From Leucoraja ocellata (lineage: Eukaryota), in contig JAWMAR010000006.1 in assembly GCA_036785375.1 (NCBI GenBank), positions 6,758,001 to 6,822,000 of the forward strand: a stretch of DNA of 64,000 bases, read 5' to 3'. The translations under genes were made by a program, and so were the position numbers. Below, piece after piece: positions 1-64,000 of this stretch. Each line of letters starts with the position of its first letter. The stretch's first letter is position 1. Under the pieces are notes generated by a model. It worked only from the letters and a program-made list of their open reading frames with translations, did no database searches and was not told the DNA's origin.

Positions 1-149
1 AAGTGACCAGAGATTCAAAGATTTGCACAGAACAGCAACAGGCCCTTTCACCCATCTCATCCATGCCCACATTCGTGTCCATCTACACAATCCCATGTAC
101 CCAAGCTAGGTCTGTATTTTATGCCTTGCCGTTTAAGTGCCTGCTTCAA

Positions 150-915
150 CCTTATCTTTAGCACTCACGGAGTAGGTTGCATAATGGTTGAGGACAGGGA
201 TGTGTTTGGAGCCTCTTTCACCGGTTACCTGTTTAAATTGTCTTCCATCATTTCTGACCCAGCATGGCTGACTTTTGGGCTTTGATCTGGTCCATTAGTT
301 GTTAGGTTATGCCATTCCACACTGAGTTTATTGCTAAATGTGCCAGCAATCCTCTGCTGCAGCTTCACTAAGCTGACACCACTTGTTCAAGTATGTGTGG
401 TACTTGTCCCAACATGAGCATCCACGTTCCTCACTGAACGCGTGTTATTCCTCTGGCTTTATAGTAATGGTGAGGTGAGGGATATGCTGGGCAATGAGGT
501 TATTTTTCTGGCGGACATTTCTGCTGCCGATGGCCCAGCACATCTCAAGTACACCCAGTTTCAAGCTGTCTACTTTGTTCTGAATCTATCCAAGTTAGCA
601 TGTTTGCCAAAGCCACAGATCACGATGGAAGGTGTCCTTAGTGTGAAGATAACACTTTGCCTTCACAAGGACTGTGCACATGTTCAACCAATGTTGTCAT
701 GGATGGGTGCATCTGCCACAGGTAGAGTGGTGCAGATGTGGTCACGTACGTTCATCACTACCTGCTGATTACTCAGTTTTGTCGGCTATCTTCTTCAGTA
801 CAGTGTCACCTTATATTGATTGGGCAGCCAAGCTACTTTCAGTGTTTGGGAGGAAGCCTTTGTTACAAGTCATCCTCACTGTTTATGAAGCAAGTGAACT
901 GGGAAATGCAAACCA
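150..915 (-). mobile_element. Decayed CR1-superfamily LINE fragment
   Basis: Resembles the reverse strand of an elasmobranch LINE ORF2 N-terminal region; no intact ORF; recognised by eye only. Confidence 0.4.
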
Positions 916-934
916 ATTAGCCTGACATAAGCAG

Positions 935-1925
935 TTAATGGAATGCATAATCAAGCACGTGTGATGACTGTAAGTTACCAAGAAAATAATTACATTATTG
1001 AACATGGTCAGCATGGATTTGTGAAAAAAGTAATATTTGACTGCTCAATTGGAGGTCATGAGTGTGTATCCAGTGGAGTGGATGAGGGTGATCCCGTGGG
1101 AATGCTGAATCAGTAAATCAGGTGAGTTTTTACCACATTTCATTAGAATTCTGAGTCAACCGATTTGGTTTCTTATTTCGAATTGCAACTTATTAACTGA
1201 ATTTAGATTCCACAGCTGCTGGGTTTCAGGGGTTATGGTTGTGGGTGGGGTGTGCGAATTTGTGGGGAGGATGCAAACAAATTCCAATGTGATTTGGGCA
1301 AGTGGGATAAGTGGGCAAATGTGTGGGAGATGTAGTTCACTGTCGATAAATGTGAGATTATTCACTTTGGTTTCATAAACAGAAAAAGGAATTATTATCT
1401 GAATATAGATAAGGGGAAAAGGGATGGTGCAGCAAGACCTGGATATTATTGTACATCAGTAACGGATAATCTCCTGCAACTAGACAAGGCTTTGGTGAGA
1501 GTCCATTTGGAATTTTGTGCACAGTTTTGGTCTCCTCATCTGAGGAAGGATGTTGGTGCCGTTAAGGGAGTGCGACAATGGTTTATTGAACTGATTCCTG
1601 TGTTGGCAGGACTGATGTATGGGCAGCGAATGAGTCGATTAGGCCTATATTCACCAGAGTAGAAGATAGTAAGAGTGGGTCTCATAGATAATAATAATGT
1701 TCGGAAGGATTGAACAGACCTGTTCCCAGGAAGATATCACAAATTACTGAAGAGTCCAAAACCAGGGCTCATGCCCTCAGGATTCAGAGGATGCCTTTTA
1801 GTACAAGAACAGGAGGAATTTTTCCACTCCGAGTGTGTTGAATCCTTGGGGATTTTCTACACAGAAGGCAGTGGAGGCCAATATATATTAAATACGTTCA
1901 AGAATGAGGTGGATATCTGTAGAGC
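935..1925 (+). mobile_element. Decayed CR1/HER1-like LINE, RT and 3' region fragments
   Basis: Motifs shared with better CR1 copies in the window (cagcatggatttgtgaa, gataaatgtgagattattcactttgg, cagttttggtctcctcatctgaggaaggatgt, aaggcagtggaggcc). Confidence 0.7.
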
Positions 1926-2404
1926 AACTGACACATACTCAAAGTGAAGATCCAACAAGTTTATTGGCATATAAGAAAGTTACACAGCATGTTGGCATCA
2001 CTGTGTCTGCATCATGACTGGCAGCTTGTGTCAGGAGCGTTAGTATGAATGGTGCCAGTATGATAACAAGCCGGACTGGATTATAGATAATAGTGGTGTG
2101 TAGCATTTGTGTGTTAGTATTGGTTAACATATAAGTAAAGCAGATCTACATCTTTCCTCTTAAGAAAATAACGTAACTATGAATATATATGTAAGTACAT
2201 CTAATTGCGTGTGTAAAATAAAATAGGCAGTTATTTCAGCGCTGGAGTAGGTTAAACATAGTCCCCATATCTAAGGGTAGATTTACAAATACAACCCACA
2301 CACGTACGGTATAAATTCATGTACTGTATGGGATACACACAAAATACCATCACTATTAAATTACCTATTGACTTACTTACCCACAATGAACTTATTTAAT
2401 TCCT

Positions 2405-2540
2405 GTGTTCAAGAAGGAACTTCAGATGCTGGAAAATCGAAGTAAACAAAAATGCTGGAGAAACTCAGCGGGTGCAGCAGCATCTATGGAGCAAAGGAAA
2501 TAGGCAACGTTTCGAGCCAAAACCCTTCTTCAGACTGATA
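2405..2540 (-). mobile_element. Short Penelope-terminus-derived repeat with hammerhead-like core
   Basis: ctggagaaactcagcgggtgcagcagcatctatggag...cgtttcg...cccttcttcagact; same module recurs at ~9460, ~16600, ~26120, ~27080, ~60770 and ~62990, the last beside a GIY-YIG ORF. Confidence 0.65.
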
Positions 2541-2894
2541 GCCCTTTAATTCCTGGGTCTTTGTTGAAGACAAATACTAGTGTAAACTCAGTGGGACTCT
2601 GCTTCCAGTACTACATTTACTCAACGCTTTGCCTCAGACACAGAAACTCTGGTCAACTTCTGATTTCCACACTTTTGAATGTGGCTGTCACTGGCAGAGC
2701 TGACAATTGCTGTCCATCCAGAGATGCCTGGAGAATGTGATGTGTGAGGGTGTTCCATTGTTTGTCACGGGCAATGGCAGTGTTGCTGGGTCACTGCAGA
2801 GGGCACAGATGGGATTGGAGATAGAGAAAGTCCAGGTACATATGGTAGATTTTCTCCCACAAATGGAGGAAGTGGTGTCACTGTGACTACTATC

Positions 2895-4330
2895 TATCTT
2901 AAATAATGCTATAAACCTCTATCAGGTCACCCCTGAGTTTATTTCATTTATGGGAAAAAGTCTCATCTTATCCACATCTTCCTCTTAACTCAAGCCCTCC
3001 AATCCAAGTTACATCTTTGTGGATCTTCTTTGGATCCTCTCTGGTTTAATCCCATCCTTCCCACAGCACAGCGATGGGAACTGCATACAAGTTCACAAGT
3101 TATAGTAGAATTAGGCCATTTGGCCCATCGAGTCTACTCCACTATTCAATCATGGCTGATCTCTGCCACCTAATTCCATTTTCCTGCCTTGTCCCCATAA
3201 CCCTTGATACCTGTTCTAATCAAGAACTTGTCTATCTCTGCTTTAAAAATATCCTCTAACTTGGCTTCCACAGCCCTCTATGGCAGTAAGTTCCATAGAT
3301 TAACTACCCTCTGACTAAAGAAGTTCCTCCTCAACTCCTTTTTAAAAGAGCGCCTTTTAATTCTGAAGCTACGACCTCTGGTCCTAGACTCTCCCACCAG
3401 TGGAAACATCCTTTCCACAGCCACTCTTTCTATGCCTTTCATTATTCTGTAAGTTTCAATGAGGTCCGCCCTCAAACCTCTAAACTTCATAATATCCTAA
3501 CCCACTCAATCCTGGAATCATTCTTGTAAACCTCCTCTGGACTCTTTCCATTGTCAGCACATCCTTGCTCAGATATGGGGTCCAAATCTGCTCACAGTAC
3601 TCCAAATGCAACATGACCAGTGCTTCATAGAGCCTCAGCAATACTCCACATGCAGTCTAACTAATATTTTGTACAACCATGACATAACCTTCCAAATCTT
3701 TTAAGCAACAGCAAGCCACATGTCTTCATCACCATCTTGTAAACCCATGTTGGTACCTTCGGGGAACTATATACATCTACCCCAATGTTTTATTTCCAGC
3801 AATACTACCCAGGGTCCTGCCATTCATTATTATGTCCTTGCTTGCTTGATGCTTCAAACTGCATCACTTTGCACTTGTATGAGTAAAATCCATTTACCAT
3901 TACATTGCCACGTTCCCAGTTGATCAATATCCTGTTGTAAGGTTAGGCAGCATTCCAGCATTCCTCACTGCCTACTCTCCCACCAATGTTGATGCCTTCC
4001 AGAAACGTAGTAATAATGACACCTATTTTCCTCCCCATCATGATTTAATGTGGCAGCATATTTAATCTATTGTATCTGAAGCCTGCTCTGTAGCACAGTG
4101 TTGTGACTGGAGGTGTAAGGGGCATATCTGGGCTGAGAGATGAGGTGCGGCAACAACTGAATCAGGGAAATGGAGGGAGTATCCCCATCATCATGAATTA
4201 ATGTGGCAAGCTGCAGTGGAGCGGTACCAGCCCTGTGCCACACCACTAGTCACAGAACTCCCATTTGGGAAACAATCCTTCAAAACAATCCTCTGCCTCC
4301 TACCACCAACCCAATGTCGTGTCCTCAAAT
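2895..4330 (-). mobile_element. Nested CR1/HER1-like LINE 3' fragments
   Basis: ORF 3278-3490 (LRADLIETYRIMKG...MFPLVGESRTRG...FFSQRVVNLWNLLP) is the typical CR1 ORF2 C-terminus; short-repeat tail near 3088. Confidence 0.8.
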
Positions 4331-4837
4331 TGAATTGAATACACTACATCATCAGTAAGGGTGAGTTTTAACTCGATGTCTAAATTATTGAGTAACAAAA
4401 TGGACTCCTGAAGGAATTCAGCGACTGTGGAGCGAATAGACAGACAACGTTTCTGGTCAAGAGGGTTTTCCCTCTATAGACGTTGCCGGACCCGCTGAGA
4501 TCTAGCGAAAGTTTCATTTTTGCTCAAGAATCCAGCATCTACAGTCTCTTGTGTCTGGATTATTGATGTGGGACAGGAAGACTGCACTGTCCCACCCTGT
4601 TGTGACTGCAGGTGTGAGAGGCATCGCTGGACTGAGGAATGGAGTGTTGCAACCACTGACTCAGGGGGATGGAGGGAGAACCTGGGGAATATCAGACAAC
4701 AGACGATCTGCTCATTCACGGGTTGTGTTTAACAGACCAGCCAGTGGCTGACAGTGTCACCGCCTCAACCCGACCGTGTCTGATGGCGAATGGGAGGGTT
4801 TCAGATCCGCGCTCCGGTCGCTCACTGTGACCCGCCC

Positions 4838-4876
4838 TGATTTGCACGCATTTGCTTCCTGTGTGAATGGTATAAG
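4838..4876 (+). promoter_or_regulatory. Ig light-chain V promoter: octamer variant TG-ATTTGCAC (4840-4847) and TATA-like TATAAG (4871-4876)
   Basis: One mismatch from the IgL octamer ATTTGCAT, ~110 nt upstream of the leader ATG; same variant kept at 14784-14791 in the duplicated promoter. Confidence 0.7.
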
Positions 4877-4957
4877 TGGGTTCCATCGGCAGCGGCGTCC
4901 ACAGTCTTGTCACAGATACAGCGGCTGTAGTGAGGCAGGAAACCGAGGGCAGTAACG

Positions 4958-5003
4958 ATGCAAACGCTGTGCTTTATCTGGTCTCTGGCACTGTGGCTGA
5001 GCT
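4958..5003 (+). CDS. Ig light-chain leader exon (MQTLCFIWSLALWLS)
   Basis: ATG at 4958, hydrophobic 15-aa signal peptide, phase-1 donor GTAAGT at 5004, 96-nt intron to the V exon. Confidence 0.9.
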
Positions 5004-5099
5004 GTAAGTACAGGGCTGCAAGTCAGCGGGTGTGATGTGGGCTCTAGGGGGTCACATTAAAGAGTCAATAGTTAAAATTGAATTATTTCTACTTTACAG

Positions 5100-5423
5100 C
5101 TGGGGAGAGTCAGACCGTAATCCAACCTGCGACCGTGTCGGTGAATCCAGGGGACACGGCCACGCTGGACTGCAATGTCGGAATAAAGGATACCGGATAC
5201 TCTTATTGGTACAAACAGATACCGGGATCAACTCCTCAATGGATCCTCCGGTATTATCACGGACACGACGCCCCGACCTATGGGTCTGGGTTTAGCAGCG
5301 ACCGTTTCACTTCGAAAGCCAACGGCGCCGCCACCGTTTACCAGTTGATCATAAGCAAGGTGGAGGTGAATGACGCTGCCGTCTATTACTGTATGAAGTG
5401 GTTTACAGCGAGCAGTACTTACA
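5100..5423 (+). CDS. Ig light-chain V segment, sigma-like, unrearranged, open frame
   Basis: Acceptor tttacag at 5099; TATLDC...WYKQIPG..PQWIL...D.AVYYC..W framework; long CDR2 YYHGHDAPTYGSGFSSDRFTS matches the pattern of sigma (teleost L2-type) V domains. Confidence 0.93.
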
Positions 5424-5451
5424 CACAGTGAGAGAAGGTAAAACAAAAACT
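5424..5451 (+). other. V recombination signal sequence, 12-bp spacer
   Basis: CACAGTG (5424-5430), 12-nt spacer agagaaggtaaa, ACAAAAACT (5443-5451). Confidence 0.95.
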
Positions 5452-5763
5452 GGAGGCAACAAATATGATGCACTTTACATCTTTAAATCAATGAAAACAT
5501 TTAAATCTTTCATTCTTCACAAAGTCGCTTTAATTTTATCCTTTATACGGTATTTTCCAATTTCAATATTTCTTTTTTTTGAAGTTTCAGAGCCCCACCG
5601 TCCACTGCCGGGATTCAATGCCGTTTAATGTCAAGTCTGCGATGCGGCTGTGAGTTCATCCCTTCCCCACCCACACCGGCAGGGACACTAGGGATGTGTG
5701 AAGTCGACTTTCATGCGGAAACTGGAGCGTCTGCCCGTGTTTTCTGTCTGATTCCAGGGCCCG

Positions 5764-5802
5764 GGATAACTGTCAGGGCTGAAGCCGGAACCACACACTG
5801 TG
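5764..5802 (-). other. J recombination signal: perfect heptamer, degenerate nonamer at 22/23 spacing
   Basis: CACTGTG at 5796-5802; expected nonamer position reads GATAACTGT (5765-5773, 22 spacer) or GGATAACTG (5764-5772, 23 spacer) versus GGTTTTTGT. Confidence 0.65.
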
Positions 5803-5840
5803 GGGGGTGTTCGGCCCAGGGACCAAGCTCTTTGTTACAG
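5803..5840 (+). CDS. Ig light-chain J segment (GVFGPGTKLFVT)
   Basis: FGxGTKL motif directly after the heptamer; phase-1 donor GTAAGT at 5841. Confidence 0.93.
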
Positions 5841-6366
5841 GTAAGTGTCTGGGAAATCATCCCGCAATTACTAACCGCGAGAATACGGTCAGTTGGCAAC
5901 TAATTCTTTAACCTTTATTATTACCTGGCTAATTTTATCGAGAATTTTTATTTTTCAATCCATTTGAGTTCAGTGTCCAGCACCAGTTCCAATAAATATA
6001 GTTGTGTTCAGTGAATTGTTACTTTATTTTAATGACCACATTCTCTATTTCGTGAAGCGTGTTTGATATTTCATAAAGGTACACTCTCGGTTAATCACTT
6101 CTTTGTGTGGTGTTGTTGCTCTGTCTCTGCATGTGCATGTGAATATTGTGTTTCGGAGACTAACTTCATCTCTGAGTTTGCGCGGTGTTACTCCCGTTAG
6201 TTTATCCGCTTTGTGCCGGTTTGATCCAAGTGAACGTCAGGGGTCCCAGCTTCCTAAAGTGGAGCCCGGTGTCACAGTGGGGAGAGGACATCGGCGACTG
6301 GAGACAGCCCGGGGTTGTTGAGGCAGTGGAACTATACGTTTCACTATTGTATGAGGATCCCACAGC

Positions 6367-6564
6367 GGAATCTCCCCCGGAATTTCACGGAAACTCCAAT
6401 CCTCCCGGTGACGACGAACTCTCCTGCCCAATAAAAGCCCCTCACCCAGTTCCCCAGTCCTTGCCTCCTCTCTCCTGCCATCTCTCCCCTTGACCGCCGC
6501 TCAGCGATTGCCGTCTCTGCAGCGACTGAGGTCGCAGCTCCGGGTCTGGGGAGAATCGCACCTG
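6367..6564. promoter_or_regulatory. Candidate J-C intronic enhancer: three tandem kB-like motifs and a kE2-like E-box
   Basis: GGAATCTCCC 6367-6376 (reverse GGGAGATTCC), GGAATTTCAC 6379-6388, GGAAACTCCA 6389-6398, CACCTG 6559-6564; mostly retained in the inverted copy. Confidence 0.5.
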
Positions 6565-7096
6565 CCCCCCCCCCCCCCCCCCCCCCACAGTGAATGGGAC
6601 CCGAATCCCTCGGCACCGTCACAGCTCCGTGAAGCTCAGCTGTCCTCGCCCTCTGGGGCGGTGCAGAGTTTGAGATGTGTTTATTCTCCCGGCAGCTGTG
6701 GGGGGCACAGCGGGGACATCAGTGCTGGATGGGGTGGGGCGAAGGGAAGAGGAGGAACGTGTAGCTAGTGGCACAGTGAGTGGGCACATTGATGTGACCC
6801 GGGGTCGCCCCACCAGTTGGAGTCGATTCCCCACCGGCACTCGTTGGTCCCAGGGCGAGGGGTCACCGAGTGGCTGTTGCTGTGAACCAGCGAGTTATGA
6901 GCAGGACCCTAAAACAGGAACTTGGCCTCACATTTCTCGTTCCCCATTGTGGACATCCATGGGGCGACCTCCATGGGCACCGCTCCGTCCCTCAGTGAGA
7001 CTCGGGTCCCCACTAGAGGAAGCTGCAACTGTCAAACGCTGAGATGACCGAGCTCTTCCGTCACCTGAAACATGTCTTCTCTTGTTCCAATTGCAG

Positions 7097-7419
7097 CTTC
7101 GCAGCTCCCAGACCCTTCAGTGAAACTGCTGGGGCCGTCAGACGAGGAGATGTCCGCTAAAGGAGCGGGCACCTTAGTTTGCCTGGTCAGTAAACTGTCC
7201 GCGGGCTTCCCCGCCGTCAGCTGGACAGTGGACGGGAGTCCGCCGAGCAGTGAGGTGCAAACCAGCGCGATGAGGCGGGACACGGACAACACCTTCAGTC
7301 TCAGCAGCTACCTGGCGGTGCTCGGCGCAGACTGGAGCAGTGGGAAGTTGTACTCCTGCACAGTTCAGCAAGGAGCAGCCTCGAAAATATCCGCCACAAT
7401 CACACAATCCAGCTGTTAA
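7097..7419 (+). CDS. Ig light-chain constant exon (C1-set domain)
   Basis: Acceptor ttgcag at 7096; PSVKLLGPSDEEM..GTLVCLVS...VSWTVDG...TFSLSSYL....WSSGKLYSCTV; terminal Cys then TAA; in frame with J. Confidence 0.95.
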
Positions 7420-7682
7420 AGTGAAGCGCGGCTCCGGGCGTGTTTGCTCCCGGATTACCGGGAGGTCACTGCCTCTCATCTTCCTCCCACTGTGTGCGCC
7501 CGCTGTTCTCTGTATTCCCTGCTTCCGATCCGCGTTCTCCGGTTTCCACCGTGTTATTGAAACATTTGTACTCGAGTTGATTGTTGTTCTGTTTCTTTCA
7601 CCGTTAGGCGACACGGGTTAAAGTGGTCAGTAACTTGGCCTGATCAACATTGTTTTCTCAGGCATCAGGCATGGATCTGATT

Positions 7683-7752
7683 AATAAAAGTGTTTGTAAA
7701 TCTTCATCAGTATCAGACTGACCATCTGTAACGACGTCAAACTACCAATAAA
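7683..7752 (+). terminator. Polyadenylation signals of the light-chain gene
   Basis: AATAAA at 7683-7688 and 7747-7752, the second followed by GT-rich sequence. Confidence 0.65.
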
Positions 7753-9454
7753 GATGATCAATGCAGAAATTATTTACGTGTGTCTCGTTATCTTGGGACC
7801 TCTTCCCATTCTGACTCTAGGTGGGAGGAGGGTGGAGACTCGTCTCTCTGCTGCAGCTTCGGACATGGGGTATCAGGGAGGAGCGGCGGGAAGTTCCATT
7901 GCTGGGGTGCTGGGAAGAATAGGGACTGGGTAATTGGAAGGCAGTGATGATAAGATTAAAACAAGACATTTAATATTTGGGAAAGATAATAAATAAAGTA
8001 CATTTAACAATTGCTGGGAATATTCAGGTGGTCAGGTCGCACCTGCGGAGAACTTTAAAACTGAAGTTACATTGCGGGCAATGACCTTTCACCAGAATTG
8101 ACCAATTCAGACACAAACTGCAATGGTTGGTTATTTGAAGTGGTTACAATGTAGGCTAAGTACTGAATTAAGTCAGAAGGTGAGATGATGTTCCCTGAGC
8201 TTCACGTTACACATCCCCTTTCTCTCTCTGTCATGGCCAGGATAATCGTTTGCAGTTTAGAGGCTGCAATGTAAAGTGGAGGGGGACTGAATAATTAAAA
8301 ACATGGAAAGAGTTTACGTAGCATGTAGAACACAGACGGTGCAGCACAGAAGTCAAATTGAATCCGTTGTTGGGGGTCACCTGATGCCGAGGCTGCAGCC
8401 TCTGGTACGTGACAGGGTGAGCGGGCCTTCATCATTTCCTTTGCAATGCACCCGCCCCCAAACGCACTGCTTCTCGGTTTCAGTTCCAGCTTCAGCTTTC
8501 TTGAGCTGACGACTTGTTCTCGTTTAAATTTTCTCTACTCCCACGAAGTAGACAGAGCACCACCACCGCAGTTGGGAGTGTATTTCTATCTGGGGGCGGT
8601 CGGCATATATCAATTCCGTTCCGCATTTTAAATAATGGGTGAATCCCTACTGCCTTCTGCCTTATTGAACGCGACGGCGGAATTGACGGGAGAAGGATGG
8701 AATAATTGAGAGGGGAAGGGAGGATGGGAAGGAGGAAGAGTTGGGAGACAAGCTGAGGAGTAAGCCACAGCCCGGCGGATGGCAAGGAGGGAGTTGGAAA
8801 TCCGTAGGGATCGGGGACCGAGGGAGGAGGGATAGACTGAGATTCAGACGGATGATCTTCTCCTCCCCTCTTTCTCACAACCCTCCTACCTCAATCGTCA
8901 ACACTCGCGAGGCCGAATATTGGTTCCTGGGCCCATGAAACCGCATTGTAGCCGGGTCCAAAGTTGAAAGTTTGTACCGAAGCAAGACACCCCATGGGAA
9001 GGGCAGCCGCACTTCCTGCCCTCGGGTTTAGATTTCATCCATTGTGAAATTTGGGCCAATGCTTTTATCAACACACTGGAGATAAAATAGAGCTGGTGTA
9101 CGATTTGATAATTGTTATTGCTCTGAACATTGGGCTTACTGAACTGTGCTTGGAGATTTACCGAGTCTGTTGGGAAGGGAATGTCTGCATAAATTATCCA
9201 TCATATATCATGGTTACACACATGACAATACCCTCCTTGTATATATGTTTTTACACGTGCACGCATTTCGCGAGTTTGTGTCCCCTCAGGTCAAGCGGAA
9301 AATTCTTGTGAATTTTAGATAGCCCTTATCTTCAACGTAGCGATGCTAATTCTCAGGAGACAGGACTCCAGCAAACAAGTCTACCTGGCCAACATCTTTA
9401 TTTTTCGCAACAATGCCGCTGCCTGCTGGTTCAGTCTTCTCCAAGATCTATTTA

Positions 9455-9760
9455 AGAAAGAAATACAGATGTTGGAAAAATCGAAGGTAGACAAAAAAAA
9501 GTGCTGGAGAATGCGGGTGAGGCATCATCTATGGAGAGAAGGAATAGGCGACGTTTCGGGTCGAGACCCTTCTTCAGCCTGATGTGGGGGAGGGGGTGGG
9601 GGGGTGGGGGGGGGGAGAAAGGAAGAGGCAGAAACAGTAGGACAAGAAGGAGAGCTGGGGCGGGGGAGGGAGAAGACAAGGGCTATCTAAAATTATAGAA
9701 GTCAATGCTGATACGCTGAGATGTACACTGCCCAAGTGAAAGACCCAAGCTGGTCTCCTC
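9455..9760 (-). mobile_element. Penelope-terminus-derived repeat with the best-preserved minimal hammerhead core (9550-9577)
   Basis: Minus strand reads CTGAAGA-A-GGGTC-TC-GACCC-GAAA-CG-TC; flanks match the Penelope 3' region at 62990-63250. Confidence 0.7.
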
Positions 9761-9834
9761 ACTACATTTACTGCAGGCTCCAGTTGCACATCTGACTTTT
9801 CGAGTGATCTGTGCAAGGCATTCATTGATGCTAG

Positions 9835-10340
9835 AATTTCTCAGAGGTTTTTTTAGAGAAATACTCAGAGGAACATAGACTGATTCCTGTGATGTCAGGA
9901 CTTTCATATGAAGAAAGACTGGATAGACTCGGCTTGTACTCGCCAGAAAGTAGAAGATTGAGGTGGGATCTTATAGAAACGTACACAATTCTTAAAGGGT
10001 TGGACTGGCTAGATACAGGAAGATTGTTCCCGATGTTGGGGAAGTCCAGAACAAGGGGTCACAGTTTAAGCATAAGGGAGAAGTCGTTTAGGACCGAGAT
10101 GAGAAAGACATTTTTCACACAGAGTGGTGAATCTCTGGAATTCTCTGCCACAGAAGGGAGTTGAGGCCAGTTCATTGGCTATATTTAAGAGGGAGTTAGA
10201 TGTGGCCCTTGTGGCTAAGGGGATCAGGGGGTATGGAGAGAAGGCTGGTACGGGATACTGAGTTGGATGATCAGCCATGATCATATTGAATGGCTGTGCA
10301 GGCTCGAACGGCCGAATGGTCTACTCCTGCACCTATTTTC
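9835..10340 (+). mobile_element. Young CR1/HER1-like LINE 3' end
   Basis: ORF 9889-10164 GLSYEERLDRLGLYS...DLIETY..LKG...LFPMLGKSRTRGHS; (TATGTTTC)n tail; near-identical inverted copy at 28267-28688. Confidence 0.9.
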
Positions 10341-10344
10341 TATG

Positions 10345-11668
10345 TTTCTATGTTTCTATACCAAGCCAGTCATCATTACGGAAAAATTGTGTTGACAGCA
10401 ACTTTAACATTGTTGTGCAGAAAATTAGAGATTAAATTGCATGCTACAAAATATGGATCTCAATAGACGAGACAACTGATGCTGTGGGGAGATATGTTGC
10501 CAATGTGGTCATCGGTACACTGGAGGCAGGTCAACCATCAAAGGAGTATTTGTTGACATCGGAGGTATTGGAGAAGTCAAACAGCTCAAATATTGCTCAG
10601 TAGTTTACATCTTCACTTGCTGTACTTTGGCCAGAAGGTATAAAACACGAGAATGTTCTTCTGTTTGTGACTGATGCAGCGCCATACATGAAAAAAAGGT
10701 GCTCGTGCTCTTAAAGTTTTATTGTCCAAAATGTTGCATTTGACATGCTTAGCTCAAGGACTTCATAGAATTGCCAAGCACATAGGTAGCCTATTTCCAA
10801 ATGTCGATCGCCTAGTTTCCAATGTCAAGAAAATCTTCCTCAAAGCACCGTCACGTGTGCAGTTGCTCAAGGAAATGGCACCCAAGATTCTGCTACCTTC
10901 TCAGCCCGTTTTGCCTAGGTGGGGTACTCTGCTGTACTCCACTATGCTGCAAATTTTGAAATGATAAAATAAATCATCAACTGTTTTGAAGAAGAAGAAT
11001 CTGATGCAGTCAGGATCGTCAGTGAAATCATGCAGGAAAAAATCCTCCACCGCGACCTTGTGTTTATTGCTTCCAATTTTGCAAACTTCTCACAAGCTAT
11101 CACTTCCCTTGAGAAACGTGGCAAAACATTAGTCAATAACTTGCAGGTATTCAACAAAGTAACTGACCATATTCGTAAAGTTCCTGGCGATGCAGGTAAA
11201 GTTATGCAAGGAAAATGTGAGAGAGTGATTTTAGCTAACAAAGATCTTGAAGAAATACAAAACATATCTAAAGTTCTCAAAGGTAGTTGTAATGCACAAG
11301 ATAATGACATGAATATAGAGTCTGTAGCTTGTTTCGGGTATGCACCGTGACTTCAGCTGAGGTACAAATAGGTTTTTCACAACTGAAGCATATTCTGTCT
11401 GACAGACGGCATAATTTAATACCAGATAATTTGAAAAAAAAATGCTAGTAAATATGTGCAACCACTTTGGTCGTTTAATGTAGTATAACTATATTATCAT
11501 TTTCAACCATATTTTGGTGGTGGAAATACATGCCTTTTTATGCCTTTTTTGTCAATAAATGCCTTTCCGTGCCTTTTTTGTAATTTTATTTAGCCCTTTT
11601 GCCTGCGTGATTTCAGTCTTTTTCAGTCTTATTTCAGTCTTTTTAGTGCCTAAACATCCTGGTCTACT
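10345..11668 (+). mobile_element. Degenerate hAT-superfamily transposon (CGGBP-related transposase type), 3' part
   Basis: Broken frame IWISIDETTDAVGRYVANVVIGTL...LFVTDAAPYM...HLTCLAQGLHRIA...VKKIFLKAPSR...PRWGT; tgcct-rich subterminal repeats at 11530-11655. Confidence 0.8.
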
Positions 11669-11961
11669 CATCAGTTACATCATCGTCCTTCCCCTGCTCC
11701 CCACCACCTCTGCTGTCCGGCGCAGAGCCCACCACTGCACCTGGAAGAATATTTTTTCCCGGTACCTCGATGAACTGGACGTTCGGTACATATCCAATGG
11801 AATCCCGCGTTTCAAATGATGGGTGAGTTGCTATCTTTCATTCCGAGGAACGTCGGAGTTGGTGGGGAGAGGAGAGAAAGGAGGAGGCGTGGGGAGACAA
11901 GCTGAGGCGAGAGTCACAGCCCAAGGAATAAAAGGTGGGCGAGGTTGGAGTTTTATTATGA

Positions 11962-12079
11962 GGTATTGTGTGTTGATTGATGATTAAACAAATGAATTTA
12001 ATTCATTTTAGAATAAGGCTGTAACGTAACAAAATGTAGAAAAAGTGAAGGGGTCTGAATACTTTCCGAATGCACTGTA
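11962..12079 (+). mobile_element. Tc1/mariner terminal inverted repeat fragment
   Basis: aataaggctgtaacgtaacaaaatg...aaggggtctgaatactttccgaatgCACTG followed by TA, a typical vertebrate Tc1 end. Confidence 0.8.
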
Positions 12080-12589
12080 TACGATCTTTTTATATACTAA
12101 CATTTCCTTAAGGGCTACTTGAATGACTCGTAGCACTAAACTGATCACAACATGCTGATAGTGTGCGATGGAACCTCACATTGCCCTCGTTCGAGACGCG
12201 CACCGTGGGACCTGGCCTCAGATGGAGGGATAAGGTAAGGTTTACAGAACAACTGGACATAGGGTGAGGCAATTGCAAAGGTAGAATTAAGTTGTTATTT
12301 ACCTCTGATAAACCGTCTTTTCAAGAAGAGAATTTCAAAGGCGTGCGACCCTCCGAGAAAAAACAAAACAAAGTTCTCTCAACTCTGTCTTAAAATCTTT
12401 AATGTCTCATCCCCTCTCCCTCTCAGATCACCCTCTCACTAGACTCATGTACCCAGTCACCAGCACACAACACAAATTCGGGTTTTAACGCTTCGATCCA
12501 GTCTAGATCCATCTTAGGTCTAGAACTCTCCCATTTCTGATAACCAGCCCTTCCAGTTTGTGACAGAAGTGATCTGTTCTGTTCAATGG

Positions 12590-13918
12590 CCCGCAATGTA
12601 TCTTCTACTTAAATGCTCTCCGCCGATCCTGCCCGACCACCTGAATACTCCCAACCGTCGTAATATTTACCTCTTTTATTATCCGACACAAACACCAAAT
12701 GTTTTATTGTCGTTTTATTATCACTATCAACCCTTCAAATAACCCGCCATTGCAGTTTATTTCTGAATTGGTCAATTCTGGTGAAAGGTCATTGCCCGCA
12801 ATGTTCAGTTTTAAAGTTCTTCACAGAGGGATTCGGGTCCCATTCACTGTGGGGGAGGGCAGGTGCGATTCTCACCAGACCCGGAGCTCCGACCTCAATC
12901 GGTGCAGCGAAGGCAATCGCTGAGCAGCGGTTCCCGCAAAGGAGCGGCGGTCAAAGGGAGAGGAGGCAAGGACTGGGGAACTGGAGAGGGGCTTTTTATT
13001 GGGCGGGTGTCTGCAGGAGAGTTCATCGTCACCGGGAGGATTGGAGTTTCCGTGAAATTCAAGGGGAGATTCCGCTGTGGGATCCCCATACAATAGTGAA
13101 ACGTGAGTTCCACTGCCTCAACAACCCCGGGTTGTCTCCAGTCGCCAATGTTCTGTCCACGCCGTGACACCGGGCCCCACTTTAGGAAGCTGGGGGCCCT
13201 CATGTTCACTTGGACAAAACCGGCACAAAAGCGGGCGAACTATAGTCTGAAACCGCGCGAACTCTGGAGAGAAGTTTGTCTCAGAAACACAATATTCACA
13301 ACAAGCACATTTTTGAATTATCAAAATGTTTCACGAAAAAGAGAGACTTGGTCATGAAAAAGCAGTACCAAAAATAGCTAAACACAACAATATTGACTCA
13401 AATAATTCAAAAATGTGCTTGTTGTGAATCGTATAACTCAATTGGATTGGAAAATCAACATTTTCTCCGTGAAATTAGCCAGGAAATAATAAAGGTTCAA
13501 GTACGTGTTGCCAGCTGACCGCATTCTCGCGGTTAGTAATTGCTGGAGGGATTTCCCATACACTTAACCGTCACAATTGCCTTCGCCTTGTTTATGAGCA
13601 ATTCGTAAACGACGAGGGAGCTGTTAAACCGCAAGGAAAAGCGGCCGCTGTTCAACTGAGACCCATAGCTTGGGCTAGTGCAGGTGTGATGGTCGGAGAC
13701 AATCCATTGCGCATTTGTTCCCGGTGTCTGCTTGTACCAGCTAACAACGTGGCCATCTTTTATATCGATGCAAAATTCCAGCGTAGCCGTGTCTCCTGGA
13801 GTCACCGACACGGCCACACGTTGAGTTCGCGTCTGACACTCCCCAGCTGTAAAAAAGCAGGAATTCAACTTTAACCATCGATTGACTTTTCAATGCGAAC
13901 TCAACAGTCCACATCACA
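12590..13918 (-). pseudogene. Inverted Ig light-chain pseudo-cluster: V fused to J tail (13846-13568), J-C intron copy, C exon deleted, leader missing
   Basis: V-like ORF 13533-13868 lacks YYC and RSS; continues into the reverse complement of 5833-6611, then jumps to the homologue of ~8044-8140; J donor GT changed to TT. Confidence 0.88.
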
Positions 13919-13924
13919 TGAAAG

Positions 13925-14290
13925 TTTATACAAGTTGAGGGAAATCGATGTCACAGTCTACCCCCCCCCCCCCCCCCCCCCCAGAATAGTGGGGTCTGAT
14001 ACAAGAGGTCATAGCTTTAAGGTGAGAGGTGAACAATGTAAGGGGGGACATAAGGGGTAGTCACATATTCCCAGACACAGAGTGATGAGTATATGAATCG
14101 AGCTGCAAGAGGAGATTGTGGCGGTGTTCGAATTACAACCTTTGAAAAAGCATTTAGATAAGTACATGGGTGGGAAATATGTAAGGGGATATAGACCAAA
14201 TGCAGGAAAATGGGAAATGCAGGAATCTTGGTTGACATGGAAAATTCAGGCTAAAGTGTCAGTTTGGTGCTGTTTAATTAACTAAACCTA
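13925..14290 (+). mobile_element. Decayed CR1 3' fragment with poly-C tract where the inverted copy's leader would be
   Basis: agaggtcatagctttaaggtgagagg...gcatttagataagtacatgg...aaatgcagg motifs of CR1 3' ends. Confidence 0.65.
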
Positions 14291-14309
14291 TGATGTCAGT
14301 CCAAATGTG

Positions 14310-14400
14310 CGGACGAACGTTGGTCTTAGTGTATACAGTGTATACTGTTATATACAGTTGGTCTTAGTGTATACAGTGTAAACAGTGTATACTGTCGGAC
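14310..14400. repeat. Short palindromic tandem repeat
   Basis: ttggtcttagtgtatacagtg twice; repeated near-palindromic cagtgtatactg units; cggac at both ends. Confidence 0.75.
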
Positions 14401-14539
14401 AGACCAAAACACTCGATGGGAGCTCATTAATCTTTGAGGGGAGGACACATTCCATCTTCCGGACTGCGTCCAATCTCCAGGCCCACACGAAGGCCCTCTG
14501 AAATGGTCCAGCAATCTAGAAAGTGTCTGCAAACATCGA

Positions 14540-16100
14540 TAAGGCGGTGCGAGGAGCATCTCCGGACTGAGACATGGAGCGTGGCAACAACTGAATCAGG
14601 AAAATGGAGGGAGAAGGTGGGGAATCTCAGAAAACAAACGACCATTGTGTCGACCTACTCAACAGATTGTGTTTACCAGATCAGTCAGTGGCTGACATTG
14701 TCACCGCCTCAACCCGACCGTGTTTGATGGCAAATGGAAGGGTTTCAGATCCGCGCTCTGGTCGCTCAGTGTGACCCGCCCTGATTTGCACGGATTTCCT
14801 TCCTGTGTCAAAGGCTCTATGAGTGGGTTCCATCGGCAGCGGCGTCCACATTCTGTCACATTGGCTGGAGCGAGGCAGGGAGCTGAAGGCAGCAACCATG
14901 CGGACGCGGTGCTTTTTCTGAACTCTGGCAGTGGCTGGGCTGTAAATACAGACGGCAAGTCTGCCCCGCCAGCGGGTGTGATTTGGTCTCTGGGGGTCAC
15001 ATTAAAGAGTCATTGGTTAAAATTGAATTCCTGCTCTTTTACAGCTGGAGAGAGTCAGACTCTGACTCAACCTGCGACCGTGTCGGTGAATCCAGGAGAC
15101 ACGGCCACATTGAAATGTAGCATCGATATAAAGGATGGCAATTATGTTCATTGATTTAAGCATTCACCGGGAATAAATCCTCAGCGGGTCCTCCATTACT
15201 CAAGTTCACAAGTGCATAGAAACATAGAAAAATAGGTGCAGGAGGAGGCCATTGGGCCCCTTGAGCCAGCACCGCCATTCAATGTGATCATCGCTGATCA
15301 TCTAAAATCAGTGCAGATGTTATATGAGTTGAATTAGGCCATTCGGTCCATCGAGTCCACTACGCCATTCAATTATGGCTGACCTCTGCCTCTTAATCCC
15401 ATTTTCCTAATCGCATTTTCCTGCCTTCTCCTCGCAACCTTTCACTCCAGTTCTAATCAAGAATGTGCCTATCTTCGCCTTAAAAATATCAATTGAATTG
15501 GCCTCTGTAGCCTTCTGTGAAGGAATCCCACAGATTCACCACCCTCTGATTTTTCACCCTCAGAAATTTCTCCTCATCTCCTTCCTAAAACTTCCTTTAA
15601 TTCTGAGCCTATGACTTCTAGTTCTAGACTCTCTCACTAATGGAAACATCCTCTCCACATCCACTCTATCCAAGTAAAGCCTTTCACTATTCTACGTTTC
15701 AATGAGGTCCCCCCTCAAACTTCAAAACTCCAGCGAGTAGAGGCCCAGTGCTGTCAAACGCTCAACATATGCTAACCCACTCATTCCTGGAATCATTTTT
15801 GTAAACCTCCTCTGGACCCTCTCCAGAGCCAGCAGATCCATCCTCAGATATGGGGTCCAGATTTGCTCACAGTACTCCAAATGCGGCCTGACCATTACAT
15901 CTCTGTGTTTTTTTTTGTATTCCTGTCCTCTTGATATAAATGCTAGCATTGAATTTGCCTTCCTTATTACCGATTCGACTTCCAAATTAACTTTTTGGGA
16001 GTCCTGAACCAGCACTCATGTCCCATTTGCACCCCCTATTACTGGATTCTCTGGATCGAGCTGATGGATGTTCGGACCAGGACCAAGTGTCTGGGAAATC
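14540..16100 (+). pseudogene. Ig light-chain pseudogene: promoter, leader (ATG 14898, premature TGA), V 5' half (15045-15199, Trp to stop), LINE insertion, then V-end/J remnant (16031-16100)
   Basis: Colinear with 4605-5255; after the LINE reads tattactgg...tgg...ttcggaccaggaccaag then tgtctgggaaatc, matching J and the start of the J-C intron. Confidence 0.88.
15201..16015 (-). mobile_element. CR1/HER1-like LINE 3' fragment (with a second nested tail) interrupting the pseudo-V
   Basis: ORF 15722-16015 KANSMLAFISRG..VRPHLEYC.Q.W.PYLR.D..ALERVQRRFTKMIPG. Confidence 0.9.
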
Positions 16101-17429
16101 CTTTCGACTCGGTCCTGATGCAGTATCCGGATCGGAAGAATTGCTTCCTCAATTCTCACGCAGATACTGCTTGCCTCGCCCATTTCAACCAGCAGATTTA
16201 TTTTGCTGCTGATTAGATTTTTAAAATATCTATCTACACACACACTCACTCACCCACACACTCCCACTCCCCCTCCCATATCCTCTCAGTTTTCGCTGCT
16301 AATGAGGACATGGATTAAATGTTAACACAGATACGCTGATTATCGTCGGGTTCCGCTGATATCAATTATGTGTAAATCATTTAGCATCTAATAATTTGCT
16401 ATTTATTAGTGAAGTGTTTTCTCGTCCATTGGTGTTGACCTTTCTGCTACTAAATGTGGTTATTGCAAGATGCTAAAACGTCTGTCAATTTAAGGCTACG
16501 TGTTCGCCGGAGGCCAAACAGTAATAAGTTTCCGCCCAGTTGCCGGGAGATTTTTTCTGCCATTTCTAAGCGTTAATGTGGTTAGCGATAGCTAAACACA
16601 AGGGTTTCGGCCCGAAACGTTGCCTATTTCCTTCGCTCCATAGATGCTGCTGCACCCGCTGAGTTTCTCCAGCTTTTTTGTGTAACCTAATTGTTCACTC
16701 GGGTTGGGTTATTTCATTGCGTCCGACTAATGGTATTTTTGTATTGAAATGCTGATTACACTTGGTCCCGCTCTTGTTCACTCGGTGCTACTTGCTGTCG
16801 AATGTTATTACCACAGTTAATGAGAATAAAAAACCCCACAAATGCTAGAAATATCAAATCAATGCTGCAAATGCTGCAAGCACGTGGAAAGCGAAACGAT
16901 TGTCGTGTGAGGTTCGAGACTCTACGACCCCGACCTGAAACGTTAATTCTGTATAATTTTTAGCTGAGAATGAACAATTTTCCTGCTTCTCCTGCTTTAT
17001 CACAACATTTCTGTGAATTTTGCTTCAGCTTTTTACCATGCAATAAATGTTCTGTGTTGTTAATTTTGCACTGGCTGTTAATTAGTTTCTACTAATATGG
17101 TGATAAGTGCTGGTTTATTCTTTGGTCTGTTGGAGTAACTAATGATGTCGTTTTATGTTCACATGAGCGGTGACTTTGCAATGCAATTATCACCTTCCTT
17201 AAAATACTTTTGCTGGTGTTTTGAACAGTTGATGTAGACTATCTGGAACTATTATCCAAGGCTGAATGGAGAGCGGTGTTGAATTAATTTATGTGCTTAA
17301 TTTGCAGTTTATGCCCTCAACGATACTTCTCTCGCCGTCCTGCTAGTTTCATTGTTGTATCTTTTCGTGGTCACCCTTTTCCACAGCCAACGGCCACAAA
17401 CCATGGTCTCCACCTTTCCTCGATCACGG

Positions 17430-18580
17430 TTTAGTTTAGAGATATAGCGCGGAAATGAGGTCAAGTCAAGTCAAGTCAAGTCAAGTCAAGTTTATTTGTC
17501 ACATACACATAAGAGATGTGCAGTGAAATGAAAGTGGCAATGCTCGCGGAACAACAAAACAACCAAACAAATTATAAACACAATCATAACACACATATTA
17601 TTTTACATAATAAATAATAGAAGGAAAAACGTTCTGTACAGTTAGTCCCTGGTGAGAAAGGCGTTTACAGTCCGAATTGCCTCTGGGAAGAAACTCCTTC
17701 TCAACCTCTCCGTTCTCACCACATGGCAACGGAGGCGTTTGCCTGACCGTAGCGGCTGGAACAGTCCGTTGCAGGGGTGGAAGAGGTCTCTCATGATTTT
17801 GTTTGCTCTGGAGTTGCACCTCCTGTTGTATAGTTCCTGCAGGGGGGCGAGTGAAGTTCCCATAGTGCGTTTGGCCGAACGCACTACTCTCTGCAGAGCC
17901 TTCTTGTCCTTGGCAGAGCAATTCCCGAACCAGATGGTAATGTTCCCGGACAAGATGCTTTCCGCCGTTGGGTAGAAGCACTGGAGGATCCTCGGAGACA
18001 CTCTGAATTTCCTTAATTGCCTGAGGTGGTAAAGGCGCTGCCTTGCCTTACTCACCAGTGCTGAGGCGTGTGATGACCATGTCATATCCTCAGAGATGTG
18101 GACTCCCAGATATTTAAAACAGTTCACCCTATCCACAGGATCCCCATTTATACTCAATGGAGTGTACGTCCTCGGATGATGTGCCCTCCTAAAGTCCATG
18201 ATCAGCTCCTTCGTTTTTTTAATGTTCAAGAGGAGGCTGTTCTCCTGGCACCAGAGTGCTAGATCAGCCACCTCCTCCCGGTAGGCCCTCTCATCATTGT
18301 CTGAGATCAGGCCCACCACCACAGTGTCATCAGCAAACTTAATTATTGAATTGGAGCTGAACCTACCCTTCGGGCAATCGATCCCCGCACAGTAACACTA
18401 TCTTACACACACTAGGGACGAACAAACCTGTACGTCTTTGGAGTGTGGAAGCAAACTGAAGATCTCTGAGAAAACCCACGGGGAGCACATACAAACTCCG
18501 TACAGATAGCACCGTGGTCAGGATCGAACCGGGTCTCTGGCGCTGTAAGCACTGAAAGGCAACAACTCTAGCACTATGCC
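17430..18580 (-). mobile_element. V-SINE/HE1-like SINE split by a Rex1 insertion (SINE parts ~17430-17458 and ~18366-18580)
   Basis: gtttagtttagagata...gcggaaa start resumes after the Rex1 copy with gatccccgcac..aaactccgtacag..caggatcgaacc (tRNA B-box-like on the minus strand). Confidence 0.7.
17459..18362 (-). mobile_element. Rex1/Babar LINE, 5'-truncated, open RT C-terminal frame
   Basis: IIKFADDTVVVGLISDNDERAYREEV...KTKELIMDFRR...FKYLGVHISEDMTW...KARQRLYHLRQL; (CTTGA)n 3' tail at 17459-17490. Confidence 0.92.
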
Positions 18581-18959
18581 GCTTTGATTTGTGCTTCTCA
18601 AACCTTCCATTCATTTGTTGTGTGTACCCTTTTATACATCTAACCCCCCTCTTGCATGACTCTCTGATTCTCGACCCGAAATGTCACCTATCCCTTTTCT
18701 CGAGAGATGCTGCCTGACCCACGGAGTTCCCAGCATGTTGTATCTATTTCCAACACTATTAAACTGTTTGGTTAACAATGGCGGGAATATATTTATGACA
18801 TTTTATAATGTGAGTTTTTAAAGAGGTCTTGTATCAATTTGCTCATGGACCAGAGCGACGTGAAGCCTTTCCTGGTACGCTCCCTTATTTTAGCAAACGC
18901 GGCAAAGGGCTGTGAATGCATCCCAGACGCAAGAATTACGCTAAGGAGCGGGCGATAAC

Positions 18960-19322
18960 TCCTATAGAAACATATCCATTTATTAAGGGATTGGACACGC
19001 CAGATGCAGGAAACCGATGTTGGGAGAATCCAGAACCAGGGGTCACAATTTTTAGAATTAGGGATAGGCCATTTAGAACGGAGATGAGGAAAAACTTTTT
19101 CACCCAGTGTTGTGAATCTGTGGAACTCTGCGTCTCAGAAGGCAGTGGAGTGCAACTCGCTGGATGCTTTCAAGATGAGCTCTTAGCGATAGCGGAGTCA
19201 CGAGATATGGCGAGAAGGCAGGAACGGGGTACTGATTGTGGATGATCAGCCATGATCATATTGAATGGCGGTGCTGGCTCGAAGGACCGAATGGCCTGCT
19301 CTTGCACCTATTGTCTATTGTC
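18960..19322 (+). mobile_element. CR1/HER1-like LINE 3' end
   Basis: IETY..IKGLD...RPFRTEMRKNFFTQ; gatgatcagccatgatcatattgaatggcgg 3'UTR motif. Confidence 0.85.
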
Positions 19323-19567
19323 TAATATCTTGATTTTCACATTTTTGATATTTCGTTTTGTGAGTCTGTGCCTGCGATGCTGCTGCAAGGGAGGTTTCGG
19401 CGTCCCTGTACCTACCTCCCCGTACTTTTGCACCTAGCAATAAACGCGACTTGAAATATCACCACTGGGTAAAATAAAATATTTGCAAAAATGCCCAATC
19501 ATCTCCTGGGCTGCCTCGTTTAAGAAGTTTCCGGTTGTTCCAGGGGAGTTTATAACCGAGCACTTCG

Positions 19568-19895
19568 AGTTTAGAATTTTAGAGATACTGCGCGGAAACG
19601 GGCTCTTCAACCGCCGACCCCGTGTCGACCAGTGATCCCCGCTCAGTAATACTATCCCACACGCGCTCTAGGGACAATTTACAATTTTTACCGAAGCCAA
19701 TTGACCCTCAATCCTTAAACCTGATGTGAGGGGAAACCGGAGCACCCGGAGAAAACCCACGCAGTCACGGGGGCGGGGGGGGGGGGGGTGTGTACAAACT
19801 CCGTACAGACAGACAGACTGGGTAAACAGGGTCGAACCTAGGTCTCGGGCGCGGTAATATATGCACCAACTCGACCGCAGCGCCACCTTGCCGCC
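19568..19895 (-). mobile_element. V-SINE/HE1-like SINE
   Basis: Same architecture as the copies at 22525-22700 and 36768-37020 (ggaaaccggagcacccggagaaaacccacgc, aaactccgtacagac). Confidence 0.75.
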
Positions 19896-22524
19896 GACGA
19901 GTGTGTTATTCATTTCCTTAACTTTCGTGTCAGCTATCCACCAAAAATCTTTTCCAGGCTCACAGTCCGTCTTCAGTTTTTACCTCCCTCCCACCCTCGG
20001 GGTGAGATGGGGCGAGGAAACAAGCCCTCGAGTTAATGAGAACCACGAATAAAATTTAAAAAACGGATCCCCAGGGAATAGGTGTAAGTCAAATTTGTAA
20101 TGCTTCTGTCTTGACATGGTCTCCGTCAGCTGGAAGGAACGAGGCCCTGTCACTCATTCTGCCCCGCGTTTTTTAGGAGACAGCTCCCCCCCCCCCCCCC
20201 CCAAGAAACATGCCTTCTCTTGTTCCGTTGCAGCTCCGCAACTAACGCTGTGCCACCCAAATCTGCAAATTAATTTAAATTACATCATCACTTATCCCTA
20301 CAAATTTCAGTAAAAATTTTCTTTGTTTTTTTTAACAACCCTTGGCGTCTCAGCATTATTTGAAAAGCTGAAAGGAGAAGCACAACTTTTAAAATACTAA
20401 TGAAATGCTCAATAAAACGAGACCTCCTGTTTCTTCACACAATGTATTATTAACCAAGTGAGAGCCGACAGGCAGAAGAATACTGTTTAGTTTAGAGAAA
20501 GGCATTACATTTCATACAAATGTATATTATTTGATGGAAGCAATTTTAAAGGATGAAACTACATTCTGGCATGTCTGGGAGGGAGGAATGACGTGGGAAA
20601 GGTTTTAAATGGGATGAATTCCAGATGTAATGGCTATTTCTTAACTTTCCAATGTCCAACTTTTGATCGTCATTACTACTCTGGGATGTAGAAGAGATAT
20701 AGCTACTCGCAGATAGTAAAAACAAATCTTCCAGGTGTTATTTCTTGATTAATTGGTCCTTTATTGAAGTAGTACAAACAAGGAAGTGATTCTTATCAAG
20801 TATTTCTTATTCCAACACATTGTTACTTTTAATTCTTACTGTTTCATCCGTGTCATGTCAAGTCATGTGGTAAAAACTGTTGTCTCCACCATCCCTCGAG
20901 GCTAAACTGACTCCCAATCTCTGTGGCCACGCTAGCCTCCTCAGATACAGACACGCTCTTCTATGTATCAAATTCCACCAACAAGCATACAAAAAAGATG
21001 AAACTAGAAATATCTAGACATGGCCGACACCAGACGTTTGAAGAAAAATGAAATGCTTACATTACAATTCAGCAACCAATTTATTTTATATACTATAGCA
21101 GATCACACGATAACAATTTACAGAGTGAAAATCAAATACTTTATTCATGGCATGTGATTTTGAGATTTAGGTTCTTCAGTAACTGATCACTAAACTGAGT
21201 TTGAGAGTTCTTTTCCCCCACTGACTGATTGACGGCCTATGTAAAATAATTCGTAAATTGTAGGTCGTCCACTGCTCTAAAGTGAAAAACAAAATGCAAC
21301 TAGCCAATTCTTCTGCAAGATCTGAAATCAGGTTGTGATTTTGTATGTAGACTTGATCACGCAAGATATATTTGGGAAATAAATTGTAGGATTGCACATT
21401 TACATTGAAATTTCATTTCATAACGTTTCCTCTAGTTCAAACTGCAACTCAGTAAGCCTTGACCCTTGGTAAAATGGCTTGTGTTTTCAGTCAACGCAAA
21501 TCCATTTCCCAATAGTGCAATGCTGTGAAGAAGACTTCATCATTCTTAGCAGCCACCTGCAGAAGTGGGAAGGTATACACCTGCGTAAGTGAACATGGAA
21601 CAGCTTTGAGAATGCGAGCACAATCACAGGATTAAAGAGATACATTTTTGTACATCTGACTGTGGCAAAAACAAGGCATTGCAAAATTGTCTCATTGCAG
21701 AAAATGCTCAATTCAAGATTTTGAGTTCATTTGAAAACCTTCAAACGAAGCATTTATTCATGTATTTCCTATTCATTGTATGGCGTTCTATGATGTCGGA
21801 GTATTCACCAATTCAGGAGTCCAATTGCTTTTCAACAGTTTTCAGCTAAGAAGCTACTTCATTTTCACGTTCTATGTTCGTGTAGCCGATTTGTCAACAA
21901 ATACAAATCCCTTTCATTTCTTTCCAGTTGGTTTCAGCATAAAAACCGAGTTTCTTTGAAACGGCTCCAAAAGCCTGGGCTGCAGCTGCATAGGCTGCTA
22001 TGATACGCAGCACATCGATCAGGAATGTCCTGGATTAGTTCCGCAGAGCCCAATGATTTATTTGGTGGTAGTTCATGAGCTACACCTGGTGTCACTACAC
22101 ATGGAGCATACACAGGGAGAGGCAAGTATGGGTGGGGGGTGGGGAACAAAAACTCTGGATCCTTGTTTCACACAACTAATAGAAAGGGAAACATGGATGA
22201 ATCACGTTCAATGGATGAGTGGCCACATCTTGACATCTCGCAACAGAACGTGATGAAGATACTGTAATGGTTGCACATGGGAGAGGCGTCACCTTTGTGA
22301 AAGGTGAGGAAAAGGTTGAACATTAAAAAAAGGAGCAACCATTTATGATTTACAGGAGTGACCCGTTCAAAGAGACAGACATCATGTCCAGCCAATATTT
22401 ATCCTTATTTCTATATTCCATGTATTTCCATGACATAAGAGACCAGTTAAAGCATCAAGTTAACACCCGCTCAGACCAATTCCATTTAGTCAGTAATTTT
22501 TACTGTAACCTATTCTTTCCCCAT

Positions 22525-22760
22525 TAGTTCAGTTTAGAGGTACAGCGAGGAAACAGGCTGTTTGGCCACCAAGTCCGCGCCGTCCAGCGACCCCCTCACA
22601 CTAACACTATTCTACACACACTAGCGGCAAGTTACAATTATACCAAGCCAATTAACCTACAAACCTGTACATCTTTGGAGTGTGGTAGGAAACCGGAGCA
22701 CCATTTCCTCTCTCCATAGATGCTGCCTCACCCGCTGAGTTTCTCCAGCATTTTTTGTCT
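22525..22760 (-). mobile_element. Truncated V-SINE joined to a Penelope-terminus repeat fragment
   Basis: SINE body to ~22700, then ctccatagatgctgcctcacccgctgagtttctccagca. Confidence 0.65.
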
Positions 22761-23109
22761 ACCAGATTAAACGAATCTCACTTTCTTTGTACACGTTCCA
22801 TACCTCTCCATTCCCCATATACTCAACTGCCCATGCGAAAGTCTCTTAAATGCCACTATTGTACTTATTTCCACATCTCTCCTGGTAGTGCTTTCCAAGT
22901 ACCTACCATTCTCAATGTGTACCTTGCTCATCTCCTTTAAACTTTCTCCTCTCATCTTAAAGCAATGCTCTCTAGTATTTGACTTTCTCACCTTGGGAAA
23001 AACATTCTGACTGTTTATGTTATCTATACCTTTCATAATTAAACAGTTCTATCAGGTTTCTATATCAGCCCCTAATGTTCCAGAGAAAACAATTCAACAT
23101 TGTCCAGCA

Positions 23110-25953
23110 CAAGGGGTGGGGAATGTTTTCATGTTGGAAGACCGCATTAAGTAAGCTGTAATCTAATAAGGCCGCATCCAAGAAACTTCAATTAGATATA
23201 CTTCAAACTGTACATTTTGTAAAAATCAAACTACTATGTACTCAAGAAAATGAAAACATTTTGTTAATTCTAAAGTTATCTAACCTTTTAATTACTTTGT
23301 TGTGACTGCTTTTTGTGGGAAAGCATTTGAATATTTGGTTGCAACATGGGGGTACGCAGTTTCAACCGATCTTCTAGGTGGGTATCCGTCATTTGTGACC
23401 TTAAGAGCGTATTGATTTGGATTAGGTAGGAGAATGTAGACTCACAGCAATAAGTGATTGAAAAGCAAGAAAGCATTTTTCGTGCATGTTGCCGAAGACG
23501 TGGGTATTCTATTGTATTTTTCCATATTTCAATCGGATCTTTCTTAGCGTCAAATAAGGACTTTAAAATGTTATCTTCTGAGAGCTCAATCAATTCCATC
23601 TGTAGTTCTTTAGGAGCCTTGGAGACATCAACTAGGTTGAGGTTGAAATGCTAATTTGAGTGTGATGTCATGATTCTCAAAGTCAGTGAACCTTTCATGG
23701 TATTCTCTAATTAATACGTCTATAACAGCTGCATATTCTTCAAATGATTCGCATGAATCCTCCTGCTCATCAATGACCTTCGCTAACTGGGAAAATGTGC
23801 ATCCAAAATTTCATAAGAGTTTTGAAAAAAGATAGCTTTTACCTTGCAAAGAAACATTCAAGTCATTTTGCTTTGACATGATATCACACAGAAATGCAGT
23901 ATTTCTATAGAAACCACCTTTCTGATTCTGTTCCTCATGAAATTAAACTACCTGTTCTCGCCAAGATAAAATAAATTGCTAACACCTGTCCCTGCGATAG
24001 CCAACGCACTTTACAATGATACAGCAAATCCACACTGAATGCCTCATCGTCCAACTCTAGCATATTACAAAACTGACGATGCCCTGTTCCATTTGCATGA
24101 ACAATACTTATAACTTGTTGCAAAGTGTCACTTCAAATAGTAGATTTAGCACAGAGATTTTGCTGATGTAAGATACAGTGAAAAGAAATGAGAGCATCTG
24201 GATCTGGTAATACCTTTTTTATCTGTGCAATAAACCCTTCACGCTTTCCTGTCATGGGAGGTGCACTGTCTGTACATACACTCACTAAATTAAACAAATC
24301 CAGTCCAACTTCACATTTATCTTGAAAGTTGTTGAAGAAATCTATTCCTTGTGTTCTGCCCGTAAGAGTGCCCAAAGCGAGTAACTCTTCGTAGCAAAGA
24401 AAATTTTCTGTTATGGCCCGCAAATCTTCCGTTGTTATGCCGTTGGGTCCCTCGGGTACTTCCATCCTGTGCGACGTGTCCACAGGCCAGCTGCGGCCTG
24501 ATGTTCCGGCGGCCTGGCAGCGTCGCGTGTTCGATGTCATCCACGGGCTGGCTCACCCGTCTATCTGAGCTAGGTTTGCCATGGTGGCCGCGAGGTTTAT
24601 ATGGCACAGGCTGCGGACTCAAGTCGGACCTGGGCCCGGGGCGTGCATTCCGTGCCAAACATCTAAGGTACATCGAAACGTCCGGGTGCTGGTTCAAAAT
24701 GTTGCGGTGCCACGCCGGCGGTTCAAACACGTGCACATCGTGGGGCCACTGCCTCAGTCCCGCACCTGCTGACGGTGGGGGACAGTTTTGCGCGGTGGCC
24801 AGAGGCCATCCCGCTAATGGACACTTCCGCCCAGTCGTGCACTCGTGGCTAACCGCTTCGGGGTTCCTCTAGACATCACATCAAACCGGGGAGCCCAGTT
24901 CACTTCTGAACTGTGGTCCGCGATGGCCCGCCTGCTGGGGACGCAGCTCCACCATTCGACAGCGTACCATCCCCAGTCGAATGGGTTGGTGGAGCGGTTC
25001 CACTGCCGTCTGAAGGACGCCCTGAAAACTTGCCTCACGGGCCCTGACTGGATGGACGAGTTGCCATGGGTCCTGTTGGGGATTCGGACTGCCCCCAAGG
25101 AGGATTTGTCATCACCCTCGGTGGAACTGTGTATGGCGCTCCGCTCACTGTCCCCGGGGAGTTTGTCCCGGCCGATTACGGGTCCCGGTAACCACCGCCA
25201 TGTGCTGGTGCACTTGCAGGAGAGGGTTGGAGCCCTGGCTTCCGTCCCGACGTCTCGTGATGGGGTGGCCCCATCCCATGTGCCACCGGCACTGGTGGAC
25301 TGTCCGTATGTCTTTCTGCGGGATGGCCCCATCCCACAGGCCACCCTTGCAGCGCCCTTATGAAGGTCACTTTCGGGTGCTGCAGCATGGGCACACGAAA
25401 TTCGTCTTGGACTTGGGAGGCCAGCAGGAAACTGTATCCGTGGCTCGTTTAAAAACAGCCCATCTGGACCTGAGCGAGCCAGTACAGGTGGCTCAACCTC
25501 CCTGTCGCGGGCGCCCGTCGTCCCGGGTCCCCTTGAATTATTCCGGTCCGGGCAAGTCCCCTGTGCGAGGGGACGTATCTACGCGATCTGGCCGCCTCAT
25601 TCGGCGTAGAGTGAACCCTCGGCTCTGGAGGGAGGAGTTATGTGTCTCGGTGTGGGAGGCGCAGGTCACGGGGTTGACCCTTAGGGGTATTTAAGGTCGG
25701 GCAACGCCCATGACCATTTGAGGAGTAGGGAGCTGTATCTTATCGATTAAAACGCATCTCATGCACACACTTGTGTCTGCTTAGATTTTGGCTGGACTCC
25801 TGTGAGTCCCCTGTATAATACGTTCATTTTAAGATAAAAATATTAATACAAATAAAAGGATTTGTTCTACAAAATTTGGATTCATTCAAAAGGTCGCACT
25901 TAATGGGGTAGAAGGTCGCATGCGGCATTAAGGCCGCAGGTTCCCCACCCCTG
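23110..25953 (-). mobile_element. hAT (Charlie/SPIN-like) DNA transposon with TIRs and 8-bp TSD, internally disrupted
   Basis: TIR ca(a)ggggtggggaa / ttccccacccctg; TSD GTCCAGCA at 23102-23109 and 25954-25961; motifs VCTDSAPPMTG, FHCILHQQNLCA, HCKVRWLS, TYCCESTFS. Confidence 0.92.
24412..25822 (+). mobile_element. Gypsy/Ty3 LTR retrotransposon fragment: integrase, polypurine tract and short 3' LTR (~25641-25822)
   Basis: HHCC remnant (IHGLAH...CIPCQ), RFGVP..ITSNRGAQFTSELW...TAYHPQSNGLVERFH, RPYEG.F.VL; purine tract ggagggaggag before TG. Confidence 0.9.
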
Positions 25954-26481
25954 GTCCAGCATCTCTCACAGCTAATACTCTTTAATCTAAGCAGCATCCT
26001 GATAAACCTTTTCTGAATCCCCTCCAAAGCCTTCACATCCGTACCTGTAAAGGGACAATAAGAAATGCGTGCAATATTTCAAATTCAGCCTAAACAAAGT
26101 TGTTGTGGGGCTGCACTTTAATACAAGGAACCCCAGATGCTGGTTTGCAAAAATAATGACACAATGTGCTGGAGTAACTCAGTGACTCAGATAGCATCTC
26201 TGGAGAACATACTGTAGACGGGTGACGTTTTGGGTCAGGAGCTTTCTTCAGTGTTTGTGGTGGGGTGAGAGGGGAGAATGAAAGCTGGAAGGGGCAGGGT
26301 AGAGCCTGGATGGGGGAGTGGGGGCAGATATTGGACAAAGGTCAGAGATGAAAAGACAGAAGGTGTGAGACAAGAGGATTGAAGAGTTGCAAATGGTGGA
26401 GCTAGTGGAAGGAATGTAGGTGGTTGGGGAGGCGAAAAATAGGTGCGAGTCCAGGTGGGCTACAGAGGAGGGCGGGCGAGC

Positions 26482-26544
<63 letters not shown>

Positions 26545-26545
26545 G
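26482..26545. repeat. (TG)n microsatellite followed by poly-G
   Basis: Read directly from the sequence. Confidence 0.95.
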
Positions 26546-28266
26546 TTGGGGTGGTTGCTATTTACTTAAAATTTGAAAATTCGATGTTCATACCATTGGG
26601 TTGCAGGCAACCCAAGCCTGGCAATGAAGAAGGCCCAGAATAGGAAGGGTAGAGGAGTAAAAATGCTTAGCAACCAGGACATCCAATAGGTGTTGATGGG
26701 CTAAGTGCAAAAGTTCTGCAAAATGGACGCAGGGTCTTTGCTTGGTATTACCGATGTACAGAAGGCTACCCCTGGAGCACCAGATCCAGGAGGTGCTCAT
26801 GAATCTTTGTCTCACCTCGAAGGACCGTTGGGATCCCTAAATGGAAGTGAGGACGGAGGTATAGTGACAGGTGACAAATCTCCTGTAATTGTAGAGGAAA
26901 GTACCAGACAAGGGATGGTTTGGGCTGGAGATGAGTGAACCAGAGTTGCAGAGAGTAGTCTCTGTGGAAGACGGAAAGGGGTGGGGTTGGGAAGGCATGA
27001 ATGGTGGTGGGATCACATTGGAGATGGAAATGTCAGAGAATGATGTCTCATCCATTCCCATCCCCCCACACACACCCCTGACATCAGTCTGAAGAACGGT
27101 CTCAACCAGAAACATCATCCATTCCTTCTCTCCAGAGATGCTGCCTGTCCCTCTGACTTACACCAGCATTTTGTGTCCACCTTCAGAGAATGATGTGCCA
27201 GGTGTGAAGTCTGGTGGGGTGAAAGTTGCAGACCTGGGTAACTCTATCTTAGTTCCATCTGGGTGGAGTTGCAGTGAGAGGAGAACTACAGTGCACAGAG
27301 GAGACACAGGTGAGGGATCCATCTTTGACAGCAGGGGGGGAAACCACATTTACTAAAGAAAGAGGACATCTCTGATGACCTAGAATGGAAAGTCTCATCT
27401 TGGGAGCAGATGTGGCGGATAGGGAAATTGGGAGTAGGCAGGGTTAGAAGACGTGTAGATCAGATAATCGTGGGAGTCAGTGGGTTTATACAGTAGTAGA
27501 CGTCATTCAATAGTCTGCTATGAGGGAGATAAAGAGATCACGAAAGGAGAGAGGTGTCAGATATGGTCCAAATGGATGAGGGCAGGGTAGATGTTAGTGG
27601 TGAACTTAATGCAATCAACAAGTTAATGCAGGTACAGGAAGCAGCCCTGATGTAGTTATTGACGTAGCAGAGAATGAGTTGGGGGATGGTGCCTAATTGG
27701 AAACAAGGATTGCTTGATATAACCAACAAAAAAGGCAGGCATAGCTGGGGCTCATGCGAGTGCCCATGGCTAGACCTTTAAATTGAAGAAAGTGAGAGAA
27801 GTCAAGAAAAGTCGTTGAGGGTGAGGACAAATTCTGCCAGGTGGATATTGATTTGGGTCTCCATTCAAGGACAAACTGGAGGACCGTGTCACATTCCTGG
27901 TGGGGATGGAGGTGTAAAGTCAGTGGTTGTCAATGGTAAAGATGAGACCTGAGCTCCTGAAACTTGAAAGTCATTGAAGAGTTGAAGGGTGTTTGAGGTG
28001 TCTCAGATAGGTCAGGAGATGGACAAGAGGGGGATAGGTTCTGTGGGGCAGAGGCAATGGGGATACCAAGGCAGTCCGGTTTGTGGATTTTGAGAAGATA
28101 GAAGCAGGGAGTGCAGAGCTAGGGAACTATAAGGTTTGATGTTGTGGAGGGGCAATCGTCAAAGGAGATGAGATTGGAAACCTTCTGGGAGATGATTTTC
28201 TGGTGTTCGCCTGTGGGGATGTAGTGAAGGTCGGCGTTGGTAGGCCTGGCCTGGGGGAGTGCGGGA

Positions 28267-28688
28267 ATAGAAACATAGAAAATAGGTGTAGGAGTAGGCC
28301 ATTCGGCCCTTCGAGCCTGCACCGCCATTCAATATGATCATGGCTGATCATCCAACTCAGTATCCTGTATCTGCCTTCTCTCCATACCCCCTGATCCCTT
28401 TAGCCACAAGGGCCACATCTAACTCCCTCTTAAATATAGCCAATGAACTGGCCTCAACTACCTTCTGTGGCAGAGAATTCCAGAGATTCACCACTGTGTG
28501 AAAAATGTTTTTCTCATCTCGGTCCTAAAAGATTTCCCCCTTATCCTTAAACTGTGACCCCTTGTTCTGGACTTCCCCAACATCGGGAACAATCTTCCTG
28601 CATCTAGCCTGTCCAACCCCTTAAGAATTTTGTACGTTTCTATAAGATCCCCCCTCAATCTTCTAAATTCTAGCGAGTACAAGCCGAA
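28267..28688 (-). mobile_element. Young CR1/HER1-like LINE 3' end inserted in the Penelope copy
   Basis: GLYSLEFRRLRGDLIETYKILKGLDRLDAGRLFPMLGKSRTRGHSLRI; near-identical to 9930-10340. Confidence 0.9.
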
Positions 28689-29224
28689 TGTTGCGAAAGT
28701 CGTCAGTAGGTCCAACCAGGGTATAATTGGGGATGTAGTGAAGGTCGGTGTTGGTAGGCTCAACCTGGGAGCAGGTGGGGATGCCCTGGTTGGTGTTGTT
28801 AGTCCCAGTCTGGGAGAGGTTGGGGAGGCTGTGAGGGCCGGTGGTGGCGGTTCCTGTAGGCCCGGCCAGGAATGCGGTGAATTTTGTAGTCTGTAGGCCT
28901 GTGCTGTGAGCGATCAGGGATGTGGAGGGGTCAAGCAATAGCAGCTTCAGTGCACCCCTCACCTGTAAGTGGTCGGAGGCACAGTGAGCATGGTCGCTAC
29001 ATCTTCTAGCAGTGAAGGCGTTGCAGGTTTTGCCCTCATGTGTGATCCTACAGTGAAGCATCCGGCCTGAGGTCGGTCACGAGTGTGACTGTCGAGGATA
29101 GTCAGCGAAGAGACCGGTCTGGAGGCGAGCAGGCTTTGATCCTTGGTGGAGGTCAGGCAAGTGAGGAAGCATTGATTGAATGTTTCCACTCAATGCCCTG
29201 ACTGATGAAGGCATGCGTTCCATA

Positions 29225-30520
29225 AGCGTTCTTTACCACAATCTATTTGTGTCACTACTTTAAGGGAGCTATGGACTTGCACCCCTATATCAAGTCAAGT
29301 ATCCTTTATTGTCATTCAGACTTTTCAGTATGAACAAAATTTCGTGCCTTGCAGTCATAACATAGAATAAACTAACAAAACACACAATAAACACAGATTT
29401 AACATCCACCACAGTGAGTCCACCAAACCCTCCTCACTGTGATGGAAGGCAAAAGTTTTAAAGTCCATGTCTCTTCCCTCCTTGTTCTCCCTCTGCATTG
29501 AGGAGATCCAAACTTCCGATGTTGTGACCCCACCTGGTGATGGTAAGTCCCACGGCTGAATCCGAGCTCCGCAAACGGGCCGGTACAATCTCCGCGGCCT
29601 GGGGTGGTCGAAGACGCCAAAGCTGCCACCCTCCAGTCCAACCTGTGACCTGCGAGCTCCCGACGTTATCGTCCACTGAGCCCGCGGCCATGCCTCCGAG
29701 GCTCCGAAGTCGTGTCGCCGTCGCCACAGCCCCGAAGTCTGGTCGCCGCCGCCGCAACAGCCCCGAAGTCGGCCAGCCTCGCGTTGGTAAGTCCTGGCTG
29801 TCTCTGCCTCCGGAGCCTCGAGGTCGGTCCCAGTTGGAGGCCGCCAGGGAGCTATGGACTTGCACCCCTATATCCTTCTGTACATCAAAATGTTAAGTGT
29901 CCTGTTAACTGTATATGTTCCATTTATATTTCATCTCTCAAAACGCACCATCTCACATTTCCCCAGATAAACTCCATCTGCCATTTCTCTGCCTGTAACA
30001 GATCTATATCCCACTGTATTTTTTACAGCTTCCTTCACTATCCGCAACTCCACCTATTTTTGTGTCATCAACAAACTTACTATCCACTTTTTTGTCCAAG
30101 TAATTTATATATATATCGCAGCAGAGGGCCCGGCACAGATCCATGTGGAACACCACTGGTCACAGCCTCTTGCCAGAATGGCACATTTTCCCCACTACTT
30201 CAAAGTGGAAGCAAGTTGCAAATCCAGTCACTGTACCTCGATCTACTGGATCAGACAATGACAGACCTTGACGAATGCCTTACCAAAGTCCACGTCAACA
30301 ACATCCACAGCCCTACCCTCAATCACCTTCTTCACCTCCTCAAAAAATCTCAATCAAGTTTGCAAGACACACCTACTCTGGACAATGCTGTCAATAATTA
30401 ACCGATTGTCTTCGAAGCACAATTAAATACCATCCCTAAGCACTATCTCCAATAGCTTACACAGTACTGATGCGAGGTTCACTGGCCCACAATTTCCTGC
30501 ATTACCCTGATTTCACTTCC
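29225..30520 (-). mobile_element. Decayed CR1 RT-region fragment hosting a younger insertion
   Basis: Reverse strand carries RT-region motifs (gtgaccagtggtgttccac, gacaaaggcattc-like region, ggccagtgaacctc). Confidence 0.65.
29292..29845 (-). mobile_element. Non-coding retroposed element with (GACTT)n tail and 29-bp target duplication
   Basis: agggagctatggacttgcacccctatatc at 29263-29291 and 29846-29874; tail and AATAAA on the minus strand near 29292-29310. Confidence 0.75.
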
Positions 30521-32249
30521 TAATTATTAAGAATTCTCATTTTGGAATGTCTCATTGTGCAACTATTTTGAAATCCCACCAGGTTCATTATGTCTCTCAG
30601 GGATGCAATGTTTCCATCCTCATCTGAATGGTCTTTATGTCAACATGTTTGACTCTTAAATATTTCTTCATTGTGGGGAAATGAACTAAGGACAAGAAAT
30701 GAGAACTTTTATTAAGGACACAAGCATAAGTTAATAGCACCTCACCTGATACTAAATATTACCAGGTCCACGTCTCATGCTTAAAAATATTAAAACATAA
30801 ATATAATTTTATAGCCTATAAATTTGACCTCTGCTGTGGTGTTGGGAGGGATTTTTATGATGCGAGACTTTCCCTTGACTGAAATTGCACAGAACACTAA
30901 CTTATTTCCTGTTGGGCAACTCCTATTGGAATTAAATATCGATAGAAGAGAGATGAATACAACGCATCATGGAGAATAGAAAGGACTAGGTTTGCTTCTT
31001 GGTCTATGATAAAATGGCTGACCATAACTTGCTCTGCAAATGGCCTCAGCAATGGATTACAGATCACACCAATGTCTATGTTACACATCATCATTCAGTC
31101 TTCCACTACCTCAGCTTTGCAAGGTTTGTTCTTTCAATAGTTTCTCTTTAGTCTACCGAAAAAACTTTAATTTTCAGTTCCTTTATTAAAGTTTATAAAA
31201 CAAATTTGGCAACGTGAAATAAAAAGCTTGTTGTTGCTTGCTGCCCTGGTTTACACATCAACAATATGCAGTCAGCTGAAGTATCAGAGGGTTGCATTTA
31301 AATTACGCCAATTACTTGCTAGTGCCCTCAACCAGAGTCCCCATTTCACGTCCCTTCTCCCAATTCCTTTCTTAACTGGACCTTTCCTCATTCTTTTCAC
31401 TGGTGCATTTTCAAAACTCTTTGATCCACGTCCACTACATAACCTACTTTATTAATGGTTATGAATTGCGACATTCATTAGATTGTTCTTCCCCCGTTGG
31501 CCAATGGCCAGAATCCATTGTTATGGCATTACCACTTAGTCATCGGTATATTTCTTGCTTTTCATGGTTTGTGTAATATTGGGAATTATTTCCCAATTGA
31601 ACCAAGGGGCACAGGCCTTTTTTAAAAAATAGAGGTGCCACACACAAGATGGAAGGACTGTCAGTGGAAATGCTTAGACATACTAACTCATTTGTAAACA
31701 ATGAAAATGAACACAAACATACAAATTCTTGAAAAGTGTATTCTTACCTGTAACAAGGGGTCCACAATCAAGCCAGGAAGTTTTTGCCAAATAAGTGGTG
31801 TAGTTCACATCAGATTGTTAATCCTTTGCATCAGCTCCACTGATAATGCCACCAGCGCTAACTATTTATGCAACAAAATTAAAAAAGCCAAATAGAAAGA
31901 CAAATTAAACCATTCCATCCATCAGAAGCAGTCAGTGGTTAAAATTTAAACAGTGTACTAATTCTTAAGCAGTGGACCTAAATTCTGAAATGTCAGACAA
32001 CCCTTATTTAAAAAACATATCTGTACTTCAGATGTGTCAGCTTCTCCCAGGTTTTTTGCTTATATGAATTAATTGAGCTATTTAGTAGGAATTTAGTGGA
32101 ATTCTTAGGTATAGCTCCTCCGCAGTCAGTTTGAAAATGCCCATTTCCAAATTTAAAAAGGTTCTGCAAACCCATCCAACACTACTTTGAAGATATCCGC
32201 CATACATGTAACTGGGCCATGGCAATAATTGAAAATAAAATCAGTAGAT

Positions 32250-33610
32250 CTTGGAAAGGCGGGAGAGAGAAAATAGGGAATTATAGACCAGTTAGCCTGA
32301 CATCGGTGGTAGGGAAGATGCTGGAGTCAATTATAAAAGATGAAATAGCCGCACATTTGGATAGCAGTAACAGGATCGGTCTGAGTCAGCATGGATTTAC
32401 GAAGGGGAAATCATGCTTGACTAATCTGGAATTTTTTGAAGATGCAACTAGGAAAATGGACAAGGGAGAGCGAGCGGATGTAGTGTACATGGACTTTCAG
32501 AAAACATTTGATAAGGTCCCACATAGGAGATTAGTGGGCAAAATTAGGGCACAAGGTAGAGTGCTGACATGGATAGAAAATTGGTTGGCAGACAGGAAAC
32601 AAAGAGTAGGGATTAACGGATCCCTTTCAGAATGGCAGACTAGTGGGGTACCGCAAGGCTCGGTGATGGGAGCACAGCTATTTACAATATACATCAATGA
32701 TTAGGCAAAGTAACATTGGCAAATTTGCAGATAACACAAAGCTGGGTGGCAGTGTGAACTGTGAGAATAAAGGGTGACTTGGACAAGTTGGGGGAGTGAG
32801 CAGATGCATGGCAGATGAAGTTTAATGTGGATAAATGTGAGGTTACCCACTTTGGTCACAAAAACAGGAAGGCAGATTACTATCTAAATGGTGTCAAGTT
32901 GGGAAAAGGGGAAGTACAACGGGATCTGGGGGTCCTTGTTCATCAGTCTATGGAAGTAAGCATGCAGGTACAGCGGGCAGTGAGGAAAGCAAACGGCATG
33001 TTGGCCTCTATAACAAGAGTCATCGAGTATAGGAGCAAAGAGGTTCTTCTGCAGTTGTACAGAGCCCTAGTGAGATCACACCTGGAGTATTGTGTGCAGT
33101 TTTGGCCCCTAATTTGAGGAAGTACATTCTTGCTATTGAGGGAGTGCAGCGTAGGTTAACAAGGTTAATTCCCAGGATAGCGGGACTGTCATATGCTGAG
33201 AGAATGGAGCGGCTGGGCTTGTACACTCTGGAGTTTAGAAGGATGAGAGGGTATCTTATTGAAACATACAAGATTGTTAAGGGTTTGGACACGTTGGAGG
33301 CAGGAAACATGTTCCCCATGTTGGGGGAGCAGAACTAGGGGCCACAGTTTAAGAATAATGGGCAAGCCATTTAGAACGGAGACGAGAAACACTTTTTCTC
33401 ACAGAGAGTTGTGAGTCTGTCGAATTCTCCACCTCAGAGGGCGGTGGAGGCAGGTTCTCTGGATGCTTTCAAGAGAGGTAGATAGGGCTCTTAAAGATAT
33501 GGGGAGAAGGCAGGAACGGGGTACTGATTGGGGATGATCAGCCATGAGCAGATTGAATTGGCCACTGGCTCGAAGGGCCGAATGGCCTACTCCTGCACCT
33601 AGTGTCTATT
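32250..33610 (+). mobile_element. CR1/HER1-like LINE, RT domain to 3' end, frameshifted
   Basis: NYRPVSLTSVVGKMLE, QHGFTKGKSCLTNL, YMDFQKTFDKVPH, SGVPQGSV, FNVDKCEV, LVRSHLEYCVQFW. Confidence 0.93.
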
Positions 33611-35165
33611 GAAATCTAAAAGAAAAACAGAAAATGCTGGAAACACTCAGACGAGTTCTTTAAGGATCTGTAGAGAGATAGTCAACATCTTCGGTCACAA
33701 AACCTTTCTTCCTCAACTTGAATTGCTGTGTCTTTCTCTGCAGGTGCTACCCAACCATTTCCATCATTTTCTGTTTTTGTATAAGGCGAGAATAAGAACA
33801 TTATTTTGTAAAGGAAACTGTGAATGAAATCTGGGTGTCTTTTACTTGTACCAATATCTACAAGAGTGATTGATTCTTGCTTCTGCTTCGCAATCATTTG
33901 CAATCTAGCCAGCAAACTACTGAAACATAGGGGTGTTGGAGCAGAGTGAAGTTATACTTTCACAATTTTTATATAGACAGCCTCCACGTTGCAGGGATTG
34001 CATTCCATGAAAAACCCATATCAGTTTTCCATAATGCGAACCACATCATCTGCGTTTGCATTAATGGGAGTTGAAAAAAAAAAGGTTCTCGTTGAGAGTG
34101 AGATTTTATTCTGTAACAGTTTCTTCGTTAGTGATTTGTGAATTTTCCATTACCCAAATTACCGTAAAGTGAGTTACCCGTAGAAAAGGGTGGATTAGCA
34201 TAATTCCAAACCTATGAATTAGAAATTTGGCAGATGCAATGCAGGAGTGTCCCGAGATACTTTAGTGACTCTGAACTGGGAGCAGAAAGACCATCTATTT
34301 TCTGAAAAGTGAACACTGGGATAAAGACATGCTACATCAGCTGTACCCTTGCTGACACCCCTGCCTCCTATAAATTAATAATGGCCACATTGGCAAGTTC
34401 TTTGATAACATCAATAATCAGTACCCAAGCATTGAGAAGCAGGTTCAGGAATGAGAGGGGTGAAACCAATGCAAGAAAACTTTAATATAATTATTAGTTA
34501 AATACTTTTGGGAAAAAGTTCATGCACTGGCAAAGTTTTGAAGAAGTTAGTTACCCATAGTGCAATTGTTTAAAATTAGACTTGAATATCATTACCAATT
34601 TATTGTTAAACAATTCAAAAGAGCTGGAAGTGGGGATTGCAATTCTGTTGTTGGTGAAACAAAGATTTCCAATATCAAGCTGTAATGCTTGTAATTGATG
34701 TGTCTTTATTAAATGATACTGATGATTAAATGTTTAACAAATTTGATGCGACACAAATCATGGCATGCTACAATTATACATTAGGATTATAGAACAGAAA
34801 GGAAGTTAAGGTAGCCTCTGGACGCTTATCTTTTCTTTGCTAATAGAGGATTAGTGGACACTTTGGTTAAATTAAAATTTCTACAAAAGGTAAATTCCCC
34901 GATTTAACTACAGAATGAACAAGGTTACAGTTCTTCTTTTATGAAAAGTAACATACAAAAAATGAGAAAGGCCTAATTTCATATCTCCCTCTACAAAAAA
35001 ATCCTGTAATTTATTGTTTCAAATTCAAGGAAGCTATTTAAACAGTCAAGCCGTATCATTTTCTAAGTCTCTGAAGTGAGTCTGAGTTACAGGAACTTGA
35101 TTTCACTGTATGATCTTGGGAGCCGATACACAGAAGCTGCAAAATATGGAATTCGAACCGCAACA

Positions 35166-36201
35166 TAGCCATGTTACAATACTCACCTTCAGCGGCGCTG
35201 CAGTTCTGCCACTGGCCGTATGCACGACTTTGGCGCCTTTGAGGAGGGGGGGGGATTAAAATGCCCTTTGCCCCTGCCTGTCGGAGTCGAACTTCCTTAG
35301 GCTGTTAAGTGCTAAAGAATAATCGACCCGACTTTCGTTCTTGGAAGTTTTTTTTTTTTTTTTTTTAAATCGCGGGATAATTTAATCTCTGGAGTAAAAT
35401 AAAAAGCTACTTCTAACGTCGTCAACAGGACGGATCTCACGTAAGGGACAAAACATAAGGTAAGTCGTGTATTTTAAATATAAACTTGCTTCTTAGGATG
35501 ACTTTAATCAAAATTTCCTTGGCGATAATGTGATTTTGGCCCCATACGAGCCGGCAGTGTTTTTCCTGCCGATACGAGGTTCAAATTCAATTTCACAACA
35601 TTCCAATCGATCGCGTTCCACAAAAACCCACTCACAAGATGATTAAAATGCCCATTAATTTACGGGAATTAAACAATAAATTCCTTCCATTTGGCCTATA
35701 AATTCATGACAATGAGATTTAAAAATCATGTTATATTGTGAATCCTTGTGTGAATGTTATTTGGACACTTGGCTATTTAAAAATGTTAACCTTTTCTTAA
35801 GAAATGGATAGATGTTTAGATCTAGTAATTGAATTTTGTAATTAGCTACAATTAGGTAACTAACTAATTATATGCTTTAATTTCAGGTCATCCAAGTAAG
35901 ATTGTTTCATATTTGTTTCAGAATGCTTCAATCTATAATAACTGAAAATTTCATTCAGTTCTCTTAATTTTTAAGAAATTTATGGGCTTTTGACTGTCCT
36001 CGATCACAGCTTTTGAGTTAAGTCAATGGAAAAGCAATAGGGAACAAGATTCTAATTTCCGAGTCTGAAAATGGCCATAACCTTTTTAATACTGAAGATA
36101 TGAAAGTGAATTAGGTGTCAAATTGAACTTTTTATGCTTTATCTGGTGGGATAAATTGCAGACTTGATTTTTAAGAATCTCAAAATATTGTAACATTGCT
36201 A
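35166..36201. mobile_element. Non-autonomous DNA transposon (~1.04 kb) with 16-bp TIRs
   Basis: tagccatgttacaata (35166-35181) versus tattgtaacattgcta (36186-36201), 15/16 inverted match; no convincing TSD; no ORF. Confidence 0.7.
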
Positions 36202-36767
36202 CAAAACAAGTGGAAAGGCTGAATAATTGCAGCCATTGACGATAATGCAGTGGCAACATATTGAGACACTGAGTTACCCAAGGATTTCACTTCTGAGCAA
36301 CTTTTTTGAAAGAGAATGATTGGAATAGGAAATAATCCAGAACCAATTCCATGAACATTAGAAAGCACTTTTATTTCCGTGGTTTTAACTTTAGAAAATA
36401 AGTGTGGATTCTCTAATCTTTCAATTGAGCTGTTAAATACTTTTGGGGGAAACTGGAGACAAAAAAAATAAAATATAAGCTGAAGATAAGTTTTCCAGTT
36501 TTACCTAGATGAGTCTAATTCGTTCTTCATTTCTCAGGAAATTTCCCCTGGAATTTGAGCACAAGGTGTTGATGACTGCATCATATCCGAATCCAATAGC
36601 TTTTGTAAAAAAAAAAGAACATTCTGCATATTTGTAACAATTAAGTGAACAATGCAAAACATCAACATTACATTGAAGCAGGACTTAATCAAAGTTCTCT
36701 AAAAGCATCAATTTGTGCAGTGGCAATGTTGAAGACGCAATGATCTTGGAAATAAAATTCATTCATT

Positions 36768-37020
36768 AGTTTAGTTTAGAGGTACAGTGTGGAAACGGGC
36801 CCATTGGCCCACTGAGTCCAGCTGACCAGTGCAGTGATCCCCACACACTAACACTATCCTACACACTAGTGATAATTAACCTACAAACCTGTACATCTTT
36901 GGAGTGTAAGAGGAAACCGGAGCACCCGGAGAAAACCCACGCAGGTCACAGGAAGAACGTAAAACTCTGTACAGCCAAGCACCCATAGTCTGGAGCAAAC
37001 CCGGGTCTCTGGCACTCTAG
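36768..37020 (-). mobile_element. V-SINE/HE1-like SINE
   Basis: (tttag)n tail and conserved body shared with other copies. Confidence 0.75.
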
Positions 37021-37874
37021 TGTCGTCCCTAATTTTTTAAAATTCCATTAAGCCATTTCTCCCAAATTTTAAATTTTCTCATTTGATTATAAAAAAGGCT
37101 GAGACATGCCATAGTCCTCCCCACCGTTTAAAATAGTATAATGATCATAGAGTAATTCATTATTTTCAGACAATCTATGCAATTGGACTAGAGATAGCAA
37201 AATTACCAAGTTACAATATGGAAAATCTATCTACATGCAAAAGGACCAAAAGTTTGCTAAACTTGTAAGCAGCGATCTATAGAAAGGAAATCAAATTTGA
37301 GTTAGTGGACTACCTTTGTTCTTCAAAAAAACTGCAATTTAACAGATGGCTTCACTATGAACATCTGAGAACCTGGCATTTAATTCTTATTGAAGCACAG
37401 GTGAAACTTAGCTGGCAAAATTGAAACCCTCCCAAGGTTTTGGTTAAATTGAATTGAATGCAAATTGCAGGATACCAGAGCAAAACTCATGCCCTGTAAC
37501 GTATTAACACAACAATTGATTAATGTTTTAGAATAACCTGGACTATGAATACAGGAATGGTATAGGCTAGGGGGGTGGGGTGAGAGAATTTAGCCCATTT
37601 TTCCTGATAAATACCAAAAACATTCAAGTGTACATTATATATTCAAAAATCAAGGTTTAACTACAATGCAACTGTGACATACCACCATGGCTCATGATGG
37701 ACACCCATTTGGGCGAGTGTAAAGTATTAAGTGCCCATGTCCCAAAATGGAAGTTTGATCAGCAGAGAAAACAGTGGAAAGATCAGTGTGATGATTACGT
37801 AAGGGGCTGCATTTGCTTCCCTTCTACGATTCCTGTTGCATTATGCCCCAACAGTTCCAGATATTTAATGGAAA

Positions 37875-37960
37875 CTAGAGCAAGTGGGACCCGTTGGGTC
37901 CCTGTCACACGGGAGGCCCGTTCCCCAAACGCAACCCGTTCCCCCAACGGAATATTCAAT
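37875..37960 (-). mobile_element. Helitron-type 3' terminus fragment
   Basis: Minus strand: GC hairpin gggaccc-aac-gggtccc, 7 nt, then CTAG followed by T. Confidence 0.5.
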
Positions 37961-39991
37961 TATAATCTGCTGACTGAGGAACGGGTTGAGAGCAAATTTT
38001 AGGTCAGGTATCACTAAAAGCTATGCTGCCATTTCTGGTGGACTAGAAATAGGGAATACATATACAGGTACTTGGCCTCACTCAGGGCAGAAGTGCCAAA
38101 GTGCTGGAGAGAAGGGATGGGGTTTAGACTAAAGAGATTTTAAGACAAGGATCTGTTTAAATTTGACAAGTATCGGTCAAGTACAAGGGTTCATTGTAGG
38201 GCTATTAAAGCTATTTCATAAAAACAATTCAGAATCAATCTCAACCGTCATACTTAAATTTACATATCCTTGTGATCATTATATTCACCAAATTAAGGTG
38301 CAAAATACTAGATGTTCGCATCATGTCATTGTGTAAACATTAACCTAGGCTGATTAATTAATTTCAACTATCAGTTATATCATCTTGCATAGAATTTCCT
38401 TGGTAAAGGTTTAACCTACTTTTTGCCCCAAAGGTCCCAATTATCCAGCTTCTATAAGAACATGTGCAGCAATATTTGATGTTCAGTAAGAAAAACAACA
38501 CACCATTGCAGCTAAGCTGTGATTTGATTGCAGAACCTATTTTATAAGTGGGAACATGAATGCTCTTCTGGATGTTATCCTTCCACACTGGGCTGAAGCC
38601 ACCAATGGAATCCAACTTCAGTGTTCAATGAAAAAGGTTTCCAAATGTTTAGGGCTATTTATCAGAAAGAGGTACAAAATAAAGATGATCTGAGACAGAG
38701 GCTAGATGAAAGGTGATTAAAAAAGAGCCTGGATGTTATTTCAAAGAGTATTTATTCCAGTCTACATACTTCAGACCTGCTGTTTTTCTACTGGACTGTA
38801 CAGCAATATGCATTTTCATGAAAATTGGTCATAAAAACAGTAACTTCTTATAAAAGACATGTACAGTAATGTTCCTAATAACACAAATACAAACCACTTC
38901 TGCACAGTTGACATACAATCCAAAGTGACAACTTAAAAGTAAAATCATTTTCCACTTGTGCATTTTATTTCATTACTGGAATATAAAACACAATGTGCTA
39001 TGCTAGTTTTGGGCAGACTTCTCAAGGGCTAGACAGATGGGGGCAGAGATAATGGGAATAAACATTACTCCTGCAATTGGGAAAAAAAAGATTTAGACCA
39101 TTGAGATCAACGTATGTCCTCAGCTCATTTGTGAAGTCTCAGCAATAGAGATGAACAAATGCCTCTTCAACAAATGGGCTGCAGTTCTCCAATTTACGCT
39201 CAGCACTTAAAAGTCCAACAGAATATGATGTCATATCTTGATAACCCTTTCCTTCGACTTGAGCCTTCAGGGTAAAAATATTAAAGATATGCCTCTACTT
39301 GGCCACACTTGCACTTCAATTTTAATCTAATTTATCCAATAATGAGGCAACATTAATAACTGCCTTTTACAATCCTTTAGGTACAATATCTAAATTGATC
39401 AAACCAGAAAAATATTGTGCAACCTTACATATGAAAGCAAAACATCAGCCATTCACCGTAATCTGGGTCATAGTTCTTTGCTTCCCACATTTCCTGCTTT
39501 TTGTTCCAATTAGAATATGGTTGCCAAGACAACAAGAACTGATTTCAAGTTGCAGCCTGCTTTGGACCCTCTGAAGTAATCCAATTTTATGGAAATTACA
39601 AAACTGGATTTTGATTGGCCTCAATACATTATCTATTGCTATCCTTCAGCAGTTTAGTCTAGTCATACCTGGGTCTTTGGTGCTGTGAGGCAGCAATACT
39701 ACCGCTGCACCACTGTCCGCCTATAAATATGACACAGATACCCAAATTGCAGCCTAAAGATGATATGTGGCTCTTATCTCATCAATCCAGCATCCAAAGT
39801 ACAACATGATTGGGTGAAGATTCAGTTTGAAGAGCTTGTGTTTTTAAAAACATACTTGCCTCAATTATAGCTACATTCCAAATCTGCACACTATTTTAAC
39901 AATTTGCATTATGCACATTATGGAAAACGTGGAGTTTAATTTTATATTTGTTCCACAAAAATATACTTGAAGTAGGATTACTATATCTTAG

Positions 39992-40048
39992 ACACCTTGA
40001 ACTATATATTTACTACACCTTGAACTATATATTTACTACACCTTGAAC
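39992..40048. repeat. 23-bp tandem repeat, ~2.5 copies
   Basis: Unit acaccttgaactatatatttact. Confidence 0.9.
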
Positions 40049-40299
40049 ATTTCAATTTTTTGGAGATGAGGTACACAAAAGGTATCTTATTTCCACCTCT
40101 CTTCCACAATTCCATGTCTATTATTAACCCATTGCAGAATCTTAAGAACAGGGATTTGATATTATTTTTGGAATCATCACCACCAAATCGAGGTTATGTC
40201 ACATCTTGATTGTGAGACCTTGTTGGCGCAAACAAATTACCATATTTACTTCCAACACGAGTAAGAACGCTTGAGAATAATGGGAAATAAATTCAAACA

Positions 40300-41220
40300 C
40301 AATTATCCAATAGAATCGGGATTAGCTGGGAAAATGGGCAAGGGAATGGCCGAGAGAAATTAAACCAGTCAGATGCAGTGACATTTTCCTGTAAGTTAAA
40401 CAAGGCCAGGGCATACACATGAATGGCAGAACCATGGGGAGTGTTACTGAACAGCGAGACCTTGGATTGAGATCTTATTCCCTGAATGTGATGACATAGA
40501 TAGATAGGGCGGTGAAGAGTGCAAAAAAGATACATAGGAATGATGCCAGGACTGGAGGGCTTGGGTTATAGAGATTAGATAAGGTGGGACTGTTTTCCTA
40601 GGTGAAATCTTATTGGGGTTTATACATTTAACACGGGCATTGATAGGGTAGTTACAATCTTAATCCCCTGGAGTCTAAAACTGAATGACAAGTTTAAGCT
40701 AGGAGGGAAAAGATTTAAAGGGGAAATGCAGAGCAAGTTTTTCCACTCACGGTGATAGTGTGTATGTAGAGTGAGCTGTGAGAGAAGACAGAGGCCAGTA
40801 CATTTGAGACGTTTAGAATGGTACAAGCATAGGAAAGGCCTGCTATAAAATTGAATTTTTATATATCCACAAAACTACATTTTTATTTGTTTCTGGGATA
40901 TACAAGGTAGCAGAGAGCATGCTGACCGGTTGCATCGTGGCTTGGTTCGGCAACTTGAGCGCCCAGGAGCGGAAAAGACTACAAAAAGTTGTAAACACCG
41001 CCCAGCCCATCATAGGCTCTGACCTCCCTACCATCGAGGGGATCTATCGCAGTCGCTGCCTCAAAGAGGTTGGCAGCATCATCTAGGACCCACACCTCAA
41101 TGGTATATGGACACACTGATATGTTCTGTATTTATGCCTACTATATTCTGTTGTGCTGAAGCAAAGCAAGAATTTAATTGTCCTATCTGGGACGCATGAC
41201 AATAAACTATCTTGAATCTA
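40300..41220 (+). mobile_element. Decayed CR1 fragment (~40300-40840) and Rex1 3' fragment (~40905-41220)
   Basis: AESMLTGCIVAWFGNLSAQERKRLQKVVNTAQPIIG is the Rex1 ORF C-terminus; CR1 motifs upstream. Confidence 0.7.
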
Positions 41221-44200
41221 TCATCAAAGCATTCAATACCAATGGTAGTAAACGTCAGACTACTATCTCCTGTCAGCTGTTCGACATTCTCTAATTGTAA
41301 TATGCTTCGTAATAAATTATATAAAATCTTGGTGTTATGATGAGATTGCCACCAGACACAAATGTATAACACTTAACCACCATAGCAGGCAAAGTTGAGT
41401 GAATAGGAATTTAAGCAAAAGGCTTGCCCGTTGTACAAATCTACCTAAATCTTAGATATTGTCAATTTCCAAATAAATCTACCTTAATGATGGATATTGT
41501 TAGTTTCCCATTTAATAACCTGATCATTGCAAAATCAATGGTGCATAATCATTTAGTAAACACTAGGCCTTGCCTCAGCATTTTCAATCAAAGGGAGCAA
41601 ATAAAATCTAGATTCTGGATGAAAAGTAATTCTTAAAGCTGACAAGAGTCTCAACCAATTATACAACTTGTAAAATTTGACCTTTGGTGGATAATTGTTC
41701 AGTAGCACAACCTAAATGGTGCTGGTGACATTCAACATGGACGCATGATTAATATACAACAGAAACAATCTAAGGAACTTCCTCCATGTTAATTCCAAAT
41801 AGACTTCTGCACATTATTTATCATACGTCGCACTGATAGCAGAGCAGTTGGAATGAGGTAAACTTGTCCAGTAATTCAACATTGCAACACTTTTACAATA
41901 ATAGAAATATTAGCTTAACTGTTCCTGAAACAAACATAGCATCAGTATTAGTGTAGTTTTATCCTCTGCTGAATGCAGTTGCCCAAGGCGAATAATGACT
42001 CAATTTGTTAATATCTGGCTCAGAGACACAAAGATTTATCCAGTTCAGAAGCACTCTGTATAAAATGAGCAGTGATTAAATGCTGACAGTACATTAATGT
42101 TAAATAGTAGAACAATTTGTACTAAATTTCTTAAAAGCTGCATTAATTATGATTGAATTCCTTGCTCTGCATACTCCCAACCTCATCAGCAAAAATGTTA
42201 GCAATTTATTCAAGACCCTTGCGCATTGTCGATGGCATCCAGCTACATAACTGCACTTTTCATTACAAATGCTTTATGAAACCACGAGAAAAAGAGCCAA
42301 AGGCCAATTCTGAGCATGTAAATTAAGCTTATTAGCCACATTAAAAAAAACACAAAATAAAGGAGTTTATTAGTATGTCCCATTTCTCTTCAAAGTTAAG
42401 AAATTTCTGCAGGTTGCCTGCAAATTTATTCCAATCTTTAGATATTGAGGCACTGATTGATTGGTCAGTGAATATTCTTTATAGGTAATCTATACAGACA
42501 CTTCAAATTTACTGCAAATGACTCAAACTAAAAATGTAGGCATGAAAGCATGTGGCAGAAGTTGAAAATGCAGTATTAAGTTCAACAGGACACATAATTG
42601 TGGTGCATTAATTAGCCTGCAGAACACCATTGTTTGGTAGATCTAAGTGATGTTTATTTCGCTCTTGCAAATCTATAAAGGATAAGTGCATATTTACCCA
42701 TTAACATAGTGGACAATATACAGCAGTTTCATCCAATGTCGAGATAGGTTGGAAACGGTTGCTGTATTTTTCCATAGTTAAATCACATAACAGTTTAAAA
42801 AAAGGCTGCCGAAAAAAGGGGAAAAAAAAAGCTGAGGTATGTGGTCGTCCATGAATTCACAACTGATAGCAATGGATTGCGTAAAAACAAAGTTGGTGCT
42901 ACATTTCGACCTGTTATTTGTGATAAAACTGTCCTAATTATTTCAGATGAATGTTTGTATTATATTTCAGAATCCAACAGCCACAATATGACTAAAAGCC
43001 ACCATAATAGGTCAATTTTGAGAACAAAACAGTCCTGATGGAGAAAGTAGCATGTTAGATCATCCAAAGTTTAGGATTCTCCTTGGTGCTTAGGGGCAAA
43101 TGAATTTATCATACTAGACAAGCTTAATTGTTATTTAAGAAGTAATTGTTTGTTTTAAGACTATCGCTTTTTATTAAATAAATGAACGGAAGAAACAGCA
43201 GTGCTTTTTGTGGGAATATTTAGATGCAAATGTGTCATGGCCCAAAGCTGATCTGAGAAAATCTGAGTAAAACATCAAAATATAATGACAATAGTGCAAA
43301 TATTAGCAAGTGATGCTGCCATCATTTTGTACATAAATACACTATGCTGATATTGAAGTTCATATAAATGTGTGGAGTAAGAAGAAGAACTGAAAAATAT
43401 TTTCAAATACTATTTTTAACTGTTTAGTTTAATCCTTTTAGGCAACTCAAGATAATCATGGATACAGTTTAATTCGGCTTGAAAACCTGAAAATAAAACC
43501 CATGAACACTGTAAAAAAGCAAATCAAGAGTTCAGTCAGACGTCTTTTAAAACAGAATCAAACATAATTTAATATTGGTGAGAAAATAAATTAAGTACAA
43601 AATGTTTAATAACTTAAAACAGCCTTCGTCTGGCTTTGTAGCAAACTAAAATAAAGCAACAGTATTTAAACATTTACATCCACGAACTCAGTACACATCA
43701 AGCCCAGGCACATCAGTCTTGCCAGGAACTATACCTTGTACTGCATTAGTAAAAATAACTCCTACTAGCTGCCATGCATTATTTAACTCTGGGGGGAAAA
43801 AAAAGTGTAACATACAACTTTAAAATATATTACACCTGCCCATTCTTTTTGACTCAATCTCAAAACCTATGGCTGTTACTCAGGATAACCACACAAACAT
43901 CCAATCTGCTTTGTACCACTTTTCCAATCCTGGAACATTTCCAACTCTTGTGCTTCTTGCAGTTTCACTCTGGAATGGTTTCACTTTTTAGTAGTTGTGG
44001 TGCTAAATATTCAAGTTAGTAACATTATTAGATACAACATACTTTCATCTCTGGTAGCTAGAACTTTGACATATCATGTTTATTAGGGCACTAAATTATA
44101 TAATTATATCACCAACTGCAGAACATTGGTTCAAGGCATAACAGATCATTTATTATACCTCAACATTTTTGGAGATTTACAAATGTATTTTACCCCTCAG

Positions 44201-47200
44201 ACCTTAGGATAAGTGGAAGAAAATAAATACTCAAATGAGCGCCATGTACAGAGGCTATAAAATGCTTACAGCCAAATTGAAAACTGTTGGGCTTACATGC
44301 ATTCGAATCAGGCTACAACCTGAAAGATTCAAATCCCTATGTCATCTTTCTCATTATACATGCCAATGCATGCACTAGAACTTGTGATACTGTGCCACAC
44401 ATGAGGTATGTGTGTCACTGTTAATTTTAACAAGACTAAAGTTTGATTGAATTCTGAATTCAATCAAAACTATAGAAGTGGGCTGGGCTTTTTATTTTGT
44501 ACTTAAATGTTCAAATTACTCTATCATGTCTCTTACTAAAAAAAGTTAATTTAAACAATGTTTTGCTTCTACAAAATAAACAATTCTAAGCACAGCTACA
44601 ATCTAGAATGGAGGCATTAGTGCAACTCAATGTCTAATTTGTAAACCACATTTTCATTTTACAGAGGTCAGGCAGCTTGGCCCAAAATGCAAATTTTAGC
44701 AAAATACATTTCACCCTATGAAGTCTTGGCCATGTTTGATATCTAGTGTTTCAGCTGTAAAATCCACTCCAAATACACCCCCTTATCCAATTAGTTACAC
44801 TACACCATCTCCATTTTTTGTGTGGCAATTTTATGCATAATAGCAAATCAAAAGTAGTTGTCCAGTACTGAACATTAGACAACTTTGCCAGAAATGTCAA
44901 AGATTTGAATTGGTTATGATATGGCAATTAAATCAACTTTGCCTAACTGTAACTAAGCATGGCTGAACATCTGTGTTTATTTTTTGTAATTTAAAGGGGA
45001 AAAACATAATTAAAGCTGTTAAGGGCTACACTTTTAAAGTGCTGTTTGATACCTCTTTATACAATGAGATATAGTTGAAATTTAACTGAGGGATTATCCT
45101 AAAGACAGTTCAAAATTAACCTACAAGGAAAAAACAGATGACTTTAACAATTAATATAAACCATTTCCTCTGGTTGGAGATACAAGGATCATAAAAGCTT
45201 GGTTTTTGCAGCATTTATTTGCCTGTATCTTCTGCAGGTCATGGAGTTTGAATTTATAGTGTGCATAAATTTTACACGCAGAAATTAATAAAAGCATCAA
45301 ACAAACAGATTGCTACATTTTTGTTGATACCAGAGTATTGAATTCAAGTATGTCAAGATGACGTCAGCATTCTACACTACAAATTAATCTAGTTCCCATT
45401 AAGCACAATGCAAAAAAACAAAAACTAGTTGAGACAGCATCAAAAATATTCTGTAGATAATACTATGAATGAATATACAAATATACAAAATAAAAAAAAT
45501 GATGCAACTAAAATAAAGGAAATGCCCTGTATAGTTGTCAATCTACTTTAATATTCAAGCAACTTCACGTGTTATCTGATAGCATTAGCTGAAGGTGCAT
45601 TCTTTCCTGAAGAGGTGCTAATTAACATTTGGTCCCATTTTAACTCCCAATATATGTGTGATGAGCATGTGAAGCCTTTATTGCCTTTAGTTTGAACATA
45701 AAACATTGCCTTTCATTTTCTTTGAGATAAAGGAAGAATACAAAGATCCATTGGCATTGCCTGCATTTCAGCTATTGGAGGGTTTTAATATCCACTGGTC
45801 CTGTCTCAATTTCAGCTGCTTAATTTCAGATGGAAGATCTAACACTGATCCTTTGTAAAAAAATAACTTTCCAACATTTACAGGTCAGGCCTGATACTCC
45901 TGAATCTGTTTCCCCACGCTAAAATTCAACCACAATAAAGTATATTAAAAGCAAAAAAAAAAAAATCAGAGTGGCGAACACCTACTTTAGTTTTAAGCCA
46001 GAAAGAATTTTCATTGAGTACTTGGAATGGATATAGGATATGAATGATCCCTCTCTCCTCTCCTCCAACCCAACGATCCCACCCATTCTCAAAGTCTGAA
46101 AATAATAGTGATCGGGTTAATAAGTCAACAGAAATCCAATAAATAAAAAATCGTTACTAACTATACTCAAGATTACTTGGATATAAATACATTTACTTAA
46201 AATGTTAAATAATGAAAGTTTTCAACAGAAAGACTGGATTCTTAACAAGGTGACAATTTAAACTACTCGTGCAAAACACAAAGTAATGGCCAAATATAGC
46301 AAGAAAAATCTACCGAATAACTGGGTACAAATTAACACCATATCTCTCTTATTTATTTTTAACTAACTACTTTCCCAAAAGAGTTAGACATTATGATGTT
46401 GTCAAGCTCTTCAGCCACTTGCTTAAATAGCCATTACTCACCTATAAGTGAATAGTGGCTGATTTGTTATAAAATAAGAGCTTCATAACTACTATTTTCT
46501 AAGTAGAAATAACCACATGAAATCCAATTATCCGAAGCTATAAAACTGTCTAGACAGCCGAGTGTGTACTATCCAATTTGTAAACCAGGCTGTAATGTTT
46601 GGCTCTCACCAAATGAAATTATAATTGTACAGGTGTTTTCATTATCATTACAATCCAAGAAGTTACATCTACATCAAATTACAACCTGTCAAGCAACAGA
46701 ACTCTAAAAATGGGGGCTTTGCAGTCATATGGATACAAAGTAGAGAAATAGTAATTGTCAACTGTCGCTCTTCAAAATGTAGTGAATGGGACTATCTGAA
46801 GAATCAGCAAAATCACAAACTATGCTGAGAATGAAACCAGGAATTGCATTTTGTTTTAACAGTTTTTAAAAACAGGTCAAGTCTATTTCAGAATCATGCA
46901 TATTCTTTTGACACTGTAAACTTGCAAGAAACTACAGTTTCTCTATATTACAGGTTTCATTGTACTTTTTGACAAGGTGCAGTATGGTAGATATTTTGTG
47001 GTGATTTTAAGAGGAAACATTGAGAGAGATAATGCTGGGGCAATTGGGCAAAGAATAAGAGGGGATGGAATTAATTACAGAAATCTTATTGATGAACTTA
47101 TCCCATTCAACATGGTTGTTCAGCTGCTTTGGAAATGTAACAATTTGAAAACTATCGAGGTTTAAAAAATGTCACTATTTCTAAATTTGAAGGAATTAAA

Positions 47201-49189
47201 TGTCTACTGTTATTATAAACCATTTGTGGACAACTGAGCACTTGGGAAAATCTGTGCAGTTTCCACAAATTAATAGAATTCATGAACTGTAAGCAAAACA
47301 AGAGTCATACCTTTGAAAGACAAAAGATCTATGGTAAAGCATTATCAGTGGATGCGACCCCATGGTCTAGTTCTTCACTTAGCTTTTGCTTTGGACAGAG
47401 CAAATACTTTGGATATCACAATTAATTTTGGATACAGCATTAAGGCTTCACCACTCAACAGCACACAGGCATAAAGCAAGACAGTGAAGACCAGAGGGTG
47501 ACATCTCTGATATTTACTGGCTTTGATTTTGTTGTGATTAGTTATTTCAAACAAAAGTGCAAAGTGATTGGTTATCACACATCACACCATTTAAGCTAAT
47601 GGTATTAAGCAGAAACTAATTTCTATTAACTGGAGGTTGGTCAGTAAATAAAAGAGGGAAATGTGAATTATAGAAGATGTACGCAAGTTTGAATTTATTT
47701 AGTTTTACCTCCAAGCAGTAATGTGTTCTAAAGTGTCAGATGGGAGTTCAAGGAGCACTGACCATGATATGTCGAACAATAATTGCACAATACCCTTTAG
47801 CTGGAAAAATATGCCACCAAACCAACATATAAATTAATTGTTGACTATTCACTTATAAGCATGGATTTATCAGCTTATGATTGTAGAAAATTTGGCCTAG
47901 TATTCCACTAAAAAAATTCTGTTATCAAAAGTTTTATCATTTTAATCATACACAAAATACCAAAAGGAACATTTGTCAAATACAGACAGACCTCTTGGTA
48001 GAGATGTATATTGCTGAGTATTATAATCACCCAACCATAAACCATACTTCCTATAATATAAACTTCATCTCACCATTAAGCACCCAAGCTGTCAGATAGA
48101 TTCTCATTTCAGAGTTGTCTTACAAATGCTGAATGTAGTTAAATAAATTGAAGATATTTAACTTGGTTGAATAATAAAACAGTTTGCTCGGATGAATAAT
48201 CAGCCTTAAACCAAATTTAAGACAACAATTTGTGGTGGAAGTCAAAATAAATGAATACTTTGCTATTTTACCTCAACATGCTTTTCCAAATTATTTCAGG
48301 TACATAGTACTTCAAGTTCTATTCAAATTGAGTAAAGTCCTTCTATTTTCTACCTCAATGTAAAGCAAATTCTAAGTGCTATAATTATCTTCTTATCCTA
48401 ATAAAAGTAAATTTCTTCTAAATACTTAAAGCAGCAAAATTAGGAGGAAGAGGCCTAGAATGATACATACAAAAACCTTAAATCAGTCACCGCTAATCGG
48501 ATGGTCTTATTCCCCTCAGATGCAATCACAATAACATTCCAGCAAGTTGCTACAGTCCAATATTTACATATGAAAATTGAACTGCATGTTTTTATCACTA
48601 TTTCCTCCACTACTTCTTCCTAAAAATCGTGGAAGCTGGGGAATGAGAAAAGTAACTGAAGTATACAAACTATTTTGAGACATGCTAATTGAGACACTCT
48701 CAAAACCTTGTCTCATATTTAAATGCAGCACTGCATTTGGCACAAAAAGATTTAATGTATTGCTACGTTTAGTGTCAGCTCCGTATGCCACAAGTTTGAA
48801 ATCAGGCTCATTTGTACATTAACATAGTTTAGCTTCCCCAAATCACTTAGCACTATCCTGAATAATATGGTAAGCCTAAGCAACAAGTCTATCTTTCCAG
48901 CCTGCCCTTACTTAAACAGGACCAGTGGATTTATGTCTGCATTTAATTCTAACAAGATTTAAAAGCCGGCTACAGCAATCTACCTGCTGAAGCTTATTTA
49001 AAAGTTTACTGGTTGGCATACAAAACTTTCCATTCAAAATCCCCTGCTAGCACCCCTGTAAAAAGATTGTTTATAAAAATAGATGCTCTGTGAAGCCCAC
49101 TTCAGTATAAGGTGTAAAAATCTTTGGCAGGATACCTAAAGATCAGGTGCCTGATGGCACACTGGTCCCTAAAACCCTACCATAAATTG

Positions 49190-49400
49190 TAAAATAAAAT
49201 TGAAGCACTAAACAGCAAATTAATTTTAAAACAGAAAAAAAAAACCCCAAAACAAAACAAAATTGGAGCAAAACAAAACAAATTTAATGATCATAAATGC
49301 AAAAGTAAAATCAATAGTCAAACAAAACAAAGGAAACAAAATGAAAAGAAATTATATAACAGAACATTAACAAAATTCAAAGGCAGTTTGATAAAACTTT
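49190..49400 (-). terminator. ELAVL1: ELAVL1 candidate proximal polyA site: ATTAAA embedded in U/GU-rich tracts
   Basis: Minus-strand ATTAAA at 49283-49288, ~1.04 kb after the stop, flanked by (TTTTG)n runs on both sides. Confidence 0.6.
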
Positions 49401-50323
49401 TAGATTATTCTTTAAATCTATTTTAACAAAGCTTTGTGTTGACAGCTAACCTGCATGGAAAAACATTTAAGTACTTTCTATTCTGACGCATTATCCCAGC
49501 TTAGCATGTCAATTATGCAAAAACAAAAAAGTTAATAAAGAAATGCAATGGAGTTCACTAGATGGGGTGCAACAAACCTAAACGTTCAAAGGTTTGAATC
49601 TCCAGGAACCTACGGGAACATTTAATCTTCTCAAACACAACTTCCCAATCATGTTCTTCCACCTTGAAATTTGGCAAAACAGGTTAAAGCTACCACACTC
49701 CATTCTTGCACTATATACTGCAAAACAAATCAAATGCAATTTTCACTCTTCACACTGTTTTTCTTGAGAAATTGGAGGACAGCAAAGGTACAATTTATAT
49801 CATGTACAGAAAAATATTAGCTACAGACATGGTTCAAGTGTGTAAATGAATAATTCTCAACAGATTAACTTTAACGAAAGAAATCAGGCATATTTAAATT
49901 CAGAAAGGTTCACTAATATATGAAGCTATGCTAAAAAGGTTGTAGAATTATGAAATTGCCTACAACCAAGGGATTCGATCACGAACTCCTAGTTACAAAA
50001 CATACTAAAAAGAGGCTATTGCAAATTAAAGTCATCTACTTCAAAATCTACAGAACTAAGGTATTAGTTCAATATTTCTCCTCCTAATTGGGTGTGTGGA
50101 AAAAAAGTAATGTGGAAGGTAAGGTATCAAACATTTGAACATTTCTTGTTAATTGCATCCCAGAGTAATAGTAATATAAAAAAATCCTTTTCACTTATTC
50201 TATGGTAATGGTAGACAAAACACGTCTGTCACAACAATAAGAGTTGCTTTACACAAGTGGACTTATTCACCTTTCAGCAGTGTATTTCTAATCAAATGCT
50301 TACAAATGCGCTTAAGCTTTAAA

Positions 50324-50671
<348 letters not shown>

Positions 50672-51149
50672 TTAACTCAAGAAGTTGGTGCCAAAAGCTT
50701 CAAAGTAATAAAAACAAATCGAAATTAGTAAAAATTCACACCACCTCAAAAAATCAAAAGGACACCAAAAAACTCGGGTCATAAGACAACGTGGAAGCTA
50801 ATAATTTTAAGATGCTTGATCGGAGTAGATCCATACCATGTTTGTACAAATGCACAAGTTAGCACACCTCAACTGTACCCATAAGAGTTATAATCCGATA
50901 CTATTATCCAACAATTTAATATCCTTCACTTCTACAATTAGTACAGCCAAGCAAAATCAAGTAATCTCATGTCTATTACATTCTACATGTACATAATTGC
51001 TCCTAATAACAACGTATTATGAACCCACTGGAATTTGAAAGTATTATCACCAAAGTAAACTGACCTGGTTCAAGTATGTCACCTTGATTCGAATTGGTGC
51101 TGCAACGTTTACCACATGCTAGATATAAAAGATTACACATCCTATTGAA

Positions 51150-54100
51150 AAGAGAGGCAGGTGTGCAGAGGGCCTGGGGTGGCTCTGCTGGTAAGAAATG
51201 AAATTCAGTCCTTAGTAAGGGACGACATAGGATCAGAAGATGTGGAATCCTTGTGGGTAGAGATAAGAAACTGCAAGTGTAAATAGACCTTGATGGGAGT
51301 TACATACAGGCCTAATTTGTATCCAAAATCCTAGTCAGGATGTTGGGTACAAATTACATCAGGAGATACAATCGGCACGTAAGAAAGGCAATTTTACAGT
51401 GGGTATGGGGGATTTCAATATGCAGGGTGACTGGGAAAATCACGTTGGTACTGGATCCCAAGAGAAGGAATTTGTAGAGTGCCTAAGAGATGGTTGTAGT
51501 TGAGCCTTCTAGGGAAAATGCAATTCTGGATTTGGCTTTGTGTTACAAACCGGATTTGATTAGGGAACTTAAGATAAAGGAACCACTAGGAGGTAGTGAG
51601 CATTATATGATAAAATTCAACCTGCAGTTTGAGAGTGAGAAGATGAAATCAGATGTGTCAGTATTACTATTGGATAAAGGTAACCACAGAGGCATGAGGG
51701 GGGAGCCGATTAAAATTGATTCAAAAAGGACCCTCGCAGGAATGACTGGAGCAACAATGGCAGTAGTTTCTGGGGGCAATTCAGAAAATGCAGGATCTTT
51801 TCATTCAAAAGAGAATGAAAGATTCCAAAGGGAGAATGAGGTGACCGTGGTGACGAGGGAAGTCAAAGACAGCATAAAACTAAAAGATGCATGTAATATT
51901 GCAAGGATCACTGGGAAGCTGGAGGATGAGAATATTTTAAAGACCAACAGAAAGTAAATAAAAAGGCAAATCAGGGAGAAAATATGGTAAGCTAACCAAT
52001 AATATAAGAGGATAGCAAATTTATTTTCAGATATATAAAGAGTAAACGATAGCCAAGAAAAGATAGGCTCACCTTCTTGATTAGTAAGGGTGTTAGGGGT
52101 TATGAGGCAAAGCCAGGAAAATGGGGTTGAGAGGGAAAGATAGATCAGCCATGATTGAATGGCAGAGTAGTCTTGATGGGTTGAATGGCCTTATTCTGCT
52201 CCTAGTACTTGTCAGAGATGCCAAGTTTTGTCAGAGCATTTCAGTATTCTAGTACCTGAAAATCAGTATTTTGCTGAGGAAATCAGCACTTCTACGCGGT
52301 GCCATTTTGCTGAAAAAATGTTATTTTTATGTGCAGTCATACCCATGTAAGAGTACAAGAATGTATAACTTTGCAACCAATTGACATGTCTTCTTACTTG
52401 ACAGTGCATTTCTTACTTGACAGTGCATTCATTACCATCTCTTTGTATACTGCTGTCTGAATGGCTGCTTCCTGCTTTTAGCACCAGATGATGATGTAGA
52501 AGCCATTTTGGAAGCCTCCCTCGTTCCCCCTCTCTCTCTCCCCCTCCCTCTTTCTCTCCCTCCCTCTCCCTCCCCCCCCCCCCGTCTTTCCCTCCAATCC
52601 TCCCTCTCCTTCCTTTTTTTCTCCCTCCCTCTCTTATTCCCTACCTCCCTCTCCCCCTTGAGCCCACCCACCGTTCTGTAAAATCAAGGCCAATCCCAAT
52701 GTAACTGCAATCCCCACTGGCAACCTTTCACCACTAGGCTAAAGAATAATCAAAGGCTCAACTACCATCTGGAAAGAGAATTCCAAAGACTCATTGTTAT
52801 ACGAGAATTTTCCTGAACAGTCTATGGCCATAGCGCAATGTGTAAAGCCCATAGCGCTCCAGTTGGTAGCGCTATTTTTTGAATCCATAACGCTGTAGCC
52901 GACAGCTCTTCGTTTAAATCCCCACGTGTTAAACTGACAGCGCTCTGTTTAAACCTGGAGCGGGACAGGCAGCGACTCTGGGGGACATTTCTGGTCGAGA
53001 CCCTTCTTCATATTTAACACAAAATCGTACACGTGTTCTAATCTCATCTCTGTACAAAATACGGAAAATACGTACTACTTGGCAGCTCAGACTTATGAAT
53101 GGACATTGGACTACTTGAAAATTATGCTGGAGAAGTAGTAATGGGGAATAGAGAAATGGTAGATGAATTGTATACGTTTGTGTCAGTCTTTCCAGTGGAA
53201 GATACCCATAACGTGCCTAAAATTCAGGAGGCAGAAGCGAGTGGAGTGACTATTACTAACGAGAACGTGCTTGGGAAGCTGAAAGGCGTGAAGGTGAATA
53301 AGTCGCCAGGATCAGATGGACTATACTCCAGGGTTCTGAAAGAGATAGCTTTAAAGATCGTGGAGTCATTAGTAGTAATCTTTCAAGAATCACTAGAATC
53401 AGGAGTGATCCCAGAGGACTAGAACATTGCAAATCTTACTCTGCTGTTCAAGAAGGGAGTGAGGCAGAAGAGGGGAAACTATAGGCTGGTTAGCCCAACT
53501 ACAATTTTAGATTTTAGAGTCCATTATTAAGGATAAGACGCCCGAGTACTTAGAAGCACATAAGATAGGCCGAAGTTAGCATAGCTTTATGAAGGGGAGA
53601 TCTTGCCTGAGAAAGTGAATAGTGAAAGGCCTGGATAAAGTGGATGTGGAGAGGATGTTTTCTTTTGTGGGAGAGTCTAGGACCAGAGGTAATAGCCTCA
53701 GAATTAAAGAACATTCCTTTGGGAAGAAGATGAAGAGGAATTTATTTTGTCAGAGGGTGATGAATCTGTGGAATTCATTGCCACATAAGGCTGTGGAGGC
53801 CAAGACAATGGATATGTTTAAGGCAGAAATAGATAGATACTTAATTAGTAGATGTGTCAGGGGTTATGGGTAGGCAGGAGAATGGGGTTGAGGGATAGAT
53901 AAGCCATGATTTAATGGCAGCGTAGATTTAGGCTCAAATGGTTCAATTCTGCTCCTATCACATGAACATATGAAGTAAATAGCAGGACTGACAATGGAGA
54001 GTCAGTGGAAGTTGTTTACCTGGATTTTCAGAGGCCTTTGATACGGTGTCATACGTGAGGCTGCTAAAGATGAGAGCTCATGGTATTAGAGGGAAGATAC

Positions 54101-55150
54101 TAGCATGGATAGAAGGTTGGCTGAATGGCAGAAGTCAAAGAGTGGAAATAAAGGGGGCCTATTCTGGTTGGTTGCCAGTGACTAGCGTTGTTCTGCAGGG
54201 GTCAGTGTTGGGGTCGCTATTCTTCATGTTGCATATCAATGATATGGATGATGGAAATGAAGGCTTTGCGGTCAAATATGCAGATGATACGAAGATAGGT
54301 GGAGGGGCAAGGAGTCAGCAGAAGTACTTGGACAGGTTAGGAGAATGAGCAAAGAGGTGGCAGATGGAATACAGCGTATCTAAGTGTGAGGTCATGCACG
54401 TTGGTAGTAGGAATAAAGCTTAGACTATTTTCTAAATGGGGAGAAGATTCAGAAATTGGACTGTTAAGAAACTTGGGAGTGCTGGTACAGGATTTCTAAA
54501 AGGTTAATTTGCAAGTTGAATCGATAGTAAGGCAGGCAAATGCAAAGAGAGCATTTATTTCAAGAGGACTAGAATATAAAAATAGGGATGTTAATAATGA
54601 GGCTCTATAAGGCGCTGGTATGACCGCGTGTGGAATATTGCGAGCATTTGTGGGTCTCATATCTGAGGAGGAATGTGCTGGCATTGGAGAGGGTCCTGAA
54701 GAGAATAATCCCAGGGATGGTTGGGTTAATGTATGATGCGTGTTTGACGGCACTTGGCTGTGCTCTATGGAGTTTAGAAGGATGAGGGAGGATCTCATTT
54801 AAACCGAACAGTAAAACGCCTGGATAAAGTGGATTAGGAGAGGATGTTTCCACTAGCGGGAGAATCTAAGACCAGAGGGCACAGCCTCAGAATAAAGGGT
54901 GTACCTTTAGACGGGAGATCATTTAGTCAGAGGGTGGTGAAATTGTGGAATTATTGCCACAGACAACTGTGGAGGCCAAGTAAAAGGGTATGTTTTAAGC
55001 GGAGATTGACAGATTATTGATTAGTAAAGGTGTCAAAGGTTATGGGGAGACAATAGGAGAATGGGGTGGAGAGGGAAAGATAGATCAGCCATGATTGAAT
55101 GGCAGAGTAGACTTGAAGGGGTGAATGGCCTAATTCTGCTCCTATGACAT
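51150..55150 (+). mobile_element. Fragmented CR1 LINE (endonuclease to 3' end) with nested insertions, antisense in the last ELAVL1 intron
   Basis: ORFs 51490 (ENAILDLAL), 53099 (KSPGSDGLYSRVLKE), 54046 (VLQGSVLG...KYADDTKIG), 53622 (C-terminus). Confidence 0.88.
52213..53090 (-). mobile_element. Non-autonomous DNA transposon with imperfect TIRs and a transposase N-terminal remnant
   Basis: cagagatgccaag versus cttggcagctcag; near-duplicated flanks acttgt/acttat; remnant MASTSSSGAKSRKQPFRQQYTKRW* on the minus strand. Confidence 0.55.
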
Positions 55151-56382
55151 AAATTTGCCATTTTATTTCAACTAAACAAAACAAAAAAAACCCCACCTCA
55201 TAACATCAATTAAAATGTTTCCTAACAAATACCCTTTTATGCAATTTTCCTTGAAATAAATAGAATAAATGTAATAAAATAACTAGACAGGCATTTCACT
55301 GGGAAAAATACAATGGGATTTTTAAACGTGGGAAGCAACTAAAAATGACAATGCAAATTGTGGAAAACTTAGCACATTTGTGAATATTTTAAAATCTAAA
55401 CCATATGCAACGTTGTTCCAGTCCACTTCCATTTTAGGCCACTTCCCAACTGTGAATAATTACACCTTCTCACCAGAAAAAAAAGCCACCTTCAGACTGC
55501 CACCCACTAAGGTGGCCCCAAAACAAGTCTCTACCAATTCTCTTTTCCCATGTCGGGTCATAAATATTTTAGTCAAATCATCAAGATTTAACCACCCTTG
55601 CTGGGCCAACGAGGTATTAATCTGCAAAGATAATACCTCAATGGAAGATCAATAACTCAATGAATTTGTTTCTCCCTAACCTCATAACCAAAGTGTTTTG
55701 AAATCAAAGTCCATATTCAGTCTGGGTCTTACAAAATGTGAGAGAAATCTGCTGGTGGGACTTAACCAAACTATCCAGCATTACCTAAAACAATCATTAG
55801 AGGATCTTGGAGATCAATTAATCCAACAATGCTGCCCTTTAACAAGATCCTCATAAAAATAAAATTAAGCTCAGAAATTGCTATTTGACTGAAGTATACA
55901 TTTTTTTGAAAATTCTTTAGCAAGTCCCACACTCATCACATTATTTCCTCCATAGTTGCAGAGACAATACAAAGATCAAAAGAAACAGGAAATAAAGGAA
56001 AATAGTAAACATGTCATGGTCTCCGAACTGCAAAGGTCTGCAGAGGTGCTGAAGTAATGGCTCCATCTAAATCAGAAAGGACTAGATCCATCGGATAGCT
56101 GCGAACAATTACATTTGGCCTAAAGCGGCACTACTAATTAATCCAAGATGGCTCAACCATACCCACTATTGCTGTCGGGTTTCTATAAGTGTACACAGAA
56201 CTAACTATAACAATATCTGTAAACTGAACTCAAATCCGATAAATTATTTAAGTTAGTCAAGTTCCAAATTGGTGCTCATTGAAAAGCAAATACACACATT
56301 TGGCCACATAAGATTGTTAGCATTGCACAAGAACATCTAAAGTAAAGATAGTTTAAGTCCACAAGAGACAAGCAATCATTCA

Positions 56383-56889
<507 letters not shown>

Positions 56890-57847
56890 TTAACTCGAGA
56901 TTGGGAGGGAAGAAACGGAGCATTGGGGGTGGAAGGAGAGGATGGGGTGTTAAACAAGCTGGAATTCACACGCCAGGGAGTCGCAGAGCCCCTGGCCACA
57001 CACACGGACGGATCTGGTACTCACGTCGCCTTCATGCTACTCACTCTCTCTATTTCCGCAACTGGAAGCATGCAATGTGGCGGGGGGGGGGGGGGGTTGC
57101 GAGGGATGCAACCAGAGTCTCGGTCTGCTATAACCATAATCTACTATATAGAGGACCTTTATTGAGTGGGTTTACTGTATTAGTTTCAAAGTGGCATTGA
57201 GATTATTGAAAAAATATCCACACATGATCTTGGAAATAAATAAGCACAGCATTTATCAAAAGATCAGAGGTCATAGAGATAATGAAATCAACAGTTTAAA
57301 AGTCAAAGACACAAATTACTAGCCCTATTAATTCAATTTACGAATGCAAATTAACTTAACTAGTAACATTCCCCAATTGAATTACCTTTCCATAATATCT
57401 GTATAAACAGATGATGGCTGGTGGGTTATGGTTTATTTGATAGCTTGCCGGGTAGGAGAGTAACCACTCCTCCTCTTCCTGTCTCACGAGTGGTGTTATT
57501 AGGTATTTATGTCCAATTTAGCCCTTTTCAACAGCCCTGCAGCTATGGAATTTGGAGTACAAGGATATCCAATCAAAAGAAGTCTAAATTAGGATGACTT
57601 TAAATGAAGACAGGCAGCCTATTTTTTTTAAATGGTATTTTCTTTGAGCAGACTGTATGCTGCCCCTTGCCCAAGCGCTGTACATATTGCACAAGGGTCT
57701 TGTTGGGTTCCAATTTCAGATTTTGTGAATTTTAACAAACCATCTATTTCATGAAGTTTTGGAACCTCACTATATGGAAGTTATAAATATGACCAAAAAG
57801 TACATGTAGAAATAATCCTTTTATCTTTAAAAGAAATATAAAAGTCA

Positions 57848-58009
<162 letters not shown>

Positions 58010-58099
58010 TCAAAAGGATATACATATATATTTAAAAAAAATCATATCCATTGCCAAAGTTAACAGTTACTTACAATAACTGCAGTAACAAAATAGTAC

Positions 58100-59060
58100 A
58101 ACTCAAGTACTTGTTCTGATTTTCACCAATCTATCTGTTGCAGATGTATCTATCCATGACAGTATTGGTGGGAATGACCACCACAAAGTCCTATGGAGAC
58201 AGAATCCCAACTTCACGTTGTGCGTCACTACTACCATGCTAAATGGGGCAGTCTACAAACCCAGACCCAATAGCTTAGGACTGGGTATTCATAAGGTACA
58301 GCGAGCAATCAGCAGCAGCAGAACTACCCACAATCTGCAACCTCATATTCCATGCTGTATCAACACTGTCAAACCAGGTGATCATCCCTGGTTCAATGAA
58401 GAGACCAAGTGGGCATGTCAGGACGAGCACCAGGCATACCTCAGATAGAGGGACCGACCTGGTGAAGCTTCAAGGAGTGCATGCATGCCAAATAGCATGC
58501 AGTAGAAAGCAAAGTGATCCCACAACCAATGGGTCAGGTCTAAGCTCTACCGTTCTGCACATCCTGGTGTGAATAATTAAACGACTCCCAGGAGGCAGCT
58601 CCACAAACACCCCATTCTCAACGATGGGTATGTCCAGCACACCAGTGCAAAAGTGAAAGCTGAAGCATTTGCAAGTATCCTCAATCAGAACTGCCATGTC
58701 GATGTCCCATCTTGGCCTCCCACAGTGGTTCTCAGCAGTCTTTAGCCAATTCAATTCACACTTGATATCAAGAAACTGCTAAAGGCTTTGGATACAGCAA
58801 AGGCTATGGGCCCTAACAAAATTCCCCTTACAGTACTGAAGACTTCTTGTCCAGACTTACTGCTGCCTTGGCCAAGCTGTTGCAGTACAGCTACAACACT
58901 GCCATCTACCAGACAATGTGGAAAATTGCCCAGGTATGTCCTGTCAACAAGTAATTGGACAAATCCAATTTTGTTAATTATCGCTCATCAGTCTACTCTC
59001 GGTCGTCAGCAAAAACTGATGGAAGAGTTCACCGATATTGCTATCAAGTGGCACAAAAAC
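58100..59060 (+). mobile_element. Decayed CR1-superfamily LINE fragment
   Basis: KPGDHPWFNEE...AYL, LDTAKAMGPNKIPLTVLKT, WKIAQVCPV-like motifs. Confidence 0.75.
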
Positions 59061-60032
59061 GAACCCACAACGTTGTAATAATGAGCATATTGGCTTTGGA
59101 AAGGACATAGCTCTAAAATACACTGCATAGAAAGCTCTTCAGTCTATCCCTAATTAGTACCTGTGAGGAAGACTCTTGTCTTCTTCAGTTAACACCAGAA
59201 CAGGTTTGATGAGAATGACTAGGGTGCCGAGGAGCTAGTTAACCAAAGCACTAGACTTTCATGGATTGAATTCCACATCTCTCAAGGGAAGAAAAGCTGG
59301 TATACCTGAAGGAATATCCAAGACTTGGAATCTTATAATCAAAAAAAAGATGCTGGGTCCAGGGCAGCATATCCAGCAATCAGCTATAACTATCAGCATT
59401 TGGATTCTTCAGTACATTCAATATCATTTATGGCATAAACACCCATGGGGTCATCCTACTGAGTCAAGAAATAAGAGCTTATCAAGCAGAGTTTGCAAAT
59501 TCTCCCTTAGACCTTGAGTGTTCATGATGCAACGCACATTTTTTAGATGTGATAGTTAAGTTAATTAGCTACTGTAAATTAACCAAAGTGTAGAAGGCTG
59601 AGGAGAGAATCTGAAAGGCTGTTAATGGGTATATGGTAGTGAATAGGCTACAGGTGAAAAAAGGGAACAGAAATACTCTGAGCTGGTAAAGACTTGAGGG
59701 ATAGAATGGCCTTCATTACATCATAAGGAAATAGGGAAGCAATGAAGATGTACAATGAACCCCTGGAAAATACAGATTATTTTCCTTGTTTTGGTAGCTA
59801 CTGCCTCAGTAAATAGTTCAGATATATGGTCAGGCATAAATAATATCATGAAACATGGAAAATAGGTGCAGGAGTAGGCCATTCGAGCCAGCACAGCCAT
59901 AAAATATGATCATGGCTGATCATCCAAGATCAGTACCCTGTTCCTGCTTCCCCCCCCCCATATTCCTTGATTCCTTTAGCCCTAAGAGCAAAATCGAACT
60001 CTTTTGAAAACATCACATGTAACATTATATTA

Positions 60033-60182
<150 letters not shown>

Positions 60183-60898
60183 TTAACATTTCCTTAGTGT
60201 TATTATCTCTTCGTATTCCTTTTAAATTAATTTACTTAGAACAGCGTTTTATCAGCTGCATTATGTGAAAATAATTGCTCACTTGAACATGTGCAGAAAT
60301 GAAAACCCTAGAGTCTAAAATTTCCTCAAACCCACCATCCTACTTTGTTAACACTTGCCAAAAATACATCACCTGAATAACACCCAGGAGTTGAGGCATG
60401 TTCCAAGGAAAGGCTGACAGAATGCAGTAGCTCTCTCTTGCAACACTAGAATTTCTAGATAAAGCCAGTCAATCCTATGATCAGTTTCCTTTGGAATTTT
60501 ATATTCCTTTTTCCAGCATAAAAATTACAAGCAAAATCAGCAATATATTACAACTGAAAAACGATCAATGGCACCAAATTCCACCTCAAGAATTATACTG
60601 ATTGAATAAAACAAGGCCCGTAACTCACAATCCATCTTCATTTCAAACTGAAACTGCACTATAAACCCAACCAAGTATAGAAGTGACACTGTCCATTCCA
60701 TCACTTGCAATGTACATTTACAGTACAATGACAACACTGTGAGAACATAAAAGTACATTAGAGAGTAGAAACAAGGAAATGCATGTGTTCATTTACAAAA
60801 AAAGACAAAGTACTGGAGTAACAGCGGGTCAGGCAGCATCTCTGAAGCATGTGGATAAGTGAAGTTTTGGGTCGGGAATGTCCTTCAGACAAACATAC

Positions 60899-61002
60899 AT
60901 TTGTTCATTCATACAAATATGAACGACCAAAATACATTCATATCACTAAATAAGAATTTCTATCGCATTAATTTCTTGGAGCCTTTGTGGGTAGAGCAGG
61001 CA
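60899..61002 (-). other. ELAVL1: Candidate alternative stop-containing exon of ELAVL1
   Basis: cctgtag acceptor (61003-61004) after an AG-free pyrimidine tract 61005-61157; phase-1 reading VPALPTKAPRN*; donors GTATGA (60914) or GTATGT (60898). Confidence 0.45.
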
Positions 61003-61819
61003 CTACAGGAAGGATGAGCAAATGGCGAAGAGCAGGGTGGGCGTGGGGAGGGGGTGGAGATGGAGGGAAGAGAGCATGAGAAAGAGCGAGTGCAAGAAGA
61101 ATGTGAGAAAAAAAAGACATTGCGAAGTAAAAAGGAGAGAAGCAATAGCCAGGTGTTCTCCACAGCGCTGTGAACAGCATTGGAAAATACAGGAGCAGGG
61201 TACAAAATAATTATTGATGCTGGCAACAATCACAGAGCTTTCATCGACATACAGACATCCGACATACTGCATAGAAGATGCTTTCCATGATCAGGACTGT
61301 GTTGAGGAACAATAATGGAATTGGTTATTTTAGATCTAGTTTCACTAATGATTCTTGAGTGGTTCCTATCTCCAATTTATAAATCTATATTGTGCCATAA
61401 TTAAGCACCTGTCAGATTCGACCCATTTAGATAAACTGTACCATAATATTCAATGGATTTTAGCCATTTTTTGTTAGAAAAACATTTCCCAGGAACTCAT
61501 CATTCCTGTACATCGTAGAATGATTGTATTGTACAAAGAGATAGGGGTAATTGATGTTGATAGATTAAGTACCTTCAGGGAAGCGATTTGATAGAATGTC
61601 ACAAATTTAGTGCAATTTAGTCTGAAACCTGGACACTTGCATCTAAACAAACTATACTATTTTGAGTATTAATTCGCAAACCACTTTAAAAGGAACAGTG
61701 TGCAAACAATGGATGAGATTTAAGTTTACAATATATACACGATTTTAAACCATAAAAATTGGCGCCAACACAATTAGAAAAAAAGGGTTATGCAAATTTG
61801 TACGACAAAAGCTAGTCAT

Positions 61820-62790
61820 GAATGAGACAATGTGGGACTTCCGGCTTCTGTTACTCCTGTTCAATAGTAGCAGTGACAAGAGGGTAAGGGCATAATGGTG
61901 GGGATCCTCGATGATGGATGCCACCTTTTGAAGTAGTGGCTCATGCAGATGATTTGAATGGTGGAGAGACATCCGAGTCTTTTGCTTTGAAGTGCTGCAC
62001 CAGCCCTTGATGCAATCAGTCAGATATTTTCTGCAGTACATCTGCAGAATTTTGTTCAAGTATTCAGTAACAGACCGAATCGCTTTAATCTTCTTAGAAA
62101 GTAGAGGCGCAAGCATGCCTTCTCTGTGATTACAGCTATGAGCTAAGCCCAGGACAAGTCACCCAACACATCAATGCCCAAAAATTTCTATCTTTCACCA
62201 ACTCACCAATTAAAAATGGAACGCAGTCTCCCGATCTCTCCTTCCAGAAGTTAATTAGTTGCAAGTTTTGTTAACATTGAACTAGTTATTGTTGTGACAC
62301 CAATCACAGATGTTATATTCTTTCCTGTACGCTGACTCACCAACACCTGTGATTCAGCCAACAATAGTGGTATCATCAGAGTACAGCAGCAGGCGAAGCA
62401 CCCAGGCTTGAGATGTTGATGGCTAGTGAGTGGACAAATTGTAATATTTCGAAGTTCGCTGATAATACAAAATTTGTATCAGTGTAGATTACGAGGAGTA
62501 TGCAGGGAGGCTTTAGAGCAATACAGATAAGCTGTGAATGGGTGAGGAGGTGGGAGAACGAATATAATATAGAAAATGTGAGGTTATTCACTGGGTGTGA
62601 AAAATTAAAAATAAAAAAGCATTTTCAGGCTTAGTTGATCTTGTATACGAATAAAGTGATGCTAACATGGATGTGGGAGCATGTAAGGCAAATGGTAAAC
62701 TAGCCTTTGAGCACTAAAGAGATATTTCTGCATTTATATAAACCCCACATGTTATTACATCTAGAATATTGGGAAATGGGGAAAATGGGC
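61820..62790. mobile_element. Decayed Rex1 fragment (minus, ~61820-62385) and CR1 fragment (plus, ~62420-62790)
   Basis: KVASIIEDPHH.AL.L.SLL Rex1 C-terminal motif; KFADNTK and aaatgtgaggttattcact CR1 motifs. Confidence 0.6.
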
Positions 62791-62799
62791 CCCGAGTCC

Positions 62800-63945
62800 A
62801 GGGGGTGGCACAGGGAATGGAGGGGGGGAGGGTGGTAGAATTCTTGTTTGTAAGTGAGTTATCTAAAATTGAATATGCATACTGTTTGGTTGTAAGCTAT
62901 CCAAGAGGAATACGACTTCTGTTGCTCCAATTTTTGTAGCCTCAATCTGGCAATGGAGGTAGCCCAGGACAGAAAGGTTAGTCTGGGTAGAGGCAAAATG
63001 CTGGAGTAACTCAGCTGGTGAGGTAGTATCTCTTGAGAGAAGGAATGGGCGTGTTTCGGGTCGAGACCCTTCTTCAGACTGATGTCGGGGGAGGGGGTAA
63101 GACAAAGATCGAATGTAGTCGGAGACAGTAAGACTAATGGGAAAACTGGGAAGGAGATGGAGAAAGAAAGCAAGGGCCATCTGAAGTTAGAGAAGTCAAT
63201 GTTCACACCACTGCGGTGTAAACTAGCCAAATGTGGTGCTGTACCTCCAATTTGCACTGGGCCTCACTCTGACAATGGAGAAGGCCCAGGACAGAAAGGT
63301 CAGATTAGGAATGGGAGGGGGAGTTGAAGCGCTGAGACACCGGGAGATCAGGTAGGTTAAGACGGGCTGAGTGGTGTTCAGTGGAACATGGGGTTGGGAG
63401 CTAAAATGGTTAGCAACCGGGAGATCAAGCAGGTCTTCGCGGACTGGGTACATTTGTTCGGCCAAATGGTCGCTGAGTCTATGCTTGGTCTCACCATTGT
63501 AAAGGAGGAACACCGAATGCAGTAGATGAGGTTAGAGGAGATGCACGTCGTGAACCTCCGTTGCACCTTGAAAGACTGCTGAGATTCATGTATGAATGCG
63601 AGGGAAGAGGTATAGGGACAGGCGTTACATCGCCTGTGGTTGCAGGTGAAACTACCTGCAGGAGGTGGTTTGGGTGAGAAAAGATGTGTGAACCAAACAG
63701 CTGCGGAGGGATTGGTCTCTGTCAGAAAAAGGTGGGCTTTGAAGGTGTGATTGATGGTGGGATCATGCTGAAGGGTGTGTTGCATGGTGTGCCTGGTGGG
63801 GTGAAAGGCAAGGACCAGAGGAAATATATTCTTGTTCCAATGTGGGGGAGGAGGAGTGAGAGCAAAACTACGAGGATATGCAAGTGAGGGATTGATATCA
63901 AAGCTATTGGAAACCACGTTTACTCAAGAAAGAGGACATCTTGTA
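62800..63945 (-). mobile_element. Penelope-like element 3' region: GIY-YIG endonuclease remnant and partly tandem terminal repeat
   Basis: FPLVLAFHP...CNHRRCNACPY...RRFTTCISSNLIYCIRCS / LLYNGETKHRLSDHLAE...PVANHF; 62860-62985 repeats 63180-63300; hammerhead-type module at 63050-63077. Confidence 0.85.
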
Positions 63946-64000
63946 CAGAGAAATCAAGCCTATACTCTTGTTGAGTTGGAAAGTACATTTTTCAAATATT

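Follow-up and report, generated by a model that had tools for sequence, protein, structure and literature searches.

Comparison of the window (the whole stretch of 64,000 nucleotides analysed here) with itself revealed three related immunoglobulin segments, here called copies 1, 2 and 3. On the forward strand, copy 1 (4958-7419) is a sigma light-chain cluster that is split but intact, and copy 2 is interrupted by a LINE. Copy 3 is a decayed sigma copy in inverted orientation (13918 to 12826) that was absent from the initial annotation of this DNA.

The intact sigma cluster and its isotype

The leader exon of copy 1 is intact (4958-5003, with a GT donor at 5004). It is preceded by a promoter region (4730-4900) in which 157 of 171 bases are identical to 14672-14850 of copy 2, and a motif scan with a pattern that we take to be that of the octamer placed an octamer-like motif at 4840. 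The V exon (5100-5423) is of the sigma type and has an open frame (Pfam V-set, 1e-14), and according to the signal scan it is followed by a V signal made up of a heptamer, a 12-base spacer and a nonamer (5424-5451). The intervening DNA between V and J, both signals included, takes up 379 bases (5424-5802, signal scan), and the J segment (GVFGPGTKLFVT) lies at 5803-5840 with a GT donor at 5841. In sigma genes the V carries a signal with a 12-base spacer and the J a signal of the 23 type. The J heptamer of copy 1 (5796-5802) is perfect, and despite this no nonamer in 5755-5802 passed the scan; the nonamer is weak, the position at a spacer of 22 agreeing in 5 of 9 bases with what we take to be the consensus. 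The C exon (7097-7419) is intact as well (Pfam C1-set, 1e-16). A chain from a short contig (P0002), with a V 97% identical to that of copy 1 and with VJ in frame, suggests that genes like copy 1 still rearrange. The stretch 4078-4179 is a 100-base duplicate of the DNA upstream of the promoter (78% to 4577-4678) which also resembles 14543-14613, and it is perhaps the remnant of another duplication.

The V of copy 1 is 90% identical to the Amblyraja, 86% to the Rhinoraja and 77% to the Leucoraja chains, which points to a skate as the source, and its C is 97-98% identical to Amblyraja and Leucoraja; three teleost chains show 49-52% identity in V and 36-39% in C. CDR1 and CDR2 align without gaps to nurse shark sigma, and human kappa chains require gaps in CDR2. 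Numbered by hand, CDR1 of copy 1 has a length of 6 and CDR2 of 8, the latter one below the published sigma range of 9-10 and both unlike sigma-2 (CDR1 8, CDR2 7), as these lengths are given in the available part of PMC5985310.

The sigma-type assignment made in the initial annotation is borne out by the identity of copy 1 to the chain named nurse shark sigma in NR (P0032; C 80%, V 60%) and by the V of copy 2, which clusters with copy 1 in a clade of skate sequences. The V protein tree has 33 rows (30 of the 58 immunoglobulin matches together with copies 1, 2 and 3) and is without a named shark kappa, lambda or sigma-2 outgroup, no chain so named being among the protein matches to the V; in it, the three copies lie in one skate clade (97/86). 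Among the top 60 PDB matches of each search there was no fish light chain; apart from one UrIg2 entry, they were antibody chains of engineered or mammalian origin. Rfam gave no match.

The sigma models of sharks, skates and rays matched in RefSeq are all automatically named lambda-like or kappa-like. Extra residues (HTLWG, HHTV, GYVW) stand before the J Phe in P0007, P0009, P0014, P0019, P0022 and P0036; these look like read-through of the J heptamer, that is, like split genes modelled with a false intron. Pristis had 7 of the sigma-like models matched, two Mobula species 8, Hemitrygon 3 and each of three skates 1, and sigma may have contracted in skates.

Elsewhere in the window, exons of a gene with an RRM domain (Pfam RRM_1) lie on the reverse strand at 50324-56889, and we take this gene to resemble ELAVL/Hu; it could be used as an anchor for synteny. 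Open frames at 24814-25694 and 23288-24552 were judged by eye to be like an LTR-retrotransposon integrase and fragments of a hAT-type transposase.

The interrupted copy 2

From the promoter through the leader and its intron to the start of CDR2, copy 2 (14546-15194) is 78.6% identical to 4611-5249 of copy 1. The promoter and 5' region (14546-14897) contains an octamer-like motif at 14784, the leader exon (14898-14941) has a stop codon and a 2-base deletion, and the leader intron (14942-15044) has kept its GT and AG. In the V exon, which runs from FR1 to the start of CDR2 (15045-15199), the conserved Trp codon has become a stop, and the following 15 bases (15200-15214, forward strand) can be read as a remnant of FR3 or as a repeat tail of the TCAAG type. 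Since the promoter and introns are kept, copy 2 is genomic and not an mRNA retrocopy, in agreement with the initial annotation. CDR2 and FR3, about 127-150 bases of V from about 5256 onward, were not found in 15200-22000, where the score equalled the null median. It had been suggested that 15201-16015 be left out and the remainder aligned to copy 1. When this was done the J and the intron were placed, but the rest was scattered and FR3 stayed empty; because CDR2 and FR3 are absent, removing the insertions does not yield a continuous VJ exon in copy 2. Their absence would be explicable by later loss.

The interrupting element is a 5'-truncated LINE (15215-16035), antisense to the immunoglobulin gene and with its 3' tail at 15215. 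We take it to belong to the CR1 clade, the database matches having named only reverse transcriptases. At E<=1e-15 the fragment matched 792 proteins among 1558 candidates, its similarity being to the C-terminal part of ORF2; PF00078 is present in most of the 120 protein matches listed, and no Pfam domain was found in the fragment itself. It matches five named elasmobranch reverse transcriptases at 50-58%, its 3' tail is common to other copies in the window, and no target-site duplication was seen flanking it. Phages and plasmids held no DNA reference for the subfamily, and among 69 loci from bacterial genome contigs there was one weak DNA match to the LINE, outside the junction. These loci (L001-L069) are vertebrate- or invertebrate-like LINE reverse transcriptases in named bacterial assemblies, dozens of them in one Metamycoplasmataceae MAG, and P0164, labelled Carnobacterium, is a similar case, which suggests host contamination.

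The LINE had been taken to end at 16015. It extends to at least 16035, because the 20 bases before the reverse transcriptase motif VLVQDSQKVN match the V in only 2 of 20, and probably to about 16052. On the reverse strand, 16053-16027 reads QRIQ-stop-stop-GVQ directly before this motif, at the place where named ray reverse transcriptases have ERIQSSEMQ, EKIQSTGVQ or EKIDSAVVQ. Against these three, 40, 3 and 449 of the 127,946 27-mers of the window score as high, and against two reverse transcriptases of another subfamily 4210 and 3245 do so, the score taking in three codons that are LINE under any reading. A continuation of the LINE past 16053 is not supported, 3927 of 5000 random pieces being as good.

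The series TAT TAC TGG ATT CTC TGG, which the initial annotation had read as a V end of the form YY(C>W)xxW, is present at 16037-16054. The 19 bases at 16036-16054 match the V end in 14 positions, the only such match in the window besides the V itself, but LINE antisense explains the motif equally well, and the bases may be LINE (reverse strand), V end (forward strand) or a homology-mediated junction of both. They match the LINE copy at 54440 in 12 of 19, and the V matches that LINE in 10 of 19 by coincidence. In a codon-profile test fed with 33 named elasmobranch sigma chains, 3-4 reverse transcriptases and window copies, the likelihood ratio of V to LINE was 0.16-7.2, with 15 of the 36 settings favouring the V and 21 the LINE; the LINE side consisted of 3-4 proteins and one window copy and was allowed the better of two end points. 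V antisense reads HFIQ-stop-stop in the frame of the LINE, so the two stops favour the V and the Arg codon favours the LINE. Among the 33 named elasmobranch sigma V, all have the Cys and 28 have Lys two residues on, and none has the Ile or Leu of copy 2 at its position. Judged from these sequence comparisons, the YYW motif is more than chance and is assignable to neither the V nor the LINE.

For the bases before J (16055-16064), the best match of 16054-16064 to V 5406-5416 is 7 of 11, which is not significant, and 16052-16066 is matched to the V end as well by 1161 of 5000 random pieces. The best V register at the joint has 7 bases trimmed and rests on that same 7/11 match, within chance. A match to a decayed heptamer before the J of copy 2 is not significant (1138 of 5000 random pieces as good). 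The stretch that had been described as being of CDR3 length is out of frame and has 25 bases from Cys to Phe, whereas P0003 and P0005, two skate chains, have 33.

The J that had been reported is present at 16065-16087: the match of J and intron to 5805-5858 beats 5000 of 5000 random window pieces, and for the J part alone no piece in 5000 scores as well. The J starts at about the coding end with TGG ATG TTC and carries a 1-base deletion and then an 18-base deletion. Gene models from Pristis and sharks which, in our own reading, continue through the J heptamer show a W-V-F start, and this fits the start in copy 2. The 7 bases before the J match the heptamer in 1 position, and in accordance with the initial annotation the scan found no recombination signal in copy 2 and there is no similarity to the V-J spacer. 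The start of the J intron had also been described as kept; 13 bases of the J-C intron (16088-16100) are indeed there, identical to 5846-5858, but the 18-base deletion, which lies between two AAG (5828-5845 in copy 1), took the end of J and the GT donor. In the alignment of 16031-16100 the J is significant, but the V end is not unambiguous. No immunoglobulin similarity was found after 16100, where 210 of 300 random pieces score as well. A decayed copy of a dispersed short repeat lies at approximately 16108-16215 on the forward strand, and for 6 of 10 copies of its family no more than 13 of 500 random pieces gave an equally good match. An origin of the J from a neighbouring short repeat was rejected: each of 11 repeat stretches is matched equally well by at least 561 of 3000 random pieces, and the J by none of 3000.

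The inverted copy 3 and the relationship of the copies

In copy 3 (reverse strand), 13918-13580 corresponds to 5031-5366 of copy 1 and 13576-12826 to 5832-6611; beyond this the similarity resumes at 8043. The first part (13577-13918) contains the end of the leader intron and the V up to FR3, with the first Cys lost, and the second (12826-13576) contains the last J bases and the J-C intron. FR3 of the V passes without a gap into the end of J; missing are the V end, both signals, the spacer and most of J. Neither breakpoint is at a coding end, the one in V lying about 50 bases and the one in J about 29 bases inward. Because the next stretch matches 8043 onward, the region of the C exon is deleted, in a further deletion of about 1,430 bases that includes the C; with about 1.4 kb lost from copy 3, long deletions do occur at this locus.

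The J-C introns of copies 1 and 3 agree in 177 of 190 bases in the 3' part (6250-6440) and in 281 of 349 in the 5' part, the stretches compared being 6250-6611 and, in copy 3, 12826-13192 (reverse strand). A kappa-B-like site (6367-6376) and an E-box-like site (6559-6566), found with patterns that we take to be those of the two elements, are kept in both copies. The conserved 3' part of the intron may be an intronic enhancer as in mammalian kappa, or the result of recent gene conversion.

Copies 2 and 3 are grouped in the V tree (97/88), with copy 3 on a long branch, copy 2 filling 48% of the columns and the bootstrap unsettled. They have a common CDR1 start, and the DNA identities are 78.3% between copies 1 and 2, 79.5% between 1 and 3 and 76.7% between 2 and 3. 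It is likely but not secure, as far as sequence can tell, that copies 2 and 3 are sister copies. For a protein orthologue of their V, a word-seeded search, weak for absence, gave 14 matches among 28 candidates, none of them from a skate. Production of a light chain from copies 2 and 3 is impossible today.

Germline joining weighed against deletion

The initial annotation had interpreted copy 2 as a germline RAG join in a sigma-type cluster. Such a join is possible, as the J stands at about its coding end without a heptamer, but the V end may equally be LINE. In our judgement the chances are even that copies 2 and 3 descend, as dead genes, from a single sigma cluster that was joined by RAG in a germ cell and later eroded. 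An eroded, shared germline join is the most economical account, and we would argue for and against it with about the same confidence; a clean germline-joined sigma ancestor is about as probable as its opposite. In this account, a sigma cluster was evidently duplicated, and the line leading to copies 2 and 3 arose next to the split copy 1. RAG would have cleaved the germ-line DNA at the two signals, and the coding ends would have been joined, with the 379 bases lost and the J untrimmed, and the joined gene would then have been duplicated in inverted orientation. Copy 2 would have received the LINE at CDR2. It would also have lost about 130-150 V bases ahead of the V end, possibly through annealing at the place where the antisense of the LINE is similar to the YYC codons, and in copy 3 a short deletion would have removed the junction. 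More deletions would have taken the J donor, the intron and the C. The damage in these last steps is visible in the DNA, and the order given is the one that we presume.

The join is favoured because neither copy 2 nor copy 3 keeps a signal or the spacer, because the J of copy 2 is real and starts at about the coding end, and because the two copies group together (97/88) and have the same CDR1 start. The 19 bases matching the V in 14 positions, unique in the window, also argue for it, as do the deletions needed, which are about 80 and 130-150 bases long with a joined ancestor and about 460 and 545 without one. In the known joints of nurse shark kappa the signals are likewise fully excised and little is trimmed, pseudogenes included, in the available text of PMC2193156. 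The join is disfavoured because the LINE explains the V-end motif as well (0.16-7.2), because the 33 sigma V show no Ile or Leu at the position of copy 2 and because the bases before J match V at chance level (1161/5000). The junction of copy 3, which is not at the coding ends, speaks against it too, as do the loss of about 1.4 kb from that copy and the weak sister grouping, to which the DNA identities give no support.

It is also possible, and not much less likely, that RAG had no part and that copies 2 and 3 are split pseudogenes with separate deletions, the YYW motif being LINE antisense. Copy 2 would then have LINE up to about 16052, and a single deletion, about 545 bases long, would have run from CDR2 to where J starts and left about 10 filler bases; copy 3 would have its own deletion of about 460 bases from the V end to the J end. 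The LINE reading is in register, with 3 (Pristis) and 40 (Mobula) of the 127,946 27-mers as high, the LINE of copy 2 is without a target-site duplication, and deletions abound at the locus, with 18 bases lost between the AAG repeats and others of about 460 and 1,430 bases. Target deletions, microhomology and extra bases are described for 5'-truncated human L1, not CR1, in the parts available of PMC2912911 and PMC1920257. However, the deletion in copy 2 must end no more than about 2 bases from where the J coding sequence starts and leave filler, a second, independent deletion of the whole spacer is required in copy 3, and the two stops in the LINE frame are the exact antisense of the Tyr-Tyr codons of V. 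The join and plain deletion were also weighed in a toy model in which deletion-length laws, filler rates and trimming are assumptions, none of them measured, and in which the motif was treated as LINE, the case least favourable to the join. The ratio of joined to split was 26-987 with power-law exponents of 1 and 1.5 (16 settings) and 1.2-48 with exponents of 0 and 0.5 (24 settings; posterior 0.06-0.95), and with priors of 0.05-0.3 the posteriors ran from 0.06 to about 1 over all settings. The joined form was preferred in 40 of 40 settings, only 1.2-fold at the low end. The ratio depends mainly on the assumed distribution of deletion lengths, and the 1.4-kb deletion of copy 3 itself points to a heavy tail.

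We find it unlikely that a germ-cell RAG cut was left without a clean joint, with the V resected to CDR2 and LINE cDNA patching it to the intact J end, and with copy 3 as a separate or derived end-joining product in which about 50 and 29 bases were resected. A single event would account for the loss of the signals and of FR3, for the exact position at which J starts and for the absence of a target-site duplication, and human L1 can enter existing breaks with deletions according to the accessible text of PMC1920257. Yet the 3' tail of the LINE is kept at 15215, like in an ordinary target-primed insertion, the resection is far longer than in the shark joints described in the available part of PMC2193156, and no such event was found in the literature search. 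An assembly error, or a somatic rearrangement carried into the assembly, is highly improbable: the region is repeat-rich, but the window contains no N, and the copies are 20-22% off copy 1 and carry stops, frameshifts and an old LINE, a divergence and decay that indicate long inheritance in the germline.

Copies 2 and 3 are thus read as dead sigma pseudogenes that have an even chance of recording germline joining, a known process, in an isotype for which it may be new. Should the join be real, RAG activity in germ cells has reached all four light-chain isotypes of sharks and skates. It would also suggest that joined sigma genes arose and were lost while a split one survived, in contrast to the sigma-2 of skates, all of which is joined; this would bear on whether germline joining is selected or a mutational by-product. 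If a RAG break was instead patched by the LINE, copy 2 would record germ-line RAG activity at sigma together with the capture of a retrotransposon at a RAG break. If there was no join, copy 2 is an ordinary decayed pseudogene and a warning that LINE antisense can mimic the YYC-xx-W motif of light chains.

Comparison with known joined genes

The available text of PMC5192425 gives lambda as joined in all cases, skate sigma-2 as joined and nurse shark kappa as joined in some genes, and describes sigma neither as joined nor as split. The accessible part of PMC4279169 gives a mix of split and joined forms for isotypes other than lambda, which may include sigma, and gar sigma-2 is joined in that of PMC5985310. 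In nurse shark kappa, about 10% of the genes are joined with the signals fully excised, 2 of 6 joined genes are pseudogenes and trimming is small (PMC2193156, part available). A joined sigma gene was not stated in the literature searched, two primary sigma papers and all supplements lying outside that scope, and the portions available of PMC3308330, PMC13320880, PMC6795676 and PMC12227049 contain no statement on one.

The LINE of copy 2 is similar to the human L1 insertions in the accessible parts of PMC2912911 and PMC1920257, being 5'-truncated, without a duplication, with flanking DNA lost and with possible homology at the junction; it differs in being CR1-type. In the NS4 kappa genes of nurse shark (including the pseudogenes R6 and R19), as described in the available part of PMC2193156, joined and split genes stand side by side as do copies 1 and 2, and these genes and copy 2 alike have kept the leader intron and promoter and have no signals or intervening DNA. 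In NS4 kappa, the VJ exon is whole and a close split gene serves for comparison (V up to 99% identical). In contrast, copy 2 is of sigma type, its FR3 is gone, the LINE lies over the joint and the nearest split gene is about 22% divergent. Skate sigma-2 (type I) and the lambda (type II) of cartilaginous fishes, in the parts available of PMC5192425 and PMC4279169, come from the same animal group and have the same proposed germ-cell RAG mechanism as is considered here. There, however, joining extends to the entire isotype, and expression is known for the lambda and skate genes, whereas copies 2 and 3 belong to sigma, an isotype whose intact gene in the window is split, and the candidates for joining are dead.
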